A DNA stretch of 55,066 nt from a virus (taxonomy: Duplodnaviria; Caudoviricetes): IMG/VR virus record IMGVR_UViG_3300046170_000069, positions 1 to 55,066 of that record; one strand, 5' to 3'. This document shows, piece by piece, positions 1 to 55,066 of this stretch; within the stretch, counting starts at the first letter, position 1; each line of letters begins with the position of its first letter. The notes beneath the pieces are model-generated. The model searched no databases. It was not told where the DNA came from and saw only the letters and a list, made by a program, of their open reading frames with translations. Position numbers and translations under genes: made by a program.

Positions 1-7450: not shown

Positions 7451-9253
7451 ATGAAAGTAACAATATTCAAAAACGTTTACGAGAAGGAGGATCCTCATCA
7501 CATACATATAAGCACAGCACTTAAGCGTGTTCAGGACGGTAAGTCATTAGACATTATCAATGAGGTTCGCAGCGGTGATAAAAAGAAGAAGCTGTCTCTT
7601 CCTGTAGTGTTGTTTAGTGGTGAGTTCTCTAGAAGATCTGATGACGCTCTGTTTGAACACAGTGGATTCATTGTTCTAGACTTTGACCACGTAGAAGTAG
7701 ACACAGTAAAGACAGCATTAAGTACTGACAACTACGTGTATGCCTGTTGGGTTTCTCCATCAGGTGACGGCATCAAAGCTTTAGTTAACATCACTAATCC
7801 TGAGAGACACAGAGATCACTTCCGTGCTTTACGTACTTACTTCCATAAGCAGTATGGTCTTGAGCTAGATGAGTCAGGCATCAACGAGTCTCGTGCTTGC
7901 TTCGAATCATACGATCCTGACATCGTAATCAAAGATGAGTACCAGAAGTTTGGTGCTTTCTCAAGTGAGTTTGCTGAAGCGCAGACTACAACAAACGAAG
8001 CTTACGAGTACACAGACTACATGAAGCTAAACCTAGCTGCACGTATGATCCGTAACGCAGACGACGGTGAGAAGCATCACATGTTAATCAAAGCATCAAA
8101 GCTTTGCGGTGGGTACATTGCAGCTGGACGTATGGAAGAAGACGAGGTTGTTAGAGTTTTATTCCGTGAGATATGCAAGCGTGATATTGACTCAGAAGAA
8201 TCAGCTAAGACTTCTATCCGTGACGGTATCGAGAAGGGAAAGGTTATGCCTATCCGTGAGGTTATCGAGAACGAGAAGGCGGCACAACGAGAAATACTAA
8301 TCAATGACGGTGATATGTCTTTTATCTCTTCTGATGACGAAGACTTCAGATGGATTGACGACTATGCCAACGGAGATATACAGGTAGGTTTAGATACTGG
8401 TGACCTAAATCTTGACGATTACTTTAGATACAAGAAAGAGTTCTTGATTATCAACGGACATAGTAACGTAGGTAAGACTACTACTGCTCTTTACCTGATC
8501 GTAAACGCAGCTATTAGGCACGACTGGAAGTGGGTGATATACTCATCAGAGAATAGAACTGCTTCCGTAAAGAAGAGCCTAATGGAGTTTGCTGTCAATA
8601 ACAAGGTTGGCAATATGACGTATGCTCAAAGAAAGAAAGCATACAAGTGGGTAGAGGATCACTTCACTGTGATCAGCAACAACCAAGTATACAGCTATGC
8701 TGACCTGCTCATCTTTATGGAAAAGATTATGAAGCAGAAACCTATTGATGCTGTCTTCATTGATCCTTACAACAGTCTAAGACTAGATATGGGCGGAAGT
8801 AACATCAGTACGCACGACTACCACTACGAAGCTGCTAGTGAGTTCCTTACTTTCAGTAATGCTAACAACGTTGCGGTGTGGTTAAACATGCATGCTGTTA
8901 CAGAAGCTCAACGTCGTAAAGGTCCTGATGGATTACCGATTGCACCTTATGCTGAGGACACAGAGGGTGGCGGAAAGTTCGTAAACAGAGCGGATTGCTT
9001 CCTTACTATTCATCGAAAGGTTCAATCACCAGACCCTAACGTCCGTAAGATGAGTGAGTTACACGTTCGTAAGGTTCGTGAGACTGAGACGGGTGGTATG
9101 CCAACGCCTCTTGACGACCCTTATCGACTGATTATGGGGATCGATCACACAGGGTTTACTTCATGGATCACTTCAAGATCACTGTTCGAACCTGTTGATA
9201 TTAAGGGAGATAAGGCTATGACAATGAATATTAATTTTTTACTTGACAAATAA
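7451..9253 (+). CDS. Primase-helicase (VirE-N/BT4734-like AEP primase + DnaB-like SF4 helicase)
   Basis: N-terminal HSGFIVLDFD and SPSGDGIK; Walker A GHSNVGKT; Walker B FIDP; KVRE. Confidence 0.85.
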   Translation: MKVTIFKNVYEKEDPHHIHISTALKRVQDGKSLDIINEVRSGDKKKKLSLPVVLFSGEFSRRSDDALFEHSGFIVLDFDHVEVDTVKTALSTDNYVYACWVSPSGDGIKALVNITNPERHRDHFRALRTYFHKQYGLELDESGINESRACFESYDPDIVIKDEYQKFGAFSSEFAEAQTTTNEAYEYTDYMKLNLAARMIRNADDGEKHHMLIKASKLCGGYIAAGRMEEDEVVRVLFREICKRDIDSEESAKTSIRDGIEKGKVMPIREVIENEKAAQREILINDGDMSFISSDDEDFRWIDDYANGDIQVGLDTGDLNLDDYFRYKKEFLIINGHSNVGKTTTALYLIVNAAIRHDWKWVIYSSENRTASVKKSLMEFAVNNKVGNMTYAQRKKAYKWVEDHFTVISNNQVYSYADLLIFMEKIMKQKPIDAVFIDPYNSLRLDMGGSNISTHDYHYEAASEFLTFSNANNVAVWLNMHAVTEAQRRKGPDGLPIAPYAEDTEGGGKFVNRADCFLTIHRKVQSPDPNVRKMSELHVRKVRETETGGMPTPLDDPYRLIMGIDHTGFTSWITSRSLFEPVDIKGDKAMTMNINFLLDK

Positions 9254-9277
9254 AAATTCCTGTAGTAACTTCGTTAT

Positions 9278-9730
9278 ATGAAGCGAAATAAGAGGAAGAG
9301 TCCTAGCAAAAGCAAAAAAAAATTAGGTAGGTATGCTAGTTCTATTGAAAAGTATTGTGCTGACCAGTTAAAAGAATCTGGGTTAGCTTTCGATTACGAG
9401 GAAACTACATTCGAACTGACTCCTAAGTTTATATTTCCACACAAGTACTTTAAGATGACAGCTAAAGGTAAAGACATGAAAGATAGAACAGGTTCTATGG
9501 TCTTGCCTATTACATACACTCCTGATTTTATGGGTAAGAAACACAATTGGATCATAGAAACCAAAGGTTATTTACCCTCTCATCACGACTTTCCAATGCG
9601 ATGGAAACTTTTTTTAAGACATTTACTTGGATTAGAAGAAGATTATATTGTATTTTTAGCAAAGAACAGAGGTCAGGTTGACCACTGCATCAAAGAAATA
9701 CAACAGTCTATCAAAGATGGAGAGATCTAA
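9278..9730 (+). CDS. Holliday junction resolvase (T7 endonuclease I-like)
   Basis: SSIE...FDYE, YTPDF and IETKG motifs. Confidence 0.8.
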   Translation: MKRNKRKSPSKSKKKLGRYASSIEKYCADQLKESGLAFDYEETTFELTPKFIFPHKYFKMTAKGKDMKDRTGSMVLPITYTPDFMGKKHNWIIETKGYLPSHHDFPMRWKLFLRHLLGLEEDYIVFLAKNRGQVDHCIKEIQQSIKDGEI

Positions 9731-9944
9731 TTTATCTTTTTACTACCATTTAGCGTGTGACAGAGCGCATACTATGCTTGATGAGCTGTACGAATCTCTG
9801 CATGACTCAGATGGAAACCCAATAATAGATCAAGAAATAGTTGACGCTTCAATCGAAGCTGTCTCTGACGTTATTCGAGAGGAACTAAACATCATTAAGT
9901 CTGCATTAGATGAGCACATTGAAAGTAAGGGAAAAGAAGCTTAA
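9717..9944 (+). CDS. Acidic hypothetical protein
   Basis: ORF track 9678-9944; likely start MERSN. Confidence 0.65.
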   Translation: MERSNLSFYYHLACDRAHTMLDELYESLHDSDGNPIIDQEIVDASIEAVSDVIREELNIIKSALDEHIESKGKEA

Positions 9945-10488
9945 GGATTCTTGGTTCAACGGTCAAGTCTCTGAAGAGAGATGGTTACGCATTCATCCTG
10001 ATGCAATAAAGACAGACTATAAAACTGACAGGTACCGACACGTAGACTTCTGGCATGGACCAGACGAAACGTTAGGCGTAGATGTCAAAGGTAAGAAACT
10101 ACCTGAAGCTATTGCACTGGAATTCAAGAACGTAGCTGGAGAGGACGGATGGATGTGTGGGAGTGCTACTTGGATTGCAGTAGAGATTGAATCCCTTACT
10201 GGGTTCTTTAGATTCGACAGAGAAGAAGCTTTAGAGTGGTGTAAATCTAATGTAGATAACGAATATGTAAGCAGCTACAAGAAGGCATACAAGAAACTAT
10301 ACACTAGATCTAAGTGGGGTAAGAAAGATATTATTACTAGCGTAACAATACACGACCTTCAAGAGCTATCATCTTTGGTATACATTCCTTGGTCTGAGGA
10401 GGATATGGTAGAGGCAGGAGGCGCTAAGACCTCAGTAAAATATAAGCATCCAGTTACTGGAGAGTTTATGTTTTATGAACTATCTTAG
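9910..10488 (+). CDS. Putative PD-(D/E)xK nuclease-like protein
   Basis: HVDFW...VDVKG...LEFKNV.G.DGW pattern. Confidence 0.6.
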   Translation: MSTLKVREKKLKDSWFNGQVSEERWLRIHPDAIKTDYKTDRYRHVDFWHGPDETLGVDVKGKKLPEAIALEFKNVAGEDGWMCGSATWIAVEIESLTGFFRFDREEALEWCKSNVDNEYVSSYKKAYKKLYTRSKWGKKDIITSVTIHDLQELSSLVYIPWSEEDMVEAGGAKTSVKYKHPVTGEFMFYELS

Positions 10489-10523
10489 CAACCCTTTTTT
10501 TTACAACGTATTAATTTTTAAAC

Positions 10524-12413
10524 ATGACAACACCTAAGGATATTCCTTGGGGCGAGGTCGGCTACGCTACTTATAAGCGTACCTATGCTCGTCCACTAAA
10601 GGGTCGCACAGAAGAGTGGCCTGAAACTATTGAGAGAGTAATCGAAGCGTGCAGTAAGCAGCTTGGATGTGGATTCTCTGACGCTGATAGAGACGACATC
10701 AGAGATATGATGATGGGTCTTAAAGGTACTGTTGCAGGAAGATTCCTGTGGCAACTAGGAACCAAGACAGTAGACAGACTCGGACTACCATCGCTACAGA
10801 ACTGTGCGTTTACGGTAGTAGATGAACCTGTTCGTCCGTTTACATGGGCATTCGAAATGCTTATGCTCGGAAGCGGTGTCGGTTTCAACATTCAAAGAGA
10901 GCACGTATACCAGCTACCTAAGATTAAAAGAAAGGTTAAGGTTGTACGTAGCGACGTAAACGATGCTGACTTTATTGTGCCTGACTCTAGAGAGGGATGG
11001 GTAGAGCTTCTTAAGAGGGTGCTAGAAGCGAGCTTCGTAACTGGTGAAGGGTTCACGTTCGCAACACACCTGATCCGCTCTAAGGGATCTCCTATTAAGG
11101 GGTTCGGTGGTACAGCTAGTGGACCTCAGGATCTAGTATGGGGTATGAATCAAATCAATATTGTTCTCAACTCACGCTCAGGAAAGAGGCTTCGCCCTAT
11201 CGACTGTCTAGATATTATGAACATCATTGGTAAGATTGTAGTTGCTGGTAACGTTAGACGTTCAGCTCAGATCGCACTAGGTGATCACGACGACATCGAA
11301 TACCTACGTGCTAAGCGCTGGGACTTAGGTGGTATCCCTAACTGGAGAGCTATGAGTAACAACTCTGTTATCTGCTCTGATGTAACTGAACTACCTGATG
11401 AGTTCTGGGAAGGGTACAATGGTAACGGCGAGCCTTACGGACTTATCAACCTAGACTCTTCTAGACGTATGGGTAGAACAGGTGAGGTGCAGTACCCTGA
11501 CGCTGACGTTATGGGATTCAACCCATGTGCTGAGCAGTCGCTTGCACCATACGAGACATGCTGTCTTGCTGAAATCTTTCTACCGAATATCGAAAGCTAT
11601 GACGAGCTAAAGAAAGTAGCTACACTTCTATACCGCATCAACAAGCACAGCCTTGCTATCCCTTGTTCGCTTAAGGAGACAGAGGACATCGTTCACAAAA
11701 ACATGCGCATGGGTATTGGTGTTACTGGATACCTTCAGGCTACCGAAGAGCAAAGACAATGGCTTTCAGAATGTTATACTTACCTTAGAGCTTATGATAA
11801 AGAGTACTCAGATATCTGTGGATTTCCCAGATCTATTAAACTTACGACAGTTAAGCCAAGTGGAACGCTGTCTCTTCTTGCTGGTGTTACATCAGGGGCA
11901 CATCCAGCATATGCACAACAATACATTAGACGAATTCGAATGGCAGCAGATAGTGAGCTGGTCGATGTATGCAGAAACAATGGGTATCACGTAGAATACG
12001 TTCGTAACTTCGACGGTACTGAGGATCACTCTACTGTAGTAGTGAGCTTCCCATGTAAGTTCCCTAAAGGAACGACGCTTGCAGATGACATGACAGCTGT
12101 TGATCAGCTAGAAGTAATCAAGAGACTACAAGCTGAGTGGTCAGACAATTCTGTCTCTGTAACTATCTATTACAGAAAGGAAGAACTAGACTCTATTAAA
12201 CAATGGCTTGAAGAGAACTACGTTAACGTAAAGAGTGTCAGCTTCTTACTGCATAACGATCACGGTTTTGATCAGGCCCCACTAGAGGCTATCGATAAGA
12301 AAACATACAACAAGATGTCTAAGGAGGTTACTCCCATCACATCACTGCAGTCACTGAATATGGATGACATCGAGATTCAAGACTGTGCTGGAGGTGCATG
12401 TCCTGTACGATGA
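10524..12413 (+). CDS. nrdJ: Class II (adenosylcobalamin-dependent) ribonucleotide reductase
   Basis: YKRTY, NCAF, GNVRRSA, catalytic NPCAE, TTVKPSGT and C-terminal CAGGACPVR; no beta-subunit gene nearby. Confidence 0.92.
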   Translation: MTTPKDIPWGEVGYATYKRTYARPLKGRTEEWPETIERVIEACSKQLGCGFSDADRDDIRDMMMGLKGTVAGRFLWQLGTKTVDRLGLPSLQNCAFTVVDEPVRPFTWAFEMLMLGSGVGFNIQREHVYQLPKIKRKVKVVRSDVNDADFIVPDSREGWVELLKRVLEASFVTGEGFTFATHLIRSKGSPIKGFGGTASGPQDLVWGMNQINIVLNSRSGKRLRPIDCLDIMNIIGKIVVAGNVRRSAQIALGDHDDIEYLRAKRWDLGGIPNWRAMSNNSVICSDVTELPDEFWEGYNGNGEPYGLINLDSSRRMGRTGEVQYPDADVMGFNPCAEQSLAPYETCCLAEIFLPNIESYDELKKVATLLYRINKHSLAIPCSLKETEDIVHKNMRMGIGVTGYLQATEEQRQWLSECYTYLRAYDKEYSDICGFPRSIKLTTVKPSGTLSLLAGVTSGAHPAYAQQYIRRIRMAADSELVDVCRNNGYHVEYVRNFDGTEDHSTVVVSFPCKFPKGTTLADDMTAVDQLEVIKRLQAEWSDNSVSVTIYYRKEELDSIKQWLEENYVNVKSVSFLLHNDHGFDQAPLEAIDKKTYNKMSKEVTPITSLQSLNMDDIEIQDCAGGACPVR

Positions 12414-12455
12414 AACCAGTTCATGACTGTTGGATAACACAATTATATTATTTAA

Positions 12456-12881
12456 ATGAAATACGTAGTAGACACACCACTAAAAGACAAACTGCTTGAA
12501 CGCAGTAAGAGAGTAGTGGACTTAACATACATCGCTCTGGATATACCAAAAGAAAACACACGTAAAGCTGGCCAAGTTCAAACGAGAGCAGCTATCGGTG
12601 TTGCATTGTTTGAGTATGTTTCTGATGTTGTGGCTGGTAAAGCCTTAGGTAGGGATCGCACAACGGTTCTCCATCATAATCAGAATCACGAGGCAAACCT
12701 TGAGCAATGGAATGGGTACAAGGAGAAGTACGATGTAGCAAAGTCTATAGCCGATCACGAGCTCAGTAACGTAGCGTTAGAGAGGCGTGTACAGATTATA
12801 GACAAGCACATAAAGATGCTGCAGGAAAAGATAGACTCCCTCGAAATTGAGAGAGCCGATCTATTTTCCAAAATGGATTAG
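12456..12881 (+). CDS. DnaA domain IV-like HTH protein with C-terminal coiled coil
   Basis: GKALGRDRTTVLH resembles the DnaA GRDHTTVLH signature. Confidence 0.65.
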   Translation: MKYVVDTPLKDKLLERSKRVVDLTYIALDIPKENTRKAGQVQTRAAIGVALFEYVSDVVAGKALGRDRTTVLHHNQNHEANLEQWNGYKEKYDVAKSIADHELSNVALERRVQIIDKHIKMLQEKIDSLEIERADLFSKMD

Positions 12882-12884
12882 GAG

Positions 12885-12907
12885 AAAGGGGCTTAGGCCC
12901 CTTTTTT
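12885..12907. terminator. Bidirectional intrinsic terminator between the convergent arms
   Basis: AAAGGGGC-TTAG-GCCCCTTTTTT where the + and - arms meet. Confidence 0.8.
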
Positions 12908-13336
12908 ATTCTTCTCTATTGTTCTACCAGCAAAGTATGCACCAAATGCAGTAAGCATAAGTAGCTCTAATAGAGATACATACGAGTCCTTTACATTGAA
13001 TGGTACGTTATCCATACTGTCGATGAACATAGTAATCATAAACATTGCCATAAGACAGATTAAAGTAACAGGACGAATAAGCTTAGCCAGCTTTACATCG
13101 CTACCCATATCAGCCTTCCAACGCTCAGTTACATTCTCTTGGAATCTAACCTCAGCATCAATCTGCTGTTGAGCATCCGCTGAGTCTACCTTAGGGTCCT
13201 TGTCAATTAGATTCTTAACTACACCTAGACCTCCGCTGTCAGGGAGTAAGTCCCCAACAACATCAAGTACCTGTGGTGCTTTGTTTGCTAACCAAGATCC
13301 TAGCTTGGTGTCTTTGATTTTTTTCTTTTCGCTCAT
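12893..13336 (-). CDS. Putative holin (3TM/GTA-holin-like)
   Basis: RWKADM.SD..LAKLIRP followed by two hydrophobic segments, then GAYFAGRTIEK and a basic tail. Confidence 0.75.
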   Translation of the reverse strand: MSEKKKIKDTKLGSWLANKAPQVLDVVGDLLPDSGGLGVVKNLIDKDPKVDSADAQQQIDAEVRFQENVTERWKADMGSDVKLAKLIRPVTLICLMAMFMITMFIDSMDNVPFNVKDSYVSLLELLMLTAFGAYFAGRTIEKNKKGA

Positions 13337-16300
13337 CGCTGTTGATTTTCATAAATTTCTTGTACCATATCTAGAAGCATTATGGTGTGATTCTTATACG
13401 TGCCCTTATCGCCAAACTCTCTAAATGAGTTGTAGTTTGAAGCAACTTTGTTAAGAGCTTTGATTCTGTCTTGATCTAGTAGCCTGTTGTATTCTCCAGA
13501 GTTGACTAACTCCATTGCTTCTTCGTATCTCTCTGCATTAGAGACTCTTAGTAGCTGGTTTATCTGTTCTGTATTCAAGAATATATCCTGCTTCATAAAA
13601 TCTTTATCGTTTAAAAAGCTGTATGTTTTTCCTGTAGATCTCTGTAATCTTCTCAGCGCCCTTGTATCTTTAGAGCTCTTAGATTTTAGATCTGGTATAC
13701 TTAGCTTTCTTTTCTGCGCATACGTAGGTGTAGCCATCATAGAAGAAACATCTTCTAGCTCATTGTATAACCTGTAGATCTCCATAGATACTGGATCTGC
13801 ATCTCCTTGTCTAGCTTTTGTTACGTCGAATAGATTGTAAGCAAAGCGATTAGAACCTTTCGGATTCTGTAGTATAGGCTCTCCCTTCCAGTTCGTTCTT
13901 ACAGGAATATCACCAACGTTAAATGTTTTTTCGTTTAGTATGTAAGACAGCTTAGTTAACTGCTGCTCTGTATAATCCATATCGTCTGTAATCCTGAAGT
14001 CAGGCATATACATTCTGTTCATTCTGCTAATACTAGACAAAGTATTAGGCATAACAGTAGCGCTAATAGATTGGAACATACTACTTAACCATCTGTTACT
14101 TTCTTTCTGGAATTTCTCTTCGTCGTCAGCCCCAAGAACAGAGAGTAATCCGTTCACTCCTTGAAGGAATCCCTGATCCATTATGTTTGCAATAGTACTA
14201 AAAGAACTTACACCGAAAGCATCTCTCATGACAGAGTTCACAGAGAAAGGATCGGCATCATCTTCAGTAACACCAACCTTTGCTTTAGATCCCATAATAG
14301 CTCCGATAATACCTAGCTTATCGTATCTTCTGAATACATCGCCTTCTTGAATCGATGGATCTCCACCAGCCAAATACCTTTGCAGTCCAGTAGCGTTAAT
14401 AGAGTTTGGAGGGAATTCACTGTACATCAAGTTCTTTTCCTCTTCGTCAGTCCAGTCAATAGGACCAGAAATGAGTCCTTGTCTAATAAGCTCAGCAGTT
14501 GCAGTACCAATCATACCACCTATTGTCAACTTGGCTAAATGCTGAGAAGCTTCTCTTGCATTGTTTTTCTTAAGGGCTCCAAATATTCTTCCGATAGCAA
14601 CTGGAGGTGAGAAGAATGTTAATGTTTCTAAAGTAATATTGGCTGGTGTTCTTCTGAAAGGAGCCACATACCTCAAGAGAACTTTTGCAGCTGGACTTTT
14701 ATTTTCAACAACTCTTAATAACTCTTCAAAAGTCTTAGACAGACCAGTCTCTTCTTGGAAAGTAAACTTTCTACCTTCTTTTTCTGCTTGTAGTTTCTGC
14801 TCTTTTGTAGGGAACTTTAGGAAGTTTTTCAATGCATCACCCTCAAGACCCATATTTATACCAGCTTGATAAAGCTCAATACCTTCTTTAAATCTTCTAA
14901 ATGGAGTATCACCTAAACCGAGAAGCCTAAGCATAACTTCTGCAGGAGCTCCAATAGTACCCTGAGCAAACAGCTTAATTCTTTGGCTAAGCTTCATTTT
15001 ACCATCTGGCCCTAGAGGTAGGCCTTCACCTCTCATTGCCGCAACAGTAGATCTAAACGGCATAAACCCTCTATACACACGCCACTCTACATTGTCTTTT
15101 TCTTGCCCAGTTGCAATTGTTTGCAAAGCTTCAGTAAATCCTTGACCAAATCTTTTTAGTCCATGTAGATAAGCATTCATGCTGTATCTTCTCTTGTTGT
15201 CTAGTGGGGAATCTATACCGAATATATTCACAAACTTCTCAATAGGAAGAGCTAGAACATTAACAGGAATATCAACTAAAAGGTTAGCCATGTTAGCAAC
15301 AACGTTTGTTGCTTGAGACAAAGGAGTCAGTAGATTACCAACAATAAGAGTTGACGCTATATCGCTCCACCCTCTTTCCACTACTGTGTTCGTAAAGGTT
15401 GATAGCTCTCGCTCAGCTTTCTTTAGTTCTTTTACTTTATTGTCAAACTCTTGACCTGCTTTGAGATCTCCCTCAACAGCCTTTCTTTGAAGCTGTTCTG
15501 CTTCTTTGCTTAGTTGGAACCAATTGTTGGTTAACTCAAGGAGTTTGTTTTGTTGTTTGTCTGATAGAGTATTTCCTGCTTTCTCCACTAAGCTATTGAT
15601 CATAGAGGTAAAGCCAATAGGTGTTGATGATTTTAGTTCAGCAAAGTGTCTTAAAATTCTACCAGCTGATGTACCGATCTTACCAAGTTCCTCAATAACA
15701 CCTGCAATCTGATCTACATCTCCCTTAGCAATTAATCTATTTATCTTCTCTATACCAGCCAACACGCTTATGTCGTCATTCCTTCTAGAAAAGTTATCCA
15801 AAGCATTATCATTCATGTTAGCTACCAGCTCTTCATTAGACATCTCACTGAGCTTGTCTTTTGTTTCTTGAATGTTTTGCTTTTTAATGTAGTTTTCTGG
15901 GTTGTTTAATATTTCAGCTCTGACACTTTCGAATGAATCCTTTCCTAAATTCATGAAAGACTTACCTAATCTCCTAGCATAGTTAAATGCACTTGCAACA
16001 CCTCGTCTAAGTCTTCCAGCTGAACCGCTTGGTGCTTCTGCAGAATCGTCTGGCACTACATCAGCAGGGGCTTCAGTATCAACATCCTCCTCAGTCTTCG
16101 TAACATCTTCCTCTACCTTCACCTTTTCGTTTACAGGCTTTTTAAGGTAGTCTAGAAGAGCGTTCTCCGCTCCTCTTACATCAGTAGCAGGCTCTGCTTC
16201 AGTTTCTACATCCTCGTCTGTAGTAGGCTCTGGTTTAGCTTCTGCTTCAGTGTCTATCTCCTCGTCAACAGTAACCTCAGCTGTATCTTCAGGCTTAGCA

Positions 16301-18393
16301 TCAGCTTGTTTTCTTCTTGCAGCTTCCACCTCACCCATAAGTCTTCTAGCCTCATCAAGATACTTCTTTACTTTATCTCGTTGAGCTATAGCATCTTCCA
16401 GCGCTTTACCTTCTACGCCTTTCTGAGTTAGTTCATCGACAGCTTCTTGAGCAATAGCAAGCTCTTCTTCTACTGCTTTTATTCTGTACTTAACTCTAGA
16501 GTTTACAAGAGACTGTGTTTCGTCTTCTGTTAAGTCTAAGCCTTCGTCAGCATGTTTGTTTAGTACCGCTTCTCTTTGAGCTACTAAGTCCTCAAGCTGT
16601 CTTTCTAATGCTTCTTTTACTTCCGTCTTGTTTTCTATATCAAGATCATTAATCTTTTCTACCTCCCTCGACTTCTTTTCTATTCTACCGTCTAAAGACT
16701 GAACCTCATTCATATCTTCAGGGTGACGCACAGACAGCATCTCAAAGAATCTTACTCTTTCTTTCTTCTGTTCTTTCTTCTTTCTGTCAGCATCCTTATA
16801 TGGCTCTGATAGTGCATCTTCGCTTTCAGGATTTTGAGCTATAGTTTCAGCTAACTCAACATCTGTGTTGTCTTGGTTTGCTTTTTCGCTTCTAGATTCA
16901 ACAGCTGTTCTAGCTCTACCTGAATGGTCGTCTGGTCTTGTTGAATTAAAAGCAACTTCACCTGCATAACCAAGTAGGCCAGCATCTATTATTCTGTTTT
17001 TATATTCTTCAGCAGTGTAATTAGCGTTACCAACAACAGACTCGTAACCCATAATAGTAGCTTCAGCAGCACCTTCTTCCACAGCTCCGACTACTGGCTC
17101 TACACCAAACCTTTTCATGACGCCTGTACTCCAGCTTTTAGGTAACTGTCTTGCTATCGTTCCAGTACCTTTAAGTCCAATCGCAGCATACAAAGCATCA
17201 GATCCACCACTTACAAAAGCCCCACCTAATCTTTCTCCAGTATTATCATAAAGAGGTGTCTCTCCATTTTCTATAGCTTCAATATCTTCTAACTCTGTTT
17301 GACCGTAGTAGTTTACACCACCGACAATACCAGTTCCAGTTATTGCGAGTGTAGTTCCCCCTGAGTAAGCAGCTGCAACAGTTGCCCCAACCTGAGGTAA
17401 AAGCCCACCAATGCCTTCAGTAAAGCGTCTAAACCCATTGTAGTAATCACCATTTGCTAAAGAGGCAGAGATGCCTGAATCTTCTGCTTTGTACTGAGTC
17501 ATACCTTCTCTAATACCTTCTGAAGTTTCGGCAAGCGATTTGTACATTTCTCTTCTTGTATCACCGTAAGCTTCAGACAAGGATTTACCCTGCGCCATCT
17601 GTAAGAGCAAAGTCTCAGGGTTGGCAGAACCAATTAGCGATATAGGACCAGCTGAAAAGTCAACAACTCCAGATCCAATTGATCTTACAAAATCTTCAGC
17701 TAACCATTGTTCGTTGTATCTACCGTTACCTTCTAAGTCAAGATCTAAACCATAGTCTAAAAAGAACTTATCTTCTAGCTTTCTTATGTAGTCTTGATCG
17801 TTTCTTTGTTCTTCTGTTAGAGAACTTAAAATCTTATCCTTGTATCCATCAAGAACAACTCTTTCATCTTTAGCATAGTAATTAGCCTTAGCGCTTTGAA
17901 CTGCTCTTTCTCTCTCTTCTTTTACTTGGTCCGATGTAAGAATCTCTGCAACAGCACTTGTCTCTCCTTCAGGTACTTGCGGAACATTATCCCAGTAACG
18001 ATTCAATTCATCTATCTCTGCCTGAAGTTCTTCTGTAATAGGAGCAGTTCTTATAGCTTGAGACTCTGGTTGAAATCTTTTCTGTAGATCTAAGGCTGTC
18101 TTGTTTACATCAAACCCAAAATCCAATCCATCTTCTCCTGCCACCAAAGCAGAATCCGATTCCATAGTATCTTTTTTTTTTAACCCTATTAGATTCTGGT
18201 AATCTTCTCTAGATCCATTGTATCCAGACCTCGTAAATAAAACATACGAGTCTTCAAACGCTTGTTCGTTTGTAGATATTAGATTGTCGAAATCTGACTG
18301 TGTACCATTATAACCTGCTTGTGTAAACAAACCGTAAGCATCGTTGAATGCATCCTGCTGCTCCTGCTGCTTTTGATAAAGTAGTATACTCAT
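13333..18393 (-). CDS. Large internal virion/ejection protein (1686 aa)
   Basis: Helical/coiled-coil with a Gly/Ala-rich hydrophobic segment; located after the tail genes; no polymerase motif seen. Confidence 0.65.
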   Translation of the reverse strand: MSILLYQKQQEQQDAFNDAYGLFTQAGYNGTQSDFDNLISTNEQAFEDSYVLFTRSGYNGSREDYQNLIGLKKKDTMESDSALVAGEDGLDFGFDVNKTALDLQKRFQPESQAIRTAPITEELQAEIDELNRYWDNVPQVPEGETSAVAEILTSDQVKEERERAVQSAKANYYAKDERVVLDGYKDKILSSLTEEQRNDQDYIRKLEDKFFLDYGLDLDLEGNGRYNEQWLAEDFVRSIGSGVVDFSAGPISLIGSANPETLLLQMAQGKSLSEAYGDTRREMYKSLAETSEGIREGMTQYKAEDSGISASLANGDYYNGFRRFTEGIGGLLPQVGATVAAAYSGGTTLAITGTGIVGGVNYYGQTELEDIEAIENGETPLYDNTGERLGGAFVSGGSDALYAAIGLKGTGTIARQLPKSWSTGVMKRFGVEPVVGAVEEGAAEATIMGYESVVGNANYTAEEYKNRIIDAGLLGYAGEVAFNSTRPDDHSGRARTAVESRSEKANQDNTDVELAETIAQNPESEDALSEPYKDADRKKKEQKKERVRFFEMLSVRHPEDMNEVQSLDGRIEKKSREVEKINDLDIENKTEVKEALERQLEDLVAQREAVLNKHADEGLDLTEDETQSLVNSRVKYRIKAVEEELAIAQEAVDELTQKGVEGKALEDAIAQRDKVKKYLDEARRLMGEVEAARRKQADAKPEDTAEVTVDEEIDTEAEAKPEPTTDEDVETEAEPATDVRGAENALLDYLKKPVNEKVKVEEDVTKTEEDVDTEAPADVVPDDSAEAPSGSAGRLRRGVASAFNYARRLGKSFMNLGKDSFESVRAEILNNPENYIKKQNIQETKDKLSEMSNEELVANMNDNALDNFSRRNDDISVLAGIEKINRLIAKGDVDQIAGVIEELGKIGTSAGRILRHFAELKSSTPIGFTSMINSLVEKAGNTLSDKQQNKLLELTNNWFQLSKEAEQLQRKAVEGDLKAGQEFDNKVKELKKAERELSTFTNTVVERGWSDIASTLIVGNLLTPLSQATNVVANMANLLVDIPVNVLALPIEKFVNIFGIDSPLDNKRRYSMNAYLHGLKRFGQGFTEALQTIATGQEKDNVEWRVYRGFMPFRSTVAAMRGEGLPLGPDGKMKLSQRIKLFAQGTIGAPAEVMLRLLGLGDTPFRRFKEGIELYQAGINMGLEGDALKNFLKFPTKEQKLQAEKEGRKFTFQEETGLSKTFEELLRVVENKSPAAKVLLRYVAPFRRTPANITLETLTFFSPPVAIGRIFGALKKNNAREASQHLAKLTIGGMIGTATAELIRQGLISGPIDWTDEEEKNLMYSEFPPNSINATGLQRYLAGGDPSIQEGDVFRRYDKLGIIGAIMGSKAKVGVTEDDADPFSVNSVMRDAFGVSSFSTIANIMDQGFLQGVNGLLSVLGADDEEKFQKESNRWLSSMFQSISATVMPNTLSSISRMNRMYMPDFRITDDMDYTEQQLTKLSYILNEKTFNVGDIPVRTNWKGEPILQNPKGSNRFAYNLFDVTKARQGDADPVSMEIYRLYNELEDVSSMMATPTYAQKRKLSIPDLKSKSSKDTRALRRLQRSTGKTYSFLNDKDFMKQDIFLNTEQINQLLRVSNAERYEEAMELVNSGEYNRLLDQDRIKALNKVASNYNSFREFGDKGTYKNHTIMLLDMVQEIYENQQR

Positions 18394-19931
18394 TATTTAT
18401 TGTTATATACAGATGCGTCTATAGGTCCTTGTTGAGTTGACTGTTCAGTAGTTGACTCACTCCCAGCCACTACAGAATCAGTCGCTTTGTCTAAATCAAA
18501 TTCCTTTAGTCTATCGAGTGCTTCTTGTGAAGATAGGAAATCAACAGTATATCCTTCACCAAACGTAGACTGTAAAGCCTGATCTAAAGACACAGAGGCA
18601 TCTATGTATTCTTGAGTTCCATTTTCAAACTCTCGTTCGTAGTCCGTGTATTCCAGCTCTCCACTACCTGCGGCTCTTGACGCAACAGACCCCTTTACAA
18701 CAATGTCTCCATTAGGCTTTATAGTCACCACAGATGGAACTACTACCTCACCACCAACTTGAACAGCTTTAACATCTGATATAGGGTAGGTAGCTTGTAC
18801 TAAGTTAGTGTCTGCTACATCATAACCAGACCTTTCTAGGCCTTCCATGTATTCGTTCAGCAAGAAAGATTTACCTCCGCTAAACAATCTATCAACTGCG
18901 TCCACTTTAAGACCTCTTTCTTTTCTGTTTTTTTCTTCTTGAGCAGTCATTGTTTTAGAGAATCTACTTAAATCAATAAATCTATTTCTGCCCCAGTCTT
19001 CCATTCTAACAAACTTCTTGTCAGCTGGGTTTGTTGAATCGTAGTCGCCATTCATAAACCTCACTCTATCTTCTTCTGTTGTAAGAAGGTTCTGATTTAA
19101 AGCGTCACCATCATTAATAACCTTTAGTCTAAACTCAATCGCATCTGATTGATTGTCTGTTTCTACTAGGTTCATAGAGTTGTTGTAGATATCAGCAGCC
19201 TCGTCTTTATTCCAGTATCCATTATGGCTCCATCCAATATACTGTTTAGTATCCGTACTTTGAGCCTCTTCTCTTAGCCCACCTACATCTCTTGTTGTAA
19301 CCTTAGGGTCAAACATAGTAAAGTCTGTAGCTAATGGAGAAGCCTGCCAAGGTGTTCTGTTTCCGTCCTTGTCTCTAACGTAGGCGTTACCTTTTGTGTC
19401 GTACTCAACGTTGCTAAAGACATTATCTCTAGCGTTCTGTGCTTGAATCTGTTCTTGCACTGTGCTTCTCTCGAACTTCTGTCCAGACGGTAAAGACTTA
19501 TTGTATGAAGTAAGATCTGAAGCTTTATTTATTGCGTCGTACTGCTGGATAATAGGCTGACCTACTTCTGCAGTATTCTTAAATTGTCTGTAGTAATCTC
19601 TAAACTCTGAGATAATCTCAGCAGCTTTTACAGGATCGTTAGCCTCTTTAATAGATTGACGAGCCCAATCAGCTTTCTTGCTTAACATCTCAGCCCATTG
19701 ACCTCCGCCAGCTACAGTAACATCAAAGCCTGCAACTGTGTTGAGGTCATTCCTCATGTACTGTTGAGCTAACTCAAACTGTCGTTGCGCTTCTTTTTTC
19801 TTACTATCTATTAATCTTGCTGACTGAAGTATAGTATTAGGTACATCTGATGCAGACGCTATAGTTTGTGCTGCTGGCTTACCACCCTGTACTGGAGATA
19901 CTCCTTCTGTAAATACGAATCCGTTAGACAT
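18393..19931 (-). CDS. Putative internal virion protein
   Basis: 512 aa, coupled by TAATG; positional inference. Confidence 0.55.
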   Translation of the reverse strand: MSNGFVFTEGVSPVQGGKPAAQTIASASDVPNTILQSARLIDSKKKEAQRQFELAQQYMRNDLNTVAGFDVTVAGGGQWAEMLSKKADWARQSIKEANDPVKAAEIISEFRDYYRQFKNTAEVGQPIIQQYDAINKASDLTSYNKSLPSGQKFERSTVQEQIQAQNARDNVFSNVEYDTKGNAYVRDKDGNRTPWQASPLATDFTMFDPKVTTRDVGGLREEAQSTDTKQYIGWSHNGYWNKDEAADIYNNSMNLVETDNQSDAIEFRLKVINDGDALNQNLLTTEEDRVRFMNGDYDSTNPADKKFVRMEDWGRNRFIDLSRFSKTMTAQEEKNRKERGLKVDAVDRLFSGGKSFLLNEYMEGLERSGYDVADTNLVQATYPISDVKAVQVGGEVVVPSVVTIKPNGDIVVKGSVASRAAGSGELEYTDYEREFENGTQEYIDASVSLDQALQSTFGEGYTVDFLSSQEALDRLKEFDLDKATDSVVAGSESTTEQSTQQGPIDASVYNNK

Positions 19932-21025
19932 TATGCTTGGAATTGTGGTTGAGCTAGAAGGTCCTTCATGAACTCAAGTAAACCTTTAGCATCACCTTTT
20001 TCTATTAAATCCTCCATTGTGTTAGATTGCTTTGGGTTAAAGATAAGCTCTCCACCTGTAACTTCACCTTCTTTTACGCCAGTATCTTCATCGACAATAG
20101 CCTTTGGGTTTGTATCGTGATCAAACTCACCGTTAGTTTTCATACCATCTTCACCAATCTGAAGTTTACCGCCTGCAGCAAACTCTTCATCTTCTTCTTC
20201 AATTTCTGTAAGCTCTGGCAATTCTATATTGTCAATATCAACAGGTGTTCCTTGACCGCTTGATGTTCCTGATAGTATTTCTTCCATTGTTGTAAACGAT
20301 CCAGCTACAGGGTCAACGTCTGTATTGTTGACGTCTGCTGGGTTCCTGTTTGCTAGATCACTAAAGTCTCTAAGTGCAGCGAGTAATGATGAAGTTGTCT
20401 TTATACCCTCTTGAGTTGCTGTTGGCCTTGCTGCTGCTTCCTGTAGCATAGCATTAAGAAGCATCTGTCTTCCAGCTTCTGCACCAGCTGCACCTCTCTG
20501 CATTTCTGATACATCAAGACCTCTCTTAAACTCTAACCCTTCTTGTTCAAGGTCAGCAACAGCTTCGTCAGCAGCAACCTTTTCTTTAAGTCCTTTTAAC
20601 TCTGCACCCTGTAGGTTCTGCTCTATGGCTCTCGCTTGTCTTGGTAGCAAATAAGCCATTCTAGGATCTTGCGTTAAAGCATCTATTGTTCCAGCGCTAG
20701 CCTCATCGCCTCTCCTTCTTGTTGATTCTATAAATTCTTCTGCTGCAACTTTTGTATCTGCAGATAAATCTCTTTGAGCCTGACTAACAAAGTCTCCTCT
20801 ACGGAGCTTGTCTAGCATAGACTCATATAGTTTCTTTCCTGATTCTGATTGTTTTCTTCCTTCTTCCTGAAGCTCAGCCTGACCAGCCTCTAGCCCTTTC
20901 TTAACTGCTTGTCTTTGAAGGAGTCCACCAACGACTGATTGGCCAAGATCAGATTTTAAAAAATCTGCTGTGTCCGTATATGCTTCACTTTCTTGAATCC
21001 TTGTGATTAAATCTTCTAATGCCAT
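19931..21025 (-). CDS. Putative internal virion (cargo/ejection) protein
   Basis: A/Q/E-rich helical region; C-terminal FAAGG...GEFDH..NP...EVTGGE.I domain. Confidence 0.6.
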   Translation of the reverse strand: MALEDLITRIQESEAYTDTADFLKSDLGQSVVGGLLQRQAVKKGLEAGQAELQEEGRKQSESGKKLYESMLDKLRRGDFVSQAQRDLSADTKVAAEEFIESTRRRGDEASAGTIDALTQDPRMAYLLPRQARAIEQNLQGAELKGLKEKVAADEAVADLEQEGLEFKRGLDVSEMQRGAAGAEAGRQMLLNAMLQEAAARPTATQEGIKTTSSLLAALRDFSDLANRNPADVNNTDVDPVAGSFTTMEEILSGTSSGQGTPVDIDNIELPELTEIEEEDEEFAAGGKLQIGEDGMKTNGEFDHDTNPKAIVDEDTGVKEGEVTGGELIFNPKQSNTMEDLIEKGDAKGLLEFMKDLLAQPQFQA

Positions 21026-21029
21026 GATA

Positions 21030-21037
21030 CAAAAATA
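21030..21037 (-). promoter_or_regulatory. Bacteroidota -7 element TATTTTTG
   Basis: 4 nt upstream of the ATG at 21025. Confidence 0.55.
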
Positions 21038-21045
21038 CTAAATTA

Positions 21046-21903
21046 TTATTTACTATGATCTAAGTTTGTTGGTGAATACTCAACGTTTAGTGCGTATACC
21101 TCGAAGTCTTCCCTACCGAAGTCTACAATTACATCTGCAACCTGCCCCTTAGGAGCCTCTCCGTTCTGTTCTTTGTAACACAAGTATACTGGAGAGCCTA
21201 ACGTAAGAGTAACACCACCACCACTCGCTGATGGTAGCAATATACCACCCTTGTAAAACATAGGTATGCTTGGTGGGAATGTACCTAAGCCATGAAGAAT
21301 TGGATCTTCTTTGAATAACGCTGGATTATCTGTAACCTTAGGAGACTGAAAACTTCCTGCAGTATGCTCTTGCGCCTGAAGCTTAAGAAACACAGCGCTA
21401 GAAGGAATACCAAGCTCTTCAATCTCTTCCGCTGTAAATGCCAGACCAGCAGTCTTTTTGTCTTCAACTACCCCTACAAACTCTATGTTGGACATAGTGA
21501 TTCTGTTCTCTTGGCCGATGTGTCCGTATATAATACCACCACGCTCCGTAAGCTTACCGATAGTGGTTTCTTTAGGTACAACATTCTGACTTCCCTTGTT
21601 AGGTATAAAGAGATTAGATCCAGCTAAATTCGCTGGGTTAGCAGACTCAATTGAGAAAGCTTTGTATTGTTTGTTTACACTAGCAGCCTGACTAAAAGTA
21701 GCAGCAATAACAGAGTTGTAAAAAACTCCATAGAACTTGTTGTTGTCCTCCGATGATCCGTCATGCTTCCACACCACTTCTTTGGTTTCTGCTTCTGTTG
21801 GTGAGGTAACCATATGGTCTTTGATCCAGCCAATGCACGATGACACGAAGCTGTATCTTGTAGTCCAGTAGTTGCCTTTGTTGCTAAATGCTATTGTCTT
21901 CAT
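21046..21903 (-). CDS. Tail protein, resembling the C-terminal part of the stabilisation/nozzle protein
   Basis: Starts TIAFSNKGNYWTTRYSF; ATGA overlap with the upstream gene. Confidence 0.6.
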   Translation of the reverse strand: MKTIAFSNKGNYWTTRYSFVSSCIGWIKDHMVTSPTEAETKEVVWKHDGSSEDNNKFYGVFYNSVIAATFSQAASVNKQYKAFSIESANPANLAGSNLFIPNKGSQNVVPKETTIGKLTERGGIIYGHIGQENRITMSNIEFVGVVEDKKTAGLAFTAEEIEELGIPSSAVFLKLQAQEHTAGSFQSPKVTDNPALFKEDPILHGLGTFPPSIPMFYKGGILLPSASGGGVTLTLGSPVYLCYKEQNGEAPKGQVADVIVDFGREDFEVYALNVEYSPTNLDHSK

Positions 21904-24900
21904 TCTTCTGAATTAGTTCCAAATTGTGATAAAAATTCTAGTACATCTGAGATCCCAACCGAATCGTCACCGTCTATGTCTGCAACTGAATTGTTGCCTA
22001 CGTCACCAAACTCTTGGAGCAAGGTAAGTAAGTCTTGAGTTCCTACAGCGCCATCATTATTAATGTCCCCTGCAAGAGGCTGGCTGTTATCGGTAGGTAA
22101 TCCTTGAGGGCCAGCTGTCTCTGGGAATATCTCTGCGTTTATAGCCACTGTGTCAAAGAAGTAAGAGTTAGGTATCTCAAAACCTTCTGCATTAAATACT
22201 CTTGCTCTGGCTTCTGTGCTGTAAGCACGATCTTGAGGGCCACCACTTGTTGGAGGTAAAGCCTCTCTTTCGTTTCCAAGCATAAATAGGAAAGGTACAC
22301 CTCCTTGGAACTCAGCTGTAGGAGCATTAACTGGAGCGTCATTAGCGATACCAACAACATCAAAGAATACTGTCGAGTTAGGCTCTACTGGAACCATTTC
22401 ATCTATTGCAGGTGTTATGCTTTCAAACCAAGGATTTCTCTTCCATCCGTTACCAAACTGAGTCGGCCATTCAGCGAGAGGATCTAAGTCGTGATCATTA
22501 AATGGTTCGACTTTAACATACACAAGCTCATCGCTTACGTTAGAGAAAGGTATAGATACAGATGATGTAGATGTAGCTTCAGATCTTACCAGTCCAGTAA
22601 TTTCAACAGGTGCTCCAAATAAAGGCTCACCAATAGCACCCCAGTATTGCAGAGGAATGCCGCTGTCGTCTACTGGAATCTCTGATTCACCTTCGTTAAA
22701 GTCAATAACTTCACCTACATTGTACACGCTTAATAGGTATTCATCTTTGTCTGGATCGTAACCACCTACAACCTTAACCTTCTTGCCAGTATTCTCTACT
22801 TGTCTAAACAACTTTCTAAAGAAAGACTTCATGCCTGCTTCAGATATAACCTGAACACCGTTAGACGGATTAAACCTGTATACCTCTCTCGAACTCTTGT
22901 TGGCGAAGTAAACGTTGTTATCGATAGCGCAGACAGATTCAGGATTGTTGTCACATCCAGCATCTCCTGCATAGTACTTAATTGTACCTAAGACGTTTGA
23001 CGCAGCTACAAGTGACTGATCGTCTGATGCAGTAGTAATAATGTTTCTGCTTACTGGTACAGATGAAACCTTGTTCGACTGTATTACGAATGCAGAGTCC
23101 TGTTGATCCACAATGTAGTTAATACTACCATGCTCAACTGCCAAGTCTTTGAAGTGACCCTTAACAGGGTTGAACGAAGTAAGAACAAACACTGATGAAG
23201 CAGAGTTGTTTTTATCCGAGAAAGTTATTGAGGCTGTTCTTCTTACCTCTTGTGAGTCTGGAACAATTACCTTTACTTTACCCTTACCTGTTACATCAGC
23301 TCTTCTGACATTGTCGTTAAACGCTTGAGTTTCAAGCGAGTACGATTTAAAGTTAGACTCTGATTCATCACTTCCGATAAGACTGGTGAACACGCCATCA
23401 AACTTAGGCATGTTAACAGGAACCTTTCTCCACCATACGTCTCCGTCAGTCAGTGTGATTAACTCATTGTGCTGATCTATAGGGAATACGTTAGATGTTT
23501 CGTAGAAGAATAGTTCGTCTTCCTCAGCTACGTTCTTTGGAGAGAATATCTCTACAACTGTTCTCTTATTCCAGTTGTGACTCTGGGCGTTAACGTCGCC
23601 AGTACCAAGTAGTACATCCTCAAAGTTAAAACCATCTGCGTTCTTGTTGTTCTTGAGAACTATAAATGACCCCTGCTTAGCTTTGTGCGGAATAGAGTCA
23701 GTATCCTGCTCGTTATTCTCATCATACAATGGGTTGTCAGAAGTACCTCCAAGCTCTCTGTAATCTATAATCTCAAAGTCGTAACCTTCATTTAAGAACA
23801 CCCTACCTGACTGAGTATCTTCTCCAGTGTAGTAAGATATAACTCTTAGTATATCACCCTCTTTAAATGTGTACATGTCTCTTTCACCTTCTGGTGATCT
23901 GTTACCACCAGCGTCAGTGTAAGATATATTCTGATTACCCTGTAGGTGGTTAAGAGATACGTATATGTTACCGTTATCTTCGGCAGCATCTTCTGTTGCG
24001 ATGAACGCACCAGCAGTTGTGTACTGAACAAAGTCAGATATAGATGTGTTGCCTGAGTAAACGATCTGGAAAGACTCAGCAAAGTCTGGTGCTTGGTGAT
24101 TCATCTGAACCTCCATATTAATCTTTCCGTACTGGTTGTTAGATCTAGCGTAATACGGTGGAGCTAAGGCTGTTCCTAATGGGAATACATTACTTGCTCT
24201 ACCTCTTTGATCGTAGTACACTACACCGAAGGCGTGACTCGCACCGCTCTTGAACGATCTAAAACCTTCATCGTTCAGAAGTTCCATAAAGAAGGTAACA
24301 TTGTTAGCACCTGATGAAGAATGGTTAAGAGCTAATGAAGCATAACCAAAAATATCTGCCGTCTGATATGGCCCTAGCTGGAATGCGTTATCTCTAAGAA
24401 GAGGCATAGTCTCACTTGCATCGTTGTTGATGATGGTACCGCTTATGTTAGCTCCTAGTAAGTTACCATTCATCTTAGCTGAACCAAAGTTCGTTGCCCC
24501 AAAGAGTTGTGTGTTTTCGTTTACGAGGACTGGTAGAGTGTCGTAATCGCCTGATCCATCTTCCTTTCTTGGCCCACCAGCAGGACCGCCCTTACCATCC
24601 ATTAAAGAGAATCTAGACTTACCGTCAGCATTCTCTCCGCTGAAGAACAACCCTTGATGCTCTAACTGGCCTTGGAAAAACTGAAACACTTCTCCTGATT
24701 GGAAAGGCTCAGTCTTATCGAAACTGCTCAACACTGTTACTATTGGCTCAAACGGGCCTATAGGAATAACGTTTAGAGACGTCTGTAATGGAAGCTTCAT
24801 AACCTTCCAAGGACTGTTTGTAACCGCAGCTCTTAAGCATGTTGTTGCTGTAACGTTGTCTACACTCTTTATATATATACCTATTCTCCTCTTGTAAGCC

Positions 24901-27059
24901 TCGTTGTCATCATTATCCCAGCCTGAGCCTTCTCCGAAATATCTGTTTTCTCCTAGCTCTTGATTGTAAGCCTTGTCTTTAAAGAACCCAATCTCTACAT
25001 CTGCTTTCTCTACAATGAAACACCCTAGAAGTGAACCTTCATCTCCAGCCATAGTCTCTTTACCACACATCGTTATTAGCTTAGCTAATGGATCAGACAT
25101 GTTAAACTCTTGAAAGTTTTGTAGATTTAAATCGTAAGAGTATGTGTTGTTTATTTCATTTGTCAACACAGTGAAGGCTGTCTCTGGTGTACCTGCATCT
25201 AAGTCGTCACCAGTAATCAAATGAGCTATATAGTCTGTAATCTGATATCTCTGAAGTGGCTGGTTTGCTCGTATCTTAATTGATATAGTAACCTCTTCTC
25301 CCTTGAGTATCAGTGGGTTAGCAGCGCTTGTTCCGTAGATAGTGTCAGGGAATGACTGGCCTTGGACGGGCTTCCATTTAGCGTCTCCTACTCCATCATT
25401 GTCACAAACAGCAGGAAGAAATCCAGTGTTGTTACTAAACGTAGGAGCATCACTTGGGTTAGACCACCATCTGTTCTTATTGAAGTTTAATAATGGAACT
25501 TGAATTTCAAAATCCTCTAACTCACTATCTGCTGGACCAAAGAAGTCACCTAGTTGTTGGTGCTGGTGGTAAGAGTTCGATGAATCATACACATGCCAGT
25601 TTTGATCTGGAGTAATAGAGAATGACAAGTTAACTACATCGCCTGTAGAAATACCAACAGACGGTATGTCTGACGGATCTAAAACAAAAGCAGCGTTCTT
25701 GTTAAGTGTAGGATCTACTGGAGTTCCTTCACTAGGGTAACCATCAGATTCAAAGTCGCTAATCGTTTCATCACTCACGCAGGTTGCAGGAAGTATCTTG
25801 ATTTCATAGTTTGTGAAGTCTAGAGTTCTTTCCTGAGCAACAGGAGTAATGACAGCATCAGTAACAACCTCATCGAATCCTTCTACGTAGTTACCGTATA
25901 GCAGTCTGTTGTTGATAATAGACTGAGCCTCAGCACGTTTAGGAAGATTATCGAATTGTTTTGTCTGGTTGTCTGTTGATACAATCTTGTTTACCGTATC
26001 ATTTCTAAAATCAAACGTAAGCTCTGTAGCTATACCTAATCCCGACGGATTGCCTGCAAGGATATCTTGTGTCCCTTCTACAACGCCCAATAATGTAAGA
26101 GCTGCTGGATCTGTGCTGAGTTCTGTAATTTCAAAGAACTGACCGTCGTTACCTCTTCGAGCTAGTATCTTTACTTTTTCTACCTCAAACGACATATCTT
26201 CGATAGGTATCGTAAGCCTACATACGTTGTGCTGGTTTAGTTGAAGAGGCTGTTCGCTTGCTCCGTGTGTAATATATGTTGGTGGTACTGCTATATCAGA
26301 TATAGTAGACATAGCACTAACGTTTCTATCTCTGTAAACTAACTGATAGGCAAACTGAAAACCATTGATGTTTCTGAACTCACTGTATGGAAGTGATTCA
26401 TCAGCAACGAACTCAAACGCAATAGGGAATGCAGGCGCCTTAGGACACGCTGTAATGAAGTCTTTTAACGATTTGGTACCTAGCCCATACTGGTTTACTG
26501 TTTGGTCGTAATACGCTCTTAAAACGTTTAGTTTCCTAGGCTCATTCCTATTGTCCGTAAAGAACAACATAGGAGCGTCTTCGTATGTCTTATTTGTTGT
26601 CGGAACAAAAGGATCATTAGGGTCAGAGAACGTATACGTGCGCTTAGTTTGCACATACGTTAAGTCACCCTTAACAAATCCTTCTGGATCAAAGTTAAAC
26701 TCCTGAGTAGTGTATAGCTTTATAACCTCATCAAGAGGGTGACCTACAAAGTATCCGTTAGGGTCGTAAGCATAGACACCCATTGCGTTATCTGCAGTAC
26801 AATGCACAAACAGATATAGCACTTCGTTCTTTTCATCTGCGACCTTACCAATAACTGTTGAGCTACCAGCTCCTTCAAACGCAATACCTGATATATCTAC
26901 GTTACTCTTAATAGGTTTGAGAACGCCTTCGTTTCCATTATCGCCATCACGGTTATCATGGCTTATAGAAACATTAAGGGCATCAGACATTTCGTCTTTG
27001 CCCCTAACCTTTGAGTCCGAATTTGAACTTAGTCTTCTAGGGAGTATCTTATCAATCAT
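21900..27059 (-). CDS. Tail stabilisation (nozzle/muzzle-like) protein with C-terminal dockerin-like domain
   Basis: LFFTDNRNEPRKLN, NRLLYGNYVEG, FGVVYYDQRGR, GCDNNPES and GGYDP motifs typical of crAss-like stabilisation proteins; two DxNxDG/DxDGD repeats at the end. Confidence 0.75.
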   Translation of the reverse strand: MIDKILPRRLSSNSDSKVRGKDEMSDALNVSISHDNRDGDNGNEGVLKPIKSNVDISGIAFEGAGSSTVIGKVADEKNEVLYLFVHCTADNAMGVYAYDPNGYFVGHPLDEVIKLYTTQEFNFDPEGFVKGDLTYVQTKRTYTFSDPNDPFVPTTNKTYEDAPMLFFTDNRNEPRKLNVLRAYYDQTVNQYGLGTKSLKDFITACPKAPAFPIAFEFVADESLPYSEFRNINGFQFAYQLVYRDRNVSAMSTISDIAVPPTYITHGASEQPLQLNQHNVCRLTIPIEDMSFEVEKVKILARRGNDGQFFEITELSTDPAALTLLGVVEGTQDILAGNPSGLGIATELTFDFRNDTVNKIVSTDNQTKQFDNLPKRAEAQSIINNRLLYGNYVEGFDEVVTDAVITPVAQERTLDFTNYEIKILPATCVSDETISDFESDGYPSEGTPVDPTLNKNAAFVLDPSDIPSVGISTGDVVNLSFSITPDQNWHVYDSSNSYHQHQQLGDFFGPADSELEDFEIQVPLLNFNKNRWWSNPSDAPTFSNNTGFLPAVCDNDGVGDAKWKPVQGQSFPDTIYGTSAANPLILKGEEVTISIKIRANQPLQRYQITDYIAHLITGDDLDAGTPETAFTVLTNEINNTYSYDLNLQNFQEFNMSDPLAKLITMCGKETMAGDEGSLLGCFIVEKADVEIGFFKDKAYNQELGENRYFGEGSGWDNDDNEAYKRRIGIYIKSVDNVTATTCLRAAVTNSPWKVMKLPLQTSLNVIPIGPFEPIVTVLSSFDKTEPFQSGEVFQFFQGQLEHQGLFFSGENADGKSRFSLMDGKGGPAGGPRKEDGSGDYDTLPVLVNENTQLFGATNFGSAKMNGNLLGANISGTIINNDASETMPLLRDNAFQLGPYQTADIFGYASLALNHSSSGANNVTFFMELLNDEGFRSFKSGASHAFGVVYYDQRGRASNVFPLGTALAPPYYARSNNQYGKINMEVQMNHQAPDFAESFQIVYSGNTSISDFVQYTTAGAFIATEDAAEDNGNIYVSLNHLQGNQNISYTDAGGNRSPEGERDMYTFKEGDILRVISYYTGEDTQSGRVFLNEGYDFEIIDYRELGGTSDNPLYDENNEQDTDSIPHKAKQGSFIVLKNNKNADGFNFEDVLLGTGDVNAQSHNWNKRTVVEIFSPKNVAEEDELFFYETSNVFPIDQHNELITLTDGDVWWRKVPVNMPKFDGVFTSLIGSDESESNFKSYSLETQAFNDNVRRADVTGKGKVKVIVPDSQEVRRTASITFSDKNNSASSVFVLTSFNPVKGHFKDLAVEHGSINYIVDQQDSAFVIQSNKVSSVPVSRNIITTASDDQSLVAASNVLGTIKYYAGDAGCDNNPESVCAIDNNVYFANKSSREVYRFNPSNGVQVISEAGMKSFFRKLFRQVENTGKKVKVVGGYDPDKDEYLLSVYNVGEVIDFNEGESEIPVDDSGIPLQYWGAIGEPLFGAPVEITGLVRSEATSTSSVSIPFSNVSDELVYVKVEPFNDHDLDPLAEWPTQFGNGWKRNPWFESITPAIDEMVPVEPNSTVFFDVVGIANDAPVNAPTAEFQGGVPFLFMLGNEREALPPTSGGPQDRAYSTEARARVFNAEGFEIPNSYFFDTVAINAEIFPETAGPQGLPTDNSQPLAGDINNDGAVGTQDLLTLLQEFGDVGNNSVADIDGDDSVGISDVLEFLSQFGTNSEE

Positions 27060-27925
27060 TAATACTTAGGTGCTAGTTTGTAGTTCTTACGAATAGTTCT
27101 AAGAGCTTCATCCTTAGTGAAGTTGCTCAGTCTTGCCTTAGCTTTTCTTCTCTCGTTGTAGTATTCGGCTCTTGCTCTCGCTTTCTCATTAGCAGGCACA
27201 GTAGACTTTCTTTCACAAATCTTGTAGTATATGTAGCAGCGTAACGCTTCTTCAGCGTATACGTGGATAACAGGATTAGTAGACCTTGCTTCATCAGCAA
27301 CGTACTCAATAACAACCTGTGAAGTAGTATTATTAGTATCTATTTCAATTCTGTTCTGATCTAAATTTAGTCTGTAATCACCTACCCTTGCTCCACCTCC
27401 AATACCGTATAGCCTACCTAAACCACCTTGAAATAAATAGTTCTCAAAAATATAGTAGTCGTAGTTTTCGTTACCACCATCTGTAGTTGTAGTCTTATCG
27501 TCTTGTCTATCTTTAACTGAGTTAGACTCAATGTTTAACGGCCCTTCTTCACTATCGAATGTTTCATTCGTAGCAGTTCCGTTCGAGTCTACTTCGTACT
27601 TCCTACTCTGGTTAAGATGTTTGTTCTGTCCTAACGTCTTTACATAACCATCACCAGTTATAATACCAACTTTAATTATATCAACAAAGTCGTCAGGCAA
27701 AGCAACAGTATTATTAGTTGTGTCTATATCTAGTTTAATAGACTTGACTCTGCTAGTAACATCAAATCCAAACTCTCTGATACCTCTTAGTGCGAAGTTT
27801 CTTAGAGCAACGTCAGATGCATTAGCAGCATAGTCATCACTATCTATAGTAATCTTGTAATCTCCTAAAAGCTGTTCTAGGGTTACAAAGTTCATTGAGT
27901 CTGATGATACGTCTTGATATGCCAT
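27059..27925 (-). CDS. Tail ring/tubular (adaptor) protein
   Basis: LPDDFVDIIKVG, VVIEYVAD and AEEALRCYI; located between capsid and stabilisation genes. Confidence 0.65.
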   Translation of the reverse strand: MAYQDVSSDSMNFVTLEQLLGDYKITIDSDDYAANASDVALRNFALRGIREFGFDVTSRVKSIKLDIDTTNNTVALPDDFVDIIKVGIITGDGYVKTLGQNKHLNQSRKYEVDSNGTATNETFDSEEGPLNIESNSVKDRQDDKTTTTDGGNENYDYYIFENYLFQGGLGRLYGIGGGARVGDYRLNLDQNRIEIDTNNTTSQVVIEYVADEARSTNPVIHVYAEEALRCYIYYKICERKSTVPANEKARARAEYYNERRKAKARLSNFTKDEALRTIRKNYKLAPKY

Positions 27926-28692
27926 TACTGATTCGCTGTTTGAGTAGTGCCGTAACTAGAAAGGAATTGATCTCTCAGTCTGATTCCAATTAAGCTTGCT
28001 ATCTCTGATATTATTTCGTTCTTGTAGTGTTCAGGTAATTCGAAGTCTCTACACTCTAAAACGTTAGGTACAAAAAATCCGTCTGACTGCGTCTCATTTA
28101 TCTGTGCGATTCTAGGTCCAGAGTTTCTGTCTACATCACCTCTTATAAACTCACCTACGTTAGCAACAAACAAGCCTGCTGGCTGTCTGTAGTAGTTTAC
28201 AACTACGCTATCTATATCAGTAGGGAATACCTCTATTGACTTAGATACAAGCGCTACAGGGTAGCTAGTTGTTGGTGCAGAAAGATTGCTGCTAAGGATG
28301 TGTGTAATCTTATCAGAATCAAACAGTAGCTCTACTGGAGTTCTGTCTGAATTGTTCACGACAACAGATATAATTCTAGCTGTGTGATCTGGTCTTTTAA
28401 ATACATTAGAGTCTGCGAATGTACCACTAACTGCAGTAGCCTGCACAGCATCTTGCTCTACAAAGTTTGCAAGATCATCCTTTACTCCTCTGTAAGCAGA
28501 GTCCTTTCCAGCAGAATCAATGTTCCTTAGTCTTAACTGTTTCGTAGACGCAAGCTCTTTGAACATCTCCGAAAAGACATTCTGTTGGGCTACTTCTGCA
28601 AAAGAGTTAAACACCTTAGGTGTAACAAAACCCCTCTGGTCTTTGTTGCAGAGATCTCGAACAGTGTTGTATACTTCTATTACGCTGATCAT
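27925..28692 (-). CDS. Tail ring/tubular (adaptor) protein
   Basis: VYNTV...NKDQRGFVTP..FN, YYRQP and DFELPE motifs. Confidence 0.65.
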   Translation of the reverse strand: MISVIEVYNTVRDLCNKDQRGFVTPKVFNSFAEVAQQNVFSEMFKELASTKQLRLRNIDSAGKDSAYRGVKDDLANFVEQDAVQATAVSGTFADSNVFKRPDHTARIISVVVNNSDRTPVELLFDSDKITHILSSNLSAPTTSYPVALVSKSIEVFPTDIDSVVVNYYRQPAGLFVANVGEFIRGDVDRNSGPRIAQINETQSDGFFVPNVLECRDFELPEHYKNEIISEIASLIGIRLRDQFLSSYGTTQTANQ

Positions 28693-28696
28693 GTCA

Positions 28697-28704
28697 CAAA
28701 TATA
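28697..28704 (-). promoter_or_regulatory. Bacteroidota -7 element TATATTTG
   Basis: 4 nt upstream of the ATG at 28692, just after a terminator. Confidence 0.65.
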
Positions 28705-28710
28705 CGAAAA

Positions 28711-28740
28711 GAAAAAAGGCCCCTTTCGGAGCCTTTCTTT
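28711..28740 (-). terminator. Intrinsic terminator
   Basis: On the minus strand AAAGGCTCC-GAAA-GGGGCCTTT followed by a T tract. Confidence 0.7.
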
Positions 28741-29588
28741 TAAGATAGTTTCTCTACTCGTTCTTCGAGTAAGGATAGTGTGGATGCTCCTTTTTCTGTT
28801 AGACAGAATCGAACCATTGTGTCTAGCGAGTCCTGACCAGCTGGTACTGATATGATCAGTTTGTTACTGTCAGTCCAATACACTCCGTCAGAACGAAGGC
28901 TAATGATCTGATAATCAGCAGCTTGCTGAACAATAGATCTACAGGTAACTTGCGGAGAATCAAAGCTTTGTAGGAATTCTTGTGCTTTTGATTTTGCAAT
29001 ACGTAGAAGATTCCATCTAATCTCAGATACTGGAGCGTTAATGTTTATGCCAAAGTACATAGCAATAGGAAGCAGATCGTTAATCTCTCTGTCTCTTACA
29101 ATAGAAACAGCATCAGAAACTAAGAACTCACGCTCTAATTCAAGAGCTGCGTCTTTACGCTTGTCAATAACTTTAAACGTACTTCCACCATTAGCTTTGT
29201 TAGCTGGGTGAAGCTCCATAAACTTTCTTAGGTTTGGCTTTTCTTTAGGTACAAATAGTCTACCATCTCTAAAAGCAACTGACTGTTTTACAGCATTAGT
29301 AGACTGTTCGTCTACAAATATAGAAGGTTCATTAGGACAGTATCTAATCTCTCTAACTGTGTCGTGTTCTGAGTCATACACCGTCACTCCTTTTTGAGGT
29401 AACATAAATACAATACCACCACCCTTGATGATTTCATACTCTGTATGATACACTTCTTTTTCTACGTGCTTAATTAGCCTCTTCTTAGTTTTCTTAGGCG
29501 CTTCAACCGTTTCCTGAGCTGCTACAGGCTCTGAAGCCTTCGTAGCTGTAGGGCGCTTAGGAGCCCTTCTTGTTTTTGTTTCTTCCAT
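28740..29588 (-). CDS. Conserved phage protein downstream of the capsid gene
   Basis: 282 aa; REIRYCPNEPSIFVDEQ motif; position in the late operon. Confidence 0.7.
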   Translation of the reverse strand: MEETKTRRAPKRPTATKASEPVAAQETVEAPKKTKKRLIKHVEKEVYHTEYEIIKGGGIVFMLPQKGVTVYDSEHDTVREIRYCPNEPSIFVDEQSTNAVKQSVAFRDGRLFVPKEKPNLRKFMELHPANKANGGSTFKVIDKRKDAALELEREFLVSDAVSIVRDREINDLLPIAMYFGININAPVSEIRWNLLRIAKSKAQEFLQSFDSPQVTCRSIVQQAADYQIISLRSDGVYWTDSNKLIISVPAGQDSLDTMVRFCLTEKGASTLSLLEERVEKLS

Positions 29589-29599
29589 GTTAAAATGAA

Positions 29600-30880
29600 T
29601 TAAAAATTATATAAATTAAATAAATCCTGTGCTAGCTGTGAAGCTGCAGCAGATCCAATATCTTTTTTGATTACACCAAATCTAGCTAAAGATCCTTTAT
29701 ATGGTGCGTCAGTAACAACAGGCGAGCTGTTAGCCGTACCTATTCTTTCTATTAGTAGAGCACCGTCCGTCATATTATCTTCAGAAAGATTATAGTCTGT
29801 GTCTTTTTGAGTCTTCGCTGGTATTTGCGCTATAATCTCTCCATCAGTGTGATGTAAAAATATGTTTGACTTCTCGTCTCTTCTTATAACCACAACCTCA
29901 CACGACTCTTCGTTAGCGCTTATCCCAGCTTCTGTAGCTACAGGAAACGGCCTTGTTGTATTCGCAGAGGCTACAGCTCCAGTTCTACCACTATGCCTTA
30001 AGGTAATCTTATCCTCTGCTGGTCCGCTTTTAGAAACGCCTCCATCAGACGGAAGAAGAACAGGATTAAAACACAGCCCAACAGTCTCTCCTGCATCGTC
30101 ACCATAAAGTAATGCTGTAATTTTTCCTTTAGTTAATGCAGGGTTGAAAACAGCATAGAGTGTGTACGCTCCTTCTGCAGAGAAGCCGTTAGGAACATCC
30201 AATGATCTACCTCCTGCAAATAAATTTATTGATCTAGTTCTAAACCCAGCAGAGCTAGAAGAATCCTGAACAACAATAGGGTCTGAACTTGAGGCCGTAT
30301 GGGTAGACCCCAGTGTACCAAAGTTTCTCCAGCTTGTAACATTAGCTCCAATAGCATAGTCTGCTAAGCCTTCATGATTGAAGTCTAGTTCTGGCAGGTT
30401 ATCTAAACCAAAGAATATTTCACCGATTGTTCCTTGATATTCTGTTGCTGCATCACCTGTACTAAGCTCACCACTGATTATAGATACTGGTTTAGATCTA
30501 ACAACAGCAGATATATCTTCTGGAGAATCAACAACAGCTTTATTAAATGTAGACTCTCCTTTCGTTACGTCGAATCTCATTACGTTACCGCCTGATGCAG
30601 CTCCAATAAATGATAGTATGTTCTCTATTAGTGCAACCTCTTCACCAATATTACAAGACACCGTTACGTTTGTCTTCTCGACAGCCTCCCCTTCGAATAA
30701 GCTTTGCTCTTCGTATAGAGATGTATCAGTAAACGTTATATTGATAGAGCCTTCCGCTGCAGTGATGTAAGATAAGTTATCTACTGGTACAGCAAATGTA
30801 CTTAAATCAACACCTGTGTCTGATGATCTTCCGCTGCTTGGATTAGCAGCTTCTCTTACGAATAGAAAAAACTTCTTCAT
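29600..30880 (-). CDS. Putative virion surface protein (N-domain paralogous to the upstream gene; beta-rich lectin-like C-domain)
   Basis: 426 aa; N-terminal MKKFFLF... aligns by eye with the 103-aa neighbour; C-terminal beta-sandwich-like pattern. Confidence 0.55.
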   Translation of the reverse strand: MKKFFLFVREAANPSSGRSSDTGVDLSTFAVPVDNLSYITAAEGSINITFTDTSLYEEQSLFEGEAVEKTNVTVSCNIGEEVALIENILSFIGAASGGNVMRFDVTKGESTFNKAVVDSPEDISAVVRSKPVSIISGELSTGDAATEYQGTIGEIFFGLDNLPELDFNHEGLADYAIGANVTSWRNFGTLGSTHTASSSDPIVVQDSSSSAGFRTRSINLFAGGRSLDVPNGFSAEGAYTLYAVFNPALTKGKITALLYGDDAGETVGLCFNPVLLPSDGGVSKSGPAEDKITLRHSGRTGAVASANTTRPFPVATEAGISANEESCEVVVIRRDEKSNIFLHHTDGEIIAQIPAKTQKDTDYNLSEDNMTDGALLIERIGTANSSPVVTDAPYKGSLARFGVIKKDIGSAAASQLAQDLFNLYNF

Positions 30881-31191
30881 TAAACGTCAGTGTTTATAAC
30901 ACAAGATAAAATATCTGGGTGAGAGAATGTGCTGTTTACATCGTCACAAACCACAATGACAGAATCCTTACCTAAGGATATTTCTTTTGCTAAGGCTGTC
31001 ATTACTGCTTGCTCAGTGTCTGCAGTTATAGTCAAGGTAACTAAATCTGTTAGGTGAGCAGTACCTTTTGTACTAGGATGAAATCTAAGCTTGAGTGTAG
31101 CGTTTGCATCGCATACCATCGACTGCAGGTATTCTGCAGGGAATGTGGCTGAGTCGTCAGCCGCATCAATAAACTGTAGGTACTTCTTCAT
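30880..31191 (-). CDS. Small structural protein (103 aa)
   Basis: ORF track 30880-31257; the start is likely MKKYLQF because the upstream part is a terminator and promoter. Confidence 0.7.
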   Translation of the reverse strand: MKKYLQFIDAADDSATFPAEYLQSMVCDANATLKLRFHPSTKGTAHLTDLVTLTITADTEQAVMTALAKEISLGKDSVIVVCDDVNSTFSHPDILSCVINTDV

Positions 31192-31207
31192 TCTAGTTAA
31201 ATAATGG

Positions 31208-31215
31208 CAAATATA
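31208..31215 (-). promoter_or_regulatory. Bacteroidota -7 element TATATTTG
   Basis: Follows the terminator and precedes the ATG at 31191. Confidence 0.6.
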
Positions 31216-31224
31216 CGAAAGAAT

Positions 31225-31247
31225 AAAAAAGGGGCCTAAGCCCCTTT
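31225..31247 (-). terminator. Intrinsic terminator
   Basis: Minus strand AAAGGGGC-TTAG-GCCCCTTTTTT, the same sequence as the terminator at 12885. Confidence 0.8.
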
Positions 31248-31267
31248 CTTTTAGCATTGATTATTTA

Positions 31268-31750
31268 TTAATCAAGCATTAGGTAGTATAAAGAAACTTC
31301 ATATCTGCTATTACCATCAAGAGTAATAGCGTGGTCAGTTGTCTTAACGTTAACATATAAAGTTCTGTCAGTAGCAGTGTATCCAGCTGCAGCAGCAGGT
31401 GCTGCTTCATCTCCAGTACTAAAACTCGTGAAAGTAAGACCAGTACCGCCCTTCAAGTCTAAGAAGAAGTTTGCAGGTACGTCAGTAGCTCCACTGGCAG
31501 CGTCAATAATAGAATCGACAGCATCTGCGATAATCTGGTTACCAGAAGATGATGTTCCAACTTCGATACCAATTGAGCCTCCAGAAGCAATAGTTACTTT
31601 GTCGATAGTTCTAAAGTGAGCCCCAACAACAATGCTGTTCGCAGGTTGATCAAGTTCACTAATAACTTCAGCGTTTTGAACGTATCCACTGTCGACCAAT
31701 ACTCTAGCTCTTTGTATGTTTCCTCCTTGTAAGTGTTTGTATTCAGCCAT
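31268..31750 (-). CDS. Putative capsid decoration/auxiliary protein
   Basis: 160 aa, beta-rich, immediately after the capsid gene. Confidence 0.55.
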   Translation of the reverse strand: MAEYKHLQGGNIQRARVLVDSGYVQNAEVISELDQPANSIVVGAHFRTIDKVTIASGGSIGIEVGTSSSGNQIIADAVDSIIDAASGATDVPANFFLDLKGGTGLTFTSFSTGDEAAPAAAAGYTATDRTLYVNVKTTDHAITLDGNSRYEVSLYYLMLD

Positions 31751-31774
31751 AATTATGTAATATTATGAAGCTAA

Positions 31775-31800
31775 GAACGAGAGCCCGAAGGCTCTCATTC
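31775..31800 (-). terminator. Hairpin/terminator after the capsid gene
   Basis: GAATGAGAGCC-TTCG-GGCTCTCGTTC with a UUCG tetraloop; weak U-tract. Confidence 0.65.
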
Positions 31801-31815
31801 ATAGTCTCAGATTAA

Positions 31816-33234
31816 TTATCCCTTGATGATAACGTGCTGGTTAGCAGCACGAGTTACAAGACAGCATTCAGAACGGTAGTGGAAAGTCGCTACGTCACGA
31901 CCAGCATCACCGTTGTTGTTGTGTCCAAGAACTCCACCACCAGTTACCCAGTGCTCCATCTCACGAGAGTATCCGTTAGCCTCTTTGTAGTACATAGCTA
32001 GAGCAGGAGACTTAACACCTGTACGAGCATCAGCTACTTGAGACATTGGAACCATAGCACCTTGTAAGAAGTTAGTAGCACCAAGAAGACTAGGATCGTT
32101 TAGAAGCTTCCAGTCATGCTTATGGAAAGTATATCCACCACGAGTGAATGACTTAAATCCAAGCTTCACAGCCATATCAGCGTCGTTGTTAAACGCACCG
32201 AACTGACCAGCTAAACCAGCAGTAGTTGCAGTAGCAACACCTGAAGCAAGCATATCATCAATAGCAAGATCCTGCTTTCTGTTTACGTACATAGCGTACT
32301 CAGAAGGAGCACCGTTCTTATCCAACTCAAGAATGATATCGTCAAACTCAGCAAATGAATCAAGAGGGTTAGCGTTAGCGTTAGACACTACGATACCTCT
32401 GCCTTCCACAGCTGAAATGTAACCTTCTGAACCAAGACCTGCGTCCTGTGCGTTAGCTAAACCTTGTCCAGCTCCGTCAGTCCAGTCGTTATCGTTTCCT
32501 GATTCAGAGAACAGCATCATCATTTCACGACGGTCTTCAAAGCGCTTACGTGCTTCTTGCTCACCGTACATGAACCATCTGTATTCACCGCCACCGATGT
32601 TTACCCATCCGATGTTAGTTGCTTGTGATCCATTTACTTGGAAACGATCCTTTACAATCATGAATGGATTCTGACGCTTAACCATATCAGCATCAGTGAA
32701 GTGATTTGGTTGCTCAGTTCCCTGACCGTAAAGATTACCAAGATGAATGAAAGCACCTGTATTAGCACCAGAGTAGTTGTCTGTAGCTGTAGCTCCGTCT
32801 AGTGAAGCAACTGTAGCAGTAGTAGAAGTTGTTGGATCAGCTGCCGAAGTAGCGATTACAACATATCTACGGCCATCAGTAGTATCCATAATAACGTCGT
32901 TAACACCGATAGCGTTAGATCCAGCATCGTAGTTAAGAGTCGCTTGATCGCCTGAAACTCCAGAAACACCTGAAGAGTTTACCGCAACTAAACGGTGACG
33001 ACGACCTACCTCGTGGTAACGTACTTCATCAGATGTACCTCCAGCTTGAATAGCTCCTGTCATTTTTAGGAATCCAGTGATGCCTTGCTCACCGTAAGTT
33101 TCTACTAATTCTGGGATTACGAAATCCTTGTTATGGTCTAGTAGAGTACCAATTGTTGTGTAAGTTTCTGGCGTTAATCGCAGGTCTGCTGGAGCTCCGT
33201 CCACACCACCTGCCGCCGCAGCAATAGTAGCCAT
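31816..33234 (-). CDS. Major capsid protein
   Basis: 472 aa; LGFKSFTRGGYTFHKHDWKLLND and HYRSECCL.TRAAN resemble Bacteroidota podovirus MCPs; preceded by an acidic scaffold-like gene and followed by a hairpin. Confidence 0.8.
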   Translation of the reverse strand: MATIAAAAGGVDGAPADLRLTPETYTTIGTLLDHNKDFVIPELVETYGEQGITGFLKMTGAIQAGGTSDEVRYHEVGRRHRLVAVNSSGVSGVSGDQATLNYDAGSNAIGVNDVIMDTTDGRRYVVIATSAADPTTSTTATVASLDGATATDNYSGANTGAFIHLGNLYGQGTEQPNHFTDADMVKRQNPFMIVKDRFQVNGSQATNIGWVNIGGGEYRWFMYGEQEARKRFEDRREMMMLFSESGNDNDWTDGAGQGLANAQDAGLGSEGYISAVEGRGIVVSNANANPLDSFAEFDDIILELDKNGAPSEYAMYVNRKQDLAIDDMLASGVATATTAGLAGQFGAFNNDADMAVKLGFKSFTRGGYTFHKHDWKLLNDPSLLGATNFLQGAMVPMSQVADARTGVKSPALAMYYKEANGYSREMEHWVTGGGVLGHNNNGDAGRDVATFHYRSECCLVTRAANQHVIIKG

Positions 33235-33248
33235 TATTTCTTAATGTT

Positions 33249-34358
33249 TTAGATTTTAAAAGTAAGTTTGTTTGAGTTATTACTCATTAGATTTTTCAAC
33301 TGAGAAGCCAAAGGATTTTCCGTTTGAGGAGTTTCCTGTGGCGCTCCAGAAGAGATGTTAGCTGCATTGTTCACGATACCTCTTTGACCATCACTCATGC
33401 CTTGTCTGTAAGCAGACGAAACAATTTTGTCGATGTTGTCAACCACAGTACGGTGAGAAGACAGCGTTTCATAATCCCAACTACCGTCTTGACGGATGTA
33501 GGGATCAAAGTAATTTTCTAACTGAGAGTTCTTCTCAATTAGTTGTGATCTGTAATCGTCATCAATACCGAAAGAAAAGTTGTTGCCATTACCGAGGTCG
33601 AATTCTAATCCCTCCATCTGGCCAACTTCAGCTTCCATGTCTGAAATCCAATTAGCATCAATCACACTCTCAGCTTGCGGTTGAGAACTAACTTCAGGAG
33701 CCATGTAGGACTGTCTCAGTCCTTCAATACTTTGTTTAGCTTTCTGAGCGTCAATCTTCATTTGAAGTTGAGAAAGCTTAATCTCTTCATCCGTGTGGAT
33801 GTCGGCATCAAGCTTGTATTTGCTTCCGATGAGTAAGTCTAGTTCGGATCTAGAAAGATCAGGGTATTGTCCAGCCATGTCTACACGAATAGCAGTCATA
33901 TCATCCATCTCGGATGTACTTAACTGCTGGTATGCAAACCAGTCTTGTGGAGTTCTACCAGTTTCTTCTACGAACTTAGCAATAGCTTCAACTCTCTCAT
34001 CAAGAGCATTTTGTTGAGGAGTAGACAAAGCGTCTAAAGAAGTAATGTCTCTACCAAGCCTCTCGCTTAAGTAACTAAAGACAGCTTCTTCTACGTCTGA
34101 ATCAGACCACTCAACTGTTTCTTCCTGAGTAGGAGCTACCTGCTCAGAAATATTTTCTTGAGGCTGTTCCTCTGATACTACTGACTCTGGTTGAGCTTCA
34201 ATAGTTGGTTCAGGAGTTACAGTCTCTTCAACAGCTTGAGGCTCCGTTGTTGGAGCCTCTTCTGTAGTTGTCGTTTCTGTTGCTGACCCCATAGAGCCAG
34301 CAAGATCTTGTGGGTTGTCGAATACTTCGAATCCACCGATTGTGTTTTTCTCTTCCAT
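33249..34358 (-). CDS. Putative capsid scaffolding/assembly protein
   Basis: Very acidic, E/P/T-rich N-terminus, directly upstream of the MCP. Confidence 0.65.
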   Translation of the reverse strand: MEEKNTIGGFEVFDNPQDLAGSMGSATETTTTEEAPTTEPQAVEETVTPEPTIEAQPESVVSEEQPQENISEQVAPTQEETVEWSDSDVEEAVFSYLSERLGRDITSLDALSTPQQNALDERVEAIAKFVEETGRTPQDWFAYQQLSTSEMDDMTAIRVDMAGQYPDLSRSELDLLIGSKYKLDADIHTDEEIKLSQLQMKIDAQKAKQSIEGLRQSYMAPEVSSQPQAESVIDANWISDMEAEVGQMEGLEFDLGNGNNFSFGIDDDYRSQLIEKNSQLENYFDPYIRQDGSWDYETLSSHRTVVDNIDKIVSSAYRQGMSDGQRGIVNNAANISSGAPQETPQTENPLASQLKNLMSNNSNKLTFKI

Positions 34359-34379
34359 TATATTTTAATTGTTTTTTTA

Positions 34380-34724
34380 TTATGCAGCTGGACCCCAGTA
34401 GGCAAGAATCTTACCACTAGCGATATCTATCGTATCCCACTCACCGTAAATAGTAAGTCCTTTAGGGAAGGTAGTACCAGTAGTAACGTAGTTACCTTTA
34501 CCGTCGTAGTCATTGTCAGTACCATCAGTACCGAAAGAACCTCCAGTAGTACTGTTATCGACAGCCTCCAACTGAGTGAAGGTTGTGTCTTCTAACATTG
34601 TTACCGCAATGAACACGAATCCAGTAGGACAAGTTAAGTCTTGACCAGTAGTGTCTAGATGCGCTGATCCGAACTGTCCGAACGTTGCTTTGTTCTGAGC
34701 TGCTGGGTTTGTTATCTTAGCCAT
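34380..34724 (-). CDS. Small structural protein
   Basis: FGQFGS...FPKGLTIYGEW..I.I.SG motif; beta-rich. Confidence 0.6.
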   Translation of the reverse strand: MAKITNPAAQNKATFGQFGSAHLDTTGQDLTCPTGFVFIAVTMLEDTTFTQLEAVDNSTTGGSFGTDGTDNDYDGKGNYVTTGTTFPKGLTIYGEWDTIDIASGKILAYWGPAA

Positions 34725-34735
34725 ATCCTAATTAT

Positions 34736-35155
34736 TTATGATCCTGAACCTCCGAAGATTACTGATGAGTTATCGTTACCAAATACTCCGTATTCAACCA
34801 TACTGTCAACTTTCGTTGCGTAAACAGCGTAAGTCTTATCTGGTGATAAAGGAATAAATGCAAACTCACCACCTCCAATCTTTGCAGATAAAGCAGTGTC
34901 GCTTTCAGTTTCGTTACGTAAGTAGATGTAGTTCTCTAAAGACTCATCTAAGTTCTTGATGTAAAGGTATGCTCTGTCGCTTTTGTCGTTTGCTAGATAC
35001 ACGATCATATCGTTTGTATCAGCAGCCGTACCCTTTACTTTAGCTCTCAGCAAGCTGCCACTATCTACAGATAATGCTGATTGCGTAGTTAGATCTAGAG
35101 CGCTACTAAGAACGTCTAGAGAACTGACTCTTAGATTTACTGTTAATGTAGCCAT
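34736..35155 (-). CDS. Small beta-rich structural protein (paralog family)
   Basis: MATLTV...YLYIKN...GEFAFIP. Confidence 0.65.
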   Translation of the reverse strand: MATLTVNLRVSSLDVLSSALDLTTQSALSVDSGSLLRAKVKGTAADTNDMIVYLANDKSDRAYLYIKNLDESLENYIYLRNETESDTALSAKIGGGEFAFIPLSPDKTYAVYATKVDSMVEYGVFGNDNSSVIFGGSGS

Positions 35156-35556
35156 TAGTCTTCAAAGAATAGTGCGTACTCAATAGTCATATTAGACGCA
35201 GATGTATCAATGTCGATGTCGTTAGTTCCGTCCCAAGGGAAGAACGCCCAGTCTCCAGCGTATAACCTACCAAGCGGTAAGTTTCCAGATCCAAGCTCTA
35301 GATTTATATATTCACTAGGAGTAGTAGAAAGATTTCTAACGTAAACTTTGTGAGCAGTATTATCAGAGTATGAAGCCGCAGCAAATAAAAGAGTTGCTGT
35401 TTGAGCCGAAGAATAAAACTTACGAGCTACACCCGTAGTTTGAGACACTCCTGTGTTAGTTCCTGCATTCGTAAGAGTAGCAGTAACAGACAGATTCAAC
35501 ACATCACCTGTTAGGTCAGCACTTGATAGTGTAAGTTGTGCAGTTGTTGTTGCCAT
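35155..35556 (-). CDS. Small beta-rich structural protein (paralog family)
   Basis: MATTTA...VYVRN...GDWAFFP. Confidence 0.65.
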   Translation of the reverse strand: MATTTAQLTLSSADLTGDVLNLSVTATLTNAGTNTGVSQTTGVARKFYSSAQTATLLFAAASYSDNTAHKVYVRNLSTTPSEYINLELGSGNLPLGRLYAGDWAFFPWDGTNDIDIDTSASNMTIEYALFFED

Positions 35557-35574
35557 GATTTATAGTTGTTTTTG

Positions 35575-35582
35575 CAAATATA
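35575..35582 (-). promoter_or_regulatory. Bacteroidota -7 element TATATTTG (head operon promoter)
   Basis: Intergenic, upstream of 35556. Confidence 0.65.
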
Positions 35583-35586
35583 AGGA

Positions 35587-35793
35587 TTATTTCTTTTTGC
35601 CTTTTTTAGCTCGTATCTTAGCAGCTTCACGTTTTCCAAAAGCGCTCTTAACACGACCCATAGCCCAAGCATGTTGAGACGTCTTAGGTCTGTTACCAGA
35701 ACTCATATACGCAGCAAGGCCTCTACGGTACACTTCTTTCTGTGCAGCGTCAAGGCCAGCCATTCCGCCTTTCTTGAACTTCTTGACTTTCAT
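35587..35793 (-). CDS. Small basic protein (DUF5824-like)
   Basis: FKKGG N-terminus; VYRRGLAAY...RP...AWAMGRV motif. Confidence 0.65.
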   Translation of the reverse strand: MKVKKFKKGGMAGLDAAQKEVYRRGLAAYMSSGNRPKTSQHAWAMGRVKSAFGKREAAKIRAKKGKKK

Positions 35794-35957
35794 TACTTAT
35801 TCTTTGCTAGAGCAGCTTCCATCTTTTTACGTTGAGCTGGATCTTTTGCAAGGGCGTCAACTAAGCTTCCACCATCCTTAAAAATTTTACCTCCGTAAGC
35901 GAACATAGGCATGTCTTTCTTTCCACCACCCATGTATTTTTTCATCTTCATTTTCAT
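35793..35957 (-). CDS. Small basic protein with three [FY]xxGG motifs, 54 aa (not in ORF track)
   Basis: MKMKMKKYMGGGKKDMPMFAYGGKIFKDGGSLVDALAKDPAQRKKMEAALAKNK; TAATG overlap. Confidence 0.7.
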   Translation of the reverse strand: MKMKMKKYMGGGKKDMPMFAYGGKIFKDGGSLVDALAKDPAQRKKMEAALAKNK

Positions 35958-35969
35958 AGTTGTAAGTTT

Positions 35970-36155
35970 TTAGATTTTATCGCGTTGTTTCATAAGCTCT
36001 TTTAGTCTGGCAGCTACAGCAGGAGGGAAGCCTTTCTTCTTTCGTTTAGCTTTTGTACCTCTATGCTTTTTGTAGATATCACTAATCTGCTTCATTAGCT
36101 TCTTACGTTTCTCTACATTAGAACTACCACTTGTATATTTCTTATTGAACTTCAT
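35970..36155 (-). CDS. Small very basic protein
   Basis: 61 aa, K-rich. Confidence 0.65.
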   Translation of the reverse strand: MKFNKKYTSGSSNVEKRKKLMKQISDIYKKHRGTKAKRKKKGFPPAVAARLKELMKQRDKI

Positions 36156-36346
36156 TACTTCTTTGGGTGTGAAGCTGTCTTGAATTTAGCTTTAGCTACT
36201 GCTCCTGCGTGAGGAACGTAGTCACCTTCCATAAGGTAGTATCTACCAGACTCTTCCATCCAGTGGTAACCCTTTGGTGGATTTACAGAAATCTTCTTGT
36301 TAGAGATCTTAAGCTTACCTCCTTTCTTGTACTTCTTTACTTTCAT
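36155..36346 (-). CDS. Small basic protein
   Basis: MKVKKYKKGG...PPKGYHWM; TAATG-coupled start at 36346. Confidence 0.7.
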   Translation of the reverse strand: MKVKKYKKGGKLKISNKKISVNPPKGYHWMEESGRYYLMEGDYVPHAGAVAKAKFKTASHPKK

Positions 36347-36657
36347 TACCACTTAACTTTATCAGCCCACCATGCAGCAGACATTTTACCTCTCTTTATA
36401 TTCTTAGCGTGTCTAGCCTTGAAGCTTTTGCGTTTTGCTTTCATACGTGCAGACTCTCCAGCTTTAGGCTTCCCAGCCGTGCCTTTTACAGTACCGACCT
36501 TTTTACCTTGCTGTCCGAATCTAATCAGTTTAATCTTATCGCCTTCCTTAGCTACAACTACGTGTGACTTCGTTGGGTGATTAGGTGTACGTTTGGCTCT
36601 GTTGTAACCGCTTACTCCAGCTCTAGCTAATCTAGGATCTTTTTTCTTTGCTTTCAT
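36346..36657 (-). CDS. Small basic protein (IRFGQQG...SFKARH...AAWWA family)
   Basis: 103 aa; motif widespread in aquatic viruses, function unknown. Confidence 0.75.
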   Translation of the reverse strand: MKAKKKDPRLARAGVSGYNRAKRTPNHPTKSHVVVAKEGDKIKLIRFGQQGKKVGTVKGTAGKPKAGESARMKAKRKSFKARHAKNIKRGKMSAAWWADKVKW

Positions 36658-36995
36658 TAGAACCAGCTTATAAGTATTTCATCCACAGCGCTTTGTACCT
36701 CTTCCCGTGAAGTTTCTAACTGCATCATAATATTCCCCTGAAATCTTTCTACCTCCTCTCCGTCGTTAAAGATTATGACAGTAGGCACTACAACAATCTT
36801 ATGTTCTTGCTGAAGATCAGGGCTTGCAAGTATGTCTACTCTTTTACCTTTGCAATCAGACAACTCCTCAATCCAGTCTACACTATTAACTTTATTAAAT
36901 GGTGCGTTGAACTCAACAACACAGATGCCATTTTGCGGTATAGAACCAGCAAAAGACAGCATAGAAAATAAAGATATATAGAGTGCTGCCTTCAT
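36657..36995 (-). CDS. Exported thioredoxin-fold protein lacking CxxC
   Basis: Signal peptide (..LSFA); VVEFNAPFN in place of WCxxC; VPTVIIFNDGEEVERF cis-Pro segment. Confidence 0.75.
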   Translation of the reverse strand: MKAALYISLFSMLSFAGSIPQNGICVVEFNAPFNKVNSVDWIEELSDCKGKRVDILASPDLQQEHKIVVVPTVIIFNDGEEVERFQGNIMMQLETSREEVQSAVDEILISWF

Positions 36996-37279
36996 TACTT
37001 TAGTTTATCTATTTTTTCCTCAATACGAGTAAGATCACTCTTTAGTTCTGAAACATCCTCTTGCGTCGTCATAATAGTTTGACGAATCAATTGGTCTTTC
37101 ATATCAAACTCCATGCGAGTTACATCTGGCGGTAATGGCTCTGGTAATTCTTTAGCTAAAGCTATGTCTGCTTGAAGAGCAAACCACATCCCAATAAGGG
37201 CTGCTAGCCCTGCTGCACCCAGCCCTATTGTTTTAAGGTCTAGGGTTACTTTAGTATCTTCTCCAATTTGTTGAGCCAT
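36995..37279 (-). CDS. Single-TM membrane protein with C-terminal coiled coil
   Basis: IGLGAAGLAALIGMWFAL hydrophobic segment; VSELKSDLTRIEEKIDKL heptads. Confidence 0.75.
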   Translation of the reverse strand: MAQQIGEDTKVTLDLKTIGLGAAGLAALIGMWFALQADIALAKELPEPLPPDVTRMEFDMKDQLIRQTIMTTQEDVSELKSDLTRIEEKIDKLK

Positions 37280-38349
37280 CAGTATAATTGATAATTTAGT
37301 CCTACAGAAAAGTCATGCCATTCACGGTTCCAGTATCTGTTATACTTTCCCTCTAAGAAAACGCCAAGACTCTTGTTTAATCTCCAGCCAAAGATAAGGC
37401 CAAATCCATAATCGATCCATTGCTCGTCACCAGTCGTCTGGAAGTACGAGTACTCACCGCCTGTGTTCAAGTGGTAGGGCATAACACTAGCCCAGCTGTG
37501 TGTCCAGAAATCCTTAGTGTAATGGTAGAAATCATACCCCACGACCAAAGAGTAGTTCCACTGATCTGGCAGTTCGTTTCTCTTTTTATTTGTGTAGTCT
37601 CTCAGAACCTCTGGTATCACCACCTGCTCCCATACATCGATGCTGTTCGCTACTAAGGTACCGTCTGGAGCAAAGTACTCACCCTGCTGTACATCTATAG
37701 TGTACCCTTCTTCAATAGCTAGATTAGTGTAGTGTAGATTACCGTTAAACAATAGCCAATCCTCAAGAGGATCGTAACCGTAAGGCTCTGATATTCTTTC
37801 AGCCACACCGATGTTCAAGCTAAACTTCTTGTTGATGTTTAGTCTGTATCTCTGTGAAGCCTCGAAGTATCTTACGTCTGCGAAACCATCCTGTAAGTAT
37901 TCAGTCTTTACAATCCAGTGCTTCGCTACGTATCTAAGAAAGTAGTCTTGATCTAAGAACTCTCTACCTTGTTGTCTTCTCCAATCAGCTTCGAATAAAA
38001 ACTCAAAACCATTAATTCTACCTATAGTTGCTGCGTCACTGTAAGATCTTTCTGTACCGTCGTAGAATACGTTTGCACGGTTTTCATATCCGAATCTAGC
38101 TATCTTTCGTACACCAGCAGTTATAGAGTAGTCGAATGGAGTCTCCATTATGTCGGTTTGTAACCCGCCGATAACAGAATAAATCTTATCATCAGCTACA
38201 GAGTTACCACCACTGACAGCAGTGTAGAATGTAGCACCTCTGAAAACTTTCTTTAATGATTGACCTTTAGCTTGAGTTGACCCTAGCAGAAAAACTACCA
38301 GCATCAATAGAGCATACACAACTGCAGTTAAGTCCTTCTTCTCTGTCAT
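37279..38349 (-). CDS. Putative outer-membrane beta-barrel protein
   Basis: Signal peptide ending AKG-Q; aromatic-rich amphipathic strands; C-terminal beta-signal-like FSVGLNYQLY. Confidence 0.7.
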   Translation of the reverse strand: MTEKKDLTAVVYALLMLVVFLLGSTQAKGQSLKKVFRGATFYTAVSGGNSVADDKIYSVIGGLQTDIMETPFDYSITAGVRKIARFGYENRANVFYDGTERSYSDAATIGRINGFEFLFEADWRRQQGREFLDQDYFLRYVAKHWIVKTEYLQDGFADVRYFEASQRYRLNINKKFSLNIGVAERISEPYGYDPLEDWLLFNGNLHYTNLAIEEGYTIDVQQGEYFAPDGTLVANSIDVWEQVVIPEVLRDYTNKKRNELPDQWNYSLVVGYDFYHYTKDFWTHSWASVMPYHLNTGGEYSYFQTTGDEQWIDYGFGLIFGWRLNKSLGVFLEGKYNRYWNREWHDFSVGLNYQLY

Positions 38350-38522
38350 TAGATTTCAAATCCGAAGTTGAAGACCATAAGTCTAAACTTCTTATTAGTA
38401 CATCCTTCTTCGCAGAATAGGCAAGCCTTAACTTCAAGTACAGTAACAGTACCTAGTCTAAGGTTAAGTTCGTACTTGCTCTTTTTGTTTGTAGCCTTCC
38501 AGCTGTTTATCCAATTAATCAT
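38349..38522 (-). CDS. Small protein, 57 aa (not in ORF track)
   Basis: MINWINSWKATNKKSKYELNLRLGTVTVLEVKACLFCEEGCTNKKFRLMVFNFGFEI; ATGA and TAATG overlaps. Confidence 0.7.
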   Translation of the reverse strand: MINWINSWKATNKKSKYELNLRLGTVTVLEVKACLFCEEGCTNKKFRLMVFNFGFEI

Positions 38523-40747
38523 GATTTGATAATTTTTTGGTTGATAATAATTCCGTTATATAATACAATAACCTCGTACACTCCGTTAGGGAGCTCTCTG
38601 AGGTCGATAATAGTTTCTCTAGTGTCAGCTACTACAAGTTGACCAAATGCGTTGTAAACTCTTGTAATAGACCCCTGTGGCGCCTGTATGTTTAAGAAGC
38701 TGTTTGTTGGGTTAGGGTAGATAGCAAAGTCTCTAACGTTGTCAGTAGGTATTCCTAATGGCCATCCTTGATTGCAGTAGTCATATAAACTAACACACGA
38801 ACCATCCCATTCAACCTCACAGCAGTAAGCGTCTATTTCGATAACCCAAGCAAAGCAAGAGTCGTTTAACCAGTAACCGTCTCCGTATGGTTCTCCTAGT
38901 CCAGTAACACAGTCCTCAGCTTCGTACAAACAATTCTCGTTATCTGCTACATTAGCTAGTGGATCAAAGTTGTATGCATCTAAGTCCATACATCCTGCTA
39001 CTGGATCAATGCAATTTCCGTTATCGGTATTAGCGTTCTCATCGTAGTTAAGTGCTAGTGGATCCATACATCCGTAGATGTATTCAATACAGCTACCGTT
39101 GTCTGTATTGGCGCTAGGATCGTAGTTAAACATCGTAGGATCAGTACACCCAAACGCTACTTCAATACACTCACCTGCATCAGTAGCAGTAGCGTCGTAG
39201 TTGAAAGCGGTCGGGTCTTGACAGCCTACTACCTCTAGCTCATCACAGATACCGTCACCATCAGTATCGTTGATACAATGATTCATACAGTCATAGTATT
39301 GTACAGGGTATGTACACTCAGTATTCGTGTTAGCTTCTTCGTCGTAATCACAAGCTACTGGATCAGTACATCCGTAGATGTGAGGAATACACCCATCTCC
39401 ACAGAATGGAGTGAAGTGGTATATCGTCCACTCTGGAGTAGAGAATGGTTGTAGTGCGCTTTGTCCGTTGTTAATGAATGGATTATCACCTTCCGTTAGA
39501 AGCGTGTCACCGTTTTCATTCAGGACAAGTATAGAGTTGTGAAGAGTCTGGAAAGCAAGCTCCTGTGGAGACTGCTGCTGAGTACCAGCTTGGAAGTAGT
39601 ATACGTCAACCTCTTCATCAGAGTCTAGCGTTAGCTCCCACGTATGAGAGAACTCATTAGGGCTTACACTGAATAACCACTGCTGATCGCCTTGCACCAT
39701 GCCGATAGTAGATGCTCCCCATCCGTCACCAGCGTCATCCTCAAGTATAATCTCAAGAGTACAAGGACTGTCGTAGTCAGCTATAGTAGCAAGACTATCG
39801 TAGTTCAAGGCTGTTGGATCTACACATCCCCAAGTATGCAATGTCATACAAGTGTCTTGAATAGTAGCAAGTGGGTTATAATCTACGTAGTCGTCATCCA
39901 TACAGCCAACCACATCTGGATCTGGCTCACATGGTTCAGTGAAGATAGGACCAGAGTACATAACGATACCATCCCATTCCTCAAACGCTAAGTCCTCAAG
40001 CTCCCATAGAATGCTATCGCATGAAGTAATTACACATGCTCCATCCTGACCGCCTGACGCAGAACCATTTAGTCCATCACCGAATAAGTCGTATAGGATT
40101 AACTCAAAGCCTAGCTCCACACAAAAATCATAAGTGTATGTCAGCATCTGATCGCCGAAGTTGTACTCGTTAACAAGCACCTCGTGATAAGGCTGTCCAG
40201 TTGATAGGTTTACTAGCGTGAATCCAGTTTCGTTAGGCCATGTATCAAGAGTAAGCTCCATAGTTACTAGAGCCTGATCCTCATTACACGATACAACATT
40301 ACAACTTCCGTTATCTATGTTAGCCCATGGATTGAAGTTGTTAGCTAAATCATTCGTACATCCGAACACAGGGACTTCGCAAGGCTCAAGAGTAAAGTCA
40401 ACTGTATCTGCAGCTGTGTTAAACTCAAAGTTTGCTTCGTACAATCCGCAGAAGTTCTTCAGCTCGTAGTTACCCTCACCGAACTCACAACATATACCGT
40501 CACCAAAAACATCACTAATGATGAAAGTGTAATCACCTGCTGGTAAGAAGACTGGTGTAGTTAGATATTGATTAGGCTGATACTGTGGGCTTGTTACAAG
40601 AACACTATCGTCTTGCATAATGACCCAAGAAGTTTCATTTGGATATTGATCAGCCTGTACAGCTACATCTAGCCAGCTACCTTGACCTAAAGCTGAGGTT
40701 AATGTAAATAAAGATAAAAGGTTGGTAATAAGTAATTTACGAATCAT
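38519..40747 (-). CDS. T9SS type A sorting-domain protein with Cys-rich GCxD repeats
   Basis: Signal peptide ending ALG-Q; eight GC[TMVQ]x...N[YF] repeats; CTD IYPNP...VYNAFGQLV...LPNGVYEV...QKIIK. Confidence 0.9.
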   Translation of the reverse strand: MIRKLLITNLLSLFTLTSALGQGSWLDVAVQADQYPNETSWVIMQDDSVLVTSPQYQPNQYLTTPVFLPAGDYTFIISDVFGDGICCEFGEGNYELKNFCGLYEANFEFNTAADTVDFTLEPCEVPVFGCTNDLANNFNPWANIDNGSCNVVSCNEDQALVTMELTLDTWPNETGFTLVNLSTGQPYHEVLVNEYNFGDQMLTYTYDFCVELGFELILYDLFGDGLNGSASGGQDGACVITSCDSILWELEDLAFEEWDGIVMYSGPIFTEPCEPDPDVVGCMDDDYVDYNPLATIQDTCMTLHTWGCVDPTALNYDSLATIADYDSPCTLEIILEDDAGDGWGASTIGMVQGDQQWLFSVSPNEFSHTWELTLDSDEEVDVYYFQAGTQQQSPQELAFQTLHNSILVLNENGDTLLTEGDNPFINNGQSALQPFSTPEWTIYHFTPFCGDGCIPHIYGCTDPVACDYDEEANTNTECTYPVQYYDCMNHCINDTDGDGICDELEVVGCQDPTAFNYDATATDAGECIEVAFGCTDPTMFNYDPSANTDNGSCIEYIYGCMDPLALNYDENANTDNGNCIDPVAGCMDLDAYNFDPLANVADNENCLYEAEDCVTGLGEPYGDGYWLNDSCFAWVIEIDAYCCEVEWDGSCVSLYDYCNQGWPLGIPTDNVRDFAIYPNPTNSFLNIQAPQGSITRVYNAFGQLVVADTRETIIDLRELPNGVYEVIVLYNGIIINQKIIKS

Positions 40748-40899
40748 CTTAAAGAGTTTACAGAGTGAGTCACCTCTACTTGTATTGTCGATCTACTAGG
40801 TGTTGCTGTTATAGCTGAAGGTAAAGATGCGGTTGCGTTTACTACGGTTGCTTCAGACACACCGATAGATCCTGAAGATATAGAAAGTGTTACATCCAT
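40744..40899 (-). CDS. Small S/T/V-rich protein, 51 aa (not in ORF track)
   Basis: MDVTLSISSG...VNSLR; ATGA overlap with the T9SS cargo gene. Confidence 0.6.
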   Translation of the reverse strand: MDVTLSISSGSIGVSEATVVNATASLPSAITATPSRSTIQVEVTHSVNSLR

Positions 40900-40901
40900 G
40901 A

Positions 40902-41351
40902 TTAAACGTTACTAGCGTCGCTATTAATTACAAAGCTTCCAGTAAGTATAGTTGTTGCTTTGTTAGCAGAGTCTACATTGTTAGCAGCGTTTGTATCAAC
41001 GTACTGAATATCATACTTGTATCTACCGCTATCTACAGCTTTCATATCTGCAGCAGAAGCTTCAAACTTTACGATACCAGTAGCATCACTTGATGTAGTA
41101 TCTGATGTGTCAGTTATAGAAACTGATATCTCAGCCAGTCTATCTGCAGACTCTTCGAGCCCATCAGTAGCTAGTGCAACTACAGCTGGGTTAGCTTTTG
41201 TTACCAGCATAAAGAATGTAGCTTCATTACCACCGTGAAGATTAATAGCGCTACCGCTTGAATCCTTCAATGTTAATGTTAAGCTAAAAGAATCACCTCG
41301 TCTGCATGTGATGTCAAGATTCTTTGATATGTCTAAGTTTACTCTAGCCAT
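40902..41351 (-). CDS. BppU-N-like beta-sandwich adaptor protein
   Basis: DITCRRGDSFSLTLTLKD...GRYKYDIQ...TILTGSF pattern. Confidence 0.6.
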   Translation of the reverse strand: MARVNLDISKNLDITCRRGDSFSLTLTLKDSSGSAINLHGGNEATFFMLVTKANPAVVALATDGLEESADRLAEISVSITDTSDTTSSDATGIVKFEASAADMKAVDSGRYKYDIQYVDTNAANNVDSANKATTILTGSFVINSDASNV

Positions 41352-43804
41352 TATTGTTCTAATATATCTTCGATTATTTTTTCAGCGGTTTCGTTAGACT
41401 CATTCTCTAACTCACCTCTTTTTCCCTGTCTTTGAGATATTAGCTTGCTTTGTTCTTTAGCTTGCTTTTTAACTCTATTGTCTTTTCTATCCTCTTTTAG
41501 CACCTCAATCTTTTCTTTGAACTCTTGATCATCAGTCTTAAATCCTAATGTAGCCTGCGCTCTGATCATTTCAATCTCCTTTTGTAACTGATGACGAGCC
41601 TGAGCAACCTGAATATCTAGCTGAGCTTTCATCTGTAGCTTTTGAGCTTCTATCTGAGCCTCCATTTGCATCTCTTGCTGTCTAGCTTGAGAGGCCGCCT
41701 GAGAAGCTTGTTGAGCTTGCTGCGATTGAACTTGAGAGTTTTGCATAGCTTGATCCTGCATTCTCTTTATTCTCTTCTTACGTCTTACCACAAGAAGTCT
41801 TTCAGCTTGATTTATATCCTTAAGGTTTCTGATGGCAATAGCATCTTCAATATCTAGCTCTTTCTGTTGCAAGGCTATTTGAATATTCTGCTCCAGATAC
41901 GCCTTCTCTTTATCTTCCATCTCCTTCTGTACAGTGACACCGAAGTTAAACATTGGTAGGTCACTGAAAGAACTTAGAACATTCATATTAGATTCACCAA
42001 TAGCGTTTTGGTAGATCTTCATTAGTACTGAGTTAGGTGGTATAATCTGCAAACACTTAACGATGTCAGAGCAAACCTTCTTGAACAGAATCATAGATGC
42101 ATTTGTAATATCATATATAGCATTGTTACCTGCAGCAATAGCCTGTTCTCTAACACCAACAAGTGCATCACCCTTAGGAGTAGATGCATCCATCGCTTCG
42201 TTAATTCCTGTAGTATCTCTGATAAGTCTCAGGTAGTGATTGTAGATACCAATAAGCTCATTGATATTACGGATGCTGTTTCCTATTTCACGTACAGGTG
42301 GGTTTTGGAAACCTCCTTCTGGGTTCTTACTTCTGTAGTAGAATACACCTGTCTGCTCGTAGATGTCGTGTAACTCTAACGGTTGTAACTCACCACCCTT
42401 ACCGAGCTGGACATTCTCTAGTCCTTCAATGTCAATGATAAGTCCATCAGGCTTTGCTTTAGCGATTGCTTGCTGAAGCTTCAGGTGTGTGATCTGCAGC
42501 ATATCTGCAAAACCTATACAGCTATCTACCATAGACTTAGGCATCATGTTTCTGAAGTTCGTTGCGACTACAGAATACCCTAATCTAGTTCTACCTATGT
42601 CGTGCATATTTCTAGGCACATTAGTCTTAAGGCCGTAGTTAAACAGCTTCTTAGCACCTAGCACATACATGCCTCCGTACACAGTTTCAATATCCATGCG
42701 GTGAGGCTTTCTTTCGAACACGCCTCCAGTCTTCTCCTTGTAATTAAACCCCTCATAAAAGAAGTTTACATTACCGTATCTATTTTCTTTTTCTTCAAAG
42801 TGCATACAGTCAACAGAGATAAACTCGAAGTCTAGTACTTCAATTCTATACTCATCATAACCATATGAACTTCTATTGTTTACAGAGTCGTGATGAGTTC
42901 TATAAAAATTAGACGTATCCTGAGACTTACTTCTTGCTGCTTCTATTGCAATACTCTTGTACTCCTCTTCTGTAAACTTATCTCCTGCAATACGCTTAAG
43001 TTCAAGAATAGTCATATTTTTAATATGACCTGCATATACCAAATCCCCAAAGCTTGGATCTTCTGTGTAGCTATGAACGAATGTAGCTGGATCAACGTAG
43101 TCTGTCTTGATTCCGTAGCTAGGATCGTTTGTTCTTCTAGTAACACATATACCAATATCTACTAAGTCCTTTACGTTTCTTCTGTAGATGCTATCAGTAA
43201 AGTTGTTCCAAGATAGAGTTAAGTTTGTACCAATCTGAGCTGCAATCTCAGCGTCAGTTTTAATGTTGGTGTCTAAAAAGATATCCGCTTCCTCTAATGT
43301 ATCGGGCAACTTGTCTGGATCTTCATCTAGTACAAGGCCTCCAGTCTCCTGCTTTAGATCCATAAGATCTTCTTTTACAGCAACTTGAGTTTTAATTCGC
43401 TGCTTCTCTTTGTTCTTTTCAGAAGATGAAAGAGGATCGATAGCCTCAAGGTTTGGATATGGGTTGCGAGACAAGATCTTGTTTGTAACGACTCGAGCAA
43501 ACTTAGGAAGGATAGGTACTGGAGTGAAATCCAAATTAACTAAACTACCGTCTGCGTTGTTCGCATCAAGGTTCGTTAAGATCTGCTTATAGATGTTTGT
43601 ATCTTGAGTTCCGTTAGCGTAATCTCTATTCCTATCGAATATCTTATTACGCTTACTAATCATAGAACTAGCATTATGTCTTGTACCCCACTGTGACTCA
43701 ATGGCTTTTGCATATTGCAGTCCGTAAGCTTCTTGAGACTTGGCTTGCTGTGGTGCAAGCGCATCAGGGAAGCCTGACTTTTTCTTATTACTATTATACA
43801 TCAA
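41351..43804 (-). CDS. Portal protein
   Basis: 817 aa directly after the terminase; PVPILPKF, IRDTTGINEA.D.STP and a Q-rich coiled-coil C-terminus like crAss-type portals. Confidence 0.85.
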   Translation of the reverse strand: MMYNSNKKKSGFPDALAPQQAKSQEAYGLQYAKAIESQWGTRHNASSMISKRNKIFDRNRDYANGTQDTNIYKQILTNLDANNADGSLVNLDFTPVPILPKFARVVTNKILSRNPYPNLEAIDPLSSSEKNKEKQRIKTQVAVKEDLMDLKQETGGLVLDEDPDKLPDTLEEADIFLDTNIKTDAEIAAQIGTNLTLSWNNFTDSIYRRNVKDLVDIGICVTRRTNDPSYGIKTDYVDPATFVHSYTEDPSFGDLVYAGHIKNMTILELKRIAGDKFTEEEYKSIAIEAARSKSQDTSNFYRTHHDSVNNRSSYGYDEYRIEVLDFEFISVDCMHFEEKENRYGNVNFFYEGFNYKEKTGGVFERKPHRMDIETVYGGMYVLGAKKLFNYGLKTNVPRNMHDIGRTRLGYSVVATNFRNMMPKSMVDSCIGFADMLQITHLKLQQAIAKAKPDGLIIDIEGLENVQLGKGGELQPLELHDIYEQTGVFYYRSKNPEGGFQNPPVREIGNSIRNINELIGIYNHYLRLIRDTTGINEAMDASTPKGDALVGVREQAIAAGNNAIYDITNASMILFKKVCSDIVKCLQIIPPNSVLMKIYQNAIGESNMNVLSSFSDLPMFNFGVTVQKEMEDKEKAYLEQNIQIALQQKELDIEDAIAIRNLKDINQAERLLVVRRKKRIKRMQDQAMQNSQVQSQQAQQASQAASQARQQEMQMEAQIEAQKLQMKAQLDIQVAQARHQLQKEIEMIRAQATLGFKTDDQEFKEKIEVLKEDRKDNRVKKQAKEQSKLISQRQGKRGELENESNETAEKIIEDILEQ

Positions 43805-43819
43805 GGGATTCTATTTTTG

Positions 43820-43827
43820 CAAATATA
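43820..43827 (-). promoter_or_regulatory. Bacteroidota -7 element TATATTTG
   Basis: Intergenic between terminase and portal. Confidence 0.65.
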
Positions 43828-43842
43828 CTAAATCTGCTGTTT

Positions 43843-45966
43843 TCAAGAGATTGGCTTATATCTCCTAAAGAACTTCTTCTCATTGAAGTTGCTTGGCTTT
43901 TTCTTTTGCTTGACTTTTTGCGCACCAAGTAGGGCCAAACCTGCACTGATAGTCAAGTCAAACTTTGTTCTGTTTGTGATGTTAAATCCAATCCAGTCTT
44001 CTAAAGTTCTGTTAAAATACATTCTACCCATCTCACCAGTTTCTCTGTTGAATCCTACGTGATTGTGTATGTATGCTTCTATGGCGTGAGCATGAGCTTG
44101 TATTACATCGTTAGAGTTAGAAGGTATACCTTTTGTCTTTACGTTAACCTTAGAGTTAGGTGAAGATAAGTGCGCAGGCCTACCAAGTAAGTAACCGTCG
44201 TAACCCCTTGATTCAAAGTGTCTTGCGATACCGTACTTATTGTTCTCGATTAATATTGGGTAACCGTAAAATACAGAAGCCATCAATACATCTTCGTAGA
44301 AGATTTTAGCTAGAGGTGGACGAGACGCATACTCCAATACAAACATATTTGCTGGATGCTCCATATGAAATTTGTTGTAAAGGTGTAACGCTCCCTTTGA
44401 CCCTCGTCCGTCGACGGTGGCGTCAAGGTCGTAGGAGTCGACGCCTCCCACTCCTAGCTCTGCATTCGGTGGTACAAGCTTTCCTCGCTCATACTTCTTT
44501 ATGTTTCTTAATTCTTGTGGTGGCATCCAAGCTACTCTAAACCTGCCTTGCGGATCTGGTTTAAATACTACCTCGGTATCAGCCACACCATTCTTCCAAA
44601 CAAAGTTTCCTACTACTACAGGGTTTGGAAATAGTTCATCATTATGTTGTATCTGTTCGTATATCTGACCGATGTTAAATAGGCTACCATCAATACTATC
44701 TCTGAATGCTTCATCCTCTGTGAAAGGAAACTGTCGAGTAACCTCGTTAAGCTCTGATGGATCGTCTTTGAGGCTGTCTCTTTCATTCTTCAGGAAAGTC
44801 TTTGATCCGAATATAATGTCTTCACCATCTAGCCCTTCTATGACTGAAGTAGGATCTTCTGCAACAGGATGTCCATACTTATCGAAAAAACCCTCAAGCG
44901 AATCATACGCAGGAATAAACAGCCTGTACAAACCAGATCTAGTTCTTCCGTTAGAATTTCTTTCGTCTGGATTAGAGTCTTCCCAAAGATCTTTGTACTC
45001 CTTACCTCCCTTATCCATAGGGTTTACGGTACTGCCTACCAGCGCTTTACCAATAATCTTTCTACCTACAATCAAGCAGGTTCTCTGTATCCTCCAAGCA
45101 TCTCTTATATCTGTAGGCTTCTCCCACTTACCTGCCTCATCGAGGTACATGATATGGAGTTTTTCACCATCGTATGCGTTATTGGTTGTGTTCTTCCAAT
45201 TGATTACGGTATTGAGTGCTTCACCTATCTGAGATGTTTTATTGTTTTTAGTTATGCGCTTCGATGGTTCACGGAACGCTAACTCCATACGTGGGTTAGT
45301 CGTACCATCCTGAATAGGTTTGAAAAAGAATGGGTAGTTACGGAACATATACACCACCTTTTTCATGAAGATATTCTCCTGAGCATCCTTACCAGTTTTC
45401 GACTGTATGCCAAGAAGCTTATCTTTGACTTGCGTCGCTTCATCAACAAGTACAGAAGAGCAGATATTAGTATAACCAGAACGACGGCACTTAGTGTAAA
45501 GCTGACCAATACAACGTGGATCAGCTTCGCACGCAGCCATATGTAAAAAGATCTCACGTTGAAAGTTTAAGAAGTTAGGATATCCGATGTCTAGCTTGGT
45601 CCACTGAAGCATCATGTAGTGCCTCCCCGTAATATATGTAGGTGTACCGTTGTTATAAAACCAAAAGCCCTCACGCCTACGCCTAAACTCTTCTTCGATA
45701 TATGGACGAAACTTCTCTCTGAACTCCCTTGGCATTTCAGCCCACTCATCCATAGAACGAACACGAGACAGTTCCTTCGGCATAGATATCCTCTCCCACA
45801 TTTGCAGAAGCTTTGATTTGCTATGTCCTTGAATTTGTTTCTTAGGCGGCCTTTTCGGAAGACAAATGAGTAGCCCACCGAGTTCGATAACTTCACCCTC
45901 CGTACCACTGGGACAAATCTTAACAGCAGGTTCTTCATAATCTTTAAGTTCAAGTAGGGCCGACAT
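43843..45966 (-). CDS. terL: Terminase large subunit
   Basis: KCRRSGYT Walker A, YLDEAGKW Walker B, GSTVN, nuclease GVDSYD and IENNK. Confidence 0.9.
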   Translation of the reverse strand: MSALLELKDYEEPAVKICPSGTEGEVIELGGLLICLPKRPPKKQIQGHSKSKLLQMWERISMPKELSRVRSMDEWAEMPREFREKFRPYIEEEFRRRREGFWFYNNGTPTYITGRHYMMLQWTKLDIGYPNFLNFQREIFLHMAACEADPRCIGQLYTKCRRSGYTNICSSVLVDEATQVKDKLLGIQSKTGKDAQENIFMKKVVYMFRNYPFFFKPIQDGTTNPRMELAFREPSKRITKNNKTSQIGEALNTVINWKNTTNNAYDGEKLHIMYLDEAGKWEKPTDIRDAWRIQRTCLIVGRKIIGKALVGSTVNPMDKGGKEYKDLWEDSNPDERNSNGRTRSGLYRLFIPAYDSLEGFFDKYGHPVAEDPTSVIEGLDGEDIIFGSKTFLKNERDSLKDDPSELNEVTRQFPFTEDEAFRDSIDGSLFNIGQIYEQIQHNDELFPNPVVVGNFVWKNGVADTEVVFKPDPQGRFRVAWMPPQELRNIKKYERGKLVPPNAELGVGGVDSYDLDATVDGRGSKGALHLYNKFHMEHPANMFVLEYASRPPLAKIFYEDVLMASVFYGYPILIENNKYGIARHFESRGYDGYLLGRPAHLSSPNSKVNVKTKGIPSNSNDVIQAHAHAIEAYIHNHVGFNRETGEMGRMYFNRTLEDWIGFNITNRTKFDLTISAGLALLGAQKVKQKKKPSNFNEKKFFRRYKPIS

Positions 45967-45969
45967 ATC

Positions 45970-47802
<1,833 letters not shown>

Positions 47803-47816
<14 letters not shown>

Positions 47817-48063
47817 CTAAATCGTAAACCCATATAGGTGTCTTTTCTCCTATGTAGCTGCCACCAATGTTGTATTCGAAGTGCTCAATAGCATCCTCTA
47901 TACTCATACCCTCTTCTACAAGGATATCAAGGACTTTACTTACACTGTATACAGCTGTAGCGTTTACACCAAATGTAATTCCGATAACAGCTTCGTTGAA
48001 GCCGTCAGCTAGTAAGCACTCGTTATCTGCGAGCTGCTCCCATAGTTCTTCTTTGTTCCACAT
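47803..48063 (-). CDS. Conserved hypothetical phage protein
   Basis: ADGFNEAVIG...EDAIEHFEYNIGGSYIGEKTP motif. Confidence 0.75.
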
Positions 48064-48066
48064 ATT

Positions 48067-48654
48067 TTATTCAATTATATACATTAGGTCGACTGCACGA
48101 GTTCTGAAGTACTCCTTACCGTCTATTTTTATTCTGTAGTCTCTGTTCTGTTTGAAGCCTACGATATCTCCCTGCTTCACTCCCATCTCCTTAGCTTCTT
48201 CACAAAGGTAAGCTACTTTCGCTGTGGTTGGTAATTTTTCCTCAAGAGAAACAACTTCGATAATACCCTTCTCTTCTTCCTCTTCTTCTATAGCTTCTAG
48301 AAGGCACCATCCAGCTAGGCATCTGATCTTACCATCCTTCTTGCTTTTGTAGGCGATAGCTTGGTTGCTTAACGCTACGTCTGGATCGTAGCTTACAACG
48401 AAGTGCTTGTCGTTACCTGTAAGCTTCTGTCCTTCGTTTAGTACAACTAGGTGGTGGAAGTATAGCTCGTCACCAACCTCTACCCCAGTATTATATCTAT
48501 AAGGTGGGGATACCACAGGCCCTGATGTTACCCTGTTAGGGAACTGACCATTTTCGAATCTAGTGTCTATATATAGATTAAGACCTGAGTCAGTCTCTAT
48601 CGTGTCGTTGATCTGCTTTTCCAGTTCAACAACGAATACATGTAAAGCTTTCAT
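48067..48654 (-). CDS. groES: Co-chaperonin GroES-like protein with two Cpn10 domains
   Basis: MKALH.FVV...SGL.I...G.VV...VEVGD, then a second unit IRCLAGWCLL...GII...GVKQGDIV...IKIDGKEY...DL. Confidence 0.75.
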   Translation of the reverse strand: MKALHVFVVELEKQINDTIETDSGLNLYIDTRFENGQFPNRVTSGPVVSPPYRYNTGVEVGDELYFHHLVVLNEGQKLTGNDKHFVVSYDPDVALSNQAIAYKSKKDGKIRCLAGWCLLEAIEEEEEEKGIIEVVSLEEKLPTTAKVAYLCEEAKEMGVKQGDIVGFKQNRDYRIKIDGKEYFRTRAVDLMYIIE

Positions 48655-48657
48655 GGC

Positions 48658-48897
48658 TTAGAAGTTACAATCGTATTCTACAATACACGGCATTTCGTCG
48701 ACAGCTTTCCATAAAACCTGTGCGTTGTCACTACCTTGTAGATATACTAGGAATCTTTTCTTACCATACTTGTGTAGATGTCTATCATCTAGCACTATAG
48801 TAGAGACTTTATTGTCTCCTGCTCTCATGCCTATGTAATATGCCATGGCATCCTTGGGATCTTTCCCAATGATAATCTTTCGTATTATGCCTTCCAT
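48658..48897 (-). CDS. Conserved hypothetical protein
   Basis: IRKIIIGKDPKDAMAYYIG...MPCIVEY. Confidence 0.75.
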   Translation of the reverse strand: MEGIIRKIIIGKDPKDAMAYYIGMRAGDNKVSTIVLDDRHLHKYGKKRFLVYLQGSDNAQVLWKAVDEMPCIVEYDCNF

Positions 48898-48898
48898 T

Positions 48899-49189
48899 TT
48901 AATTAAGTGAGATACCAGTTCCGTCGAGAAGGTCGTCTAGCCCTTTATCGATATCGTTGTCTCTGTTAAATGTGTTATATATAAAATCAATTATTTGTTC
49001 TAGTTCTACCGCATCGTCTATTGAGTAGTGGTACAGTCCTTTAAACTCTTTGCTAAACTCGTCTCGGTCTCTCATTAGGCCACCTACCATGATACAAGCA
49101 AACTGTTCTTCTACCCCATGCTTTTCTACGAGGTCTTCAATCTGCTGATAAAGCTGCTGTAGCTCTAGGAAAAACTCTGTCTTATCCAT
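48899..49189 (-). CDS. Acidic hypothetical protein
   Basis: 96-aa ORF in the operon. Confidence 0.7.
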   Translation of the reverse strand: MDKTEFFLELQQLYQQIEDLVEKHGVEEQFACIMVGGLMRDRDEFSKEFKGLYHYSIDDAVELEQIIDFIYNTFNRDNDIDKGLDDLLDGTGISLN

Positions 49190-49199
49190 ATATTTGTCT

Positions 49200-49622
49200 A
49201 TGCCTAAAAGTAAAGTTAAAAAGAAGAAACTCTTTCGAGACTTCTCGAAACTACCTCAAAGATACGTAAAAAGAAACTACTTAAAAAATCTTAGAACAAA
49301 GATACGTAGCTTCTGCAGAAAGAACGACATCTTCGAGAAGGAGCTTATGTTTATGCTATGGGCGTATGACCTAGAGTTCTGGACACTAGACTACGCTAGC
49401 AAAGACTACGACTACTCTAAGAACCATATAGGTGAAAGGCTGGTATTCCCTTTAGCTAATGAAGGGTACGTATATAAACACTTCGAAAAGCTAACTCCGT
49501 CTCAGACAATGGAGGATCACCTCTTCCGTGAAGAGACTAAGATGAATTACAGAGTAAGGTATGCGCTCACACAGAAGGCGAGATTGTTAGTGCAGTCTTT
49601 CTACAGAGATTTAGAAGCCTGA
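49200..49622 (+). CDS. Putative winged-helix regulator (only + strand gene in the late arm)
   Basis: TATATTTG at 49189-96, then ATG at 49200; L..EGYV...Y.LTQKAR wing pattern. Confidence 0.65.
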   Translation: MPKSKVKKKKLFRDFSKLPQRYVKRNYLKNLRTKIRSFCRKNDIFEKELMFMLWAYDLEFWTLDYASKDYDYSKNHIGERLVFPLANEGYVYKHFEKLTPSQTMEDHLFREETKMNYRVRYALTQKARLLVQSFYRDLEA

Positions 49623-49820
49623 GACGTAGTATACACTGAAGTCGTCTCTCATCATTGTCTCTACTTGCTCTCTGGTATAAGCTATCTTAGAGTTGTACTT
49701 AGCTGGGATGTTGTCATACCCTACTAAGCCTGTATCATTAGACCCAGCAATTGTGTTTCTATTAGGTAGGTCTGCAGCCTCTGCAAGTATTTCGTCTCTA
49801 TCTAGTATTACGTACTTCAT
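49611..49820 (-). CDS. Small hypothetical protein
   Basis: ORF track 49611-49847; likely start MKYVIL. Confidence 0.6.
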   Translation of the reverse strand: MKYVILDRDEILAEAADLPNRNTIAGSNDTGLVGYDNIPAKYNSKIAYTREQVETMMRDDFSVYYVSGF

Positions 49821-49821
49821 A

Positions 49822-50601
49822 TTAAGGTGTTGTTGAGCTGAATGCAACTGTTCCCTGAGCGCTTCCGTTACTTGTTCCAGCAGTATCTGTAAGATCGTCT
49901 TCGAATCTGTAGTATAACTCTAGTCCGTCATGGCCGCTTTCATCTTTCGGAGTACCGCTATTGTAGATGTCTGACACCTCACTAGCGGAAAGGGCTTTAG
50001 TGAAAGCAGCGAATTCATCAATTAAACCATCGAATCCACCAGAAAGACCCCAAGTTCCAGTGTTTAGAGAGGTACCATCAATACCCATCTCTATTCCACT
50101 AGAGGCAAACTGATTTGCGTTAGCTACACTCACCTTAAAGCCTGCTAAATAGGTGTGAGCAGCAGCAGATCCGTTTACGTAGAAGGTGATCTCTACGTTA
50201 GACCCACTGTAGTCTTGCACTATAGCAATGTGCGTGAAGTCTGATTGAGCTCCATCAGAAAATACCGCACTGTTAGTGCTTGGTATTGATATGTTTCCAA
50301 TTCCAGTTCCGTTTGAGTACAACCACATCGTTAGTATCCCTGCGGTTGTTATGTTCAGGAAGGAAAAATCGGCAGATCCAGCATTAACACCAAATACTAT
50401 CTGTGCTTGGGAGGGTATTCCATCATCAGGCTTAAGCCACATGCTGAAACTGTGAGAGCCTCTAAGTAGAGTCTGTGGATCGTAGTTTGTGTTAACACCA
50501 TTAGAATTCGATAAATCACCATCTAAAGACTTCGTATTCGAATACGGTGCTGCGCTCTGTACGTATGGTAGTGTTGATATGCTGTTTCCTAATCCTAACA
50601 T
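49822..50601 (-). CDS. LamG/concanavalin-A-like lectin domain virion protein
   Basis: MLGLGNSI start; SFSMWLKP, THIAIV, FYVNG and FDGLIDEFA.F..AL...EV..IYN motifs. Confidence 0.8.
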   Translation of the reverse strand: MLGLGNSISTLPYVQSAAPYSNTKSLDGDLSNSNGVNTNYDPQTLLRGSHSFSMWLKPDDGIPSQAQIVFGVNAGSADFSFLNITTAGILTMWLYSNGTGIGNISIPSTNSAVFSDGAQSDFTHIAIVQDYSGSNVEITFYVNGSAAAHTYLAGFKVSVANANQFASSGIEMGIDGTSLNTGTWGLSGGFDGLIDEFAAFTKALSASEVSDIYNSGTPKDESGHDGLELYYRFEDDLTDTAGTSNGSAQGTVAFSSTTP

Positions 50602-51116
50602 TCTCCTTGTATAAATTCTTTTAGTTGAATCGGTGATACAAGTAAACACTCAGCTAGATCTCTGTACTCTATCGTTACCTCCTCACCAGCTTCTAGTGCT
50701 GCGGCAATCGGTGGGTACACTCTCATATATGCTGCTGTGCTCTTCCCTATAAAACCGTTTTTTTTGATGTTGTTGTTTTCTTGCGTGTCACCCAGTAGTA
50801 AGCACCCTGCAGTGTCCTCATCAGTATTACCGCAGTGAAGAAGAATATATTCAAAGTTTGGCACATCCAAGACATGAAGCATGCCTTTATGTATGTCAGC
50901 AAATCTCTTACTGTATTTGGCGTGATATCCACCCACAGTTCGAAAGCCGATACGATACTCTCCTTCAGGTATGCAAGTTTCTCCGTAAACTTTTTCCTTG
51001 CGACTTTCGTCTTCCAAGGTGTAGCAAAGAAATCTTCTTTCATCATTAGTTATGTCGAAGAGTATTCCGTTAGTGGAATCCTTTCCTTTGTTGATTCTTA
51101 TTACTTCGAGTTTCAT
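50595..51116 (-). CDS. DUF5675-family protein (His/Cys peptidase-like, candidate endolysin)
   Basis: CYTLED, CIPEGEY and ILLHCGNT..DTAGCLLLG. Confidence 0.8.
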   Translation of the reverse strand: MKLEVIRINKGKDSTNGILFDITNDERRFLCYTLEDESRKEKVYGETCIPEGEYRIGFRTVGGYHAKYSKRFADIHKGMLHVLDVPNFEYILLHCGNTDEDTAGCLLLGDTQENNNIKKNGFIGKSTAAYMRVYPPIAAALEAGEEVTIEYRDLAECLLVSPIQLKEFIQGEC

Positions 51117-51221
51117 TCTTTAATTTATTTAATCTTATTAGCTCTGCTTCTTTCGAATGATCTTTTCTTTTTTTCTTTGTGTTAAAGTAGTTTTTTTTCA
51201 ATTGGTGTACTTAGTTAGTTT

Positions 51222-51860
51222 TTATCTAGCCCCTGCCATTATTTTACATCCCTCCTCTTCGGTGCACCAGTACTTCACTCCGTTAATTATTTTCATAATA
51301 CCTTCGCCTTCAGGTTTGCCGCCTGTAGTTCCAGCACCTATATTTTGACTTTTTCTACCCACATTTTTGGCTACGTTAACGCTTCTAAAGCTTCTTCCCT
51401 TTGGTTCTGTTTCTTGTATACCTATAAAGTAGTCTAGGAAAGCAGGCTCCATCATAAGTTTTCTAAATCTTCCAGCTTCTTTTTCTGATAAATCACGACC
51501 TGAAAGCTTATCTAGAAAATCTTTTTTAAGACCTGATACACTAACAGCTGGTTCGTATTTAGATTCAGCGTCTTCACGGTACGTGACTTTATAGTTACCT
51601 TGCTTATCTTTATAAGCTATAGGCTTTACTGATTGCTCTGCAGCTATTCGAGCCTCTTTTTCTTCTGGAAGCTCAAACATTGGAGCAGACTTAGTCTGTG
51701 AATTACTGAAATTTAGTATACTTAAAAGAGTATTTACATCATACTTCTTATCGCCACGACGATCACCAGTATAAGCAATAGTATCTTTTACAGTTTCTAG
51801 TTTCTTCTTTTTAGGAAGATCTACCTCGCCACCAGAATTATATCTCCTTAGAAACCTCAT
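51222..51860 (-). CDS. Basic hypothetical late protein
   Basis: 212 aa, N-terminal RRYNSGG. Confidence 0.65.
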   Translation of the reverse strand: MRFLRRYNSGGEVDLPKKKKLETVKDTIAYTGDRRGDKKYDVNTLLSILNFSNSQTKSAPMFELPEEKEARIAAEQSVKPIAYKDKQGNYKVTYREDAESKYEPAVSVSGLKKDFLDKLSGRDLSEKEAGRFRKLMMEPAFLDYFIGIQETEPKGRSFRSVNVAKNVGRKSQNIGAGTTGGKPEGEGIMKIINGVKYWCTEEEGCKIMAGAR

Positions 51861-52309
51861 TAGTCTCTACCTAGCAGTTCTCTTAGTCTCTCTAGAGTAG
51901 TTGGACGAAATGGATTGTCTGGTTGCAATCTATCACGAGCTATCTGCTCAGCTGCCATGCCTAAACCAACTATACCTAAACCACCACCAATAGCTTTACC
52001 TACATCTTTGCCAGTGAGTTTAGAACCACTGCCGTCAGACATCTTATTAGCCTTGTTGTCTCCGTACATATCATCAAGGTATGTATCCATTTGGTTTACA
52101 AAGTCAGCCTGTTCAGGAGTCCAGCTATCAGGTCCAGCATCGTGAAGCTGATTGTAGATATCCATGCTTTCTCTAAACTGCTTGTTCTGCTCTCTGTTAA
52201 ACTGTCGTCTATCCCTGTTCTCTAGTCTAGCAAGCTTTCCAGCTTTACCTTCTGCTAGAGCTTGAAGTAATTCGTTTACGTCTGGTTTTTTTCTTCTTTT
52301 AATATCCAT
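51860..52309 (-). CDS. Hypothetical protein with Gly-rich hydrophobic segment
   Basis: 149 aa; AIGGGLGIVGLGMAA. Confidence 0.65.
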   Translation of the reverse strand: MDIKRRKKPDVNELLQALAEGKAGKLARLENRDRRQFNREQNKQFRESMDIYNQLHDAGPDSWTPEQADFVNQMDTYLDDMYGDNKANKMSDGSGSKLTGKDVGKAIGGGLGIVGLGMAAEQIARDRLQPDNPFRPTTLERLRELLGRD

Positions 52310-52318
52310 GTTGTTATG

Positions 52319-52750
52319 TTATGAAGGGTCTGAAGCTGCATACATCTCTACATCGCAAGTAGCTGTGTCTGCATCTATAGAGATCTCATCTATGTTAGCT
52401 AGTGATACTGTTTCTCCGCCTGTTGCATTAGCATCCATCTGTCCGTCAGACAGTACGAAGCTCGCTCCAGCAGGAACCTTTACAAAGTACTCTTCGTTAT
52501 TACCCTTTACTCTTACAATCACGAAGTTCGTAGAGTCTAAGTTTGTAAAGCGTAGGTACTTAAGAGTAGCATCCTTTACTGTACCAGCAGCATCAGCGCT
52601 GTTAAATAGTAGAACAGTTTGTTCTGTAGTGGTACACTTAATAATTCTGTGATCGATAGAAGTAACAGTATATGATGCACTGTTCTTGCTTACTATCGTT
52701 TGTCCATTAAGGACTAGATCTTCTGATATAGTTACGTTTAATGTAGCCAT
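52319..52750 (-). CDS. Small beta-rich structural protein
   Basis: MATLNVTISE...KYLRFTNLD..NFV; loosely similar to the 34736/35155 proteins. Confidence 0.7.
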   Translation of the reverse strand: MATLNVTISEDLVLNGQTIVSKNSASYTVTSIDHRIIKCTTTEQTVLLFNSADAAGTVKDATLKYLRFTNLDSTNFVIVRVKGNNEEYFVKVPAGASFVLSDGQMDANATGGETVSLANIDEISIDADTATCDVEMYAASDPS

Positions 52751-53598
52751 TACTTTTTCTTCTTATATTTCTTTACTCTACCTCCTGTTGCGAATACTTC
52801 ACCAAGTCCAGCTAAACCTCTCTCTGGTTTGAGAGCACCAAGTCTCTCCATTTGTGAATTCATCATTTCTTGAACTCTAGGGTTAGAGCTTGTAAGTCTG
52901 TCTTGTAATCCTATTGGACCAGCAGTAATGCTTTCAAGTAGTTCAGGAGCGCCTTCAGGTGCGACAGGAGAACTTTGAGCGCCATCAAGAGCACTTAATA
53001 GCCTTTGTACATCATCCCCACCAGCTGGCAATGCATAGTCACCCACCTGTGTAGATCCAAAATCAGCAAACTTTTTGTCGCCACCAATAACATCCATAGT
53101 ATTCATAAGGCTTTCTGGTTGTTCAGCCTGTTGTAAAGACTTAGGTACAAACTTAACAGCTGTATCAGCTGTATTCTTAGCTTGATTGATTACATCTGCA
53201 ACTTTACTTCCTTTCTCTATTAAAGAAGCTCCTTTTGCTAGCAGTCCTCCTCCAGTTCCTGCCGCTGTAGTAGCCGCAGCTCCAGTCCCAGCCGCACCAG
53301 CACCACCTCCAAGAGCTCCGATAACTGCAGGGGCCGCTAAAGCCGCTGCACCAATAGCACCTGCTGCAATAGCACCTCTCTTAACATCCTGTCCTACGTT
53401 TTCTCTACGTCTTCTCTCTAGTCTTTGCTTTTCTACTGCTTCAGCAGATGTCAGCCCTGTTGCACTCTTTCTTTTAAACCCTTGAGCCCTTTGTTCTCTT
53501 CTAAGCTGTCTTAATCGTCTACGTTCCTGCGAAGAAAGTCTTCCTGACTTAGCAGGTAGCGAACCACCGTTTTGATATTTCTTATACTTTGTGCGCAT
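52750..53598 (-). CDS. Gly/Ala-rich putative internal/pilot-like virion protein
   Basis: YQNGG at the N-terminus and FATGG at the C-terminus; long G/A hydrophobic stretch. Confidence 0.6.
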   Translation of the reverse strand: MRTKYKKYQNGGSLPAKSGRLSSQERRRLRQLRREQRAQGFKRKSATGLTSAEAVEKQRLERRRRENVGQDVKRGAIAAGAIGAAALAAPAVIGALGGGAGAAGTGAAATTAAGTGGGLLAKGASLIEKGSKVADVINQAKNTADTAVKFVPKSLQQAEQPESLMNTMDVIGGDKKFADFGSTQVGDYALPAGGDDVQRLLSALDGAQSSPVAPEGAPELLESITAGPIGLQDRLTSSNPRVQEMMNSQMERLGALKPERGLAGLGEVFATGGRVKKYKKKK

Positions 53599-53602
53599 GA
53601 CG

Positions 53603-53610
53603 CAAAGATA
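53603..53610 (-). promoter_or_regulatory. Bacteroidota -7 element TATCTTTG
   Basis: 4 nt upstream of the ATG at 53598. Confidence 0.6.
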
Positions 53611-53612
53611 AG

Positions 53613-53735
53613 CTATTTATTTTTACGTCTCTCCCACATACTAAGAGCAATAGCAACAGCCTGCTTCATAGGTTTACCCTCCTCCATAATCTTGCGCACC
53701 TTATCAGCTACGAACTTATTCTTCTTGACTCGCAT
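53613..53735 (-). CDS. 40-aa basic protein with KQAVAIALS motif (not in ORF track)
   Basis: MRVKKNKFVADKVRKIMEEGKPMKQAVAIALSMWERRKNK. Confidence 0.7.
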   Translation of the reverse strand: MRVKKNKFVADKVRKIMEEGKPMKQAVAIALSMWERRKNK

Positions 53736-54306
53736 CTCTACCCTGTCTGTATATATCTAGGTATTCCATCACAGGCTTGTTTACACCTTGAGGTTTATAA
53801 TCTCTACCATCTCTAAGTGCAGCAAAGAACTGCCTCACACCTTGACGGCCTAAGAAGTTACTTAGTGCAGCCACCTCATCTAACGTAAAGTCGAACTTAT
53901 CACCAAGCTGTTCCGCATATTCCTCTGTCAGATCATACGCATTCTTCTCCAATGACGGTATATTAGGTAGCTCACCTTCATATCTCATCATAAATACTTT
54001 GTTCTGCAGGTCCTTATCCTTAGAGAACTGATCTCTACTCACCCCCTGCATAAACGGTAGGTCCTTTATCTCATTATATAGCTGACCATACAACCCAGTT
54101 GCCGAACTATATGGGTTCACCATAAGCGCTCCACCAGCACTCTCCACATTGGCCACCCCTCGCATTAGATCACCAAGGTCTATAACACCCTCTTCGTGAA
54201 ACTCTTCGAAGTCTATAGGTACTAGCTCACCTGCTTCATTGTACTTATACCCTTTCGGTGGATCTTTCTGTAAGCTACCACCATTACTAAATCTATTTAC
54301 TATCAC
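53716..54306 (-). CDS. Lysozyme-fold/lytic transglycosylase-like protein
   Basis: Catalytic-type VES followed by NPYSSATGLY; N-terminal FSNGG and DPPK. Confidence 0.6.
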   Translation of the reverse strand: MIVNRFSNGGSLQKDPPKGYKYNEAGELVPIDFEEFHEEGVIDLGDLMRGVANVESAGGALMVNPYSSATGLYGQLYNEIKDLPFMQGVSRDQFSKDKDLQNKVFMMRYEGELPNIPSLEKNAYDLTEEYAEQLGDKFDFTLDEVAALSNFLGRQGVRQFFAALRDGRDYKPQGVNKPVMEYLDIYRQGRDASQEE

Positions 54307-54324
54307 GACGAATGGATTCTTTTT

Positions 54325-54588
54325 TTACTTTCTGTTCCACAATCCTTGGTATTGTCCGCCAGAAGCAGAGTCAAATGCTTTTTTATCTAATTTCCTAAAC
54401 TTACCATCTTCTCCTTGTACACCTACCTCACCTGTTCTTTGATTAAACGAGTAGTTGCTTTTTCTATTACCAGCATTGTTGGCAAAATTCTGGATCTCAC
54501 CATAGCTAGCACCATCTTGCATCATCATATATATGATAGCCATATTATCGTTCTCTACTTTTGGAGGATCTTTCTTTTTTACTCGCAT
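54325..54588 (-). CDS. Hypothetical protein
   Basis: 87 aa; starts MRVKKKDPPK, sharing MRVKK and DPPK with neighbouring genes. Confidence 0.65.
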   Translation of the reverse strand: MRVKKKDPPKVENDNMAIIYMMMQDGASYGEIQNFANNAGNRKSNYSFNQRTGEVGVQGEDGKFRKLDKKAFDSASGGQYQGLWNRK

Positions 54589-54877
54589 ACAACTATTCTT
54601 GCGTTTAAACTATAAATGAATCTTCAGTACATACAACAAAACCATCTGAACAGCTTATCGCTATACTGTCGATGCCGTAAAGGTATAAACTATTTTTTAA
54701 AAAGTCAAGTCTCTAGTAAAGCTTTAAGAGACAGCCTCTAATTTGCTAACAATCACAGCGTTATGGGTTATAAAGTAAAAATAGCGTGATGAATACATAG
54801 GCTTAGAACCATCGGATTTCTGCGAAAATGACGTAGTAGACTGTAAAAAACGATCAGAAATACATATGGTGGGGATT

Positions 54878-55066
54878 ATACATAGTATATGACGGTAGCA
54901 TTACGATACTGAAACGCAAAAATCAAACCCCGTACCCCAATATTAGACGCATTTTGCGCATACTTTTTAGCTTTTTGGTAACTGCTTGTAGTTCAGCAGC
55001 TTAGGTACGTTAACTTATAGTCGAGCATTAACTGAATCTTGTAACGTGTTATATCTCAAGTAGTGA
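54878..55066 (+). repeat. Terminal direct repeat, right copy
   Basis: Exact match to 1-189. Confidence 0.95.

Follow-up and report, generated by a model that had tools for sequence, protein, structure and literature searches.

A mobile, phage-only cassette of predicted envelope proteins in uncultured marine phages and its possible part in lysis or release

Gene layout of the locus

We analysed a window of 55,066 nt, the whole of the virus record IMGVR_UViG_3300046170_000069. The genome is that of a phage, and the 55-kb record is complete with terminal repeats. A sequence-only reading of this DNA had described six overlapping ORFs behind the portal gene of a phage with no recognisable integrase. 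All six ORFs were found at the coordinates listed below, directly downstream of the portal and of a 149-aa gene (g149), with overlaps of 4, 4, 1, 1 and 1 nt, in order. Six-frame search of the genome gave no match to Phage_integrase or Resolvase, in agreement with that reading. The genes are named here after the length of their products.

40744..40899, minus strand: g51, 51-aa ORF, present, doubtful as a gene
38519..40747, minus strand: g742, secreted multidomain protein of 742 aa, rich in Cys and classed from its sequence as a type A cargo of the T9SS
38525..38722, minus strand: type A T9SS C-terminal sorting domain (CTD) of g742, residues 676-741 (six-frame TIGR04183 match)
38349..38522, minus strand: g57, 57-aa small protein, accessory member of the branch-1 cassette
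37279..38349, minus strand: g356, 356-aa secreted, outer-membrane-beta-barrel-like protein, core trio member 1
36995..37279, minus strand: g94, 94-aa single-pass membrane protein, core trio member 2
36657..36995, minus strand: g112, 112-aa exported or anchored thioredoxin-fold protein without CxxC, core trio member 3
41351..43804, minus strand: portal gene (context; phrog_6547, 2.3e-200), bounding on its upstream side the head-module block in which the cassette lies in the window's clade
12893..13336, minus strand: holin candidate (context; phrog_3427 'holin', 6.4e-23), the label being the PHROG name alone

According to one crude rule, signal-like N-termini were present in 7 of the 71 window ORFs, and four of these seven were consecutive cassette genes, a clustering of this predicted feature that exceeds chance. 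The window portal was about 30% identical to the portals of Flavobacterium, Cellulophaga, Tenacibaculum and Maribacter phages, whose hosts are Flavobacteriaceae. PorV was found in 21/21 and PorP/SprF in 26/26 sampled genomes of the family of genome G001.

The chance that the block is an assembly artefact or captured host DNA is negligible. We found nothing in its favour, and the GC content was even across the region (0.40-0.43). Contigs from four independent seawater runs bridged both junctions (e.g. X4 32868-37335 and 40357-42653; also X14 40380-43963 and X8 34884-38330), as befits a phage gene set and not a chimeric host insert. Moreover, the cassette was present on more than 100 phage contigs, and the window stretch was found in runs of at least 14 studies beyond the possible sources. 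No clear homologue was detected in 301 Flavobacteriaceae-type genomes, except for one short MAG contig and one marginal match (E 0.003), while a scan of 185,579 species gave 6 matches, all of them MAG contigs with incoherent taxonomy.

Two of the six ORFs are small. The g51 ORF had no family match in profile searches, and tblastn recovered relatives with 96-100% identity plus one locus at 42% identity, and no others; for this reason we regard it as a doubtful gene. It fills a variable junction between g149 and g742. By contrast with g51, g57 is, judging from its alignment, genuine and conserved despite its small size: there are 39 unique homologues, and column identity averages 70% (alignment A5). 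Its Cys loop contained in-frame indels and is thus optional, and none of the 39 homologues had a signal-like N-terminus.

Predicted properties of the cassette proteins

Residues 676-741 of g742 matched PF18962 at 32.3 bits (cut-off 27) and TIGR04183, the HMM that the sequence-only reading had suggested searching, at 33 bits (cut-off 23). In the six-frame search this domain scored 37.8 bits (E 9.5e-11) and was the sole TIGR04183 match in the genome. The same model matched 38 out of 39 g742 homologues, and the profile made from the g742 alignment of the CTD matched solved T9SS CTDs (7pzj, 8glk_D, 8glj_D and gingipain). The N-terminus was signal-peptide-like under a heuristic rule, as in 66 out of 88 homologues (equally heuristic, with some of the misses due to a wrongly chosen start codon), and a small-residue-Q site ended the signal core in 66/67 members of the family, following the Bacteroidetes Q-rule. 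By these profile and signal predictions g742 is a T9SS type A cargo, as had been proposed. Its alignment contained 68 invariant columns, 24 of them Cys, and no domain other than the CTD was identified. The N-terminal domain was the most variable part (residues 1-80; majority identity 0.41-0.45, about 20% gaps). Of the 40 strain differences listed for four seawater runs, 34 fell in this gene, which we take as a hint only, since 178 further positions lay outside the list.

These features of g742 bear on a reading in which the cassette remodels the surface of the infected cell, with g356 as an anchor, g94 and g112 as export helpers and g742 as the effector, which could hide receptors on cells and debris, keep other phages out, or make the cell adhere to particles or to its neighbours. 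We consider this reading unlikely, but it draws on the type A CTD with its signal peptide, on the variable N-terminal domain and on the strain differences; late expression would also suit the shielding of progeny from debris. A similar interpretation was given, in the relevant passages of Bellas et al. 2020 (PMC7468147), to the variable type A T9SS-tagged genes of Cryophage from cryoconite, which are thought to be exported by the host. Cryophage and g742 are alike in being phage-encoded with type A sorting domains. However, as those passages describe them, the Cryophage genes are three separate, highly variable and enzyme-like genes (endoglucanase, GH39, PA14), whereas g742 is one non-enzymatic Cys-rich protein fixed in a conserved cassette beside three or four partners, which also occur without it.

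A signal-peptide-like N-terminus and a Q-rule site were both present in all 98 unique homologues of g356, in line with the signal peptide noticed earlier. The aromatic C-terminal beta-signal noticed together with it did not extend to the whole family: the branch of carriers that includes the window (branch 1) ended in NYVIL, NYVIF or NYQLY (98/98 unique homologues), but the g356-like proteins of the other branch (branch 2) ended in NITLR or NITLK, with R/K instead of an aromatic residue. In the diverse alignment A7, hydrophobicity alternated along some 12-14 stretches. Among named ESM clusters, those nearest to g356 were OmpG-type porins and autotransporter barrels, with a score of 0.94 and 165-168 features in common, which we treat as no more than a lead. 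From its sequence features, g356 is probably an outer-membrane beta-barrel with a central insert. Its family comprised 3531 clusters, none of them named and none with a Pfam domain, and no relatives were found in PDB, NCBIfam (39 members searched) or Pfam (40 members, E up to 1).

Host cargo-barrel pairs and shuttles of the T9SS include SprB/SprF, the PorP family and PorV. As in SprB/SprF-type pairs, the cassette has a CTD cargo gene adjoining a gene for a signal-peptide outer-membrane protein of 300-400 aa. Both host families were rejected as identities for g356: hhalign of A7 against 18 PorV sequences (NF033710) gave 12.4% probability, with the signal peptide alone aligning, and A1 and A7 against 20 PorP/SprF sequences (PF11751) gave 6.9% and 10.9%. 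The cassette thus differs from the host pairs in its profile-profile probabilities (7-12%, signal peptides alone aligned), in its cargo, which is type A and not type B, and in the lack of a g356 homologue in the 301 host-family genomes, bar the marginal exceptions. That g356 is unrelated to these cargo-handling barrels also speaks against surface remodelling.

In another reading, g356 is a porin or channel that the phage supplies and that g94 and g112 help to assemble, serving nutrient uptake or envelope integrity late in infection. The ESM lead, the signal peptide with the strand pattern, and the abundance of the family in seawater (the 3531 clusters and the runs of at least 14 studies) are in its favour. 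However, comparison with Pfam, NCBIfam and PDB sequences linked g356 to no porin family, co-transcription with late head or lysis genes would be late for uptake, and the tight link to lysis genes and to g742 would be left unexplained. We consider this reading improbable.

The g94 protein had a single hydrophobic span at about residues 18-37, as expected of the single-TM protein described earlier, followed by a highly conserved, helical-looking C-terminal tail of about 57 residues. Judged by its alignments, g94 is the most conserved gene of the cassette: mean column identity was 78% (alignment A3), and g94 was 55-64% identical between branches where g356 was about 30% identical. It had no match among spanin PHROGs.

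Regarding g112, the exported thioredoxin-fold protein proposed earlier had a predicted export signal and kept the cis-Pro motif (VVVPT), while its Thioredoxin match fell just short and CxxC was missing. In particular, PF00085 scored 23.4 bits against a cut-off of 23.5, over profile positions 47-93 only, and TIGR01068 scored 23.4 bits against a cut-off of 96.8 (E 5.2e-05). In alignment A4, P71-T72 were invariant and C48 nearly so. CxxC was found in 0/33 aligned members; all had FNA-x-(F/W)-N, i.e. FNA(S)(F/W)N, in place of WCGPC, which excludes the usual thiol-disulfide chemistry. In three longer proteins (P0404, P0408 and P0411) g94 and the g112 thioredoxin-like domain were fused, with an N-terminal span and then the thioredoxin fold. 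Since P0404 has no signal peptide between the two parts, the g94 tail and the exported thioredoxin domain should share one side of the membrane. TlpA, ResA and CcmG are membrane-anchored periplasmic thioredoxin-like proteins. The three fusions resemble them in order, an N-terminal membrane span and then a thioredoxin fold, while g112 differs from them in carrying FNA(S)(F/W)N where CxxC sits.

Distribution and mobility of the cassette

The conserved core of the cassette is the trio g356, g94 and g112. Two branches of marine phages, all uncultured, carry it (154 and 176 IMG/VR hits), while it was absent from all 50,697 GenBank phage records and from the cultured relatives, the elemo and Cellulophaga phages. 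In branch 1, each of the 52 unique-g356 loci flanked by 5 kb or more at either end carried all four branch-1 genes, a sign of co-inheritance. The g356 family is phage-only, and the cassette is a discrete, mobile and phage-only unit. The trio has no named relative and no cultured carrier. Its genes are among the best conserved in two large and abundant groups of seawater phages.

The larger branch 2 carried a 356/94/112-like trio in 76 of the 80 loci examined, and none of the 80 had a g742 homologue or a CTD. In whole branch-2 records, TIGR04183 was matched in 0/5 and a type B CTD above cut-off in 0/5. Thus the T9SS cargo, which the sequence-only reading had placed at the centre of the system, does not hold that position; it and g57 accompany the trio in the window's branch only. 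The same counts argue against surface remodelling, because a trio without g742 means that g356 is not merely an anchor for the cargo. Typical exclusion genes also differ from the trio, which almost all members of its clades carry in strongly conserved form. The portals of genome G305 and of the window were about 31-34% identical, below the g94 identity between branches, as expected of a core-like gene and not of an occasional extra.

The position behind the portal described earlier applies to the window's clade, with 24 of the 52 well-flanked branch-1 loci inside the head module; elsewhere the cassette lies beside holin and endolysin genes. Among well-flanked non-portal loci of both branches, 57 of 68 were within 3 kb of holin or endolysin candidates (branch 1, 25 of 28; branch 2, 32 of 40, leaving out 3 loci with DUF5675 only), counts in which loci are not independent lineages and about four arrangement types carry most of the total. 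Homologues of the window's holin candidate (74-79% identity) were immediately upstream of the cassette in four loci (L047, L053, L060 and L062). The order holin-g742-g356-g94-g112 was contiguous in L062, while in L047 a DUF2272 gene stood between holin and g742. DUF2272 belongs to the NlpC/P60-amidase group, in the source's passage on this domain (PMC10318531). At L075, a gene 19 nt past g112 matched several endolysin PHROGs (best 3e-17), and in L105 a phrog_894 endolysin (3.6e-28) was downstream of the cassette. The window's own cassette lies inside the head module, some 24 kb away from the holin candidate.

The cassette moves as a unit. In genome G302, whose portal is 66% identical to that of the window, the portal-scaffold block kept g149, g133, g139 and g114 without the cassette, which was placed after the holin instead. 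A quick g356 tree had starred branches that force at least 4 changes of portal label and at least 6 of lysis label. These rearrangements bear on a further reading, that the cassette products are head or tail components or assembly factors. The cassette does sit within the head module, between portal and scaffold, in the window's clade, and small g133- and g139-like proteins are found near it in some other lineages. However, the head-module order is fixed while the cassette moves, the portal is followed directly by scaffold and capsid genes in distant relatives, four consecutive products have Sec signals or membrane spans, and no PHROG structural match was found; we regard this reading as very improbable.

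A possible late role in lysis or release

With the trio retained without cargo in branch 2 and with its lysis-gene neighbourhood, outer-membrane disruption or another lysis-linked role is the best supported of the roles listed in the sequence-only reading, whose framing around the T9SS cargo is not supported. We tentatively favour, at a little under an even chance, a late, envelope-spanning accessory to lysis or release. The cassette genes would be transcribed together with the late genes, and the trio proteins should, from their predicted signals and spans, occupy all three envelope layers of the Bacteroidota host. The g356 protein would pass through Sec and probably form an outer-membrane barrel, g94 would cross the inner membrane once and expose a short conserved periplasmic helix, and g112 would be a redox-inactive thioredoxin fold in the periplasm. 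The trio may then form a complex across the envelope that works with holin and endolysin as infection ends, and that disrupts or releases the outer membrane or controls the cell surface during lysis. In the window's branch, g742 and g57 would be added, the host T9SS taking the disulfide-rich g742 to the cell surface, where it would act as a partner and might dock on g356.

Two-component spanins of Gram-negative phages are of the lambda Rz/Rz1 type. They resemble the trio, as predicted here, in pairing a single-pass inner-membrane protein that has a periplasmic helical tail with an outer-membrane partner. In both, the genes adjoin each other, and they close the late operon beside holin or endolysin (for the trio, in most relatives). 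However, the spanin partner is a small lipoprotein, whereas that of the trio is a 330-aa secreted barrel-like protein; a third, thioredoxin-fold protein is always present in the trio, and g94, which had no spanin PHROG match, ends in a short tail of about 57 aa with high conservation. The window's cassette further differs from spanins in being far from the holin, with no lipobox o-spanin ORF in or beside it. In branch 2, lipobox ORFs, some of them Pro-rich, were near the trio in 22 of 51 loci.

No canonical spanin was seen in the window, g94 having no spanin PHROG and a lipobox scan giving no lipoprotein near the holin, which we counted in favour of the lysis reading, together with the co-inheritance of the genes, their joint movement, the lysis-gene neighbourhood, the predicted topology, the g94-g112 fusions and the core-like conservation of g94. 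Several observations were counted against it: late-operon ends collect unrelated extra genes, so that the neighbourhood may reflect an insertion hot spot; the window cassette is far from the holin and has no outer-membrane lipoprotein; the g94 tail is unlike known i-spanins; the branch-2 g356-like C-termini are R/K; and a 742-aa partner exported by the T9SS has no evident place in a spanin-like role. The cultured relatives without the trio also indicate that lysis of related hosts does not need it. A narrower version, to which we give distinctly less credence, is that the trio is an unrecognised, three-part lysis machinery of Bacteroidota phages, in which an integral outer-membrane protein replaces the lipoprotein in a spanin-type step and one branch recruited a T9SS-exported surface protein. 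If that were true, a host secretion system would feed a phage exit apparatus.

Lambda Lom and Bor, T5 Llp, and Cor are phage-encoded envelope proteins. Like the cassette, they are outer-membrane or lipoprotein genes near tail or lysis genes, but each is a lone gene, most often from a temperate phage or expressed early, whereas the cassette is multi-gene, belongs to an integrase-free phage and would be co-transcribed with late genes.

To our knowledge, little has been learned about the way in which phages of marine Flavobacteriia get through the outer membrane. Bacteroidetes phages carry unimolecular spanins only, according to one survey (PMC12596118). The cassette would draw on three export routes of the host: Sec, probably BAM and, in one of the branches, T9SS. 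A role in lysis would make it a new way of dealing with the outer membrane, and a role in dressing the cell surface would make it the first surface-display system of several conserved genes in a lytic phage. In both cases it allows late envelope events to be tested in phage-host pairs of ecological importance. Finally, Q-rule signal peptides were present in 65/65 g356-like and 68/68 g112-like proteins of branch 2, against 2-17% in control windows from mature parts of proteins, and provide a cheap marker of the host phylum.

Genomic setting and occurrence of the cassette

The 55,066-bp window carries direct terminal repeats and has a completeness rating of 100% in its IMG/VR record. No tRNA genes were found, and the six-frame translation gave no match to Phage_integrase or Resolvase, in agreement with the sequence-only reading, which had seen no recognisable integrase. 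The six ORFs of that reading were all recovered where it had placed them, at 36657-40899 on the minus strand; neighbouring ORFs share 1 or 4 nt and leave no intergenic space. Named by length in amino acids, they are g51, conserved only in near-identical genomes, g742, g57 (small and conserved, but lacking an export signal), g356, g94 and g112. The block lies directly behind the portal gene (phrog_6547, 2.3e-200) and a 149-aa gene, g149; the large terminase, a GroEL gene and a GroES-like gene are found upstream of the portal block, and a scaffold-like gene followed by the major capsid gene downstream of the cassette. Phages of Flavobacterium (elemo), Cellulophaga, Tenacibaculum and Maribacter (87 records) have portals that share about 30% identity with the window's. 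Since the scaffold and capsid genes come directly after the portal in an elemo phage and in the related phage MW202828, the window has roughly 7 kb of additional sequence between its portal and scaffold genes.

Features of the window around the cassette
34380-35556 (-): three small proteins (g133, g139 and g114) without export signals, with the scaffold gene on one side and the basic ORFs on the other
35587-36657 (-): four short, strongly basic ORFs (68, 54, 61 and 65 aa) with a near-identical N-terminus, MK[VM]KK[YF]KKGG
36657-40899 (-): the six ORFs, g51 to g112
45970-47517 (-): GroEL (phrog_5725, 1.8e-160), just upstream of the terminase
48067-48654 (-): GroES-like protein, extended by 110 aa at its N-terminus and with Cpn10 at residues 110-192, also just upstream of the terminase

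The small basic ORFs come after a basic 103-aa protein (phrog_7595, 1.1e-36) that weakly resembles a family labelled 'minor head protein and DNA pilot'. Their common leader, lying as it does within a head module, may be comparable to the capsid-targeting sequences of internal head proteins. By eye, g133 and g139 appear paralogous. Copies of g133, g139 and g114 adjoin the cassette in five related metagenomic phage loci (L067, L076, L058, L113 and L116). They remain in the head module of G302, a related genome whose cassette sits elsewhere. The elemo phages likewise encode their own GroEL and GroES-like protein.

Confirmed IMG/VR matches numbered 154 for g356 and 83 for g742. A large protein collection held 3531 clusters of g356 at 90% identity (405 representatives at 50% identity), and none of the 3531 carried a name or a Pfam domain. 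Among 50,697 GenBank phage records g356 was not found, and for g742 the sole match covered a repeat of 57 residues. The scan of genomes from 185,579 species returned 6 matches, each on a MAG contig and with taxon labels unrelated to one another. When 301 genomes from the family of one such MAG were searched by profile, the search recovered that MAG contig, one marginal match (E 0.003) and nothing else. The explanation of the cassette as an assembly chimera, in which host sequence was joined to phage head genes, fails: the whole stretch was near-intact in seawater runs from many studies, and contigs of four of these runs spanned both junctions between cassette and head genes. In RNA runs, a fraction of 0.06-0.08 of the sampled window words was present.

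Export signals and predicted identity of the products

We refer to g356, g94 and g112 as the trio, to the window's group of marine phages with g742 as branch 1, and to a second group, with the trio and without g742, as branch 2. One crude rule assigned signal- or anchor-like N-termini to 98/98 homologues of g356, 78/78 of g94, 66/88 of g742 and 69/90 of g112, part of the misses in the last two being wrongly chosen start codons. Such N-termini were present in 7 of the 71 window ORFs, four of them the neighbouring cassette genes. A small residue followed by glutamine marked the end of the hydrophobic core in 98/98 g356 and 66/67 g742 sequences, in the g356-like (65/65) and g112-like (68/68) proteins of branch 2, and in the host proteins PorP/SprF (20/20) and PorV (18/18), against 2-17% of control windows from mature protein parts. 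Such a site in signal peptidase I substrates is known as the Q-rule of Bacteroidetes (PMC5837995 and PMC10653852), and its occurrence argues for Bacteroidota as the probable hosts of both branches. Just 25 of 78 branch-1 g112 proteins have the site, and g112 may therefore stay anchored there.

The type A T9SS C-terminal domain (CTD) proposed for g742 was borne out. Its extreme C-terminus matched the sorting domain above both curated cut-offs, as the sole such match in the window genome, and the domain was also present in 38 of 39 homologues (best 1.5e-12). The family profile matched solved CTDs, among them chains from entries 8glk and 8glj as well as gingipain CTDs. Outside the CTD, the homologue alignment and profile search revealed no recognisable domain and 24 invariant cysteines. 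PMC7468147 describes a phage-encoded T9SS cargo as a 'unique occurrence', the only such report found in the literature searched. Precomputed annotation assigns PF26780 to many g742 homologues (e.g. the metagenomic protein P0121). Of the strain differences across four seawater runs, 40 were listed and 178 further positions lay outside the listing; 34 of the 40 fell within g742, in two stretches, 39173-39326 and 39986-40200 (about residues 474-525 and 182-254), which hint at a possible microdiversity hot spot.

The case for g356 as an outer-membrane barrel is indirect. It had no match in Pfam, NCBIfam (39 diverse members searched), PHROGs or PDB sequences, the last with 0 profile matches at E up to 10. 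In favour of a putative barrel are the signal peptide; some 12-14 stretches of alternating hydrophobicity around a central insert (about residues 185-262) in a diverse alignment that takes in members at 24-41% identity; branch-1 C-termini that are hydrophobic or aromatic; and an ESM-feature lead (score 0.94) pointing to clusters of porins and autotransporters. Against it, the branch-2 g356-like proteins end in R or K. The hydrophobic-moment scan gave few strands on a shallow alignment and many on the diverse one. Against PorP/SprF and PorV alignments made from sampled genomes, g356 was no detectable relative of the host T9SS barrels (profile-profile probability 7-12%), the signal peptides being the only part aligned. 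The sole repeated Pfam match, SH3_5, was rejected (15.6-19.8 bits against a cut-off of 22; 40, then 10 members searched); its sub-cut-off matches came from 17 of 40 members that are closely related and not independent. The 314-aa metagenomic protein P0335 combines an FGE-sulfatase domain (PF03781, 1.6e-25) with a stretch that matches the final ~110 residues of g356-family proteins (E 1.6e-22); as a single record that may be an assembly chimera, it was left out of the evidence. FGE-sulfatase folds are present in the gliding/T9SS lipoproteins GldJ and GldK.

The g94 protein has a single hydrophobic span, and its tail is strongly conserved. Its ESM search led to viral hypothetical clusters only, and the nearest named ones (Cmr5, DUF7365 and DUF2730, at 0.83-0.87) were dismissed as chance-level. 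For g112, a putative thioredoxin fold was assigned by a borderline Pfam score; the cis-proline motif is kept, and FNA(S)(F/W)N stands in place of CxxC in 33/33 aligned members. A separate g94 search, directed at longer proteins, recovered forms that fuse g94 to a Trx-like domain, of which P0404 has no signal peptide between the two. The g112 homologues of five loci on 120-155 kb contigs (L075, L082, L141, L144 and L157) begin with a lipobox-like signal (FFTISC), and in this sub-branch the Trx-like protein may be a lipoprotein rather than soluble or anchored.

The trio as a core and the lysis-gene neighbourhood

Among unique g356 variants with at least 5 kb on each side, g742, g356, g94 and g112 were all present in 52 of 52 branch-1 loci; some branch-1 loci have the alternative order g356-g94-g112-g742. 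In G302, whose portal is 66% identical to the window's, the block from portal to scaffold has retained g149, g133, g139, g114 and the small basic genes but not the cassette, which is placed after the holin homologue; the movable unit therefore runs from g742 through g112. In a quick maximum-likelihood tree of g356 sequences, branch 2 was set apart at 100% support, well-supported branches forced at least four changes of context, and the sister cassettes L094 and L096 sat in different contexts.

Branch 2 was found with a fused g94-Trx-like protein as query (176 IMG/VR matches). The g356-like, g94-like and g112-like genes were in the same order in 76 of 80 fetched loci; the g356-like proteins (390-420 aa) were about 30% and the g94-like ones 55-64% identical to branch 1. 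Neither a g742 homologue nor a CTD, searched with a family-derived model, was present in any of the 80 loci. TIGR04183 had no match in the whole records of five branch-2 phages, and no type B CTD scored above cut-off in these or in the record of L105; the type C search was also blank, but equally so in every control genome and hence uninformative. Judged from gene content, the conserved core consists of the trio, to which one branch has added the T9SS cargo. The phage envelope system of the sequence-only reading is real, with its centre in the trio and not in the T9SS cargo.

Lysis-gene candidates near the cassette or trio
Branch 1, portal position (24/52 loci): lysis candidate within 3 kb in none
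Branch 1, other positions (28 loci): holin and/or endolysin candidate within 3 kb in 25
Branch 2, flanks of at least 4 kb (40 loci): holin and/or endolysin candidate within 3 kb in 32
Branch 2, same 40 loci: DUF5675 alone in 3 (left out of the lysis count)
Branch 2, same 40 loci: no candidate detected in 5

The lysis partners vary with the cassette arrangement and comprise the window's holin family (named solely from its PHROG), a DUF2272 protein belonging to the NlpC/P60-amidase group, a phrog_894 endolysin, and an endolysin with a peptidoglycan-binding and an amidase domain. The association is strong in numbers and rests on about four arrangement types only, because the loci are non-independent samples and the ends of late operons gather unrelated extra genes.

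The cassette would belong with phage envelope or lysis accessory genes, a known kind. Our preferred reading, held tentatively and at close to even confidence, is that the trio would form a late-acting, envelope-spanning complex tied to lysis or release; in one branch only, g742 would be its surface partner, delivered by the T9SS. Several points speak against a role in lysis: the arrangement seen in the window itself, a g94 tail that is both short and highly conserved, the absence of any lipoprotein from the cassette, and the cultured relatives that do without the trio. The main rival, surface remodelling or receptor masking, would fit the variation of g742 among strains, but it is weakened by the cargo-free branch and we consider it less likely. 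There is a fair chance that the cassette represents an outer-membrane lysis device of a new class; no description of cassette or trio was found in the literature searched, and supplementary gene tables of marine virome papers might name the families.

No endolysin of the window's own was identified in our search. The DUF5675 protein (50595-51116, minus strand; PF18925 3.3e-26, phrog_1501) was dropped as a candidate, since BLASTP against the M15 peptidases from an elemo phage and from MW202828 gave no match. In L062, L221 and L230 its homologues (65-66% identity) are separated from the trio or cassette by 1-2 kb. Some branch-2 trios adjoin g94 paralogues and proline-rich lipoproteins (L222:6634-6984, L240:8641-9078, L293:8363-8770 and L250:6319-7032), also rich in Asn and Tyr, of which the first three have a common motif around HVLA/VLAIT...GDT. 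These lipoproteins and a second g94-like single-pass protein in L293 (6693-6998) look like o-spanin and i-spanin candidates, respectively. In the early region of the window, a 47-aa ORF (2194-2337, plus strand) has a good lipoprotein signal with the lipobox LTSC at residues 23-26, and was the sole convincing lipobox ORF of the genome in a regex scan.
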